Part shown: piece by piece, positions 1 through 33,570 of the stretch
How positions within the stretch are numbered: position 1 is the first letter of the stretch
Layout of the letters: the number at the start of each line of letters is the position of its first letter
DNA from: an uncultured Anaerolineae bacterium
GTDB lineage: Bacteria; Chloroflexota; Anaerolineae; JAAYZQ01
DNA length: 33,570 nt
Assembly (NCBI GenBank): GCA_965370895.1
Contig: CBDUWJ010000002.1
Span: 1 to 33,570, forward strand
Reading direction: 5' to 3'
Translations under genes and position numbers: made by a program
Notes under the pieces: model-generated
Database searches by the model: none
Told to the model about the DNA's origin: nothing
Seen by the model: the letters and a program-made list of their open reading frames with translations, nothing else

Positions 1-1897
1 ACCAGCTGCACCACGGTCGCCCGTGTATCGCCTGTTGATAGACAGCAATGGCCAGATCCAGGTCCCCCTGATTTCGAAAATAGGCGGCCAATGCACTCTC
101 AGCGGTTCTGAAAGCGGGAACGTACGCAACTGCCAGGCCATGCGCCGCGGCCTTGATAGTCTCTGCTCGTGCCCCCGGGGCCTCATCGGCCAGCGCTTTC
201 TTGAGCTCGGCCACGGCCTCTTCTGCCTCTCCAGCAGCAAGATGGAACAAGCCCTCCAGGAGGTGAGGCGAGCTGCCCTTTGGGTCGCTCCTCCAGATGT
301 AGAAACCGCCGATTGTCCTGTCAAGCTGATAGTTCTGCACAATCGCCTCGGCTAACCCAGGAAGCCAAGACAACTGGGATTCTACGATCCGAGCTTGCAT
401 CACAACAAGCTTGGGTTTGTTCTTCACGAAATCCTCCACGAGTTGTTCCTTGGCCCAGGCAACTCTCGGAGTGAAATGAAGCACATCCTCTCTTGTAGCA
501 TTCATCCTGTCGGCAAGAAAATAGAGGTAGGCCCGGCTGAAAGCGTATATGGTGTCCTGCGGATCTGAATGAGTGGTGATATAGTCGATCGTGTCAGTGA
601 GTTCGATCGCATCCACTTGCTCTTGATACACCCCAGCTCTGTGTGAACTGATAGGCACAAATGGGCCGTCAGTCACGGGGAAACCCCCACCCGGGGTCGG
701 CCTGTCCAAGCTATAGCGCACATAGTATGCCGGCAAGACCAACAGGGCCAGAGTGAGCAGGATTGCGGCCACAGAGGCAATCTCCCACCGCTGGGTCCGC
801 TGGACAACAAACTGCCGCATAGCATAATGAGCACGATATATGGCATACCCTGCCAGCAGATAGATCGCTGCGCCGTCCGTCGGCAATCGAAAGGCCCTTG
901 GCTGGATCGCTGCATGCAACATGAAATACAGGCTTGCCAGGACAATTGTGGAGAACAGCCTCCAGTTGTTTGTCGTCTGCCCGATTTTAACCTTCCTAAT
1001 CGCCTGGACCAGGACAAGAAGGGCAAGCGCGCCAAAAATCAGAAAAACGCCATATGAAGAGACGCTCGTAGAGCGCAAAAGGGTGTTTAGCCGAGCGGAG
1101 AAGGTCTGCAACAAGGCTGAGAAGGAAGCTGAGCCTAGGGCATGGCTCATTGCCCAAGTGGTCATCCCCCGGACCAGGTCCGGCACTGCAGACTGCCGCC
1201 AATAGGGAAGAACCATGGGCAATAGGGTCAGGGCCACCACGGACGAGAACACAAGAAGGTCTTTGAGAGTCTCTCGTATTGTCGTCCGCGCTCGCGCAGG
1301 CGAGCCACCCTCCTTTGATCTGAAACCCAGGATGCTGTGCGCGAAAAGGCAGATCAGTACGGTCAAAGCTGCGTAGGCGCCAATGTCCTGTCGAAACCAG
1401 ACCGTGAGGCCAACCACCAGGCCACACAACGCCAACGAGCTCCGATCAAAGCGCCCGACATAGCGGTAGATGACCAACAGGTTCAGTAGGACCAAAAAGT
1501 TGGATGGAGCCCTGTGCCACCGGCCGGGCACGATCACGATGATGAGGACGGGGATCAGGGCAAACAGGGGAGGCATGAGGCGTTTGGCGGCCAGGTACAT
1601 CAGCACAGCGGACAGGGAGAGGACGACTGCCCACAGAAGCCGTTCCACAACCAGGCTTGGCTCGAAAAGCCGGAACAGGAAGGCCACAAGCCAGTAGCGG
1701 CCTGGAGGGTGGGGTTGGTAGAAATCTTTGAGAGGCAGTTGCCCGTGGAGGACCCTCATGGCCCCGCTGACGAGACGCCCTTCGTCGTTGCTTAGGGGAA
1801 CGTACTTGTAGTACGAGATATAGTAGAGTAAGCTCCCCAGCAAGATGGCTGCACAGACCAGCAGAGTGCTGCGGTGTTTCCTCAGCAGCTGGCTCAT
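1..1897 (-). CDS. GT-C-type (GT39/PMT_2-like) polytopic membrane glycosyltransferase with a C-terminal TPR-like soluble domain. It is partial because the 3' end runs off the left window edge.
   Basis: This ORF is absent from the supplied track because it has no stop codon inside the window. The reverse-strand frame is open from the ATG (rc of cat at 1895-1897) down to position 2, which is 632 codons. The translation begins MSQLLRKHRSTLLVCAAILLGSLLYYISYYKYVPLSNDEGRLVSGAMRVLHGQLPLKDFYQPHPPGRYWLVAFLFRLFEPSLVVERLLW. It has many hydrophobic spans. It has an acidic DE motif in the first loop followed by an hPPG...R pattern, as in the two GT39 genes at 19-23 kb. The tail contains YFRNQGDLDLAIAVYQQAI, which is TPR-like. 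An alternative in-frame ATG lies at 2023. Confidence 0.6.
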   Translation of the reverse strand, partial: MSQLLRKHRSTLLVCAAILLGSLLYYISYYKYVPLSNDEGRLVSGAMRVLHGQLPLKDFYQPHPPGRYWLVAFLFRLFEPSLVVERLLWAVVLSLSAVLMYLAAKRLMPPLFALIPVLIIVIVPGRWHRAPSNFLVLLNLLVIYRYVGRFDRSSLALCGLVVGLTVWFRQDIGAYAALTVLICLFAHSILGFRSKEGGSPARARTTIRETLKDLLVFSSVVALTLLPMVLPYWRQSAVPDLVRGMTTWAMSHALGSASFSALLQTFSARLNTLLRSTSVSSYGVFLIFGALALLVLVQAIRKVKIGQTTNNWRLFSTIVLASLYFMLHAAIQPRAFRLPTDGAAIYLLAGYAIYRAHYAMRQFVVQRTQRWEIASVAAILLTLALLVLPAYYVRYSLDRPTPGGGFPVTDGPFVPISSHRAGVYQEQVDAIELTDTIDYITTHSDPQDTIYAFSRAYLYFLADRMNATREDVLHFTPRVAWAKEQLVEDFVKNKPKLVVMQARIVESQLSWLPGLAEAIVQNYQLDRTIGGFYIWRSDPKGSSPHLLEGLFHLAAGEAEEAVAELKKALADEAPGARAETIKAAAHGLAVAYVPAFRTAESALAAYFRNQGDLDLAIAVYQQAIHGRPWCSW

Positions 1898-2152
1898 GCA
1901 GGGGGCCCTGCAGCCGGCACCGCAGGTGCTGCGGGCCCTGCCGGATCGAGGAGGCGCGCGCGCTGCGAGATCCCGCCGCCTGTTGAGGTGGGACCGGAAC
2001 ACGGCCACCCACGGGGTGAACATAGCAGCGCGGCTGTCCAACCTCCAGCGACGTTCGAGGATCTGCTGATTGGGTGTTGTTCGTCCATCCAAGCTCCGGA
2101 ACGGGTGTGATTTGTGCGGATCCTATCCAGGGCGCAACTGGGCACGCCTGTC

Positions 2153-2181
2153 ATTCTAGCACAGGCAGAGAGCTAGTGCAA
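2153..2181 (-). promoter_or_regulatory. Candidate sigma-70-type promoter for the GT-C gene
   Basis: The reverse strand reads TTGCAC, then 17 nt, then TAGAAT, with an extended -10 (TGC immediately upstream of the hexamer). If the ATG at 1897 is the start, the leader would be about 250 nt. If the ATG at 2023 is used, it would be about 125 nt. Confidence 0.3.
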
Positions 2182-2611
2182 GTTTCAAGGCTATGGGCCT
2201 GGGGTCTCGAGGCCGGTTGCGTCGGCAGACCAGGTCGCCATTGAGCGCAGCCACCACCCAACGCGCCACGCCGACGGTGAACAGGGGGAACTCAATGTGC
2301 CATCATGTCCTCATACGAGAATCTGGACGTCGCACTGGACCACCCAGATGTCAAGCCTGACCACAGAGCCGGCCGGGGACCCGCCTGTATCTTTTTTGGA
2401 GGTCAGGCGGTATAGGAGTGGGCGGCTCGTGCCCTTGTTCGGTCTTCACGGGCATCTCTTGACGGTTGCCAAACCTGACGTGGCTGGGGGCCCTGTCTAT
2501 GATCTTGATCTGGTAAGGTGCGCCGCAGTGCGACAGGGCAGCGCCACTTCGTCCCTGACTCCCCCACGACATCCGCCCTTCGCGGGAGGCCTCGGGGGAG
2601 GAGCGAGGAAA

Positions 2612-2930
2612 ATGCGAGCGGAAGCTGATAGGCAGGTTGCGCGCGAATTCCATCACTGCCTGGAGGACATTGTGCCCGTTCTAGACCAGCGCGTGTTCGG
2701 CTCGCTGGCCAGGGGCGATGCTGCCCTGGAGCCGGACCTGGATTTGCTCATCGAGCTGGAAGAGTCTACGCGCCCTGCGCGATCGTATCAGCGAAATCGC
2801 CTGGGAGCTGGGCTTTGAAATGGACCGTGTAGTCTCCACCCTGGTTACCACCCGCGCCGAGTTGGAGCACGGAGCCATGGGGGCCAGGCCCCTCATCCTG
2901 TACGTCCAACGGGAAGGCGTCCGACCATAG
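2612..2930 (+). pseudogene. Frameshifted MNT-type nucleotidyltransferase (NTP_transf_2, antitoxin-like)
   Basis: The ATG at 2612 follows GGGGGAGGAGCGAGGAAA. Frame A gives MRAEADRQVAREFHHCLEDIVPVLDQRVFGSLARGDAALEPDLDLLIELEES, which carries the classic GSxARGDA...DxDLL motif, and then terminates at 2818. The family-typical C-terminal half, LRALRDRISEIAWELGFEMDRVVSTLVTTRAELEHGAMGARPLILYVQREGVRP*, continues in the +1 frame to 2930. This implies a 1-nt indel around 2760-2775. Confidence 0.5.
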
Positions 2931-2985
2931 AGCCCGAACAGCTTGAACCACAGATTCTCCTGGAAGAGCTGATCGCGCTGGCACT

Positions 2986-3340
2986 GATCCGGAAGATGCA
3001 ATCACTCCCGCGCGAGCCCGTATCGAGAGTGCCTGCGAATTTGTCCTGGACGAGGAGCAACTCCCTTGCGGGGACAAGTGGGGCTTGGGCAGACTGTACA
3101 AAGGGACGGCCGAAGGATTGCAGCTATCCCCTGGTGGCTGGAAGGAACAGGTGTTCAACAGATTCTCAGAGGCATGTATTGCACCGCGGTTGGATTGGCA
3201 GAGGTACGCGATGCGTACCGCAAGGGTAAACGGCCCGTGCATGGCATCTGGTTCCTGTCCCTCGCATCCTGGCCGTGAGATTCCGTGCCAGAACACATCT
3301 TCCATTTCACAGAGCTCCGTTGGGTCAGACAATGGAATCA
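2986..3340 (+). pseudogene. Decayed Abi_C-like (abortive-infection C-terminal, HEPN-like) domain remnant with at least two frameshifts and no N-terminal domain
   Basis: Frame 1 gives DPEDAITPARARIESACEFVLDEEQLPCGDKWGLGRLYKGTAEGLQLSPGGWKEQVFN. After a -1 shift near 3157 the sequence continues QILRGMYCTAVGLAEVRDAYRKGKRPVHG. After a further shift it reads PVPRILAVRFRARTHLPF. As recalled from memory, the Abi_C pattern is DPxGAIT.A..LLEs.CK.IL...LGKLYK....L.LSP....EQIFKQILsG....v.GL...RN..GDAHG....RHAeLAVNLAGT. The three pieces match this pattern in order, but only across three reading frames. Confidence 0.35.
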
Positions 3341-3675
3341 GGACCTCGATGGGACCTGCCACCCCATGTGGCGGTAGCCGGCGGATGGAATCAGAGCACT
3401 CGGTTCAGGGTGGCAGGGTTCAGAATCCACTTCTCTTGCGCGAGAGCCAAGCATTCCTGTGCCGGGAACACAACCTCGTTCTCGGGAGACCGAAGTGTCA
3501 GGGTGCAGTAGCAAAGGACCGTAGAAACAACTACCGGACCGACGACCGGCACTGGGTCCCCTCTCAGTGGAAGTGCTACCTGGGGGCGCTACATTCGTTT
3601 TGTCACAGAAAAGGCACCGCTAGAGCAATTGGCGATTCATCTACTGGCACCGCGCCGCCCCGGCCCGCTCCTTCC

Positions 3676-3704
3676 TTGTCTTTGACCGGCTTTTGCAGTA
3701 CAAT
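3676..3704 (+). promoter_or_regulatory. Candidate promoter for the cupin-like/activase operon
   Basis: TTGTCT (3676-3681), then 17 nt, then TACAAT (3699-3704). It lies about 55 nt upstream of the GTG start at 3762. Confidence 0.35.
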
Positions 3705-3761
3705 GCGCAGCATGGGAACCGGGGATCTGTCGATGCATCTCCAGCATCCTGGGAGGGCACC

Positions 3762-4115
3762 GTGCCACTTCACGTCACAGACATCGAGCGATTGAAAACC
3801 AAGGTCCGGAAAATGGCCGCCGGACGAGTGCTGGCCGGCGAGGGGGCCGACGTCTGCCTGGACCTGGCCCGTATGGCCGGCTGCCGCGCACGTATCGCCG
3901 CGGGCTATGGCCCCTTGAGCCCAGCGCCCCAGGCCGCCCCTGGGGATCGGCTGATCTGGATCCTGGACGGCTTTGCCGAGGTTCATGGGGCTTCCGGCGC
4001 CGTCACCCACGTCCGCCAGGGGGAGAGCACGCTCCTGGCCAGCGGGTTGGCCTACCGCCTCGTCTTTCCGCAGTTGAGCCTCTATCTGATCGTGGAACCA
4101 GAGGAGCGGCGCTGA
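3762..4115 (+). CDS. Small cupin-like protein (about 117 aa) of unknown function
   Basis: The GTG at 3762 lies 5 nt after GGGAGG. The C-terminal part, GDRLIWILDGFAEVHGASGAVTHVRQGESTLLASGLAYRL, resembles a cupin beta-barrel core but lacks the metal-binding His residues. The stop TGA overlaps the next ATG (TGATG at 4113-4117), which suggests translational coupling. Confidence 0.4.
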   Translation: MPLHVTDIERLKTKVRKMAAGRVLAGEGADVCLDLARMAGCRARIAAGYGPLSPAPQAAPGDRLIWILDGFAEVHGASGAVTHVRQGESTLLASGLAYRLVFPQLSLYLIVEPEERR

Positions 4116-4870
4116 TGCACGTCGCAGGCCTCGACATCGGTTCGCGGACCATCGCCCTGGTCGAGTGGGATGGCTCCCAGATCATGCGCGCAGTCGTGGT
4201 CGACACCGGCACGGACCCCTTGGGCAACGCCCGGGCATTGCTCGCGGGCAGCGCGTTCGACCGCCTGGTAGCCACAGGCTATGGCCGCAATCTTGCCGCC
4301 GAGCGCGAATTGGCCGGCGAGGTGATCTCCGAGATCAAGGCCTACGGCCTGGGTGCGTTCCACCTCTACTCCGATGTCGGCACCGTGCTGGATATCGGCG
4401 GCCAGGACAGCAAGGTCATCCGCATCGGGTCCGACGGGCGCGTGCTCCGGTTTGAGATGAACGATCGCTGCGCGGCCGGCACGGGCCGCTTTCTTGAGAA
4501 CATGGCCTGTACCCTAGGAATGGGGGTAGCAGAGTTTGGCCCCCATGCCCTCGCAGCAGACGGCCGGGCTGTGCGTATCTCCAGCATGTGCACCGTCTTT
4601 GCCGAGTCGGAGGTGGTGTCCCTCATCGCCCGTGGCGAGAATAGCCAACGCGTCGCTCTGGGACTGCACCAAGCCATCGTGGACCGGGTGGGGGGCATGG
4701 TCCGCCGTGTCGGCGTGCGAGAACGTTTTGTTTTTGCCGGCGGCGTGGCGCACAACCCCTGCCTGCAACGGCTCTTTTCCGAGGCGCTGGAAGTGCCCGT
4801 AACCGTGCCCGACGCCCCGCAGATGGTAGGCGCCTTGGGTGCGGCGCTGCATGCTGCGCGGGACGGATGA
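4115..4870 (+). CDS. BcrAD/BadFG/HgdC-family ATPase (activase of 2-hydroxyacyl-CoA dehydratase / benzoyl-CoA reductase type)
   Basis: The sequence shows an acetate/sugar-kinase-like fold signature: MHVAGLDIGSRTIALV, LDIGGQDSKVI and FAGGVAHNP. The two cluster-bridging Cys contexts typical of this family are also present, NDRCAAGTGRFLE and SSMCTVFAESEV. Confidence 0.88.
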   Translation: MHVAGLDIGSRTIALVEWDGSQIMRAVVVDTGTDPLGNARALLAGSAFDRLVATGYGRNLAAERELAGEVISEIKAYGLGAFHLYSDVGTVLDIGGQDSKVIRIGSDGRVLRFEMNDRCAAGTGRFLENMACTLGMGVAEFGPHALAADGRAVRISSMCTVFAESEVVSLIARGENSQRVALGLHQAIVDRVGGMVRRVGVRERFVFAGGVAHNPCLQRLFSEALEVPVTVPDAPQMVGALGAALHAARDG

Positions 4871-4873
4871 CTG

Positions 4874-5509
4874 ATGACGGATGACGACCGGCGAATGACA
4901 AACCACGGATCACGAATCACGGATCACGAATCACAAAGCGCGCCCCACGGCTTCAAGAAGCGCTTTTACACCCCGCGCGCCTTTGCTCACGACTTGGGTG
5001 ACATCCTGTCCCATATGCCCGAGTTTAGGGACACCGCTCGCAGCGGGCGGGTGAGCAGGTCCTTTGCGGAAAAGATCATGATGGCCGTGACCCAGGTCAA
5101 CGGTTGCCGCTACTGTGCCTACTTTCACACCAAGTTGGCCCTGAGGGAGGGCGTGCCGCCAGATGAGATTGAGAGGTTGCTTGGCCAGGAGATGGGTGAT
5201 TTCCCTGAGGAGGAGGCGGTGGCGCTGGCCTTTGCCCAGCACTGGGCCGAGACGGCCGGCCATCCCGACCCCGAAGCCGAAAGCCGCTTCCGTGCCTATT
5301 ACGGTCCCCAGCTCAGCGCCGACGTTCTCAACTGGATGCGAATGATCAACTTTGGCAACCTGGCGGGCAATACCGTCGATGCCTTTCTCAGCCGGTTGCG
5401 GGGCGCCCCGGCCAAAGGCAGCAACCCACTTGGCGAGTTCCTGATCTTTCTCCTCTGCGCTCCGCTTACGCTGCCGTTGCTGGCCCGGATACGGCGAGCG
5501 CAAGCCTGA
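4874..5509 (+). CDS. Carboxymuconolactone decarboxylase (AhpD-like) family protein
   Basis: The CxxC core VTQVNGCRYCAYFHTKLALREGV is typical of the CMD/AhpD family. A hydrophobic C-terminal segment FLIFLLCAPLTLPLLA is present. An alternative in-frame ATG lies at 4895. Confidence 0.8.
   Translation: MTDDDRRMTNHGSRITDHESQSAPHGFKKRFYTPRAFAHDLGDILSHMPEFRDTARSGRVSRSFAEKIMMAVTQVNGCRYCAYFHTKLALREGVPPDEIERLLGQEMGDFPEEEAVALAFAQHWAETAGHPDPEAESRFRAYYGPQLSADVLNWMRMINFGNLAGNTVDAFLSRLRGAPAKGSNPLGEFLIFLLCAPLTLPLLARIRRAQA
4904..4931. repeat. Perfect 14-nt tandem duplication (CACGGATCACGAAT x2, followed by CAC)
   Basis: Read directly from the sequence: 4904-4917 is identical to 4918-4931. The repeat lies in the first 20 codons of the CMD-family ORF. 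Confidence 0.9.
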
Positions 5510-5521
5510 CGGGAGGCGCTC

Positions 5522-7249
5522 TTGGCAGACTATATGAGGGCTGTTTACGATTTTCGCCGGGCACGCCGTCGGGCTGCGATGGAACAGATCATGGCCCGCC
5601 TGAGGGGCAAGTCGGGGGATCTCCTCTCCTACGAGGAAGTGCGTGGTAAACTCAAGGCCAAGATTAGCAAAGGAACGGAGCTGAGAGAGATTCCCCTCAA
5701 TGCCATCGTTGGCAGTGTGGGGCGCTACTCCGATTTTACGCGCAGCTTCCTGCCGCGGCAGGACAGCGACGAAGAGCGGTGGGCGCGGGTCCAGATAGCT
5801 GTCACGGACCTGGGAGGCCTGCCGCCCATCGAGGTCTATCAGATCGGGGACGCCTATTTCGTGCGCGACGGCAACCACCGTGTGTCGGTAGCCCGGCAGT
5901 TTGAGGCGACACACATCCAGGCCTACGTTACCGAGGTCCGCTCTCGCGTTCCGCTCTCGCCCGATGTCCAGCCGGACGAGCTGATCCTGAAGGCCGGGTA
6001 CGCCCATTTCCTGGAGCGTACCCGGCTCGACGAGATCCGGCCCCAGGCCGACCTGACTCTGACGGTCCCAGGGCGGTATCGGCAACTCATCGAACACATT
6101 GAGGTTCATCGGTACTTCATGGGGCTCCGTCAACAGCGAGAGATCCCGTACAAAGAGGCGGTCGGCCGCTGGTACGATGAGGTCTACCAGCCCGTAGTAC
6201 AGGTGATCCGTGCCCGCGGCATCCTGCGCGATTTCCCTGAGCGGACCGAGACCGACCTCTATCTATGGATCTTGAAGCACCGCGCCGCGCTCGAAGAGGT
6301 CTTGGGCTGGCAGATCGATACCGAAGCCGCCGCCGCCGACCTGGCGGCACAATACAGCCCCCGACCGCGGCGCGTAGTTGCCCGCATGGGCGGCAAGATC
6401 ATGGATGCCGTGACCCCTGACGAGCTGGAGGCTGGTCCTTCGCCGGGACGGTGGCGAGAGGAACGATTGGCAACACGCGCTGATGATCGTCTATTTGCGG
6501 ACATCCTGGTACCCGTGAGTGGCAGAGAGGTCAGCTGGTTTGCCCTGGATCAAGCGCTGGAGATAGCCCGGCGCGAGGGAGGCCAATTGCGGGGCCTCTA
6601 TATTGTGCCCTCCGAAGCCCAGGCTCAGAGCGAGGGGACCATTGCCGTGCAGGCCGAGTTCGACCGCCGCTGTGATGCGGCCTGCATCCCTGGGAGGCTG
6701 GCTATTGAAGTGGGCAAGGTCGCGCGCGGAATATGCGCACGCGCCCGGTGGACCGATCTGGTCGTCGTCAACGTGGCGCACCCGCCGGGGACACAACCGC
6801 GGACTAGGCTAAGTTCGGGATTCCGGACCTTGCTCCGGCGCTGCCCAAGACCGGTGCTGGCCGTGCCGGGGATCGTCTCCCCGCTGAGCCGCGCCTTGCT
6901 GGCCTACGACGGCAGCCCCAAGGCTGAAGAGGCACTTTTTATCGCGGCCTACCTGGCGAGCCGCTGGCAGATCTCCCTGGCCGTCGTCAGCGTGCTGGAG
7001 AACAGCCTCGTCGCGCAGGAGGCGCTGGCACGTGCCCAGGCGTACCTGGAATCGCGCGAGGTGGGCGCCACCTACGTACAAGGGCGTGGGTCGGTCGCTG
7101 AGGTGATCCTGAGTACAGCCGCCGAACAAGATAGCGATCTGCTCCTGATGGGTGGCTATGGGCACAGTCCAGTGGTGGAGGTTGTCCTTGGCAGCGCCGT
7201 GGACCAGGTATTACGCGAGAGCCGTCGGCCGATTCTCATCTGCCGTTAG
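5522..7249 (+). CDS. Multidomain protein with a ParB/Srx-like N-terminal domain, a DUF4032-like middle region and two universal stress protein (UspA) domains
   Basis: The ParB-like core is PPIEVYQIGDAYFVRDGNHRVSVARQ. The middle region IEVHRYFMGLRQQREIPYKEAVGRWYDEVYQPV resembles DUF4032. Two USP modules are present. The first runs ILVPVSGREVSWFALDQALEIARREGGQLRGLYIV...RPVLAV. The second runs ALLAYDGSPKAEEAL...DLLLMGGYGHSPVVEVVLGSAVDQVLRESRRPILICR. The TTG at 5522 lies 5 nt after GGGAGG. An alternative ATG is at 5534. Confidence 0.72.
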   Translation: MADYMRAVYDFRRARRRAAMEQIMARLRGKSGDLLSYEEVRGKLKAKISKGTELREIPLNAIVGSVGRYSDFTRSFLPRQDSDEERWARVQIAVTDLGGLPPIEVYQIGDAYFVRDGNHRVSVARQFEATHIQAYVTEVRSRVPLSPDVQPDELILKAGYAHFLERTRLDEIRPQADLTLTVPGRYRQLIEHIEVHRYFMGLRQQREIPYKEAVGRWYDEVYQPVVQVIRARGILRDFPERTETDLYLWILKHRAALEEVLGWQIDTEAAAADLAAQYSPRPRRVVARMGGKIMDAVTPDELEAGPSPGRWREERLATRADDRLFADILVPVSGREVSWFALDQALEIARREGGQLRGLYIVPSEAQAQSEGTIAVQAEFDRRCDAACIPGRLAIEVGKVARGICARARWTDLVVVNVAHPPGTQPRTRLSSGFRTLLRRCPRPVLAVPGIVSPLSRALLAYDGSPKAEEALFIAAYLASRWQISLAVVSVLENSLVAQEALARAQAYLESREVGATYVQGRGSVAEVILSTAAEQDSDLLLMGGYGHSPVVEVVLGSAVDQVLRESRRPILICR

Positions 7250-7503
7250 CGGATATCTTTGCCGCCTTGGCTTTTCAATGACCTGCCACCACCAACAGCA
7301 GCGAACAGCGGCGACGTGCGAAGCAAACTCTGTGGCACTTGTCTCCGAACCGTCCGAACAGGCCGCGCCTTGGCTGTGGAGATCGCACCAGGCGGCGTCG
7401 CGGACCAGGTGCTGCGCCAAAGCTGTCGAGCTGTGCCGGGCCGCTGGTAGCGCTTTGCCTATCGCCTCGGAGCGGATGGTTTTCCAGAGGGAGGGAACTT
7501 GCG

Positions 7504-8688
7504 ATGAAACCTATCTACCTTGATTACAATGCCACCACACCCATTGCCCGCGAGGTTGCAGAGGCGATGGTGCCCTACCTGTTCGAGCACTTTGGCAACC
7601 CGTCCAGTAGCCATCCCTACGGCGTGACGACCAAGCGCGCCACAGAGGCCGCACGCGCCCAGGTGGCGGCCCTCCTCGGCTGCCAGTCGGACCAGGTGGT
7701 CTTTACCAGCGGCGGTACCGAGAGTAACAACTATGCCATAAAGGGCGCAGTGATGGCTCACTGCGACCAGACCCGGCGCGGCGGGGCGGGCCACATCATC
7801 ACCTCGGCCGTGGAGCACCCGGCGGTCATTGAGGTCTGCCATTGGCTGGAGACGCAGGGCTTTCGCCTCACCGTGTTGCCGGTGGACCGGCACGGCCTTG
7901 TGGACCCCGCCGACCTGGAGCAGGCCATCACGCCCGATACTCTGCTGGTGACCGTGATGCACGCCAACAACGAGGTGGGCACGGTGCAGCCCATCGCTGA
8001 ACTGGCCCAGATCGCCCACCGCCACGGCGCATTGATGCACACCGACGCCGCCCAATCGGCGGGCAAGATCCCCGTGATCGTGAACGACCTGGGCGTGGAC
8101 TTGCTGTCCGTGGCCGGACACAAGGTCTATGCCCCCAAGGGGATCGGCGCGCTTTACGTCCGTACCGGCGTGCAACTTGTCCAACTGCTCCACGGTGCCG
8201 ACCACGAGGGCGGCCGCCGGCCTGGCACCGAGAATGTGCTGGAGATCATCGGCCTGGGCCAGGCCTGCCAGATAGCCGGGCGGGATCTGGAGCGGAATGG
8301 GGCCCACTTCCAGGCCATGCGCGACCGCCTGTACCAGGGCTTGCTCCGAGAGTTGGGCGATGGGGCGGTCAGAGTGAACGGCCACCCAGAAAAGCGCCTG
8401 CCCAACACCCTCAGCCTTAGTTTCCGTGGCATCGAAGCCGACGCCCTGCTGTCAGAGATCAGCGAGGAGGTAGCGGCTTCGGCGGGCGCCGCCTGCCACG
8501 CCGGCGGTGTGGACGTCTCGACGGTGCTTGAGGCGATGGCCGTGCCGTTGGAGTGGGCCATGGGCACCATTCGCTTCTCGGTGGGTCGGAGCACCACTGC
8601 CGGGGAGGTGGATCGTGCGGTCACGATCGTTGCCGGTGCGGCGCGGCGGCTCCCCGAAACCGCCCTTCTTCTTTTGAAATCGCGTTGA
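7504..8688 (+). CDS. Cysteine desulfurase (NifS/IscS class, PLP-dependent)
   Basis: The N-terminus is MKPIYLDYNATTPIAREVAEAMVPYLFEHFGNPSSSHPYG. The PLP-lysine context is LLSVAGHKVYAPKGIGALYV. The active-site region is SAGAACHAG. GGGAGGG sits 9 nt upstream of the ATG. The 55-aa upstream extension shown in the ORF track is Arg/Pro-rich and looks like junk. Confidence 0.9.
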   Translation: MKPIYLDYNATTPIAREVAEAMVPYLFEHFGNPSSSHPYGVTTKRATEAARAQVAALLGCQSDQVVFTSGGTESNNYAIKGAVMAHCDQTRRGGAGHIITSAVEHPAVIEVCHWLETQGFRLTVLPVDRHGLVDPADLEQAITPDTLLVTVMHANNEVGTVQPIAELAQIAHRHGALMHTDAAQSAGKIPVIVNDLGVDLLSVAGHKVYAPKGIGALYVRTGVQLVQLLHGADHEGGRRPGTENVLEIIGLGQACQIAGRDLERNGAHFQAMRDRLYQGLLRELGDGAVRVNGHPEKRLPNTLSLSFRGIEADALLSEISEEVAASAGAACHAGGVDVSTVLEAMAVPLEWAMGTIRFSVGRSTTAGEVDRAVTIVAGAARRLPETALLLLKSR

Positions 8689-8713
8689 CAATTGCCGAGG
8701 AATGTGTTAAGAT
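8685..8713 (+). promoter_or_regulatory. Candidate strong promoter upstream of the PIN/TRAM gene
   Basis: TTGACA (8685-8690, overlapping the TGA stop of the desulfurase), then 17 nt, then TAAGAT (8708-8713), with an extended -10 TGT. The predicted leader to the ATG at 8875 is about 155 nt. Confidence 0.45.
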
Positions 8714-8874
8714 AGCATCAGTTATCCAAGGTTCATTTTGAACCTAGTTGTGGTGTTTATCAGTGATGCTAGGTCTGGTCAGCAAGGTACTGGCTGGGCC
8801 AGAGATCGGGGAAGGAGGTCGCGTGTAGACGACGTAGACTGGAACCAAATGGATGACTTGGGAGGTCACAATCC

Positions 8875-9921
8875 ATGATCTTAGAACTTGTCGTGCGTAT
8901 ATTAGGTATGATCCTCCTGGGGGTAGCGGGTTGGCGTCTGGGGGATTTTTTAGCCAACAATGTGCTGCCGGAGCCTCAGCTCTGGTATGTGATCGTCCCC
9001 ACCCTGGTCGGGGCGGCAGTAGGGGCGCTCATAGCCCCGTGGGTGACGATCAAGCCGATCCTTTACCTTCGGCGCAAGATCCAGGAGCTTCCGGCTAGAG
9101 AGCTCTTTGCCATCATCATAGGCCTGGTTGTGGGTCTGCTCATCGCCGCGCTGCTATCACCGGTCCTGGCCAACTTGCCGACGCCCTTCGGGGAAGTACT
9201 GCCGTTCGTCGCGGCGGTGCTCTTTGGCTATCTGGGTGTGGTGGTGGCAACCATGCGCCGGACTGACCTTGTGTCGCTCCTCAGCAGCCGGTTTTCCAAG
9301 AGTACTGAAGCATCCCAGGATGAGCGATTGGTTCTGCTCGACACAAGTGTCATTATTGATGGCCGGATCGCTGACATTAGCCAGACCGGATTTGTCCCGG
9401 GCACGATGCTGGTACCCCGTTTCGTGCTGAACGAATTGCAGCACATCGCCGATTCCGCCGACAGCCTGCGGCGCAAGCGAGGGCGACGGGGGCTGGAGAT
9501 GCTAAATCGCCTCAAGGAGGAGTCGGTAGTGCCCGTGCGTATTACCGACATGGACACGCCAGAGGCTCGCGAAGTAGACGACAAACTGGTCATGCTGGGT
9601 AGAACCCTGGGCTGCGCCATCATGACCAACGACTACAACCTGAACCGGGTGGCGAAACTCCAGGGCGTGGTGGTGCTCAACATTAACGAACTGGCCAACG
9701 CCGTGAAGCCGATGCTGATACCTGGGGAAACGATTTCCATCGAGATTATCCAGGAAGGCAAAGAGCTGGGACAGGGCGTGGGCTATCTGGACGACGGCAC
9801 GATGATCGTGGTCGAGGAAGGACGGCCGTATATCGGCCAGACGATTTCTGTTCTCGTGAAAAAGGTCCTTCAGAAAGCCGAGGGACGGCTGGTCTTTGCG
9901 CAGCCCAATGTGCGCGGGTGA
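8875..9921 (+). CDS. yacL: Membrane-anchored PIN plus TRAM domain protein (YacL-like)
   Basis: Several TM helices are present at the N-terminus. The PIN core is LVLLDTSVIIDGRIADISQTGFVPGTMLVPRFVLNELQHIADS ... IMTNDYNLNRVAKLQGV. The C-terminal TRAM-like region is GETISIEIIQEGKELGQGVGYLDDGTMIVVEEGRPYIGQTISVLVKKVLQ. Confidence 0.85.
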   Translation: MILELVVRILGMILLGVAGWRLGDFLANNVLPEPQLWYVIVPTLVGAAVGALIAPWVTIKPILYLRRKIQELPARELFAIIIGLVVGLLIAALLSPVLANLPTPFGEVLPFVAAVLFGYLGVVVATMRRTDLVSLLSSRFSKSTEASQDERLVLLDTSVIIDGRIADISQTGFVPGTMLVPRFVLNELQHIADSADSLRRKRGRRGLEMLNRLKEESVVPVRITDMDTPEAREVDDKLVMLGRTLGCAIMTNDYNLNRVAKLQGVVVLNINELANAVKPMLIPGETISIEIIQEGKELGQGVGYLDDGTMIVVEEGRPYIGQTISVLVKKVLQKAEGRLVFAQPNVRG

Positions 9922-9928
9922 GCGAGAC

Positions 9929-10669
9929 ATGACTGTTATCACCCTCTCCCGACAACTCGGTGCTCATGGCGAGGAGATTGCGGCCGGGGTAGCCGCGGCA
10001 CTGACCTTGCGACTGATTGATGCCGAGACGATTGACCAGGCGGCGAAGAGAGTCGGCGTGCCGCACGACGCACTGGTTGAGTTGCTGGACGAAAGGCAGC
10101 GTGGCCTGGCTGCCCAGGTGCTCAACGCCTTGCGTACCATGCCCAACCTGCGAGGCAGCCCTGCCTTTGCAATGACGCCGGTTGGCGATGATAGCCCGGC
10201 CATTCCCGAACCATCCGGCTTGACTTTTCCCTTTACCGGCCTTTTTTCACCGACAGCACCACCGATCAGCGCCTCTTTGGGGGGCTATGTGCATATGGTT
10301 GGCCTGGTGGTCCGAGGGCTAGCTCGCGAGGGTGACGTGCTCATCGTCGGCCGCGGGGGACAGGCTCTGCTCAGGATGTATCCTGGCGCTCGGCACGTGC
10401 AGATCGTCGCCCCGCTGAACCACCGGATCGAGGTCGTCATGGCCCGCGAGGGATTGGATCGCCGGGATGCTCAAGGTCGGATCCGGGCCAGTGACCGGGC
10501 TCGCTTTGACTATGTGCGCCGCTATCACAACGTAAGCTGGCTGGACTCTACCTTGTATCACCTCGTGATCAACACTGGCCGGATGCCCAATGCCACGGCA
10601 GTGGAGCTGATCGTTGCTGCGGAGCAAGCCCTTGCACAGCTACCGGACGGGGATGATGTGGATGAATAG
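9929..10669 (+). CDS. Cytidylate kinase-like family protein (Cytidylate_kin2-type)
   Basis: The ATG at 9929 gives MTVITLSRQLGAHGEEIAAGVAAALTLRLIDAETI, which is the typical start for this family. DRARFDYVRRYHNVSWLDSTLYHLVINTG is present near the C-terminus. Confidence 0.72.
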   Translation: MTVITLSRQLGAHGEEIAAGVAAALTLRLIDAETIDQAAKRVGVPHDALVELLDERQRGLAAQVLNALRTMPNLRGSPAFAMTPVGDDSPAIPEPSGLTFPFTGLFSPTAPPISASLGGYVHMVGLVVRGLAREGDVLIVGRGGQALLRMYPGARHVQIVAPLNHRIEVVMAREGLDRRDAQGRIRASDRARFDYVRRYHNVSWLDSTLYHLVINTGRMPNATAVELIVAAEQALAQLPDGDDVDE

Positions 10670-10835
10670 AGGAACGCGAGACACGGGCAATGCGCCCTGG
10701 GGTTGGAAGTGGATTTGCACCTGTTCAGGGGGATGCTGCCGGTGAGGAGGGCGGCATCTCACCCCCGCGGCGCCAACTGCAGTCCTTGTTGGCGCAGAGA
10801 CCCTGATCCAGATTCAACCAGAGGGAGGAACAGAA

Positions 10836-12305
10836 ATGGCACTGACCGTTTTCAATTACCTGACCCGCCGGAAAGAGGAATTCAAACCAATCCGCGAGGG
10901 CTCTGTCAGCATCTATGTCTGCGGACCGACGGTATACGACCATGCCCATATTGGCCACGCCAAAGCTTACATAACGTTCGACATCATCGTGCGCTACTTG
11001 CGCTACCTGGGCTACCAGGTGCGCTATGTGCAGAACATCACTGACGTCGGACACCTGACCGGCGACACCGACGAAGGCGAAGACAAGATCCTTAAGCGAG
11101 CTGTGCTGGACCGGGTCGAGCCTATGGAGCTGGTTGAGACCTACATGCGCAGCTACTTCGAGGACATGGATGCGCTGAACATTGTACGGCCCGACATCTC
11201 TCCCCGTCCTAGCTGCCACGTCACCGAGCAGATCCAGATGGCCGAACTCCTGCTGGAGAGAGGGCATGCCTACGAGGTCAACGGTTCGGTCTACTTTGAC
11301 GTGTCCACCTGGCCCGAATATGGCAAACTCTCGGGGCGCAGGGTGGAGGAACAGGAGGAGGGCGCTCGGGTGGCCGTCAACCCCGAGAAGCGCCATCCGG
11401 CTGACTTTGCGGTCTGGAAACATGCCGAGCCTGGTCACATCCTGCGTTGGCCCAGCCCCTGGGGCTGGGGTTATCCTGGTTGGCATGTCGAATGCTCGGT
11501 CATGGCCACCAAGTACCTGGGTCAACCCTTCGACATTCACGGCGGGGGCTTGGAGAACATATTTCCCCATAACGAGTGCGAGATCGCACAAACCGAAGCA
11601 GCCACGGGGGAGCCTTTCTGCAATTACTGGTTGCTGAATAATATGGTCGGCGTGGATGGGGTCAAGATGGGCAAGAGCCTGGGCAATGCCATCACCATCA
11701 AGGAAATGCTGGCCCGCCACAGTCCTATGACCATTCGCTTCTTTGTGCTGAGCAGCCACTACCGCTCGCCGACCGATTTCAGCGAGACCGCGTTGGAGGC
11801 CGCCGGCCGGGGACTGGGACGGCTGACCAGTGCTGCGGGCCTGGTTCGCGAACGGCTGCGGTACGCTGAGGGCAAGGACCTGGATCCCGAGTGGACGGCC
11901 AAGCTGGATGGCTACAGGGCCCGCTTTGAGAAGGTCATGGACGACGACTTTAACACGCCCCGCGCCATTGCCATCCTATTCGACCTGGGCCGGCAGGTGA
12001 ACGGTCTTCTCAACTCTGGCCAGCCGGTGAGCCGGGCGACGCTGGGAGCGATCGACAGTCTTTACCGGGCACTGGGCGGCGACGTGCTGGGCATCCTCCT
12101 CGATGACCAGGGCGGCCCAAGCCGCGCTTCCCAGGCCGATAACGATCTGGTGGATGGCCTGGTGCGGGTGCTCATCGATATGCGCCAGGAAGCCCGTCAG
12201 GCTGGCGACTGGGCCAGGGCCGATGCCATCCGCGAGCGCCTGACCGACACGGGTGTTGTCCTGGAGGACGGCGCGGAGGGGACGCGCTGGCGCCTGAGCC
12301 GCTAG
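10836..12305 (+). CDS. cysS: Cysteine--tRNA ligase
   Basis: The HIGH-region context is [19 protein letters not shown]. The zinc/Cys-site context is GWHVECS. The KMSKS motif appears as KMGKSLGN. The length (489 aa) and domain order are typical. Confidence 0.96.
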
Positions 12306-12309
12306 GGGC

Positions 12310-13059
12310 ATGCGAGAGATACTCTACGGCCGCCAGCCAGTTCGCGAGACGTTGCGGGCCGGCCGGCGGCAGGTGTTCAAGCTGCTGCTGGCCAGAGGGG
12401 TCAAGACCACGGGGATCGTGGGCGAGATCCTCAATCTGGCACAACGTGCAGGCGTACCGGTCCAGATGGTAGACCGGCAAGATCTGTACAAACTGGGTGG
12501 CGAGGTCCATCACCAGGGCCTCGCCGCCGAGGTTGCTGGCTACCCCTACGCGGACCTGGTTGGTCTGCTGGATGCCGCCGAACGGGCTGATGAATCGCCT
12601 TTCCTGTTGCTACTGGATCACATGCAGGACCCTCAGAATCTGGGCTCCCTGCTGCGCAGTGCCGAGGCGGTTGGCGTGCATGGCGTCGTGATCCCCCAGC
12701 GCCGGGCCGCCGGAGTGACGCCGGCGGCGGTTCGTGCCTCGGCCGGCGCAGCAGAGCACGTCCGCGTTGCGCAAGTGACCAACTTGGTGCGGAACATGCA
12801 GACGTTGAAAGCCGGTGGTGTGTGGCTTGTGGGGTTGGAGGCGCTGCCCAGCGCGCAGCTCTACACCCAGGCGGATCTGAGAGGCGCCCTGGGACTCGTC
12901 GTCGGCGGCGAAGGCCATGGGCTCGCGCGCCTGGTTCGGGAAACCTGCGACTTTCTCATCCGGTTGCCAATGTCCGGCCATGTAGCGTCTCTGAACGCAG
13001 GCGTGGCGGGGGCCATCGCCCTGTACGAAGTCCTCCGCCAGAGAACAATGTCCGATTAG
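12310..13059 (+). CDS. rlmB: TrmH/SpoU-family 23S rRNA (guanosine-2'-O)-methyltransferase, RlmB-like
   Basis: The SpoU motifs are LLLLDHMQDPQNLGSLLRSAEAVGVHGVV, LVVGGEGHGL and IPMSGHVASLNAGVAGAIALYE. The position immediately after cysS matches the arrangement seen in Firmicutes. Confidence 0.82.
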   Translation: MREILYGRQPVRETLRAGRRQVFKLLLARGVKTTGIVGEILNLAQRAGVPVQMVDRQDLYKLGGEVHHQGLAAEVAGYPYADLVGLLDAAERADESPFLLLLDHMQDPQNLGSLLRSAEAVGVHGVVIPQRRAAGVTPAAVRASAGAAEHVRVAQVTNLVRNMQTLKAGGVWLVGLEALPSAQLYTQADLRGALGLVVGGEGHGLARLVRETCDFLIRLPMSGHVASLNAGVAGAIALYEVLRQRTMSD

Positions 13060-13108
13060 GCGTCCATGTGGCAGGATCGCCGACCGAGCCCACCCGCACG
13101 CTGTTGGG

Positions 13109-13141
13109 GAAAGAGAAAAGCCTCTCTGGGTAGAGAGGCTT
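13109..13141 (-). terminator. Rho-independent terminator downstream of tRNA-Tyr, possibly also acting on rlmB from the other side
   Basis: The 9-bp stem is AAGCCTCTC (13118-13126) paired with GAGAGGCTT (13133-13141), with a 6-nt loop. On the minus strand it is followed by TTCTCTTTC. Confidence 0.6.
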
Positions 13142-13142
13142 C

Positions 13143-13227
13143 TGGTGGGCAGGGAAGGATTTGAACCTCCGAAGGCTGAGCCAGCGATTTTACAGACCGC
13201 CCCCTTTGGCCACTTGGGTACCTGCCC
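13143..13227 (-). tRNA. tRNA-Tyr (anticodon GTA), 85 nt, CCA encoded
   Basis: The reverse complement reads GGGCAGG TA CCCAAGTGGCCAAAGGG G GCGGT CTGTAAA ATCGC TGGCTCAGCCTTCGGAG GTTCAAATCCTTC CCTGCCC A CCA. This gives a 7-bp acceptor stem, an anticodon loop CT-GTA-AA and a long variable arm. The layout is almost position-for-position that of E. coli tyrT. Confidence 0.93.
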
Positions 13228-13256
13228 ATATTGCAGCGTAACACTGGCCAGGCCCT

Positions 13257-13284
13257 ATTATATCCATCCCGGGCGAAATGTCAA
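13257..13284 (-). promoter_or_regulatory. Consensus sigma-70 promoter for tRNA-Tyr
   Basis: The reverse strand reads TTGACA (13284-13279), then 16 nt, then TATAAT (13262-13257). Both hexamers are perfect. The TGA stop of the radical SAM gene (13283-13281) lies inside the -35 hexamer. The -10 hexamer ends about 30 nt upstream of the mature tRNA 5' end. Confidence 0.6.
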
Positions 13285-14744
13285 TCTTCAGCGTGGGCTT
13301 TGCGCCCCAGGAAGAACCGCCCAAAGTTGCTGGCATATTCCGGCAGGTGGCGCCACGTGTCGGGACTGATCGCCTTGCGCCAGACGCGGCCGGGCCGCAG
13401 GTAAAAGCGCCGGTAGGCCTCGTGCCACTTGCGTTCCACCAACTCTGCCGGCAGCGAGGGCAGCTCGTAGCGGGGCTTTTCATCGTGGATGGCATAGTCG
13501 CGCCAGTCCATGCTGAACAGCCGGCCGTCTCGCTGTGCGATCTCCCACAGCTCGGTGCCCGGATAGGGCGCGGCGATCATAAAGTTCGCCAGATCGGGGT
13601 CCAGTTCCAACGCGAACCGTATGGTGTCCTCCATCGTGTCTTCCGTGTCGGCCGGCAGGCCAAAGATGAAAAACCCCATCGTCTGGAGCCCGGCGGCCTT
13701 GGCTTCCTTGAATGCGCGGCGCGAGTCGTCCAGCGTCTGCCGTTTCTTGATGGCATCCAACACGGCCTGGTTGCCACTCTCCACGCCAAAGCCAACCCGC
13801 TTGCAGCCGGCCCTCTTCATCAACTGGAAAAGCTCGGCGTCGGAATGGTCGACGCGCATGCCGTGAACCGTGATCCATGGCACCTGGGTCAATCCTTCGT
13901 TGATGAGCAGGCGGCATATCGCCTTTGCCCGCTCCAGATTCAGGTTCCACACGTCGTCGGTGATGCCGATCTCGGTGGCGCCCATCTCCTGCACCAGGTA
14001 GCGCCACTCAGCCACCACATCCTCCGGCGAGCGGTCGCGCCAGGTGTTGCCCGTGATCGGCTTGGAGCAATAGATGCACTGGTAGGGACAGCCCCGGCTC
14101 GTGACCAGCGTGTAGGACCGGGCGTTGGGGTCCAGCCCGTCGGTGATCGGCTGCAGGTTGGTGTAGCGATCGATCTTGAAAAGATGATATGCTGGCCAGG
14201 GGATGCCCTCAAGGTCCTTGGGCAAGGGCCGAGGGGCGTTGTGCACGACGCGTCCGGCCGTGTTTCGCCAACTCGAACCCAAGATCGGTTCAAGGTTGCA
14301 GGCTGCAAGTAGCAAGTTGGGATCGTTCCGCCCCTCGTCCTTTGCTGCTTGTTGCTGTCGTTCGATCTCCTGCACGATTTCGACGAGGGTTTCCTCCGCC
14401 TCGCCGCGCACCACCAGGTCCACCTCGGATCGTTCCATCGACTCGTCGGGCATGAGGGTCAGGTGCGGGCCTCCGAGGATGGTGATCGCCCCCTGCTCTT
14501 TTGCCAGGGCTGCCGCCTCCCATGCCTCGTAGATGAGAGGCGTTGGGCTGGAGATGCCTACAACGTCGTAGCGCTCCTGTGCCAGGTGCGAAGCCAAAGG
14601 CTGGTCCTCGATCTCGGCGTCGAACAGTGTCACGTTGTCATAGCCGGCAGCAATCAACGCCCCAGCCAGGTAGCCCAAGCCCATGTGGATGTGCGTCCGC
14701 GAACTCCACACGGTCGATTTGGGACTGACTAACAGAATCCTCAT
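13281..14744 (-). CDS. B12-binding-domain radical SAM protein (class B)
   Basis: The ATG at 14744 follows GGAG. The N-terminal B12-binding-like domain is MRILLVSPKS...GLGYLAGALIAAGYDNVTLFDAEI. The radical SAM motif is TSRGCPYQCIYCSKP (CxxxCxxC). The 29 codons upstream in the ORF track are not needed. Confidence 0.85.
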   Translation of the reverse strand: MRILLVSPKSTVWSSRTHIHMGLGYLAGALIAAGYDNVTLFDAEIEDQPLASHLAQERYDVVGISSPTPLIYEAWEAAALAKEQGAITILGGPHLTLMPDESMERSEVDLVVRGEAEETLVEIVQEIERQQQAAKDEGRNDPNLLLAACNLEPILGSSWRNTAGRVVHNAPRPLPKDLEGIPWPAYHLFKIDRYTNLQPITDGLDPNARSYTLVTSRGCPYQCIYCSKPITGNTWRDRSPEDVVAEWRYLVQEMGATEIGITDDVWNLNLERAKAICRLLINEGLTQVPWITVHGMRVDHSDAELFQLMKRAGCKRVGFGVESGNQAVLDAIKKRQTLDDSRRAFKEAKAAGLQTMGFFIFGLPADTEDTMEDTIRFALELDPDLANFMIAAPYPGTELWEIAQRDGRLFSMDWRDYAIHDEKPRYELPSLPAELVERKWHEAYRRFYLRPGRVWRKAISPDTWRHLPEYASNFGRFFLGRKAHAED

Positions 14745-15007
14745 TCCAACTCCACACCAGCATTCCGCACTTTGGAAGAGCTTTTGTGCGTTCTCCGTCT
14801 TCCATTCTACCATAGAACCTTTCCACCGCAAACCCCACCGCTACGGCTTGCATGGCTTGAGATGGGATGCAATCTTTAGACAGTCTATGGCCCCAGGTCG
14901 AAGTTTGATTCTGACCGCTCTGTTTCTGTCATCACAGGCAATTGACGGCACCCCTACTGTCTGTCCTGCACAGAGGAGTACCGTGCCTTGGCGCTCGCAA
15001 CGGACCG

Positions 15008-15046
15008 AACAAACCCATACCAACGCCGGCCTGGGCCTGGTATGGG
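15008..15046 (-). terminator. Rho-independent terminator after the 12-TM gene
   Basis: On the minus strand the sequence is CCCATACCA, then a 15-nt loop, then TGGTATGGG (9-bp stem), followed by TTTGTT. It starts 16 nt after the TGA at 15063-15065. Confidence 0.6.
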
Positions 15047-15062
15047 CGACAACACGGTGCGT

Positions 15063-16469
15063 TCAGGTCTCCTGGCTCACCGTCTTGGTCAGACACACGG
15101 CGACAAAGAGGGCCAAGGCCAATAGGCTCATGGCGATACCCGTCTCGAAGAGGGGCATGGTCCAGGCCTTTTCCTGACCCGGCTGGCGGAACATGAAGAG
15201 ATTTACAAAGACAAAGGACAGCGTTGATCCCACCAGCAGGCCCCAGCCAACGACCTGGCGCACCCAGCCCCGCGCCCCCAGCCGATGGGCGATGAGAAAG
15301 GTGACGATGACGGCCGACAGGGTGGCCAAAATGTGCCAGTGCCCCACCAGGATCGTCCGCTCCACCGCCAGGTAAGCTGGCGAGCGGTACGTCTCCATGT
15401 TCAGGGCGACGTAGACGCCCGGGACGGTGACCACGAAATTCACAAAGATCAATTCGAAAAAGATGCCAAAGCGGATGGGGTCGGCGAACAAAGCTCGCAG
15501 CCTCTGGCCCAGGCTAGCCGGTCCGTTTCCCAGTCGCTCACGAATCAGCCTGGTGAACCCCCAAATGGCCACAAGGATGGCGCCAGGGAGCAAAAAGGCC
15601 GAACCGATGTTGATGACCTTGTGCGCTCCTTCCCAACCGATGACTGACCAGGTGGCAAAGGTCACGACGATGGTGCCCACGATGATAAGGGGAACGGCGA
15701 TCTTGTGCACCCGGCCTTCGACACGGAATGTACGGATGACCAACAGCAGGATCATCACGTCGATTAGCGTCAGCATGATGTGCAAGTGGGCGATGATCAT
15801 CAGTTGGAACAGGGTGTGGGGATCCTGCCGGACTATGTCCTCGGCCAGAAAGGCCACAAGGCCATTGCCGAAAAAAGCCCCTGCCGCCCCGCCGATGGTC
15901 GCCGAGATGAGGGTAAAGACTGCCACCAGGAAAAAGGCCACCGGTTCCAGCGGCACGCCTCCCAGGTATGCGTAGCGGGTAGGGTTAGTAGCCCAGCGCC
16001 GCGAGGGATACAGGGCGATCGCCAGCAGGACGCCGGCGTAAAAAACCAACGATAGGCCGACCAGGTAGACGCCATGGGCGATCCAGTTACGCCCCCCGTA
16101 GGCAAAGGTCATTCCCCCCAGGCTGGTAAGCATGTAGCCAGCGGTGATGGGCACCACGATGGAGCGGCGTACGTCCTTCTCCTTCTCTGGAGGTCCCATG
16201 GGCACCTGGTCGAGGACGAGGTAAACCAGGGCAGCAACAAAGGGAATGGCCAGCGAGTGGTAGAGCATGATGATGCGACCTGCGCGATGAACATCGCTCA
16301 AGTCCACGCTGAGCAGCTCAGCCAAGCCTAGCCCCCGCACCGGCCCGGAGAAAAGCGACAGGCTGCCCACGATTAGGGCATCCCAGGCCACGACCAGGAT
16401 GAGCAGCCCAGGCAGAGAACCAAACAGGCGCTGGATAACACGTTTGACGACGTTGGATGATCGTTGCAT
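15063..16469 (-). CDS. 12-TM histidine-motif membrane protein, possibly a divergent heme-copper oxidase/NOR superfamily subunit I-like protein
   Basis: The protein is 468 aa with about 12 predicted hydrophobic helices, and GAGG lies 6 nt upstream of the ATG. Histidines sit in TM2 (MLYHSLAIPF, H71) and TM6 (IIAHLHIMLTL, H228/H230). Further histidines sit before TM8 (EGAHKVINIG, H283) and in TM10 (VGHWHILATLSAVI, H377/H379). The order, spacing and local sequence resemble COX1 motifs recalled from memory (TAHAFVMIFF, GHPEVY, WAHHMFTVG, AHFHYVLSMGAVF). Confidence 0.55.
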   Translation of the reverse strand: MQRSSNVVKRVIQRLFGSLPGLLILVVAWDALIVGSLSLFSGPVRGLGLAELLSVDLSDVHRAGRIIMLYHSLAIPFVAALVYLVLDQVPMGPPEKEKDVRRSIVVPITAGYMLTSLGGMTFAYGGRNWIAHGVYLVGLSLVFYAGVLLAIALYPSRRWATNPTRYAYLGGVPLEPVAFFLVAVFTLISATIGGAAGAFFGNGLVAFLAEDIVRQDPHTLFQLMIIAHLHIMLTLIDVMILLLVIRTFRVEGRVHKIAVPLIIVGTIVVTFATWSVIGWEGAHKVINIGSAFLLPGAILVAIWGFTRLIRERLGNGPASLGQRLRALFADPIRFGIFFELIFVNFVVTVPGVYVALNMETYRSPAYLAVERTILVGHWHILATLSAVIVTFLIAHRLGARGWVRQVVGWGLLVGSTLSFVFVNLFMFRQPGQEKAWTMPLFETGIAMSLLALALFVAVCLTKTVSQET

Positions 16470-16753
16470 CTTTGCCTCGGTACGCAGTTACAGTAGAGCG
16501 AATCTCGCTTTGCCAGGAACGGCCTAGCCGAGCTGGACTCGGGCCCGGCGACCAAGGGTTGAGCCAAGCGCGCGCTGGCCCAATCCCCTCATAGCTTTCC
16601 CAGGTCCGCCGGGTCTCGCACGTCCACACTCAAGGGGCGCATTATACCCCATGCCGGCTGCCCAGGACAAATGTCAATTGGCCGAGCGCCCGGCCGGTGC
16701 GGTGTTGCCCATCGGGTTTCTGGATGGCAGTGTCTACGGCCTTGTGGGTAACC

Positions 16754-19057
16754 TCACCGGCTGGCCTCGTGCCTCCGCCACAGTACGATGACCATCAGGA
16801 CAAGAAGGATCAGCAGGGTCAGCGCGCTGATCCCAAGGCCGGCATACCAAGACACCGGCTGAAAGGTCATGGTCACCTGGTGCACACCGGCCGGAACCGC
16901 CACGGAGCGGAAGGCGTAATTGGCCCGCAGGATCGGCGCCGGTTTGCCATCCAGTTCGGCCCGCCAGCCGGGGTAGAATGGATCGCTGAGGAACAGGTAG
17001 CCCTCAGCCGGGCTGTCGATCTCTATCTCCAATGCGTCCGGTTCGTAGCGCACAACTTGCACCACGGCTTGTCCCCTGGCCTCGACGTCCAGCGGCCGGC
17101 CACCCTCCAGGACTACCGTGGCGGCGGGGTCGAATCCAGGTTCGTGGATGTGCGCCCAGGCATCCTCGTGATCGGCGGCCACGATCGCCCGGTGAGCCAC
17201 AAAGGCGCGTGGCAGAGACGTCTCGTTGAGGTAGACGTTCACCGCGGGGTCGGCGTCAAAGGCCAGGCTGAACTTGTCCCAATCCAGCGTGACCTCTTTG
17301 CTGCCCAGCACGTAGCGCACCCCCAACAGATCGTAGAGCCGCGTCGAACGCCCACCGGTGCCCTCCCAGTAGCGGGCAACATCGGCAATGACAAGGGGGT
17401 TGTCCACGCCGCTCACATCGTACAGGCCAGCCAGCAAAGCCAGGTCGGGCTGCCAGTCGCCCCACACATCAGTTCGCGAGTCGATGCGGAACATGTCAGG
17501 CTCGCTGTCGAAAAAGTCCACAATCAATGGGTGCTCAAAGCCAGCCGTGGGGGCTTTGTTGCCCAGGTCGGTATAGGCTCCCACCGTTGCCAGATCCAGG
17601 AAGACTAACCCGACCGCCAGCCAGGCCAGCACGCTGCGCCGTGGGTGTCCCGCTCGGCGGGCACTGAGCCAGGCCAGGCTTGCTCCCAATATCAGCAGGG
17701 CAAATATCACTCCACTGCCCGCCGCCGACACCCGCCAGAACACGGTTGGATCGCCGTCCTGCGCCTGGTAGATCACCAGGTAGGCCCACGCTCCGCCGAT
17801 GATGACTGCGGCCCCTCCAAACCAGATCAGCCCGCGCCATACTTTCTGGAAGGCCCCGCGCGTCTGGCGGTCCATCGGCCTGAGTAGATGATCCAGGCCC
17901 ATGGCTGCCAGGCCGGCCAGGGCAAAGTCAAGGAGCAGGACTGCGCGTGCCGGGGCACGCAGTTGCCCGAATCCAGGCAGCAGCCAGTACGCCCAACCGT
18001 GAACCACAGATGACCCGCCCAGAGCCAGCAGAAAGGCGACGACGGCCAGGATGACGAACATGCGGATCCGCCGTCCGCGCCATAACAGGACTGCCAGGGC
18101 GGCCAGGATCAGCGGGAAGATACCCACATAGCCAACCGCTACCCGGTCCCAGACGCCCCAATAGAGGGCAGGCTCTCGGCTGCTGAACAGGGCTGGCACC
18201 AGCATCTCGCCCAGCAGCCCGGGGACCAGGGAATATCGGGCGGCGCTTTCATATGGTAGCGTGGCGCGGGGGCTCAGACGGGCGTACTCCACAGCGGGCA
18301 GCAGCACCAGCGCCGAGAGGCCGATGGCCACGGCAGCGGTGACGGCCAATGCCAGGAACGACCACGCCCAGCCGCGTCGCTCTCTGTGGGCGGCGATGGC
18401 TTCCGCAACCGCGGCCACGGCAAGGGCCAGGCCGATGAACAGCGTGATCTGCAGGTGGCCCTCCAGCGTGGCGAGGCCAAAGGCGACGCCGGCTCCTACG
18501 GCCAGGCCCAGACTCCGGGCCCGCAGCGCCCGCCAGAAGAGTAGAAATACCAGCGGCAGCCAGGCAGCCACACCGATGAGGTTAAGGTTGCCAAAATGGA
18601 CGATGAACATGTCGCAGAACATGTAGGCAATAGCGCCGGTGAGGGCAGCCGGGACCCGCATAGGACGGCCGGGTTCCAGGTAGCGCAGGCAGAGGTACAT
18701 GAATAGCCCAGCCAGAAAGACGTGCAGGACGGCCATCCACACCATCGCCCTGTAGGCAAAATCAGGCGCCAGCAGGAAGAGGAGCAGGTTGGGCGGGTAG
18801 AACAACCCCGTCTGCATGTCGGCCAAAAAGGGCGCACCGCTGTAGAGATGGGGGTTCCACAAAGGCAGATCCCCAGCCCGTAGACTGGCTGCTGCAAAAC
18901 GATAGGTGGGAAAGAGGAAGGAGACCAGATCGCCACCGCCGGCTGGTTTCCACGCGTCTGGGGTGAAGAGGATGCGCCAGAAGAAGCCGAGCGTTACCAG
19001 CAAGAGGACAGCAGGCGCCAAGAGCTCGCGGATGAGGGACTGACGGTTATGGGTCAT
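16754..19057 (-). CDS. YfhO-family polytopic membrane protein (GT-C-type glycosyltransferase)
   Basis: The N-terminal signature is FFWRILFTPDAWKPAGGGDLVSFLFPTYRFAAASLRAGDLPLWNPHLYSGAPFLADMQTGLFYPPNLL. More than 10 TM helices follow. There is a large extracytoplasmic C-terminal domain and a final TM anchor (GISALTLLILLVLMVIVLW). AGGAGAGGAAAG lies upstream of the ATG. Confidence 0.78.
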   Translation of the reverse strand: MTHNRQSLIRELLAPAVLLLVTLGFFWRILFTPDAWKPAGGGDLVSFLFPTYRFAAASLRAGDLPLWNPHLYSGAPFLADMQTGLFYPPNLLLFLLAPDFAYRAMVWMAVLHVFLAGLFMYLCLRYLEPGRPMRVPAALTGAIAYMFCDMFIVHFGNLNLIGVAAWLPLVFLLFWRALRARSLGLAVGAGVAFGLATLEGHLQITLFIGLALAVAAVAEAIAAHRERRGWAWSFLALAVTAAVAIGLSALVLLPAVEYARLSPRATLPYESAARYSLVPGLLGEMLVPALFSSREPALYWGVWDRVAVGYVGIFPLILAALAVLLWRGRRIRMFVILAVVAFLLALGGSSVVHGWAYWLLPGFGQLRAPARAVLLLDFALAGLAAMGLDHLLRPMDRQTRGAFQKVWRGLIWFGGAAVIIGGAWAYLVIYQAQDGDPTVFWRVSAAGSGVIFALLILGASLAWLSARRAGHPRRSVLAWLAVGLVFLDLATVGAYTDLGNKAPTAGFEHPLIVDFFDSEPDMFRIDSRTDVWGDWQPDLALLAGLYDVSGVDNPLVIADVARYWEGTGGRSTRLYDLLGVRYVLGSKEVTLDWDKFSLAFDADPAVNVYLNETSLPRAFVAHRAIVAADHEDAWAHIHEPGFDPAATVVLEGGRPLDVEARGQAVVQVVRYEPDALEIEIDSPAEGYLFLSDPFYPGWRAELDGKPAPILRANYAFRSVAVPAGVHQVTMTFQPVSWYAGLGISALTLLILLVLMVIVLWRRHEASR

Positions 19058-19082
19058 AGCTTTCCTCTCCTACTTCCAACTT

Positions 19083-21230
19083 TTAATCTCCGAGTTCTAT
19101 CGTCCCCAGCAGGATGGCATCGTCGGGCAGGGGATTTCCGGCAGCGTCAGAGGCAGGAAGTCGCGCCAGTGTCGCCAGGAGATACAGGCCGGCCTCGATC
19201 TGATAATTGCCGGGCGGAGCGTCAGCCGGTACGGTGAGCACGTGCACATCAAGGATGACCTGGCCGGGCTGCCATGTGGTAGTTGGGTAGTGGCCGCCGT
19301 CCGGTTGGCCGTCGTGCCCGGCCCAAAGTGGACCATCCATCGACGGGTTGTGCTCGCCGAGCAGGTGCGTAAACACCGTGTAGCTATCGTCCAGCGGAGC
19401 GAGGGCCTGCCAGTGAAGGGTCAGGTTGACGCTGTCCCCCGGCGCGATCCGGTCGGCGTCCAGCGAATAGCCCAGCAGCCGGACAACGCTGCCAAACACG
19501 GCATCGACAGGATGATCGGGCACCGGGGCGGCCGTGCGGCCCTCGGCCGTGGCGGGCAAGTGGTAGGCAGCAGCATAAAGGCGGCCATAATCATCGGTCA
19601 GGGTCCAGATTACCTTGCCATCGGGACGCGTCCGCTGAAGTGCAGGTAGCGTGGCTGCGTCCTCGCGGACAAGTGCAACGACGGTCGCCGCCTGGCCTGG
19701 CGGGGGAAAGACCAGCCCCGCCCGCCCGTCAAAGGTGGCAAGGGGACGGTGGACCAGGAACTGCAAGGTAAAGTGCTCGCCCGTGGTGGGTGTCAGGTAG
19801 ACGTCCTCACCGGTGGGTAAGGTATTGACATAATCTGCGACCTCGGTCAGACCCACGTCGTAGGCATAGAACAGGTCCGGGCTTTGGCTCCAGGTCAGGA
19901 AATAGGCTCGCGCGCTCGAGACTCCGGAAAAGGTCAATCCCACCGCCAGCAAGACGGTGACGCAGACCTGACAGGTTTTCCGGAGCCTTTCAGGTCTCAG
20001 GCTGGTGGCACCCTGCCACAAAGTCCATCCGCCCAGGGCGCCAAGAAGGGCCAGGGCCGGTGTGGCGCCGATGGCCCGGCCAAAGTGGGGTGCATGCTCG
20101 GTGACGAGGGTCGGCAGGATCATTACCCCCAGCCAGATCAGTGGCAACGCTGATCTCGGCCGGCCGCGCAGCGACCCGAGCAACGCCTGCCCAAGGCCGA
20201 CCATAAAGAGGAGGGCCAGAAAGGGGTCCAGAGCTGGACGGCCGGGCAGGTTGCTGCGTGGATTGGCATCACCCTGCAAGAAAAACATCCCCAGCACTCG
20301 GGGAAGGTTGTCCCCCACCGCCTGCCAGGGGCTCGCTGGTGAGCTCGCGCCACCTACCAAGGCCACACTGGCAGGTCGCTGCAGGAAGTTGTCCGGATGG
20401 GTGACAAAAAAGACGACGATGGGCGCGGCGACCAACACGGCTACCACGGTTGTCAGAAGTAGCCCCCGTCCATGGCGGCGGAGGAATCCGCGCTCGACGA
20501 CGGCGGCGTATGCGACGAATAGGACCGCCACGACGGGCACGAAATAGCCGGCTTTGTAGGTGTATGTACTTCCGCCCAAGGCCAGTCCAGCCAGGACGAA
20601 GGCAGGCCAGCCACCGGAATTCAGCCCTCGAGCCAGGGCGGCGAGGCTCAAAGTCGCGAAAAAGGGTACCAGGATCGGTTCCATGCCGATGCGGCTGAAG
20701 CTAAGGTGCCAATACAGTATGGCCAGTATCAGGGCAGTACCGAGGCCCATTATCTGTCCTCGGAGACTCATCTGATCCTCCGCCTTGCTCCTGCGGGGGC
20801 GCCCGTTCGGTGCTTCTGATGGTGTCCTACGCTGGCGTGGGCGGCCCCAGTGGGAGGTTCGAAAGAGTTCGCGACCCAGCCACCAGGCCAGGGGTATCGT
20901 CAGCGTGCCGACAATGGCCGATGGCAATCGCACAATCCACGGCTCCGGTCCCACCAAACCGAGCGCCGCGGCCACCAGGTAGATGCCCAGGGGTTCCTCG
21001 CCCATATCGCTCTCAAAGAAAAGCCGGAGAGGAGCGCCTTCGAGCAGCGCCCGGGCCGTGATGCCTTTGAACCCCTCGTCAAAGTGGAGGCCGGGTGGCA
21101 ATGACGGCAAACGATGAAAGCGGAGGGTGGCAGCGAGCAGGGTGATCAACAGGATAGCCCCCACCTCCAGGGAAGTTTCCCAGGACTTCCAGGGCCTCAC
21201 GGACGTTGGACGTCTATGGCCTTTGCTCAT
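19083..21230 (-). CDS. Glycosyltransferase family 39 (PMT/ArnT-like, GT-C) with a C-terminal beta-rich domain; paralog A
   Basis: The loop-1 motif is LRFHRLPSLPPGLHFDEGFKG, followed by RLPSAIVGTLTIPLAWWLGREL and many TM helices. The C-terminal domain VRLLGYSLDADRIAPGDSVNLTLHWQALAPLDDSYTVFTHLLG...PGNYQIEAGLYLL is shared with the upstream paralog. The start overlaps the stop of the upstream gene (ATGA at 21227-21230). Confidence 0.85.
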   Translation of the reverse strand: MSKGHRRPTSVRPWKSWETSLEVGAILLITLLAATLRFHRLPSLPPGLHFDEGFKGITARALLEGAPLRLFFESDMGEEPLGIYLVAAALGLVGPEPWIVRLPSAIVGTLTIPLAWWLGRELFRTSHWGRPRQRRTPSEAPNGRPRRSKAEDQMSLRGQIMGLGTALILAILYWHLSFSRIGMEPILVPFFATLSLAALARGLNSGGWPAFVLAGLALGGSTYTYKAGYFVPVVAVLFVAYAAVVERGFLRRHGRGLLLTTVVAVLVAAPIVVFFVTHPDNFLQRPASVALVGGASSPASPWQAVGDNLPRVLGMFFLQGDANPRSNLPGRPALDPFLALLFMVGLGQALLGSLRGRPRSALPLIWLGVMILPTLVTEHAPHFGRAIGATPALALLGALGGWTLWQGATSLRPERLRKTCQVCVTVLLAVGLTFSGVSSARAYFLTWSQSPDLFYAYDVGLTEVADYVNTLPTGEDVYLTPTTGEHFTLQFLVHRPLATFDGRAGLVFPPPGQAATVVALVREDAATLPALQRTRPDGKVIWTLTDDYGRLYAAAYHLPATAEGRTAAPVPDHPVDAVFGSVVRLLGYSLDADRIAPGDSVNLTLHWQALAPLDDSYTVFTHLLGEHNPSMDGPLWAGHDGQPDGGHYPTTTWQPGQVILDVHVLTVPADAPPGNYQIEAGLYLLATLARLPASDAAGNPLPDDAILLGTIELGD

Positions 21231-23173
21231 TCGACCACCACCTCGATGGTACCCAGCAATACCCGGTCCCCAAGGGGCTCGCCTGTATCGGGAACACGGA
21301 CTGGCAAGCGCTCAAGGGTGTCCAGCAAGTACATTCCCACTTCGAGGGTGTGGCGTCCAGGCGTGGCGCCGGTGGCAACGGTCAGGGCATAGTTGTCCTG
21401 GATGACCTGGCCGGCGGTCCAGCTATCAGTGGGCAGAGCGCCGCCCTGAGGCTCGCTGTCCATCTGCGCCTGGACCTGCTCGCCGGCGTCCAGTAGGTGG
21501 GTAAAGACGGTGTAGCGTTCGGTGATGGGGGCCAAGGCCTGCCAATAGAGCGTAAGGAGAAGTGTGCCGCCGGGAGCCACCTGGCTGGCGCTCAGGGCAT
21601 AGCCCAGAAGCCGCACCTGACCTCCCAGTTCGGCATGCAGCGGATGCTGAATGGTGTCGCCAGCCGCGGCGGGCGTCATCACGTATAGCGAGAGATCAGA
21701 ATCCACCCAGCCGCCAAAGTAGGCCTTGCTACCGTGAGTCGCCAACCAGCGGGAAAGATAGCCGTCGGGGTCGTATTCCGCCGGATTGCCAAACCGGACG
21801 AGCCACAGGCGGGGGTGCCGGGCGGCGATGTCGGCCAGGTCACGGGCTGTGTTGGGATCCTCCAACGCATACTCGTAGCGTGGGAACAAGTGCGCCTCCA
21901 GCCCCTCCGGCTGGTAGTACTCAAAGATCGGACCCTGGAGTTGGTTGGCCAGGATGAGGCCATCGCCAGGCTGCGCATTGGCCTGAATGTAGGCCATCAT
22001 CTGGCCGTACTGGCCCTTGAGGTTAGCGTCATCGGTATAGTAACTGCACAGCCCGAACCAGCTCCCGGCCAGCAAGGCAACCGCGCCCACGGCGCTCAGA
22101 GGCCGCCACAGGTGACTCCAGGCAGTCACGCCCCAGGCTGCCACGATGTAAAATGCGGGAGCGATGAGAAGCAGGTAGCGGGCATAAAAAAAGGGCATGA
22201 TAGGGTTGACCGCCCAGGCGAGAAGAAGGGGGAGGAAGAGATAGGCCACGACAAGCCATGGCTCTGGCCGGCGGCGGTGGAACGATGCCAACAGACCAGA
22301 GACGACGGCGATCAGGAAAAGGATTGTGATCACCCCAGCAGCGACGGGTGGAACTGCCTGGCCAGCCCCAAAGGCGGCAAAGGTTTCCCGGGCGATATGG
22401 GAGGCGATGGACAACCCCCACTCGTCGAATCGTGTGCTGGCCTTGCCGCCGAGAAACTCGCTCTGGACGGCGATCCAGGGGAGATATGCCAGCACAATGG
22501 CTCCCTGCACGGCCAGCCAGAGGGCCAAAGCGGATCGGGGTCGTAAGGCAGAACGTCGCCTGTGGAACAGAACGGAGATGATGACGAGGTTCTCGGCCAG
22601 GATGACAAAGATGGCATAGTAGTGGGTATAGATAGCGGCGAGAGTCGTGACGAAATAGGCCAGCCATGCTCCGCGAGACCGTGGCTGCTGGAACGCGCGT
22701 ATGGCCCAATAGACCGAAGCAGCGGCCAACAGGGTGACCAGGCCGTACATGCGGGTCTCCTGCGCGTAATAGATCAAGACCGGCGAAGCAGCGACCAAGA
22801 GGGCAGCCAGCATGCCGCCTCCCCAGGCTGCCCCCCGCCTGCGGGGCGGACTGAGGGGGGGAAAAGCGCGATTACCCAGGACGTAGGCGACCGGTACAGT
22901 CAGGGTCCCGATCAGGGCTGAAAGAAAGCGTGTGGCCAGGGGCGACGATCCAGCCAGGCGCAGCCAGAGGTAGAGCAGAAACGGGTAGAGGGGTGGGTGG
23001 GTGTCGGCCCCACCGGCGACGACCTGGGGCAGGGGTTGGCTGCTGAGCCAGATACTGAACGCCTCATCGCCCCAGATGTCCTGACGATCGATGGCGTAGC
23101 ACCGCAGACCAAAGGCCAACAGGACAATGAACAACACACCAAGATGGAACCGCCGAGCGAGCGCCCCAGTCAT
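21227..23173 (-). CDS. Glycosyltransferase family 39 (PMT/ArnT-like, GT-C) with a C-terminal beta-rich domain; paralog B
   Basis: The N-terminal signature is LRCYAIDRQDIWGDEAFSIWLS...DTHPPLYPFLLYLWLRLAGSSPLATRFLSALIGTLTVPVAY (DE motif plus hPPLY...R). The C-terminal domain is VRLLGYALSASQVAPGGTLLLTLYWQALAPITERYTVFTHLL...PGRHTLEVGMYLL. Confidence 0.85.
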   Translation of the reverse strand: MTGALARRFHLGVLFIVLLAFGLRCYAIDRQDIWGDEAFSIWLSSQPLPQVVAGGADTHPPLYPFLLYLWLRLAGSSPLATRFLSALIGTLTVPVAYVLGNRAFPPLSPPRRRGAAWGGGMLAALLVAASPVLIYYAQETRMYGLVTLLAAASVYWAIRAFQQPRSRGAWLAYFVTTLAAIYTHYYAIFVILAENLVIISVLFHRRRSALRPRSALALWLAVQGAIVLAYLPWIAVQSEFLGGKASTRFDEWGLSIASHIARETFAAFGAGQAVPPVAAGVITILFLIAVVSGLLASFHRRRPEPWLVVAYLFLPLLLAWAVNPIMPFFYARYLLLIAPAFYIVAAWGVTAWSHLWRPLSAVGAVALLAGSWFGLCSYYTDDANLKGQYGQMMAYIQANAQPGDGLILANQLQGPIFEYYQPEGLEAHLFPRYEYALEDPNTARDLADIAARHPRLWLVRFGNPAEYDPDGYLSRWLATHGSKAYFGGWVDSDLSLYVMTPAAAGDTIQHPLHAELGGQVRLLGYALSASQVAPGGTLLLTLYWQALAPITERYTVFTHLLDAGEQVQAQMDSEPQGGALPTDSWTAGQVIQDNYALTVATGATPGRHTLEVGMYLLDTLERLPVRVPDTGEPLGDRVLLGTIEVVVE

Positions 23174-23179
23174 GGCAGC

Positions 23180-23208
23180 AGTCTAGCATAACCCCAGTGT
23201 TTTGGCAA
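23180..23208 (-). promoter_or_regulatory. Candidate promoter for the GT39-GT39-YfhO operon, possibly producing a leaderless mRNA
   Basis: The reverse strand reads TTGCCA (23208-23203), then 17 nt, then TAGACT (23185-23180), with an extended -10 TGC. The A of the ATG at 23173 is the 7th nt after the -10 hexamer. No Shine-Dalgarno sequence is present upstream. Confidence 0.35.
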
Positions 23209-23221
23209 CCTCTTCCTAGCG

Positions 23222-23268
23222 CGCCAACAGAACAGTCCCTGCTCCGGCCGCGGCCGGAGCAGGGACTG
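23222..23268 (-). terminator. Perfect 36-nt palindrome acting as a Rho-independent terminator after the GH/proline-rich bicistron
   Basis: CAGTCCCTGCTCCGGCCG/CGGCCGGAGCAGGGACTG (23233-23268) has 18-nt perfectly complementary arms. On the minus strand it is followed by TTCTGTT. It starts 21 nt after the TAG at 23289-23291. Confidence 0.65.
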
Positions 23269-23288
23269 CCAGGTCCCAATGTGGCCCG

Positions 23289-24431
23289 CTACCCGATTCG
23301 CTCTTCCAGGAGGGCAATGACCGTATCAAGCTTCTCAAAGAGCTGCCGCCAGAGCTCCTCGTGTGGTGAGGGTGGTGGCGGCGGTGGTGGTGGCGGTGGA
23401 GGGGGCTCGCCGCCAGGCATAAACCCGAGCGTAACATCCAGGTGGCGGGGGGTGCCCAACACTCGCCCCAGCCCGATTACTGCATCGCTGTTCCCCGCGG
23501 ATCCCTTCACGAGGGCCAGGTATGGCCCTCGGCCGGGTACGGGATACTTGGAATCGGTCTCCAGCGGGAAACGCGCCGCGCCATCAGCGCCGGTTTCCAG
23601 GGCATGACCTGCCGTTCCATCCCAGCGTCGGAAGGACACAGGGATGCCCTCCAGTGGATTCCCTTGCTCATCCAGGACCGTGATCTTACATTCGTGGATG
23701 TCCACGACCTCACGGAGTTCGGCCAAGCGGTAAGCGTCAGGTTCAGGAGATGCATGATGCTCCACTGTCCCGAAGAGATGCTCCAGCCAGGCCACGTCTC
23801 GCGGTTGACCATCTTTGTCAATGATGTCAAAGCCTGGGGAGGGAGGAGGTGGCGGCGGTGGGGGTGGTGGTGACGGCGGCGGTGGCGGCGGTGGAGGTGA
23901 CGGCGGTGGTGGTGGTGACGGCTCCTCCAACTCTTCCAGCCGATAGGCAACGTCCAGGTGGCGGTGGTTGGTGGCCCCCAACATGCCCAACCCGCTCAAA
24001 AAGTCGGCTGGGCCTGACTCATCAGCCACCCACACGGCACTGGCCCCCACGTTGGGGGGAAAGTAGTAGTCGCCATGCCCCATGCCAAAGCCGATGTCAC
24101 CTTCTGCCTTGGTCTCGCCGTACACTCCCCTGTCGCGCCACATGCTGGTGGGCGCTGGCCACGATGGTAGCTGGGGTGCATCTGGCCAATGGCGGACGAC
24201 CTTGATCCCTTGGAGGGGATTGGCATCTTGGTCCGCCACCTGCACAACCTGGGCCGCTGGCCCTTCGCTGTCTTGCAGTGCTACGATGCGGTATACGCGA
24301 CTTACCCCTTCAGGAGCATCAGCCCGCTCCAGGGTGATGGCCCCAAAGTTGGCGACGAGCCAATCCCAATCCTGTTCTTGTCCCTGCTGATCAAAGATCT
24401 TGGGCTTATCCACTGGTGTCCTCTCTTTCAT
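23289..24431 (-). CDS. Two-module beta-sandwich (CarboxypepD_reg-like) protein with polyproline linkers and a C-terminal amphipathic helix tag; function unknown
   Basis: The start is assigned to the ATG at 24431 (MKERTPVDKPKIF), 19 nt after the upstream stop. The longer track ORF would overlap the upstream gene. Module 1 contains DWDWLVANFGAI...VQVADQDANPLQGIKV...GLGMLGATNHRHLDVAYRL. Module 2 contains DVAWLEHLFGTV...ITVLDEQGNPLEGIPV...GLGRVLGTPRHLDVTLGF. The first linker is PSPPPPPSPPPPPPPPSPPPPPPPPPPSP (23835-23921). The second linker is P12-SP (23364-23405). The tail is EELWRQLFEKLDTVIALLEERIG. No signal peptide is present. Confidence 0.7.
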   Translation of the reverse strand: MKERTPVDKPKIFDQQGQEQDWDWLVANFGAITLERADAPEGVSRVYRIVALQDSEGPAAQVVQVADQDANPLQGIKVVRHWPDAPQLPSWPAPTSMWRDRGVYGETKAEGDIGFGMGHGDYYFPPNVGASAVWVADESGPADFLSGLGMLGATNHRHLDVAYRLEELEEPSPPPPPSPPPPPPPPSPPPPPPPPPPSPGFDIIDKDGQPRDVAWLEHLFGTVEHHASPEPDAYRLAELREVVDIHECKITVLDEQGNPLEGIPVSFRRWDGTAGHALETGADGAARFPLETDSKYPVPGRGPYLALVKGSAGNSDAVIGLGRVLGTPRHLDVTLGFMPGGEPPPPPPPPPPPPSPHEELWRQLFEKLDTVIALLEERIG

Positions 24432-24450
24432 CCCAGGCGGCAGGTACCAC

Positions 24451-25428
24451 CTAGAGCCTCTCACGTGCCAGGACGACGATCCGATCCACGCGCTCCAGGA
24501 CCTCAGCCCACAGGGCGTCTTCGTCAGGAGGTGGAGACGGACACGGTTCTTGCAGGCGATACACAGGGGTGGCCTGTTGGGCCAAGGCCCCGGCCAAATC
24601 GGGCCAGATGTCATAGCTCTTCCATTGCCAATCAGTCGTGCTGCAGCAGTAGATGGCTGCCCCCGCGACATAAGGGTCTTTCAGTAGCTCGGCATCGTAC
24701 CAGGCCAACTGCTGGAGATACCGCTGAGCGTCTCCTTCATGAAGGACCCTCCAACCACGCGGTGGATGTCCTCGCTCAATGAGGCCGTCAAGTCCGCATT
24801 CCGTGATGAGCAGCGGTAGGGCTTTCAGGTTCTCGGGTAGTCCCTCCCAGTTGTGCTCTGGCTCGCCGTCGTACACCTTGCGGTGGCGGAGCAGGTGCCA
24901 TGGCCACTTGTGATCCAGGGAGGGCCAGGCATATTCGTGAAGGGCCAGCGCGCCGCCGTATTGAAGGGCAGTTTCCAATGCCGGCAAAAAGTCCTGCCAG
25001 TAGACCAATTCCGGATTGCCCACCGAAAAGCTGCCCACAACCACGCTGCAACCGTGGCTGTCCATGATCCGTACCCGCTCCGCCTCAAAGTCGGCGTAGC
25101 GCGCCATGGCCTGAGAAGAGTCAATAGTCGGCTCGTTGACGCCTTGCCAGTAACTGTAGGTTTCGCCCATGCGCTCGGCCCAAGGCAAGATCTTGTCGCA
25201 GTGATCCTGAGCAGCCACCAAAGGGTCGAGGGTTGGGTTGTTAAAGTCAGGCTCGAACTCCTGGAAAACGCGTCCCACAAACGTGGTCTTGGGCGATGCG
25301 GCTTTGACGTGATGCCACACCTCGCTGTGATCGAGAATCACGACAACGGGTGGCTCCCACTCCTGGATGGCCTCGGGCAGCCCTCCGACTGTCGTGTTCA
25401 CGTGAGCCCCCAATAGACTGTAACCCAT
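24451..25428 (-). CDS. Clan GH-A (GH5-like) TIM-barrel glycoside hydrolase with a C-terminal Pro spacer plus amphipathic helix tag
   Basis: AAGGAGG lies 9 nt upstream of the ATG. The acid/base motif is WQGVNEP (E99). An HxY motif is present in LALHEY. The nucleophile motif is LLITECG (E210, 111 residues after E99). The tail is PSPPPDEDALWAEVLERVDRIVVLARERL. No signal peptide or TM helix is present. Confidence 0.72.
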   Translation of the reverse strand: MGYSLLGAHVNTTVGGLPEAIQEWEPPVVVILDHSEVWHHVKAASPKTTFVGRVFQEFEPDFNNPTLDPLVAAQDHCDKILPWAERMGETYSYWQGVNEPTIDSSQAMARYADFEAERVRIMDSHGCSVVVGSFSVGNPELVYWQDFLPALETALQYGGALALHEYAWPSLDHKWPWHLLRHRKVYDGEPEHNWEGLPENLKALPLLITECGLDGLIERGHPPRGWRVLHEGDAQRYLQQLAWYDAELLKDPYVAGAAIYCCSTTDWQWKSYDIWPDLAGALAQQATPVYRLQEPCPSPPPDEDALWAEVLERVDRIVVLARERL

Positions 25429-25547
25429 CTCGCAGGTCCTCCTTTACCGCTGTGCTCTGTCGTATGCCACCTGATATCCCCAGACAAACCGCGTGGCGAG
25501 AGTCTCAGGACGCAGTGCAAGCGCACCTTCTCACTGGATCAAGCTTG

Positions 25548-25576
25548 ATTATACCCTAAAAGCAAAGAATTGTAAA
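25548..25576 (-). promoter_or_regulatory. Candidate promoter for the GH/proline-rich bicistron
   Basis: The reverse strand reads TTTACA (25576-25571), then 17 nt, then TATAAT (25553-25548). It lies about 115 nt upstream of the ATG at 25428. Confidence 0.5.
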
Positions 25577-25666
25577 GCTTTGACCTAGAGTGGGTTGATT
25601 CAGTACAGGCCAGAACGATTGTGCGCTGTTCCTCGGGGCTCGCGGGTGCATCTGAGGGTTCGCTTC

Positions 25667-25695
25667 TTGTCAAGGGTGACAAAACAGGGTACAAT
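25667..25695 (+). promoter_or_regulatory. Candidate promoter for trxB
   Basis: TTGTCA (25667-25672), then 17 nt, then TACAAT (25690-25695). It lies about 37 nt upstream of the ATG at 25733. Confidence 0.5.
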
Positions 25696-25732
25696 ACGGC
25701 TCGGAATTATCCTGGGTATTAAGGGTGGAGTC

Positions 25733-26680
25733 ATGGAAAAAGTAATCATCATTGGCAGTGGACCCGCTGGCTACGCTGCGGGGATCTATACGGCGCGGGC
25801 ACAGTTGGAGCCGCTCCTTTTCGCCGGGCCCGCGCTGGGTGGGCAGGTGGCCATCAGCAGCGAGATCGGCAACTATCCTGGCTTCCCCGAGGACATCAAC
25901 GGCGCTGAACTGGCGCAGTTGATGCAAAAGCAGGCCGAGCGATTTGGCACTCGCATTGAGATGGACATTGTCACCAGCGTGGATGTGTCGTCGCGGCCGC
26001 TCAAGGTTGTGACCTACGGCGGGGAGCACGAAACGCAAGCGCTCATCGTGACTAGTGGGGCTTCCCCCCGCAAGCTGGGTATCCCTGGCGAAGAGGAGCT
26101 CTCCGGGCGGGGGGTGTCCTACTGCGCAACGTGTGATGGGTTCTTTTACACGGGCAAGGAGATCGCCATGGTCGGCGGGGGCGACGCGGCCGTGGAGGAA
26201 GCGGTGTTTCTTACTCGCTTTGCCTCCAAGGTCAAGCTCATCCACCGGCGGGATCAACTGCGGGCGGAAAGGTTGCTCCAAGAGCAGGCCTTTCGCAACG
26301 AAAAGCTCGAGTTTGTTTGGGACACGGTCGTGACCGAGATCGTGGGCGAGGGTTCTGTCTCAGGACTACAACTGCGCAATGTGAAAACGGGCGTGGAGAG
26401 CCTGCTACCCATAGAAGGCGTGTTCATTGCCGTTGGCTATGTGCCAAACACCGGTTTCCTGGATGGGCAGATAGCCCTGACCGACCGGGGCTATATCATG
26501 GCCGGCGACGATGGGCAGACCAGCATGGAAGGTGTTTGGGCCGCTGGGGATGTATGCGACTGGACCTATCGCCAGATCGCTACATCGGTGGGAGCTGGGT
26601 GCAAGGCTGCCCTGCAAGTGGAACACTATACTGCCAGATTGGAAGACCGCGTCTATCCGGGCCAGACGACGCTGGGATAA
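25733..26680 (+). CDS. trxB: Thioredoxin-disulfide reductase
   Basis: The ATG at 25733 follows AAGGGTGGAG. The FAD motif is VIIIGSGPAGYAAGIYTAR. The redox-active site is SYCATCDGFFY (CATC). The NADPH motif is VGGGDAAVEEAVFLT. The 46-aa upstream extension in the ORF track is not supported. Confidence 0.95.
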   Translation: MEKVIIIGSGPAGYAAGIYTARAQLEPLLFAGPALGGQVAISSEIGNYPGFPEDINGAELAQLMQKQAERFGTRIEMDIVTSVDVSSRPLKVVTYGGEHETQALIVTSGASPRKLGIPGEEELSGRGVSYCATCDGFFYTGKEIAMVGGGDAAVEEAVFLTRFASKVKLIHRRDQLRAERLLQEQAFRNEKLEFVWDTVVTEIVGEGSVSGLQLRNVKTGVESLLPIEGVFIAVGYVPNTGFLDGQIALTDRGYIMAGDDGQTSMEGVWAAGDVCDWTYRQIATSVGAGCKAALQVEHYTARLEDRVYPGQTTLG

Positions 26681-26712
26681 CAAAAAAACAAGAACTGTTG
26701 AGGGAGAAACAC

Positions 26713-26922
26713 ATGGCTACCATTACAAAAGAGATGGCTATTGGCGAGGTGGTGCAGGACTACCCGCAGACCATTGAGGTCTTTATGAACCACGGCTTGA
26801 TGTGCTTTGGCTGCGCCATCGCCCGTTTCGAGAACGTGGAACAGGGCGCGATGGCCCACGGCATCAGCGTGGATGCGTTGGTGACAGACCTGAACGCAGC
26901 CGTACCTCAAGCCAGCCAATAA
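26713..26922 (+). CDS. DUF1858 / hybrid-cluster-protein-associated redox disulfide family small protein (69 aa)
   Basis: MATITKEMAIGEVVQDYPQTIEVFMNHGLMCFGCAIARFENVEQGAMAHGISVDALVTDLN matches the typical pattern of this family, including the CxxC motif (CFGC). GAGGGAG lies upstream of the ATG. The gene is embedded in a longer spurious track ORF (26317-26922). Confidence 0.8.
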   Translation: MATITKEMAIGEVVQDYPQTIEVFMNHGLMCFGCAIARFENVEQGAMAHGISVDALVTDLNAAVPQASQ

Positions 26923-26934
26923 CCAACTACCAAT

Positions 26935-26960
26935 ATCGAATACCCAAATCGAATATCCAA
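26935..26960. repeat. 13-nt tandem repeat (ATCGAATACCCAA / ATCGAATATCCAA) in a locally AT-rich intergenic island
   Basis: Read directly from the sequence. Twelve of 13 positions are identical, and a partial third unit TATCCA follows. A 9-bp inverted match pairs AATACCCAA (26939-26947) with TTGGGTATT (26994-27002). Confidence 0.85.
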
Positions 26961-27021
26961 TATCCAGATGACCAGAGTCTAGGGGTTCGGTTGTTGGGTA
27001 TTGGGGATGAGGAGCTGAACA

Positions 27022-28191
27022 ATGTGGTTCTTTCGAAGCCCGGAGATCATCTTTGGCGAGGATTCGCTGGAACGTCTGGCAGAAATCCAGGGCCACAGAG
27101 CTTTCATCGTCACCGACGAGAACATCGTCGCGCTGGGGTTCGTGGAGACGGTCGAGGCCAAGCTCTCCGAGGCCGGCATCGAAGCGGCCGTCTTTGCGGA
27201 GATTGAGCCCAATCCCTCCCTGCAGACCGTGCAGCGAGGTGCCGAGGCAGCCTTGGCCTACGAGCCGGATTGGATCATTGGCCTGGGAGGCGGCTCGTGC
27301 CTGGACGCCGCCAAATCAATCTTTATCCTCTACGAGAGACCTGATCTCACGCCGGACGGTGTCGCCCCCACGGGCCGACTGGGGTTGCGCCAGAAGGCAC
27401 ATCTCATCGCTATCCCCACCACCAGTGGCACCGGTGCCGAGACTACATGGCCCATTGTCCTCAGCGACACAGTCGAGCACCGCAAGGTGGTGGTGGGCCA
27501 CGCGGAAAACATCCCCGATATTGCCATTGTGGACCCCATGTTTGTGCTTCGCCTGCCGGCACAGATTACCGCCGATACCGGCATGGATGTCCTGACCCAC
27601 GCGGTGGAGGGCTACACTTCCCAATGGCGCAATGACTTTGCCGACGGCCTCTGCCTCAAGGCGATCCAGCTCGTGTTCGACTACCTGCCCCGGGCCTGGC
27701 AAAAGGGCGGTGACGACCCAGAAGCCCGCGAAAAGATGCACAACGCTGCCACCATCGCCGGACTGGGCTTTGGAAACTCGCAGGCCGCCATGGCCCACGG
27801 GATGGGGCACTCGCTAGGCGCAGTCCTGCCCGTGCCGCACGGGCGGGCCGTGGGCTTGTTCCTGCCTTACACCATCGAGTTCACCGTCCGAGGCTACCTG
27901 CCCACCCGTTATGCGGAGATCGCTCGCTTCTTGGGCCTGCCTGCGGCCGACGAAGCCGAGGCGGCAGCCAACCTGGCAGAGGCGATCCGTGATCTGGCCC
28001 GTCGCATCGACCAGCCTCTGTCGCTGCAAGAGGCCGGTATCTCACCGGAAGACTTTGAAGCTCAACTGCCCAAGCTGGTTGACAATGCGCTCAACGACAG
28101 TGCTATGGTCATTGGACTTCGTTTCCCAGACGACGAAGAGGTTGAGCTGGCATATCGCTACGCTTTTGAGGGCAAGTCTATCGATTTCTAG
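27022..28191 (+). CDS. Iron-containing (group III) alcohol dehydrogenase
   Basis: GAGGAG lies 8 nt upstream of the ATG. Matching segments are AFIVTDENI, GLGGGSCLDAAK, IAIPTTSGTGAE, DPMFVLRLPAQITADTGMDVLTHAVE and AMAHGMGHSLG (metal-binding His residues). Confidence 0.9.
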   Translation: MWFFRSPEIIFGEDSLERLAEIQGHRAFIVTDENIVALGFVETVEAKLSEAGIEAAVFAEIEPNPSLQTVQRGAEAALAYEPDWIIGLGGGSCLDAAKSIFILYERPDLTPDGVAPTGRLGLRQKAHLIAIPTTSGTGAETTWPIVLSDTVEHRKVVVGHAENIPDIAIVDPMFVLRLPAQITADTGMDVLTHAVEGYTSQWRNDFADGLCLKAIQLVFDYLPRAWQKGGDDPEAREKMHNAATIAGLGFGNSQAAMAHGMGHSLGAVLPVPHGRAVGLFLPYTIEFTVRGYLPTRYAEIARFLGLPAADEAEAAANLAEAIRDLARRIDQPLSLQEAGISPEDFEAQLPKLVDNALNDSAMVIGLRFPDDEEVELAYRYAFEGKSIDF

Positions 28192-28247
28192 TGAGGACAG
28201 GCTCCTGCCAGGCTGAGAATCTGGCAGAAGTTGTGCTCTTGACTGTG

Positions 28248-28281
28248 GCGCGAGCCGCACCATGCGGCTCGCGCTTTCTAT
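28248..28281 (+). terminator. Rho-independent terminator after the alcohol dehydrogenase gene
   Basis: The 12-bp stem is GCGCGAGCCGCA (28248-28259) paired with TGCGGCTCGCGC (28263-28274), with a 3-nt loop, followed by TTTCTAT. Confidence 0.65.
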
Positions 28282-28287
28282 GCCGCA

Positions 28288-28316
28288 TTGCGTTATTCTT
28301 CTATCTGTGCTATAAT
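28288..28316 (+). promoter_or_regulatory. Candidate promoter for the AOR gene
   Basis: TTGCGT (28288-28293), then 17 nt, then TATAAT (28311-28316), with an extended -10 TGC. It lies about 65 nt upstream of the ATG at 28382. Confidence 0.5.
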
Positions 28317-28381
28317 CGGGCTCGTTGTGCAGCGGAGCACAAAGCCGTCTCCGCAATTTACCCACCGGAGGAGATCACAAC

Positions 28382-30229
28382 ATGAGTGGATACATGGGAA
28401 AGTTGCTGGTCGTGGACCTGACCAGCGGAGAACTCAAGGACGAGCCGCTGGACCCCACACTTGCCCGCGATTTTGTCGGCGGGGCGGGATACGCGGCTCG
28501 ATACCTGTATGACGAACTAGGGCCGGACACCGATCCTCTGGGACCCGCAAACACGCTGATGTTCATGACCGGTCCGCTGGTGGGCACACGCGCGCCATCG
28601 TGCGGACGGCACGAGGTATGTGCCCTCTCGCCCCTGACTGGCATCTGGGGCGAATCCAACTCGGGCGGCTTTTGGGGTGCTGAGCTGAAATTCTCAGGGT
28701 ACGACGGCATTGTCGTCAGGGGGCGCTCAGAGAGGCCGGTCTGGTTGTCGATCGTCGAGGGTCAGCCCCCGGCCCTCCACGACGCCGCCGGCCTGTGGGG
28801 CCTGGACACCTACGAGACCCAGCAGCGCCTGCGCGAGGAACTGGGCGACCAGAAGGCACGGGTGGCCAGCATTGGACCAGCGGGGGAGAACCTGGTGCTC
28901 TATGCTGCCATCATGAACGACCACGGGCGAGCAGCGGGACGCACCGGGATGGGCGCGGTGATGGGCTCTAAAAACCTCAAGGCCATCGTTGTGCGGGGCA
29001 AACGGCGTGTCCCCCTGGCCGACGCAGAGGCCTTCCGCCAGACGGTCAAGCAGGCGGTCAAGGTCGTCGCGGATGATATCTCCTCCCAGGTCTACCAGCA
29101 GATGGGCACTGCCTCTTTCGTGGACATGAGCATCATGTGGGGCAATATGCCCAACAAGTATTGGAGCCAAGCCCGTTTTGAGGAAGCCACCAACCTGAGT
29201 GGCATTGCCATGATGGAGACGATCCTGACTCGTTCGGTGCCGTGCTACGGGTGTGCGGTGGCCTGCGGCAGGGAAGTGACGCTGAAAGACACGCCCTATG
29301 GCGTAGAGGTCGTGGATGGGCCAGAGTACGAGACGGTTGGCATGTTAGGCTCGATGCTGCTGGTGGACGACCTGCCGGGCGTGGCGTATGCCAATCACCT
29401 ATGTAACCGCTACGGCCTGGACACCATCAGCGCTGGCTCGGCTATTTCCCTGGCCTTTCTGCTATATGATCGGGGTTTTATCTCTGCAACCGACACCGGT
29501 GGTTTGCCGCTCAGGTGGGGCGACATCGAGACGGCCCACACCCTCCTGGAGATGATCGCTCAGAGGGAAGGGTTTGGGGATGCGCTGGCCGACGGCGCGA
29601 AACGCCTGGCCGCCCGCTATGGAGCCGAAGATCTGGCGGTGCACGTCAATGGGTTGGATTTGCCGGCCCACGACCCCCGTGCTCTGTCAGGCATGGCCGT
29701 GGTCTATGCCACGTCGCCTCGCGGGGCCTGCCACATGCAGGGCGACATGTACGCCGTTGACATGGGCATGACACTCCCGGATGTGGGTATCTATCCTGGT
29801 GGGCGTTTCAAGACGCGCGGCAAAGCAAAGATCGCGGCCAAGGTCCAGGACTGGCGCACGGTTTACAACAGCGCCATCATGTGCGTCTTTGTCAACCCGA
29901 CGCCGCCGGTGCTGGTCAGATTGCTATCGGAAGCCACCGGCTGCTCGTCGGACATTGTGTGGTGGCAGCGCACCGGCGAGCGGATCTTTGACCTGAAGCG
30001 GGCGTTCAACAATCGCCTGGGTGTGCAGCGGGGCAACGATCGCTTGCCCGAGAGATTGCTCATTCCCATGTCCAACGGTTCAAGGGGGCGGACGCCGCGC
30101 ATGGAGATGTTGATGGAAGAGTACTATGCCCACCGCGACTGGGACTGGGAGACGGGCAAACCCTCCCGGGAGAAGCTGGTCAGCCTGGGACTTTTGGAGG
30201 TTGCCGAGGATCTGTGGGGGGGATCGTGA
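28382..30229 (+). CDS. aor: Aldehyde:ferredoxin oxidoreductase (tungsten/molybdopterin AOR family)
   Basis: The ATG at 28382 follows GGAGGAG. The typical N-terminus is GKLLVVDLTSGELKDEPLDP...FVGGAGYAARYLYDE...MFMTGPLVGTRAPSCGRHEVCALSPLTG. The [4Fe-4S] motif is CYGCAVAC (CxxCxxxC), with a distal Cys in PRGACHMQGD. Confidence 0.92.
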   Translation: MSGYMGKLLVVDLTSGELKDEPLDPTLARDFVGGAGYAARYLYDELGPDTDPLGPANTLMFMTGPLVGTRAPSCGRHEVCALSPLTGIWGESNSGGFWGAELKFSGYDGIVVRGRSERPVWLSIVEGQPPALHDAAGLWGLDTYETQQRLREELGDQKARVASIGPAGENLVLYAAIMNDHGRAAGRTGMGAVMGSKNLKAIVVRGKRRVPLADAEAFRQTVKQAVKVVADDISSQVYQQMGTASFVDMSIMWGNMPNKYWSQARFEEATNLSGIAMMETILTRSVPCYGCAVACGREVTLKDTPYGVEVVDGPEYETVGMLGSMLLVDDLPGVAYANHLCNRYGLDTISAGSAISLAFLLYDRGFISATDTGGLPLRWGDIETAHTLLEMIAQREGFGDALADGAKRLAARYGAEDLAVHVNGLDLPAHDPRALSGMAVVYATSPRGACHMQGDMYAVDMGMTLPDVGIYPGGRFKTRGKAKIAAKVQDWRTVYNSAIMCVFVNPTPPVLVRLLSEATGCSSDIVWWQRTGERIFDLKRAFNNRLGVQRGNDRLPERLLIPMSNGSRGRTPRMEMLMEEYYAHRDWDWETGKPSREKLVSLGLLEVAEDLWGGS

Positions 30230-30699
30230 GCGATTCGACTGACTGTATCACGGCCTCACAAGTGCGCCCAGAGGATCGCGGTCTGATGGCAGTCTGCGTG
30301 CGCGGTATGTAGAACCCTCACGCGATGACGCTCACCACCGCCCGCGCCTCGCAGGAAAGCCTTCGGACGACCTTTGCGGCCGAGCGGGCTCGGGTGCAGG
30401 CACGGCTGGTACGCAGGAGGAGTTGGGGATGTGCTGAACTGCCGTTCTTGGGATCAGCCAAAGGGCGGAGTGATATGGCGGGGGCTACGCTCCCGCTCAG
30501 AACGAGACCCTCTCGCAGATTCGTGTCTGTGGGAGGGTTTGTGATCCTGGCCACTGGCCGATCCGGCGTCAGAGTCGATGCCTGCACCGCCCACGTTGAC
30601 GAGATGTCGCTTTGCTGTGCCGGCAGCTCTCCCACCGGGCCTGCGCCTCAGTCCAGCACCTCTATCTCATATCGACACTGTTTCTCATGGAAATGAAGT

Positions 30700-30728
30700 T
30701 TGTCAAGAATGCTGTCTTGAGGTATACT
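30700..30728 (+). promoter_or_regulatory. Candidate promoter for the GT2 / radical SAM-SPASM (and possibly cytochrome c) unit
   Basis: TTGTCA (30700-30705), then 17 nt, then TATACT (30723-30728). The predicted leader of about 115 nt contains the palindrome TGGGCAgTGCCCA (30780-30792) and a third TGCCCA half-site at 30804-30809. Confidence 0.42.
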
Positions 30729-30847
30729 GATGTTACAGGTTGTTATAGCACGATGACTGATGTCGATTGTCCAGGCTCCTGGGCAGTGCCCACTCTTGGG
30801 CCTTGCCCAGTCCAAGGGCCTGACATGTTACGACGAGGGGTACCAGA

Positions 30848-31549
30848 TTGAAGGTCGCTATCATCATTCCGGCCCGGAACGAGGAGATTCCTCTACCGGG
30901 TGTCATTGCCGAGATCCCGCCTGGGGCCGCAGACATGGTGATCGTGGTGGACAATGGGTCTACTGACCGCACCGCCCAAGTGGCACAGGAGGCCGGGGCC
31001 GTGGTCGTCAGCGCGCCAGACGCCGGATACGGTAACGCTTGCGCCGCGGGCATTGTTGCTGCGGGTGGGCGGGGCGCGGAGGTGTTCGTCTTTCTCGACG
31101 GCGACGGCAGCTTCGATCCGGCGCAGATCCCCGACCTGCTGGCCCCAATCGAGTCCGGGAAAGCTGACCTGGTGCTGGGTTCTAGACCAGCCGGTGGGAT
31201 GGAGCCAGGCGCCATGCCGCCCCATGCCCGCTTTGGCAATTGGCTGGTCGCGCGGCTAATGCGCATGCTGTATGGCCTGCGTGTCACCGATCTTGGGCCC
31301 TACCGCGCTGTCCGGAGAAGCCTGCTGGTTCGTCTGAGCATGCAAGAAATGACCTATGGCTGGCCTACGGAGATGATGGTCAAAGCAGCACGTCACGGCG
31401 CTCGCGTGGTTGAGGTGCCGGTGCGCTACCGGGTGCGGCGCGGTGGGCGCTCGAAGGTCAGTGGGACGGTGCGGGGTACGCTGCTGGCCACCTACTCCAT
31501 CCTGTTCGTAACCCTGCGCTACGCGCTGGGCTGGAAGGGGAAGGCTTGA
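30848..31549 (+). CDS. Family 2 glycosyltransferase, polyprenol-phosphate sugar synthase-like (Ppm1/DPM1/GtrB-like)
   Basis: The TTG start follows GAGGGG. The N-terminus is MKVAIIIPARNEEIPLPGVI. Further motifs are VVDNGSTDRT and FLDGDGS (DxD). The size is short at 233 aa, with a hydrophobic tail LLATYSILFVTL. Confidence 0.82.
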   Translation: MKVAIIIPARNEEIPLPGVIAEIPPGAADMVIVVDNGSTDRTAQVAQEAGAVVVSAPDAGYGNACAAGIVAAGGRGAEVFVFLDGDGSFDPAQIPDLLAPIESGKADLVLGSRPAGGMEPGAMPPHARFGNWLVARLMRMLYGLRVTDLGPYRAVRRSLLVRLSMQEMTYGWPTEMMVKAARHGARVVEVPVRYRVRRGGRSKVSGTVRGTLLATYSILFVTLRYALGWKGKA

Positions 31550-32541
31550 GGGCGATACCTGAGCCACTGCCGGGCGAACTCTACATCGAGGTGACCAATC
31601 GCTGCAACTCGCGGTGCCAAACCTGCGTGCGCACGTTTGACACGCTGGAGTCGCTCCGCGACCTGAGGCTGGACGAGTTCCGTGCCCTGGTGGATCAGGT
31701 GCCCATGCTGCAGCGGGCCGTCCTCCACGGCATAGGCGAGCCGCTCATGAACCGCGAGCTGCCGGCCATGGTCGCCTATCTCAAGCGCCGGGCCGGCCCG
31801 CCTGACGTGCTCTTTAACTCTAACGCCATCCTGCTCACATCGGAGAGACAGGATGAACTGCTAGACGCGGGGCTGGACGAATTCCGCGTCTCGACGGACG
31901 CCGCGCATCGGGAACGGTATGCCCGCATCCGGGGCATCGATGCTTTTGATCAAATGGTGGACAATGTGAGCGGCTTTTCGCATCGGATCCGGGAGGTGGG
32001 GCATGGACCCAGGCTGTCTCTGTGGTTCACCGCCCTGCACGAGAACTTGGGCGATCTGCCCGACCTGGTGCGGCTGGCCCACCGCCTGGGCGTGCACGAG
32101 GTGTACGTCCAGCGGCTGGTCCATTTTGGACAGGGGATGGCCAGGCAGGAGCAATCTCTCTTCCGGGCCATGCTAACCGCCGAGGAGGCGTTGTTGGAGG
32201 AGGCCGAGACGCTGGCCAAGGGCCTGGGCATCACGCTCCGTGCTTCTGGGGCTACCTCTCTCCAGGAGAGCTTGAGGTCACCCGACGGGAATCGCAGGCC
32301 CTGGTCCCAATGCCGCCGGCCCTGGACCCTGGCTTACGTAACCGCCAACGGCAATGTTCTTCCATGCTGCTTCTCGCCCTTTACCACCCACGACTACCCG
32401 GGCTTGATCCTGGGCAGCGTCTTTCAGACACCGTTGGACGAGATCTGGCATGGGGCGGCGTACCAGCGATTTCGGGCTGCGCATCAAACCGATAACCCAC
32501 CGGAAGCGTGTGACCGGTGTGGCGTGTGCTGGAGTTTGTGA
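31546..32541 (+). CDS. Radical SAM protein with a C-terminal SPASM/twitch domain
   Basis: The TTG start overlaps the GT2 stop (TTGA at 31546-31549). The radical SAM motif is EVTNRCNSRCQTC (CxxxCxxC), followed by LHGIGEPLMN. The C-terminal Cys-rich region is CRRPWTLAYVTANGNVLPCCFSP...LGSVFQTPLDEIWHG...PEACDRCGVCW. Confidence 0.85.
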   Translation: MRAIPEPLPGELYIEVTNRCNSRCQTCVRTFDTLESLRDLRLDEFRALVDQVPMLQRAVLHGIGEPLMNRELPAMVAYLKRRAGPPDVLFNSNAILLTSERQDELLDAGLDEFRVSTDAAHRERYARIRGIDAFDQMVDNVSGFSHRIREVGHGPRLSLWFTALHENLGDLPDLVRLAHRLGVHEVYVQRLVHFGQGMARQEQSLFRAMLTAEEALLEEAETLAKGLGITLRASGATSLQESLRSPDGNRRPWSQCRRPWTLAYVTANGNVLPCCFSPFTTHDYPGLILGSVFQTPLDEIWHGAAYQRFRAAHQTDNPPEACDRCGVCWSL

Positions 32542-32632
32542 ACAGGGTTAGGAAACCCGCTGCCAGTCGGATCGGCAAGGAGACAGGAGAAACTGCCCGT
32601 TAGCGGGTCAAGATTCAGAACGGAGGATGATT

Positions 32633-33570
32633 ATGCACAAAAGAACCATCAAGTGGGCATGGATTGGAATTGCACTGCTGTCTGCGGCGTTGTTGGTTGC
32701 CGCCTGTGGTGGATCGACCGAACCAACAGCATCCGCACCCACAGTTACGGCTCCTACCCAGCCACCACCGGAGCCAACGGCTACGACCGCAACGGGGACC
32801 GCACCGGCGACCGCAACGGCGGCACCTACGGAGTCAGCCGTGGAGGGCAATCTCTTCCCACCGGAGATGCCGTCGGCGGTGCGCGGCAAAGCGGTCTTTA
32901 CGGCCAACTGCGCGACCTGTCACGGCGAGGCTGGCGATGGCTCGGGCCTGGCAGGCGCAGCCAACTTTACCGATGTGGGCTTTATGCGGGGGGAGAAGCC
33001 AGCCGAATTCTTTGAAGCCATCCGTGATGGGGTGGAAGGCTCACCGATGCCCGCCTGGGATGGGACCCTCAGCGAGATGGACATGTGGGACGTGCTCTAC
33101 TACGAGTGGACCTTTGCCACCTCGCCGGAGGAGATCGCTCGGGGGCAGGGCTTGTTCGCTGAGAACTGCGTTGCCTGCCACGGGCAGGCCGGCGATGGTT
33201 CAGGTCTGCAAGGGGCGGCCAATTTCACCGACCTGGAGTTCATGAACAACGAAGACCCAGCCGAATTCTTCGAAAAGGTCACCGAGGGGGTGGAAGGCAC
33301 GGCTATGCCCGCTTGGGGACAGACCTTTACCGAGGACGAGATCTGGTCCCTGGTCAACTTTGTATGGACCTTTGCCTACGAGTACGGTGAGGTAGAGCCC
33401 ACGGAGGAGCCGGCCGCGGCGGCGGAAACCCCCACGGAACCACCACCGTCACCGACCGAAACCACGACTGCTGCGACCGCAACAATGGTTGCATCCGCAA
33501 CAACAGTTGCGGCCTCCACTTCCCCTCCGGACACGGCCGGACCCGATCCGGCCGTGGGACAACAGCTTTG
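32633..33570 (+). CDS. Lipoprotein multiheme c-type cytochrome with two class I domains in the window and Pro/Thr-rich linkers. It is partial because the 3' end runs off the right window edge.
   Basis: This ORF is absent from the track because it has no stop codon in the window. GGAGG lies upstream of the ATG at 32633. The signal peptide and lipobox are MHKRTIKWAWIGIALLSAALLVAAC. The first PT-rich linker is STEPTASAPTVTAPTQPPPEPTATTATGTAPATATAAPT. Two duplicated heme domains follow, one with CATCH...GSPMPAW and one with CVACH...GTAMPAW. A second PT-rich linker comes after them. Confidence 0.85.
   Translation, partial: MHKRTIKWAWIGIALLSAALLVAACGGSTEPTASAPTVTAPTQPPPEPTATTATGTAPATATAAPTESAVEGNLFPPEMPSAVRGKAVFTANCATCHGEAGDGSGLAGAANFTDVGFMRGEKPAEFFEAIRDGVEGSPMPAWDGTLSEMDMWDVLYYEWTFATSPEEIARGQGLFAENCVACHGQAGDGSGLQGAANFTDLEFMNNEDPAEFFEKVTEGVEGTAMPAWGQTFTEDEIWSLVNFVWTFAYEYGEVEPTEEPAAAAETPTEPPPSPTETTTAATATMVASATTVAASTSPPDTAGPDPAVGQQL

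Follow-up and report, generated by a model that had tools for sequence, protein, structure and literature searches.

The protein encoded at positions 15,063–16,469 (minus strand) of the window, by which we mean the whole 33,570-nt stretch of Anaerolineae DNA analysed here, is a member of an undescribed family that comprises thousands of sequence clusters. Its predicted fold, its histidines and the gene neighbours of its relatives suggest that it is very remotely related to the catalytic subunit of the heme-copper oxidoreductases and NO reductases (HCO/NOR). With moderate confidence we favour the reading that it is a deeply divergent di-heme protein of the oxidase fold with a reduced distal site, and that it probably reduces O2, NO or a similar oxidant with electrons from quinol. 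A preliminary description of this DNA had proposed membership of the HCO superfamily. The fold, a collinear alignment that outscores decoys, and the linkage of relatives to heme O synthase and gNOR-like genes all speak for that proposal; the absence of any PF00115 or NOR profile match speaks against it.

The gene, its family and the predicted fold

The gene, taken from the list of open reading frames, starts with ATG and encodes a 468-aa protein of subfamily 1 (see below) with 12 transmembrane (TM) helices and an oxidase subunit I-like fold. The reading frame, the helix count, the quoted motifs and the codon coordinates given in the preliminary description were all exact. A candidate ribosome-binding site, GAGG, can be read 6–9 nt before the ATG (16,475–16,478, minus strand), and a consensus scan finds a promoter-like TTGTCC and TATAAT separated by an 18-nt spacer at 16,641–16,670 (minus strand), which at 10/12 positions is a consensus match only. 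Folding of the minus-strand RNA from 14,832 to 15,075 gives a terminator-like hairpin, CCCAUACCAGGCC...GGCGUUGGUAUGGG, followed by UUUGUU (15,007–15,047, minus strand); it begins 16 nt past the stop codon and was missed by a simple terminator scan because the stem is bulged. The gap to the YfhO-type gene upstream is 284 nt and the downstream gap is 231 nt, in line with the terminator and the intergenic region of about 280 nt described earlier. An Rfam search of positions 12,900–17,000 returned only a tRNA-Tyr, and there is thus no riboswitch in the 284-nt leader. Downstream lies a gene for a B12-binding radical SAM protein (13,281–14,831, minus strand; PF02310 and PF04055), whose best NCBIfam matches, BchE and HpnJ, are both far below cutoff. 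With these two genes as immediate neighbours, the reported absence of subunit II, subunit III and NorC beside the gene holds: none was found near it in the window, and no heme or respiratory gene was found anywhere in the window.

Homolog searching recovered at least 716 relatives (clusters at 90% identity) sharing 73–99% identity and annotated as hypothetical throughout the matches listed; a second search gave more than 3,189 clusters at the same identity, and both counts are lower bounds. The family divides into two paralogous Anaerolineae subfamilies that are about 40% identical to each other. Nearly all named members are from Anaerolineae or elsewhere in the Chloroflexota; a single distant one belongs to the archaea. 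No description of the family was found in searches of the literature on HCO-like, divergent or Anaerolineae oxidase families. A few database entries of subfamily 2 carry the label 'MFS family permease'.

Sequence profiles do not place the protein in any known family. No match was found at E ≤ 10 to any Pfam model, PF00115 included, or to any of the oxidase and NOR models of NCBIfam, so the profile check proposed in the preliminary description turned out negative. Neither the single sequence (phmmer) nor a 40-sequence profile retrieved an oxidase from the PDB, and precomputed Pfam domains are absent from all 240 homologs among the matches listed. NnrS is a 12-TM heme/copper protein of the NO response; its profile, PF05940, gave no match to the protein at E ≤ 10, and neither did the Pfam and NCBIfam models of the heme A synthase CtaA/Cox15 match it. 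Superfamily membership therefore rests on the fold and on a weak profile–profile signal.

Two independent AlphaFold2 models were compared with the PDB using Foldseek (model 1, pLDDT 75; model 2, pLDDT 92.9 and pTM 0.92). In model 2, the high-confidence one, 12 long TM helices are accompanied by a short charged helix at the N terminus. For both models the top matches are exclusively subunit I of HCO/NOR enzymes (TM 0.36–0.55). With model 1 these fill ranks 1–11 (COX1, ba3, cbb3 and cNOR; TM 0.36–0.54; best E = 9.4e-4), and with model 2 ba3 oxidases fill ranks 1–12, cNOR is at rank 13, and COX1 and qNOR follow (TM about 0.40–0.50, with ba3 at 0.37–0.45; probability ≥0.94). Folds other than HCO reach a TM of at most 0.28 with model 1 and 0.23 with model 2. 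The E-values are marginal, ranging from 9.4e-4 to 0.2, and did not improve with the higher-pLDDT model 2; superposition on the oxidases gives a TM of about 0.5 with an rmsd of 8–12 Å, which is the border of 'same fold'. Because of these marginal E-values we regard the likeness of the predicted models to the 12-TM core of HCO subunit I as a match at the level of the fold that is of borderline significance. Within those bounds, the structural comparison with COX1 and NorB proposed earlier favours the oxidases.

Alignment to oxidases and the conserved histidines

The family was aligned using hhalign to a nine-sequence HCO profile of A-type, cbb3 and cNOR members. The local alignment has P = 5.7e-4 over 360 collinear columns and the global alignment P = 4.3e-6 over 426 columns, compared with P values of 0.3–0.5 for reversed profiles, and with local P ≥ 0.046 and global P ≥ 0.38 for six unrelated membrane proteins, an MFS protein among them. 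The scores, 32.4 global and 39.8 local, also exceed the best of 20 block-shuffled decoys (19.0 and 29.2, respectively). We note that the signal varies with the alignment used. When eight gNOR-like sequences are added to the HCO profile the local signal falls to P = 0.025, while the global P stays at 3.4e-5; no signal is obtained with single HCO sequences. The eight gNOR-like neighbour sequences by themselves also give no signal, which rules out that the protein is a recent duplicate of the gNOR-like gene found next to some of its relatives.

In this alignment H228, H283/K284 and H377/H379 are paired with H284, H333/H334 and H419/H421 of Escherichia coli CyoB. There, H284 is the TM6 ligand of CuB, H333 and H334 are the CuB pair, H419 is the ligand of the high-spin heme, and H421 is the second ligand of the low-spin heme. 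H230 falls opposite E286, the Glu of the CyoB D-channel, and M232 opposite the cross-link Tyr288, in agreement with the earlier statement that the cross-link Tyr is missing; across the family there is no invariant Tyr except Y70, beside H71. Of the three-His ligand set of CuB/FeB, two sites are filled (H228 and H283) and the third is occupied by the variable K284. The preliminary description had listed a complete pattern of heme ligands. From the sequence, H377-W-H379 appears to supply the HCO-like heme-ligand HxH of helix X: the expected register of TM10 ranks first (z = 4.35), and this is the sole segment with a clear sequence signal. The register of TM2 is ambiguous, in that the best alignment sets H71 six residues off CyoB H106, and the register that pairs the two histidines ranks fifth (z = 1.9).

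Conservation was counted in 121 members of subfamily 1 and 119 members of subfamily 2, together with distant representatives. Seven of the 11 histidines are conserved at 99–100% in both subfamilies. These are H71 in TM2 (codon 16,257–16,259), H132 at the outer end of TM4 (16,074–16,076), H228 and H230 of the TM6 motif HLH at 15,780–15,788 (codons 15,786–15,788 and 15,780–15,782), H283 of the H283-K284 pair at 15,618–15,623 (codon 15,621–15,623; K284, 15,618–15,620), and H377 and H379 of the TM10 motif HWH at 15,333–15,341 (codons 15,339–15,341 and 15,333–15,335), all on the minus strand. H71, H228, H377 and H379 are also kept in 96% of the distant representatives. H132 is kept in 81% of these and H230, invariant in both subfamilies, in 85%; H283, likewise at 100% in both subfamilies, is missing in four distant members. 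The six histidines listed in the preliminary description are thus strongly conserved in homologs; the list did not include H132, the seventh. The H283-K284 motif is present as described, although it lies after TM7, at the first turn of TM8, and not inside TM7. Besides the seven histidines, many glycines are strictly conserved in both subfamilies.

All seven histidines are on even-numbered helices and lie 3–15 residues from the outer membrane face, which was taken as the side opposite the K/R-rich loops (12 against 6 K+R); H71 and H132, for example, are 12 and three residues from the outer ends of TM2 and TM4, respectively. The cofactor ligands of HCOs occupy the same outer-face layer. The conserved histidines are not a product of chance.

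Position 284 behaves differently. The residue is Lys in 84% of subfamily 1, where the remainder seen is Arg; in subfamily 2 it is Thr in 46%, and in distant members it is almost any residue. The preliminary description had K284 replace a histidine ligand of CuB and mark new chemistry of the binuclear center, as in the proposed NO dismutases. Its position is right, since K284 aligns with CyoB H334, and altered ligands do define gNOR and NOD (PMC11214002). A true ligand would be expected to be conserved, however, and neither Arg nor Thr is a substitute for one; judged by the variation among homologs, a role of K284 as a metal ligand or as a marker of new chemistry is very unlikely. Since the residue varies, the replacement of His by Lys is better read as a ligand lost than as a ligand gained.

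These positions suggest how the protein could work under the reading that we favour. The protein would bind two hemes within the outer third of the membrane, one of them low-spin and placed between H71 (TM2), a candidate first axial ligand, and H379 (TM10), the other high-spin and bound by H377 (TM10). The part of H71 is the more tentative on account of its ambiguous register against CyoB H106. The high-spin heme would probably be heme O, as relatives of the gene are operon-linked to heme O synthase. H228 (TM6) and H283 (TM7/8 junction) would face the high-spin heme at two of the three CuB/FeB sites. With K284 unconserved and the cross-link Tyr missing, the distal site may have been reduced to a metal site with two His, to which H230 or H132 possibly adds a further ligand, or it may be a pocket without metal. 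As there is no subunit II or NorC, electrons would most likely come from membrane quinol. The substrate would be a small oxidant (O2, NO or peroxide), and the function protective and probably non-pumping in a mostly anaerobic host.

Gene neighbourhoods and alternative explanations

Neighbours were surveyed at 41 subfamily-1 and 80 subfamily-2 loci, and were called from greedy non-overlapping open reading frames together with tblastn of named neighbours, which counters the antisense frames of high-GC DNA. The gene had been described as an orphan and monocistronic; this is true of the window but not of its relatives, which are operon-linked to other partners, namely heme O synthase, an FGE-like lipoprotein (also as a fusion) and a gNOR-like oxidase. 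In subfamily 1 a heme O synthase gene lies directly downstream at 8 of 41 loci, and the neighbour scores 210.0 bits against TIGR01473, for which the cutoff is 210.3. In subfamily 2 the distance is about 1 kb: heme O synthase follows at 57–63 of 80 loci, in effect at all those whose sequence extends far enough downstream, and the product scores 219.2 bits, above the cutoff. The constant partner in subfamily 2 is an FGE-sulfatase-like lipoprotein. Catalytic FGE activity of this partner was rejected on the absence of the FGE Cys pair (the motif RGGS-x-x-C-x-x-x-x-C).

Oxidase genes are found at fewer loci. An atypical but genuine COX1 gene (PF00115, E = 1.6e-65), accompanied by its own CoxB-like reading frame and an NDH-2-like gene, lies within 3 kb upstream at seven subfamily-1 loci, with a gap to the target gene of as little as 13 nt. 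This gene is gNOR-like, with GLDMVAD replacing GHPEVY, and at several Chloroflexota loci it is directly upstream. Only one of the 80 subfamily-2 loci has COX1 nearby, and most loci have no oxidase gene in the vicinity, including the window, the heme O synthase arrangement and nearly all of subfamily 2. Further recurrent neighbours encode hemerythrin-PAS proteins, a flavodiiron protein, peroxiredoxins and Crp/Fnr regulators. That relatives are linked to heme O synthase and to a gNOR-like oxidase is consistent with a protein of oxidase type that binds heme.

The radical SAM gene noted earlier as the downstream neighbour is confirmed in the window by its two domains, although it is kept only within one shallow clade of general synteny. 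It is found at 8 of 41 loci, all in a clade that shares the SpoU, CysS and CMK gene order, and is missing in the two closest relatives. Given this distribution, a functional tie to the radical SAM gene was rejected as a trait of the family, and a link between the two genes is doubtful.

Several other explanations have to be weighed. The protein might handle or modify heme O, either as a counterpart of heme A synthase or as a chaperone or insertase fed by heme O synthase. Heme O synthase is its tightest and most widespread linkage, much as ctaA is linked to ctaB, and subfamily 2, with COX1 at that single locus, has no other oxidase nearby. The invariant core of four helix-borne histidines is reminiscent of heme A synthase, which has a four-His pattern, and in the clade of the window the gene adjoins a BchE-like B12 radical SAM gene, of a family that includes tetrapyrrole-modifying enzymes. 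We nonetheless think this unlikely. The fold is that of oxidase subunit I and not of CtaA, with 12 TM helices and not eight: Bacillus subtilis CtaA (6a2j) is found at rank 39 with model 1 (TM 0.22–0.28, probability 0.41) and is outside the top 50 matches for model 2. The HxH of TM10 is the specific two-heme signature of oxidases, and operons of the cyoABCDE type also pair heme O synthase with a true oxidase.

The incomplete distal metal site raises the further question of catalysis. With two of the three CuB/FeB ligand sites conserved the protein may not be catalytic. It could be a paralog that has degenerated into a pseudo-enzyme, keeping its hemes or only the scaffold, and that assists a real oxidase or NOR in structure or regulation; the adjacent gNOR-like enzyme would be one such partner. 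The seven loci at which the gene closely follows a complete CoxB-like and COX1 pair would agree with such a role. It is distinctly unlikely, however, given that most loci have no oxidase to partner, that seven histidines and many glycines are held strictly across about 40% identity, and that the dedicated partners are the FGE-like lipoprotein and heme O synthase. To much the same degree it is improbable that the protein is a transporter or other 12-TM protein unrelated to oxidases, resembling them by convergence or model bias and binding a substrate or metal ion, not heme, with its histidines. The lack of a profile match to any oxidase model, the marginal Foldseek E-values and the occasional MFS permease labels are what such a protein would give. 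Against this, MFS, MATE and flippase structures have a TM of at most 0.23 compared with 0.40–0.55 for oxidases, the collinear alignment outscores every decoy as well as the MFS protein, the TM10 HxH register is specific, and a transporter would have no obvious reason to be linked to heme O synthase.

Significance and comparison with known systems

Nearly all aerobic respiration is the work of heme-copper oxidoreductases, as is much of the biological production of N2O. Their evolution is debated, both as to whether reduction of O2 or of NO came first and as to the root of the tree, partly because, to our knowledge, no outgroup of the superfamily has been available. Anaerolineae dominate anaerobic digesters and sediments. 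The family described here appears to combine the subunit I fold and heme-ligand pattern with only two of the three active-site histidines and no Tyr, and, being invisible to PF00115, it has never been counted in surveys of respiratory potential. If its members bind heme and reduce O2, NO or peroxide, they would form a new class of enzymes by which nominal anaerobes scavenge oxidants, and would serve as a natural experiment on the contribution of the distal metal site. The FGE-fold lipoprotein, paired as a neighbouring gene or as a fusion, would then be a new kind of partner for the subunit I scaffold.

A bolder proposal makes the family a deep-branching sister of the HCO superfamily as a whole and not a fast-evolving offshoot, with two hemes, heme O, a two-His or metal-free distal site, and an FGE-fold lipoprotein in place of the cupredoxin subunit. 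We offer it tentatively, as a possibility on the improbable side. Were it correct, the family would be the first usable outgroup with which to root the HCO tree, for which root positions have been discussed (PMC11214002), and it would reveal what use the scaffold had when neither the three-His CuB/FeB site nor the His-Tyr cofactor existed yet.

Among known systems, CtaA/Cox15 (PDB 6a2j), a heme O-binding membrane protein, has pairs of conserved histidines, and its gene is typically beside that of heme O synthase; unlike the protein studied here, it has eight TM helices in two four-helix bundles. The closest structural matches of model 2 are to CbaA, the ba3 oxidase of Thermus thermophilus (e.g. 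PDB 3s8f_A). The two have in common 12 TM helices, the HxH of helix X, a His in helix VI, ligands near the outer face, and linked biosynthesis of a heme O/A-type cofactor. Their sequences share no detectable similarity, however, and the protein described here lacks the third CuB His, the cross-link Tyr (M232 in its place) and a cupredoxin subunit II; its length is 468 aa compared with about 560 aa.

NorB of cNOR (PDB 3o0r_B), which at 449 aa is of similar length, gives among the highest TM values normalised on both chains (0.47–0.50), and NorB and qNOR likewise have no Tyr cross-link. In qNOR (8bgw_A) a subunit I scaffold works on quinol without a separate electron-entry subunit. NORs nevertheless have the full three His and a Glu for FeB, use heme b and not heme O, and match PF00115, whereas in the family described here the third His is missing and there is no alignable cluster of conserved Glu. 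The three CuB/FeB histidines, one in helix VI and two at the end of helix VII, are kept in all families but gNOR, the first HCO family with an active-site His replaced, by Asp (Murali et al. 2024, PMC11214002). Both gNOR and the present protein are candidate quinol-dependent reductases of NO or O2. The ligand missing in the present protein is a different one, the second His of the helix VII pair, and the gNOR-like neighbour matches PF00115 strongly (E = 1.6e-65), while gNOR has a subunit II of cupredoxin fold.

CyoB of E. coli cytochrome bo3 differs in its 663 aa and 15 TM helices, a complete CuB, the Tyr288 cross-link, the E286 proton channel and subunits II–IV. It is quinol-fed and has heme O at its high-spin site, and its cyoABCDE operon includes heme O synthase, as do the operons of relatives of the protein described here.

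The target gene and its relatives

The target gene (15063-16469, minus strand) is in the ORF list, starts with ATG and encodes 468 aa; direct reading of the sequence places a candidate ribosome binding site, GAGG, 6–9 nt 5' of the ATG. The motifs and codon coordinates quoted in the preliminary description were all found, exactly, on re-reading. A gap of 284 nt containing one good promoter-like site separates the gene from the preceding YfhO-type gene, and the 231 nt downstream gap opens with a long hairpin (RNA fold) followed by UUUGUU; Rfam has no match in either gap. By Pfam, the genes upstream encode YfhO- and PMT_2-type membrane glycosyltransferases. Four lie on the same strand (16754-24671, minus strand): one of YfhO type (767 aa), two of PMT_2 type (715 and 648 aa) and one for a protein with a Big_1 domain. 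L002 and L011, the target's closest two relatives, also keep this envelope glycosylation cluster.

The downstream neighbour (13281-14831, minus strand) encodes a B12-binding radical SAM protein by Pfam and NCBIfam, whose best NCBIfam matches, BchE and HpnJ at 194 and 190 bits, both fall short of their cutoffs (481 and 578, respectively); tetrapyrrole modification by this protein is conceivable but unsupported. A tRNA-Tyr (GTA) gene (13143-13227, minus strand) lies between it and a SpoU methyltransferase gene. Three plus-strand regions carry markers of anaerobic life: 27022-30229 encodes an Fe-alcohol dehydrogenase adjoining an aldehyde:ferredoxin oxidoreductase, 4115-5509 a BcrA/BadF-type ATPase and a CMD-family protein, and 31546-32541 another radical SAM protein, this one bearing a SPASM domain. 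Because the window encodes the oxidoreductase, the ATPase and the alcohol dehydrogenase, the host looks anaerobic.

Pfam and NCBIfam gave no match to the target at E ≤ 10, and thus the comparison with PF00115 and the NOR families proposed in the preliminary description came back empty. Sequence searches of the PDB found no oxidase, with either the single sequence or a 40-sequence profile, and a literature search found no description of the family. A word-indexed search returned at least 716 relatives, the best 120 of which are 73–99% identical to the target, come from metagenome bins of Anaerolineae or other Chloroflexota, are all annotated 'hypothetical protein' and contain no Pfam domain. 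An exhaustive profile search matched only 215 of 1.84 billion representatives, and the family is therefore narrow in sequence space. Subfamily 2, a larger paralogous group from Anaerolineae (>3,189 clusters), is about 40% identical to the target. All named members are from Chloroflexota except P0157 (= P0288), a distant member (24% identity) annotated from a Promethearchaeota (Asgard) bin.

Conserved histidines and predicted fold

Conservation was assessed across subfamily 1 (121 members), subfamily 2 (119 members) and 26 distant representatives. In both subfamilies conservation is 100% for histidines 71, 132, 228, 230, 283, 377 and 379, and H71, H228, H377 and H379 are kept in 96% of the distant representatives; H230 and H283 are jointly missing from four very distant members. 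Both are absent from P0185 (777 aa) and P0242 (858 aa), distant members whose C-terminal extensions repeat 'WSPDGS'-type motifs resembling TolB/PD40 beta-propeller repeats. Position 284 is K in 84% of subfamily 1 and R in other close homologs; T predominates in subfamily 2, and distant members vary. Since K/R, T or other residues occupy this position, K284 is predicted not to be a ligand, and the lysine ligand put forward in the preliminary description is abandoned.

Loops on the N-terminal side contain 12 K+R residues versus 6 on the opposite side, and this bias indicates an N-in topology. All seven conserved histidines lie in even-numbered helices, 3–15 residues from the outer face, and the four non-conserved histidines are scattered. 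Bovine and bacterial oxidase structures have a single cofactor layer close to the outer face, which the layer of conserved histidines in the target resembles.

Two AF2 models were built, one from 40 close homologs (pLDDT 75) and one from 34 diverse sequences (pLDDT 92.9, pTM 0.92), and both have 12 long transmembrane helices. In Foldseek searches of the PDB, ranks 1–11 for the first model are mitochondrial and bacterial COX1, T. thermophilus ba3, cbb3 CcoN and cNOR NorB (TM 0.36–0.54, best E = 9.4e-4); for the second, ba3 fills ranks 1–12, with cNOR at rank 13, followed by COX1 and qNOR (TM 0.37–0.50). Non-oxidase matches (GPCRs, MATE transporters, flippases, PPases and complex I) reach at most TM 0.28 and 0.23, respectively. 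The E-values are marginal and a TM of about 0.5 borders on 'same fold', yet the specificity of the models for oxidases is clear, and the oxidase-like fold suggested in the preliminary description is borne out to this extent.

Profile-profile alignment with hhalign compared 43 family sequences with nine genuine heme-copper oxidoreductase (HCO) subunit I sequences: E. coli CyoB; QoxB, four CtaD and a divergent Variovorax enzyme from annotated plasmids; and S. meliloti FixN and NorB recovered from pSymA DNA. The local alignment spans 360 collinear columns (P = 5.7e-4) and the global alignment 426 (P = 4.3e-6). All controls were clearly worse: reversed profiles gave P of 0.3–0.5, six unrelated membrane proteins gave P ≥ 0.046 (local) and ≥ 0.38 (global), the best of 20 block-shuffled decoys scored 19.0 (global) and 29.2 (local) against 32.4 and 39.8 for the real alignment, and circular permutations recovered only the part that was still collinear. 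The family profile aligned with single oxidase sequences gave nothing, and adding eight gNOR-like sequences to the HCO profile weakened the local alignment to P = 0.025, with the global value staying at 3.4e-5; the profile signal is thus fragile.

The alignment pairs H228 with CyoB H284 (the helix VI CuB ligand), H230 with E286 (the D-channel Glu), M232 with Y288 (the cross-link Tyr), H283/K284 with the CuB ligands H333/H334, and H377/H379 with the high-spin and low-spin heme ligands H419/H421. When target helix segments were scanned against HCO sequences in all ungapped registers, the expected register ranked first for TM10 (z = 4.35), joint first for TM7/8 and second for TM6. For TM2 the best register pairs a 'PF' motif six residues off; since the His-His register ranks only fifth, H71 is a candidate helix II heme ligand that we infer from position and invariance.

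Gene neighbourhoods of the two subfamilies

Three arrangements recur among 41 subfamily-1 loci from species-representative genomes, all Chloroflexota. In the clade of the window (8 of 41 loci) the radical SAM gene follows the target, and the SpoU, CysS, CMK gene order is common to these loci as well; L002 and L011 are without the radical SAM gene. The adjacency looks like inherited synteny and not a functional link. In another 8 of the 41, a UbiA-family gene lies 15–600 nt downstream of the target, with heme o synthase its best NCBIfam match by a wide margin (TIGR01473, 210.0 bits; cutoff 210.3), often followed by a peroxiredoxin gene. The third arrangement runs from an NDH-2-like gene through a 140-aa ORF with weak CoxB similarity, COX1 and sometimes an AhpC-like gene to the target, then DUF438-hemerythrin-PAS and DUF166 genes; a flavodiiron protein gene is sometimes close by. 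Directly downstream of the target in L035 are L035:8877-10157 (DUF438-hemerythrin-PAS) and L035:10182-10931 (DUF166, DfsP-like), with about 10 other subfamily-1 loci alike; some have a separate hemerythrin and a flavodiiron (flavorubredoxin-like) protein nearby.

Genuine COX1 genes lie within 3 kb upstream of the target at seven loci, with a smallest gap of 13 nt. That at L035:4735-6363 (plus strand) matches PF00115 at E = 1.6e-65; further examples are L019:3968-5608 and those of L020, L021, L030, L034, L040 and L017, all Chloroflexota bins. An invariant WFWWGLDMVADGN replaces the GHPEVY of oxidases, so that the helix VI histidine is gone and Asp residues are there instead; WSHH and HxH are retained. 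Judged by these residues, the adjacent COX1 matches the published gNOR, which has Asp in place of an active-site His; Murali et al. 2024 (PMC11214002) describe gNOR as the first case in which an HCO family has substituted one of these histidines, conserved elsewhere.

The layout around subfamily-2 genes, in 80 metagenome loci (L051-L130), is strikingly constant. A gene for an FGE-sulfatase-fold protein follows in 70–76 of the 80, its start codon often overlapping the stop codon of the subfamily-2 gene, and a heme o synthase gene (219.2 bits on TIGR01473, above cutoff) comes next in 57–63, practically all loci whose downstream sequence is long enough. Crp/Fnr-type regulator genes lie upstream. 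The FGE-like protein (e.g. L055:9506-10402, plus strand) carries a lipobox, LAGC, a lipoprotein signal, and lacks the pair of cysteines that we take to be catalytic in true FGEs. In P0128, a distant member, the membrane domain is naturally fused through one extra TM helix to an FGE-like domain (C-terminal ∼300 aa). Given the lipoprotein signal and this fusion, the two proteins would work together on the outer face. A conserved ∼229-aa membrane protein with one conserved His and no family match is encoded in 39 of the 80 loci (L055:7227-7916, plus strand), its gene ending just where the subfamily-2 gene begins; it may be a further subunit.

A divergent oxidase-fold family

The best-supported reading is that the target is a two-heme, oxidase-like redox protein, because the predicted subunit I fold, the TM10 HxH, the outer-face histidine layer and the dedicated heme O synthase agree. 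To our knowledge, heme O occurs only in heme-copper oxidoreductases. Of the HCO defining features, the fold and the helix X HxH are present, and the PF00115 match and the three-histidine site are absent; we therefore describe a new, deeply divergent oxidase-fold family and not an HCO member. The case for homology is built on fold-level evidence and a weak profile signal. The distal site would keep two of three canonical ligand positions (H228 and H283), with the third His and the Tyr absent, and H230 or H132 might complete a metal site there. The fold, heme-ligand pattern and altered centre of the preliminary description stand, and its lysine ligand, radical SAM link and orphan status do not extend to the family at large. 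The window itself encodes no subunit II, subunit III or NorC in our gene and domain survey; relatives have heme o synthase, COX1 and FGE-like neighbours.

The neighbours (gNOR-like enzyme, NDH-2, flavodiiron protein, hemerythrin, peroxiredoxins and Crp/Fnr regulators) and the anaerobic-looking host suggest that the protein would scavenge O2, NO or peroxide and would not serve respiration that conserves energy. Since no electron-entry subunit is present, quinol would be the default donor. The family should be of high interest to respiratory-enzyme specialists. Its nearest known counterparts are B-family oxidases and NorB by fold; cyoABCDE, which carries a heme O synthase, by operon layout; and, by logic, gNOR, with its modified ligand set and presumed use of quinol.

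Follow-up and report, generated by a model that had tools for sequence, protein, structure and literature searches.

A portable C-terminal helix shared by a glycosidase and a tandem beta-sandwich protein encoded side by side in an Anaerolineae bacterium: a candidate assembly tag

The window, a stretch of 33,570 nucleotides from an uncultured Anaerolineae bacterium, contains two adjacent genes on the minus strand, here called A and B, whose products both end in a proline-rich spacer followed by an amphipathic helix of 22–24 residues (Table 1). The A protein terminates in EPCPSPPPDEDALWAEVLERVDRIVVLARERL and the B protein in GGEPPPPPPPPPPPPSPHEELWRQLFEKLDTVIALLEERIG, each followed directly by the stop codon. 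Upstream of A, in the divergent intergenic region common to A and trxB, lies a sigma-70-like promoter that an earlier note on this DNA had called good, a description that its match to the consensus bears out. The same note had placed a very strong terminator downstream of B. The stem is indeed strong, being a perfect 18-base inverted repeat within an 81-nt segment whose RNA fold has a predicted energy of -54.9 kcal/mol (z -5.0). However, no U-run follows the repeat, and for this reason the terminator scan made no call there; the repeat is likely to be a transcript-end or attenuating structure.

Table 1. Features of the A–B gene pair, in the order in which they are transcribed; positions are those of the window.
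Feature	Position	Strand	Basis or remark
Sigma-70-like promoter, TTTACA-17 nt-TATAAT	25548..25576	minus	consensus scan, 11/12 matches; upstream of A
Gene A, 325 aa	24451..25428 (stop codon included)	minus	ORF list; barrel, then spacer, then tag
A predicted catalytic barrel, residues 1-292	24553..25428	minus	holds VNEPT (25126-25140) and ITECG (24793-24807)
A spacer QEPCPSPPPD, residues 293-302	24523..24552	minus	low-pLDDT block in AlphaFold2 model
A tag EDALWAEVLERVDRIVVLARERL, residues 303-325	24454..24522	minus	predicted helix 303-324; tag HMM 27.5 bits
Gene B, 380 aa from ATG 24431	23289..24431 (stop codon included)	minus	ORF list
B internal spacer EEPSPPPPPSPPPPPPPPSPPPPPPPPPPSPG, residues 169-200	23832..23927	minus	sequence; model pLDDT 67-72
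B terminal spacer PGGEPPPPPPPPPPPPSP, residues 339-356	23364..23417	minus	sequence
B tag HEELWRQLFEKLDTVIALLEERIG, residues 357-380	23292..23363	minus	predicted helix 356-379; tag HMM 28.6 bits
Perfect 18-base inverted repeat downstream of B	23233..23268	minus	17 pairs in predicted fold

The AlphaFold2 model of A (mean pLDDT 90.2) makes it a predicted clan GH-A (beta/alpha)8 TIM-barrel glycosidase, with both the barrel and the two Glu motifs that define membership. The motifs VNEPT and ITECG stand at the clan GH-A catalytic positions and are presumed to carry the catalytic Glu residues; N98, E99, P100, T209, E210 and C211 are each at least 90% conserved among 62 aligned homologues. Foldseek pairs the model with GH5, GH26, GH39, GH1, GH158 and GH2 barrels at a probability of 1.00 and a TM-score of only ~0.5, and no sequence match of A to any existing GH family was found. 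A homologue search returned 289 metagenomic cluster representatives, none of them annotated, and tblastn of A against cultured-phage genomes gave no match. Three to seven cysteines are kept in the barrel, a conserved CC pair among them, and longer forms of A carry an extra beta domain besides the barrel.

The start of B is ambiguous between the ATG given in Table 1 and an in-frame GTG at 24413 (374 aa), the latter being the start position in most B orthologues. The protein comprises two homologous beta-sandwich modules (31% identity, E 7e-12), with a poly-Pro spacer behind each and the tag last, and is modelled by AlphaFold2 with a mean pLDDT of 90.6 and a pTM of 0.55. Structure comparison places its folds close to those of pilins, adhesins and S-layer proteins. 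There are 76 metagenomic cluster representatives among its homologues, mostly of ~215 aa with a single module, and distant homologues of the module possess signal peptides or lipoboxes. B is probably a binding or spacer module. BLASTP finds no similarity between its module and the extra beta domain of the long A forms, so that comparison provides no Rosetta-stone link between the two families. Searches of A and B against Pfam (above cut-off), NCBIfam, PHROGs, PDB sequences and PADLOC returned nothing.

The terminal helix is the sole similarity between A and B with a BLASTP E-value below 0.1 (E 0.011). Aligned without gaps, the two tags have 7 identities and 15 positives over 23 positions, and among the 42,574 six-frame 23-mers of the window the best match to the A tag is the B tag (BLOSUM62 score 52; next 37). 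A recent DNA duplication as the origin of the tag is ruled out, as the earlier note had argued, by the 51% nucleotide identity of the coding DNA (35 of 69 positions) and the use of the same codon at only four of the seven identical residues. Of the 196 homologues of A and B listed, 163 retain the core, [RK]-L-D-R-I-I-x-L-L-E. When 152 distinct tags are tabulated by column, numbering from the Asp as 0, R or K is found at -2 in 144, L at -1 in 135, D at 0 in 137, I at +2 in 132 and L at +6 in 149. The tag is acidic to neutral, with a mean net charge of -0.9 for the 21-residue helix, and usually ends 10–13 residues past the invariant Asp; in some orthologues a further 10–25 residues, or a whole domain, lie behind it.

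The domains in front of the helix vary: a barrel, with or without the extra beta domain, or a B module, single or double. The linkers joining domain and tag range from roughly 9 to 80 residues across orthologues, the spacers of A orthologues being ~9–80 aa long with 24–33% Pro and those of B orthologues having a median of 38 aa and 38% Pro. Since unrelated domains and very variable linkers precede it, the tag is portable rather than part of a fold, and the domain insertions and linker variation rule out an ordinary last helix of either protein. A tag HMM shows A and B to be the sole strong carriers across the window and six syntenic loci, with 26–35 bits against 10.9 for the next-best match. 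The conservation of the helix as a peptide and its placement behind unrelated domains are in keeping with the portable docking, targeting or oligomerization tag that the earlier note had proposed.

That note had also claimed that neither protein has a signal peptide or transmembrane (TM) segment, and none is apparent from hydropathy: the highest 19-residue Kyte-Doolittle means are 0.90 in A and 0.75 in B. A signal peptide is likewise absent from 157 orthologues, in which the N-terminal 15-residue hydropathy maximum is 1.29 (88 A orthologues) or 1.58 (69 B orthologues), compared with 2.25–3.12 in the signal-bearing distant homologues. Known C-terminal sorting signals (LPXTG/sortase, PEP-CTERM, GlyGly-CTERM) can be dismissed, as there is no hydrophobic segment and no signal peptide and the tag is charged throughout. 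As for type VII secretion, WXG and YxxxD/E motifs are absent from both tags, and no FtsK/SpoIIIE-type ATPase is present among the called genes of the six syntenic loci (L001–L006) or the scanned genes of the window.

The pairing of the two genes is strict. B is present in all 11 related loci, A adjoins it in all nine that cover the relevant stretch, and the intergenic distance ranges from a 1-nt overlap to ~40 nt. Throughout the related Chloroflexota loci that were examined, the two genes are neighbours without exception, and nothing else there carries the tag. When loci bearing the motif were retrieved with a degenerate DNA pattern of the tag core (166 loci, 1.3 Mb), two tags occurred together only in A/B loci. 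Genes for PMT_2, PMT_2 and YfhO (GT-C glycosyltransferases) lie downstream of A–B in five of the nine fully covered loci.

Many small proteins of phages and bacteria also have the core motif at a terminus. Carriers of the motif include Xre-type HTH proteins, XkdF-like protease/scaffold proteins, small membrane proteins with a single pass and P0197, a protein with 11 matched copies. The motif is enriched in viral contigs, where it gave 45 loci while two scrambled controls gave 2 and 7. A search of 1.84 billion representative proteins with the tag profile gave only eight matches passing E 0.001: five B-module proteins or fragments, a 39-residue linker-plus-tag fragment, a low-complexity repeat and P0197. 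A profile of 24 positions is too weak for a database of that size, so the few matches do not exclude other carriers. A homologue search with the tag alignment yielded 110 candidates and one hit, and a profile search of the PDB with the tag gave chance-level matches only. The closest resemblance is to the C-terminal helix of Pfam DUF4083 (PF13314), whose '(K/R)LDRIIELLE' with a conserved Asp (profile positions ~33–57) aligns to orthologue tags at 15.7–17.1 bits and to other motif carriers at 12–21.8 bits, all below the gathering cut-off of 25.4; the two tags of the window gave no hit to this profile. DUF4083 proteins are single-pass membrane proteins only ~60 aa long, their TM helix being N-terminal, whereas A and B, at 325 and 380 aa, lack one. 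No function is known for DUF4083, so the likeness does not yet explain anything.

Of the three roles offered by the earlier note, oligomerization, which the note listed without favouring it, appears the best supported. Our leading interpretation, to which we give a probability of about 45%, is that the tag forms a coiled coil: a self-associating helix on a tether, by which A and B are assembled into one complex. The helices of the two proteins, whose genes are co-transcribed, would bind each other in a shared C-terminal bundle, probably of three or more helices, from which the glycosidase and the beta-sandwich protein would be suspended, each by its own flexible, Pro-rich tether. The outcome would be a multivalent two-component glycan hydrolase. 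That the tags bind one another, that the substrate of A is an envelope glycan and where in the cell the two proteins reside are points that we infer.

The column pattern is that of a coiled coil. Hydrophobic residues at -8, -5, -4, -1, +2, +3, +6 and +10 occupy heptad positions a, d and e, with acidic residues on one flank (b; D at 0, E at +7) and basic residues on the other (g; R at -2), so that heptad periodicity, a hydrophobic a/d/e face and complementary charged flanks are all present. Acidic b and basic g flanks are self-complementary, as expected of a parallel bundle. With Leu at a, Ile at d and a hydrophobic residue at e, the three heptads resemble those of GCN4-pLI-type tetramers and higher-order bundles, and short parallel coiled coils likewise have one acidic flank and one basic. 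By the Harbury rules, Leu at a with Ile at d reportedly favours tetramers in GCN4 variants. The invariant mid-helix Asp of the tag, however, is unlike coiled coils in general. The carriers of the core motif elsewhere typically self-associate, which also counts towards assembly.

A-type and B-type tags differ in ways that are stable across lineages. Position -8 is L in 54% and W in 26% of A tags but W in 94% of B tags; -5 is V in A and L in B, -4 is L and F, and -2 is R and K, respectively; +7 is E (40%), Q (22%) or R (17%) in A and E (95%) in B; and the C-terminal part of the tag has a net charge of +0.24 in A and -1.25 in B. Such small-versus-large and basic-versus-acidic differences suggest two non-equivalent partners rather than two ligands of one pocket. 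In one lineage both tags are altered, that of A being replaced by a cationic helix and that of B being degenerate in its C-terminal half, although this apparent co-change rests on a single locus (L197). Counting against assembly, there is no covariation between A and B tags across 18 cognate pairs; the charge correlation is ~0, and tag identity is 7.0 for cognate and 7.8 for non-cognate pairs.

The tag may serve localization instead, as A and B have extracytoplasmic-looking features yet no signal peptide. It could be an address label read by a third component, such as a signal-peptide-independent exporter, a membrane or surface receptor or a scaffold, possibly with the same helix, which would bring A and B to the envelope, where the GT-C glycosyltransferases encoded nearby act. 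This reading, close to the non-classical export or surface docking tied to the glycosylation genes that the earlier note had suggested, is possible but, on balance, rather unlikely. It would reconcile the absence of signal peptides from A, B and their orthologues with the signal peptides and lipoboxes of distant B-module homologues, the pilin- and adhesin-like folds of B and the glycosyltransferase genes downstream. O-glycosylated linkers are Pro/Ser-rich, as are the spacers of A and B. The ~70-aa domain that P0037-type A proteins carry behind the tag helix is found elsewhere chiefly as a small secreted lipoprotein, and in two A orthologues, P0027 and P0079, the tag is swapped for a cationic, membrane-type amphipathic helix, a change that fits a localizing role as well as pairing. 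Membrane proteins with a terminal motif do exist, P0197 combining two TM segments with its matched copies, but the source of that protein is an unplaced 3.8-kb contig. Against an address label, the 11 loci share no conserved transporter, ATPase or receptor gene beside A–B; the differing consensus of A and B tags is unexpected for one shared pocket; the residues or domain trailing the helix in some orthologues show that a free C-terminus is not needed; and the core motif is also carried by HTH and Zn-finger proteins of the cytoplasm and can be N-terminal. The cysteines of the A barrel also argue against export, such cysteines being unusual in exported proteins of monoderm anaerobes. An extension of the idea, in which an 'LDRII helix' is a general docking module taking A and B to or across the membrane via helix-bearing membrane proteins, is unlikely; the partners could then be single-pass proteins resembling DUF4083, or scaffolds with many copies of the helix, P0197 for example.

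Three other explanations are improbable. The high confidence of the tag helices in the AlphaFold2 models (pLDDT ~90–95) would suit a role within one chain, for instance an autoinhibitory or stabilizing fold-back on the barrel. Yet this helix is found behind domains of three unrelated types, entire domains as well as linkers of ~9–80 residues can separate it from the barrel, and the pTM of the B model is that of beads on a string, all of which make an intrachain role improbable. Direct binding to the membrane as an amphipathic anchor, in the manner of the C-terminal helices of MinD and FtsA or the anchor of PBP5, is more doubtful still. In favour of such an anchor, the terminal helix is strongly amphipathic and flexibly tethered, and the two A orthologues mentioned above have a clearly cationic helix in its place, but known membrane-targeting helices are cationic, whereas the tag is on average negatively charged, with the invariant Asp and conserved Glu on its flanks and polar residues conserved beyond the needs of simple lipid binding. 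Encapsulation in a bacterial microcompartment (BMC) or encapsulin shell whose genes lie elsewhere in the genome, the architecture to which the earlier note had likened the tag, is scarcely to be expected. A linker plus a terminal amphipathic helix of ~20 aa does match BMC encapsulation peptides, and SPU-type BMC loci are known in the phylum and class of the tag host (Chloroflexi, Anaerolineae included) (PMC11585597). Like the tag, the peptides of PduP, PduD, EutC and CcmN sit on poorly conserved flexible linkers, are portable between cargo and occur on several proteins of one system, and the predicted helices of A and B (residues 303–324 and 356–379) with linkers of 24–38% Pro have the same form. 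BMC cargo, however, is normally encoded inside the shell locus, and no BMC-H/T, BMC-P or encapsulin family was found in the scanned genes of the window or the Pfam tables of L001–L006, further 8-kb A/B loci being compared by mutual BLAST only; nor is there a shell locus (PF00936, PF03319) near A–B in the window or four called related loci. Here the tag is borne by a predicted glycosidase and an Ig-like protein, and we know of no BMC cargo that combines a glycosidase with Ig-like modules in tandem on poly-Pro tethers. The tag also has a fixed polar signature (R-L-D-R ... E, with invariant Asp and conserved Arg and Glu) and an acidic to neutral charge, unlike the poorly conserved encapsulation peptides. 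Encapsulin cargo-loading peptides are short, extended, Gly/Ser-rich and non-helical (LTVGSL-like in family 1), and the tag, a 22–24-aa helix with RLDRII.LLE, is not one of them.

Assembly through tethered helices has parallels in the docking domains of PKS/NRPS systems, the cohesin–dockerin pairs of cellulosomes and the two-gene endolysin PlyC (PlyCA with PlyCB). These too use short terminal modules on linkers, encoded by adjacent co-transcribed genes, to join a catalytic subunit to separately encoded binding or scaffold subunits. They have no sequence or fold relation to the tag, and they differ from A and B, which both bear the same single helix, so that the putative pairing would be homotypic. 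A and B are members of unannotated families of 289 and 76 metagenomic cluster representatives. If the helix is an assembly tag, the pair would form a two-gene glycan hydrolase on a principle distinct from single-chain designs of enzyme plus binding module, and the helix would be a compact natural heteromerization tag on a rigid poly-Pro tether. Were it an address label, it would reveal an unknown localization route in Chloroflexota, and as a general docking module it would define a new signal-peptide-independent route of surface display or export in a monoderm phylum, with a module widely reused by phages. The overlap of the core motif with DUF4083 also gives a testable way into the many small proteins of phages and bacteria that are now labelled 'hypothetical'. 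The 'LDRII helix' is so far undescribed in the literature searched: queries on DUF4083 and on the motif strings returned nothing relevant and no description of the tag. An exact RLDRII is found in the coiled-coil N-terminus of earthworm haemoglobin linker L2, which is a lead only.

The amphipathic helix with which proteins A (a barrel glycosidase) and B (its beta-sandwich neighbour) both end, hereafter the tag, is a real, conserved and unannotated module. A terminates in ...QEPCPSPPPD-EDALWAEVLERVDRIVVLARERL and B in ...PGGEPPPPPPPPPPPPSP-HEELWRQLFEKLDTVIALLEERIG. In a BLASTP comparison of the two proteins, the tags are the only similarity with E < 0.1 (7 of 23 residues identical, 15 of 23 similar, E 0.011), and the best match to the A tag among 42,574 six-frame 23-mers of the window is the B tag. 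This confirms the earlier note, which had described a shared helix behind a Pro-rich spacer; its view that the likeness lies in the peptide also holds, the coding DNA being identical at 35 of 69 nt. Neither A nor B has a hydrophobic N-terminus or a TM-like stretch, so both do lack a signal peptide and TM segment. As to the proposed bicistron between a promoter and a strong terminator, a promoter-like site and a stable hairpin are present (an 81-nt segment containing the inverted repeat folds at -54.9 kcal/mol, z -5.0), but the terminator scan does not call the repeat because no U-run lies downstream.

Coordinates in the window and in related or motif-bearing loci (L-numbers)
Feature	Position	Strand	Remarks
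Promoter-like site TTTACA-17-TATAAT	25576-25548	minus	upstream of gene A
Gene A, 325 aa	24451-25428	minus	
Gene B, 380 aa from ATG	23289-24431	minus	starts ~20 nt after A; in-frame GTG at 24413 is the start position in most orthologues
Duplicated modules of B	23418-24431	minus	residues 1-168 and 200-338
Perfect 18-base inverted repeat	23233-23268	minus	after B; 17 pairs in predicted fold
GT-C glycosyltransferase genes	16754-23173	minus	two PMT_2-type, one YfhO-type; downstream of B
Polytopic membrane protein, 468 aa	15063-16469	minus	
AFOR and Fe-ADH of closest relative	L001:5177-8300		2.15-Mb contig
Multi-motif protein P0197, 629 aa	L175:1642-3531		3.8-kb contig
Loci on one 121.8-kb viral contig	L035:12223-12729; L173:10001-10912		
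A-B pair with cationic helix on A	L197:167-2478		
Carrier of ~70-aa post-tag domain	L176:2348-4219		

Homologue searches returned 289 proteins for A and 76 for B, all metagenomic, the few named ones being from Anaerolineae or Chloroflexota. Conservation in orthologues, on which the earlier note had made its proposal of a portable tag depend, is found in 163 of the 196 homologues listed. On the A side the helix comes after the barrel by itself (~325 aa) or after a barrel extended by an additional beta domain (~450 aa), on the B side after one module (~215 aa, the majority) or two, as in this window; in P0198 and P0203 it follows an Ig-like module. Linkers run from ~9 to ~80 residues with 24-38% Pro, and the protein usually ends 10-13 residues past the tag Asp. 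Given such differences in preceding domain and linker length, the tag cannot simply be the final helix of a fold.

Residues of the tag in 152 distinct sequences, numbered from the near-invariant Asp (0), and differences between A and B tags
Position	All tags	A tags	B tags
-8	W/L	L 54%, W 26%	W 94%
-5	L/V	V	L
-4	L/F	L	F
-2	R/K, 144/152	R	K
-1	L, 135/152		
0	D, 137/152		
+1	R, 106/152		
+2	I, 132/152		
+3	I/L/V		
+6	L, 149/152		
+7	E, 100/152	E 40%, Q 22%, R 17%	E 95%
Net charge, C-terminal part		+0.24	-1.25

Searches of A against Pfam, PHROGs, NCBIfam, PADLOC and PDB sequences gave no match. AlphaFold2, given an alignment of 62 homologues, predicts a (beta/alpha)8 barrel with confidence (mean pLDDT 90.2). 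In Foldseek its neighbours are glycosidases from many families of clan GH-A, with TM-scores of only ~0.5, and conservation is 90% or more in N98-E99-P100 and T209-E210-C211, presumed to be the catalytic motifs. On these grounds A is predicted to be a distant, unclassified GH-A glycosidase. The B model has two beta-sandwich domains with poly-Pro segments between and after them (mean pLDDT 90.6, pTM 0.55), with weak Big_1 and CarboxypepD_reg matches and generic fold neighbours: pilins, adhesins, transthyretin-like domains and phage baseplate or fibre proteins. Its two modules are internal duplicates (31% identity, E 7e-12), each opening with a 'D.QG.E.DW.WL...FG' strand-helix; most orthologues have a single module.

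Distant A-like barrels, with neither signal peptide nor tag, are fused to GH25 muramidase (P0103, P0105, P0109, P0115) or Amidase_2 (P0110, P0112, P0113, P0118). These endolysin-like architectures suggest that the barrel acts on cell-wall glycan. One phage contig of 121.8 kb has an A-like gene without the tag and, away from it beside head-morphogenesis genes, a separate protein made of an Ig-like domain, a PD-repeat linker and a canonical tag. Together with the extracytoplasmic hints given below, this suggests that the target of A and B may be an envelope glycan.

The core of the tag, hh.[RK]LDRII.hLE, recurs as a helix at the termini of many unrelated proteins from phages, bacteria, archaea and giant viruses. 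Searched as a degenerate DNA pattern (h-h-x-[R/K-like]-L-D-R-I-I-x-h-L-E), it gave 45 IMG/VR loci (L007-L051), against 2 for a reversed-residue and 7 for a D/E-swapped control, and 112 stretches in species-representative genomes (L061-L172). In-frame matches are strongly skewed to protein termini. The motif is C-terminal in phage CxxCxGxG zinc-finger and Xre-type HTH proteins, while a further type has it at the N-terminus ahead of a linker rich in Pro. It is also carried by one family each from giant viruses and Neobacillus, by XkdF-like protease/scaffold proteins of Clostridia, and by very small proteins that combine a TM segment with the motif. Among 166 motif-bearing loci, two copies occur only in A/B loci. 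Motif carriers and consensus-like A/B orthologue tags give sub-threshold matches to the C-terminal helix of Pfam DUF4083, the window tags themselves give none, and a literature search for DUF4083 or the motif found nothing. Out of 1.84 billion representatives the tag profile matches P0197 best. This protein has two TM segments at its N-terminus, 11 matched motif copies with low-complexity linkers between them, and a zinc ribbon at its C-terminus; judged by its sequence, it looks like a multivalent scaffold for a tag-type helix.

What the tag does is best explained, with a probability of about 0.45, by its acting as a tethered coiled-coil assembly helix that would join A with B. Hydrophobic positions -8, -5, -4, -1, +2, +3, +6 and +10 map to heptad a, d and e, acidic D 0 and E +7 form the b flank, basic R -2 the g flank, and the remaining face is variable; with one acidic and one basic flank, the helix would be self-complementary in a parallel bundle. 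In GCN4 variants, Leu at a with Ile at d favours tetramers. A and B tags keep distinct residues across lineages, small against large and basic against acidic, as expected of two non-equivalent partners that share a bundle, whereas two ligands of one receptor pocket should converge. In L197, the one lineage with DNA in which A has a cationic helix instead of the tag, the tag of its partner B is degenerate in the C-terminal half (LDRIEARLKD). The wider carriers also fit, as repressor-like, scaffold-like and single-pass membrane proteins commonly self-associate. No covariation between A and B tags was seen in 18 cognate pairs. The A orthologues P0027 and P0079 have a cationic amphipathic helix in place of the tag, e.g. 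SMLGKIISLFKRLLTTL.

A less likely reading, kept alive by several independent extracytoplasmic hints, is that, if A and B act on an envelope glycan, the tag docks them to a membrane or surface partner or serves an undescribed export route. Distant B-module homologues have signal peptides or lipoboxes, the folds of B are pilin- and adhesin-like, and the Pro/Ser-rich spacers of both proteins would, if exported, be plausible targets of O-glycosylation. Glycosyltransferases of the GT-C class, which act at the outer side of the membrane, are frequent neighbours: of nine related loci with full coverage, five have the PMT_2/PMT_2/YfhO trio downstream of A-B. P0037-type A proteins add to a degenerate tag helix a domain of ~70 aa, found in other settings mostly as a small secreted lipoprotein. 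Yet no transporter is conserved near A-B, the tag does not need a free C-terminus, the motif is also present on cytoplasmic proteins, and the A barrel keeps 3-7 cysteines. The ~70-aa domain (SIGxATM..DGTI.L.LRAEG ... HLGGL.PGE.KPVPPWPDE) has no Pfam family; it is carried by P0037, P0039, P0061, P0070 and loci L176 and L177-L195, and most stand-alone forms have a signal peptide or lipobox.

Assembly by a linker-tethered helix would make the most probable function ordinary in principle; such tags are a known kind, but this sequence family and two-gene setting are not. Microcompartment encapsulation peptides share the architecture, but their loci normally hold shell genes, and the targeting to microcompartments or encapsulins weighed in the earlier note finds no footing, since neither the scanned genes of the window nor the Pfam tables of six related loci (L001-L006) contain a shell family. 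The tag also differs from encapsulin cargo peptides, from sortase-type signals and from cationic membrane-targeting helices, and its sole sequence-level likeness is to DUF4083, beneath the family cut-off. Its nearest functional analogues, none homologous, are helices or modules that join adjacent-gene products, such as PKS/NRPS docking domains, cohesin-dockerin pairs and the two-gene endolysin PlyC. The breadth of the motif, and the question of location for two signal-less, envelope-like proteins, are why the tag merits attention.

All 11 related Chloroflexota loci have B, and A adjoins it in all nine that cover that stretch, with anything from a 1-nt overlap to a gap of ~40 nt. When a tag HMM is run on the window and six syntenic loci, A and B reach 26-35 bits and the next-best hit 10.9. 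Divergently upstream lie trxB, DUF1858, Fe-ADH and AFOR; the pair thus occupies a stable chromosomal position and is not prophage. The 468-aa membrane protein matches no family and has His-rich TM motifs (IIAHLHIML, GHWHILATL); its homologues are found close to A-B in L001, and in L002 and L003 they immediately follow B. AFOR and Fe-ADH of the closest relative are called as several short fragments, which points to frameshifts by assembly errors or to pseudogenes; the window copies are intact.
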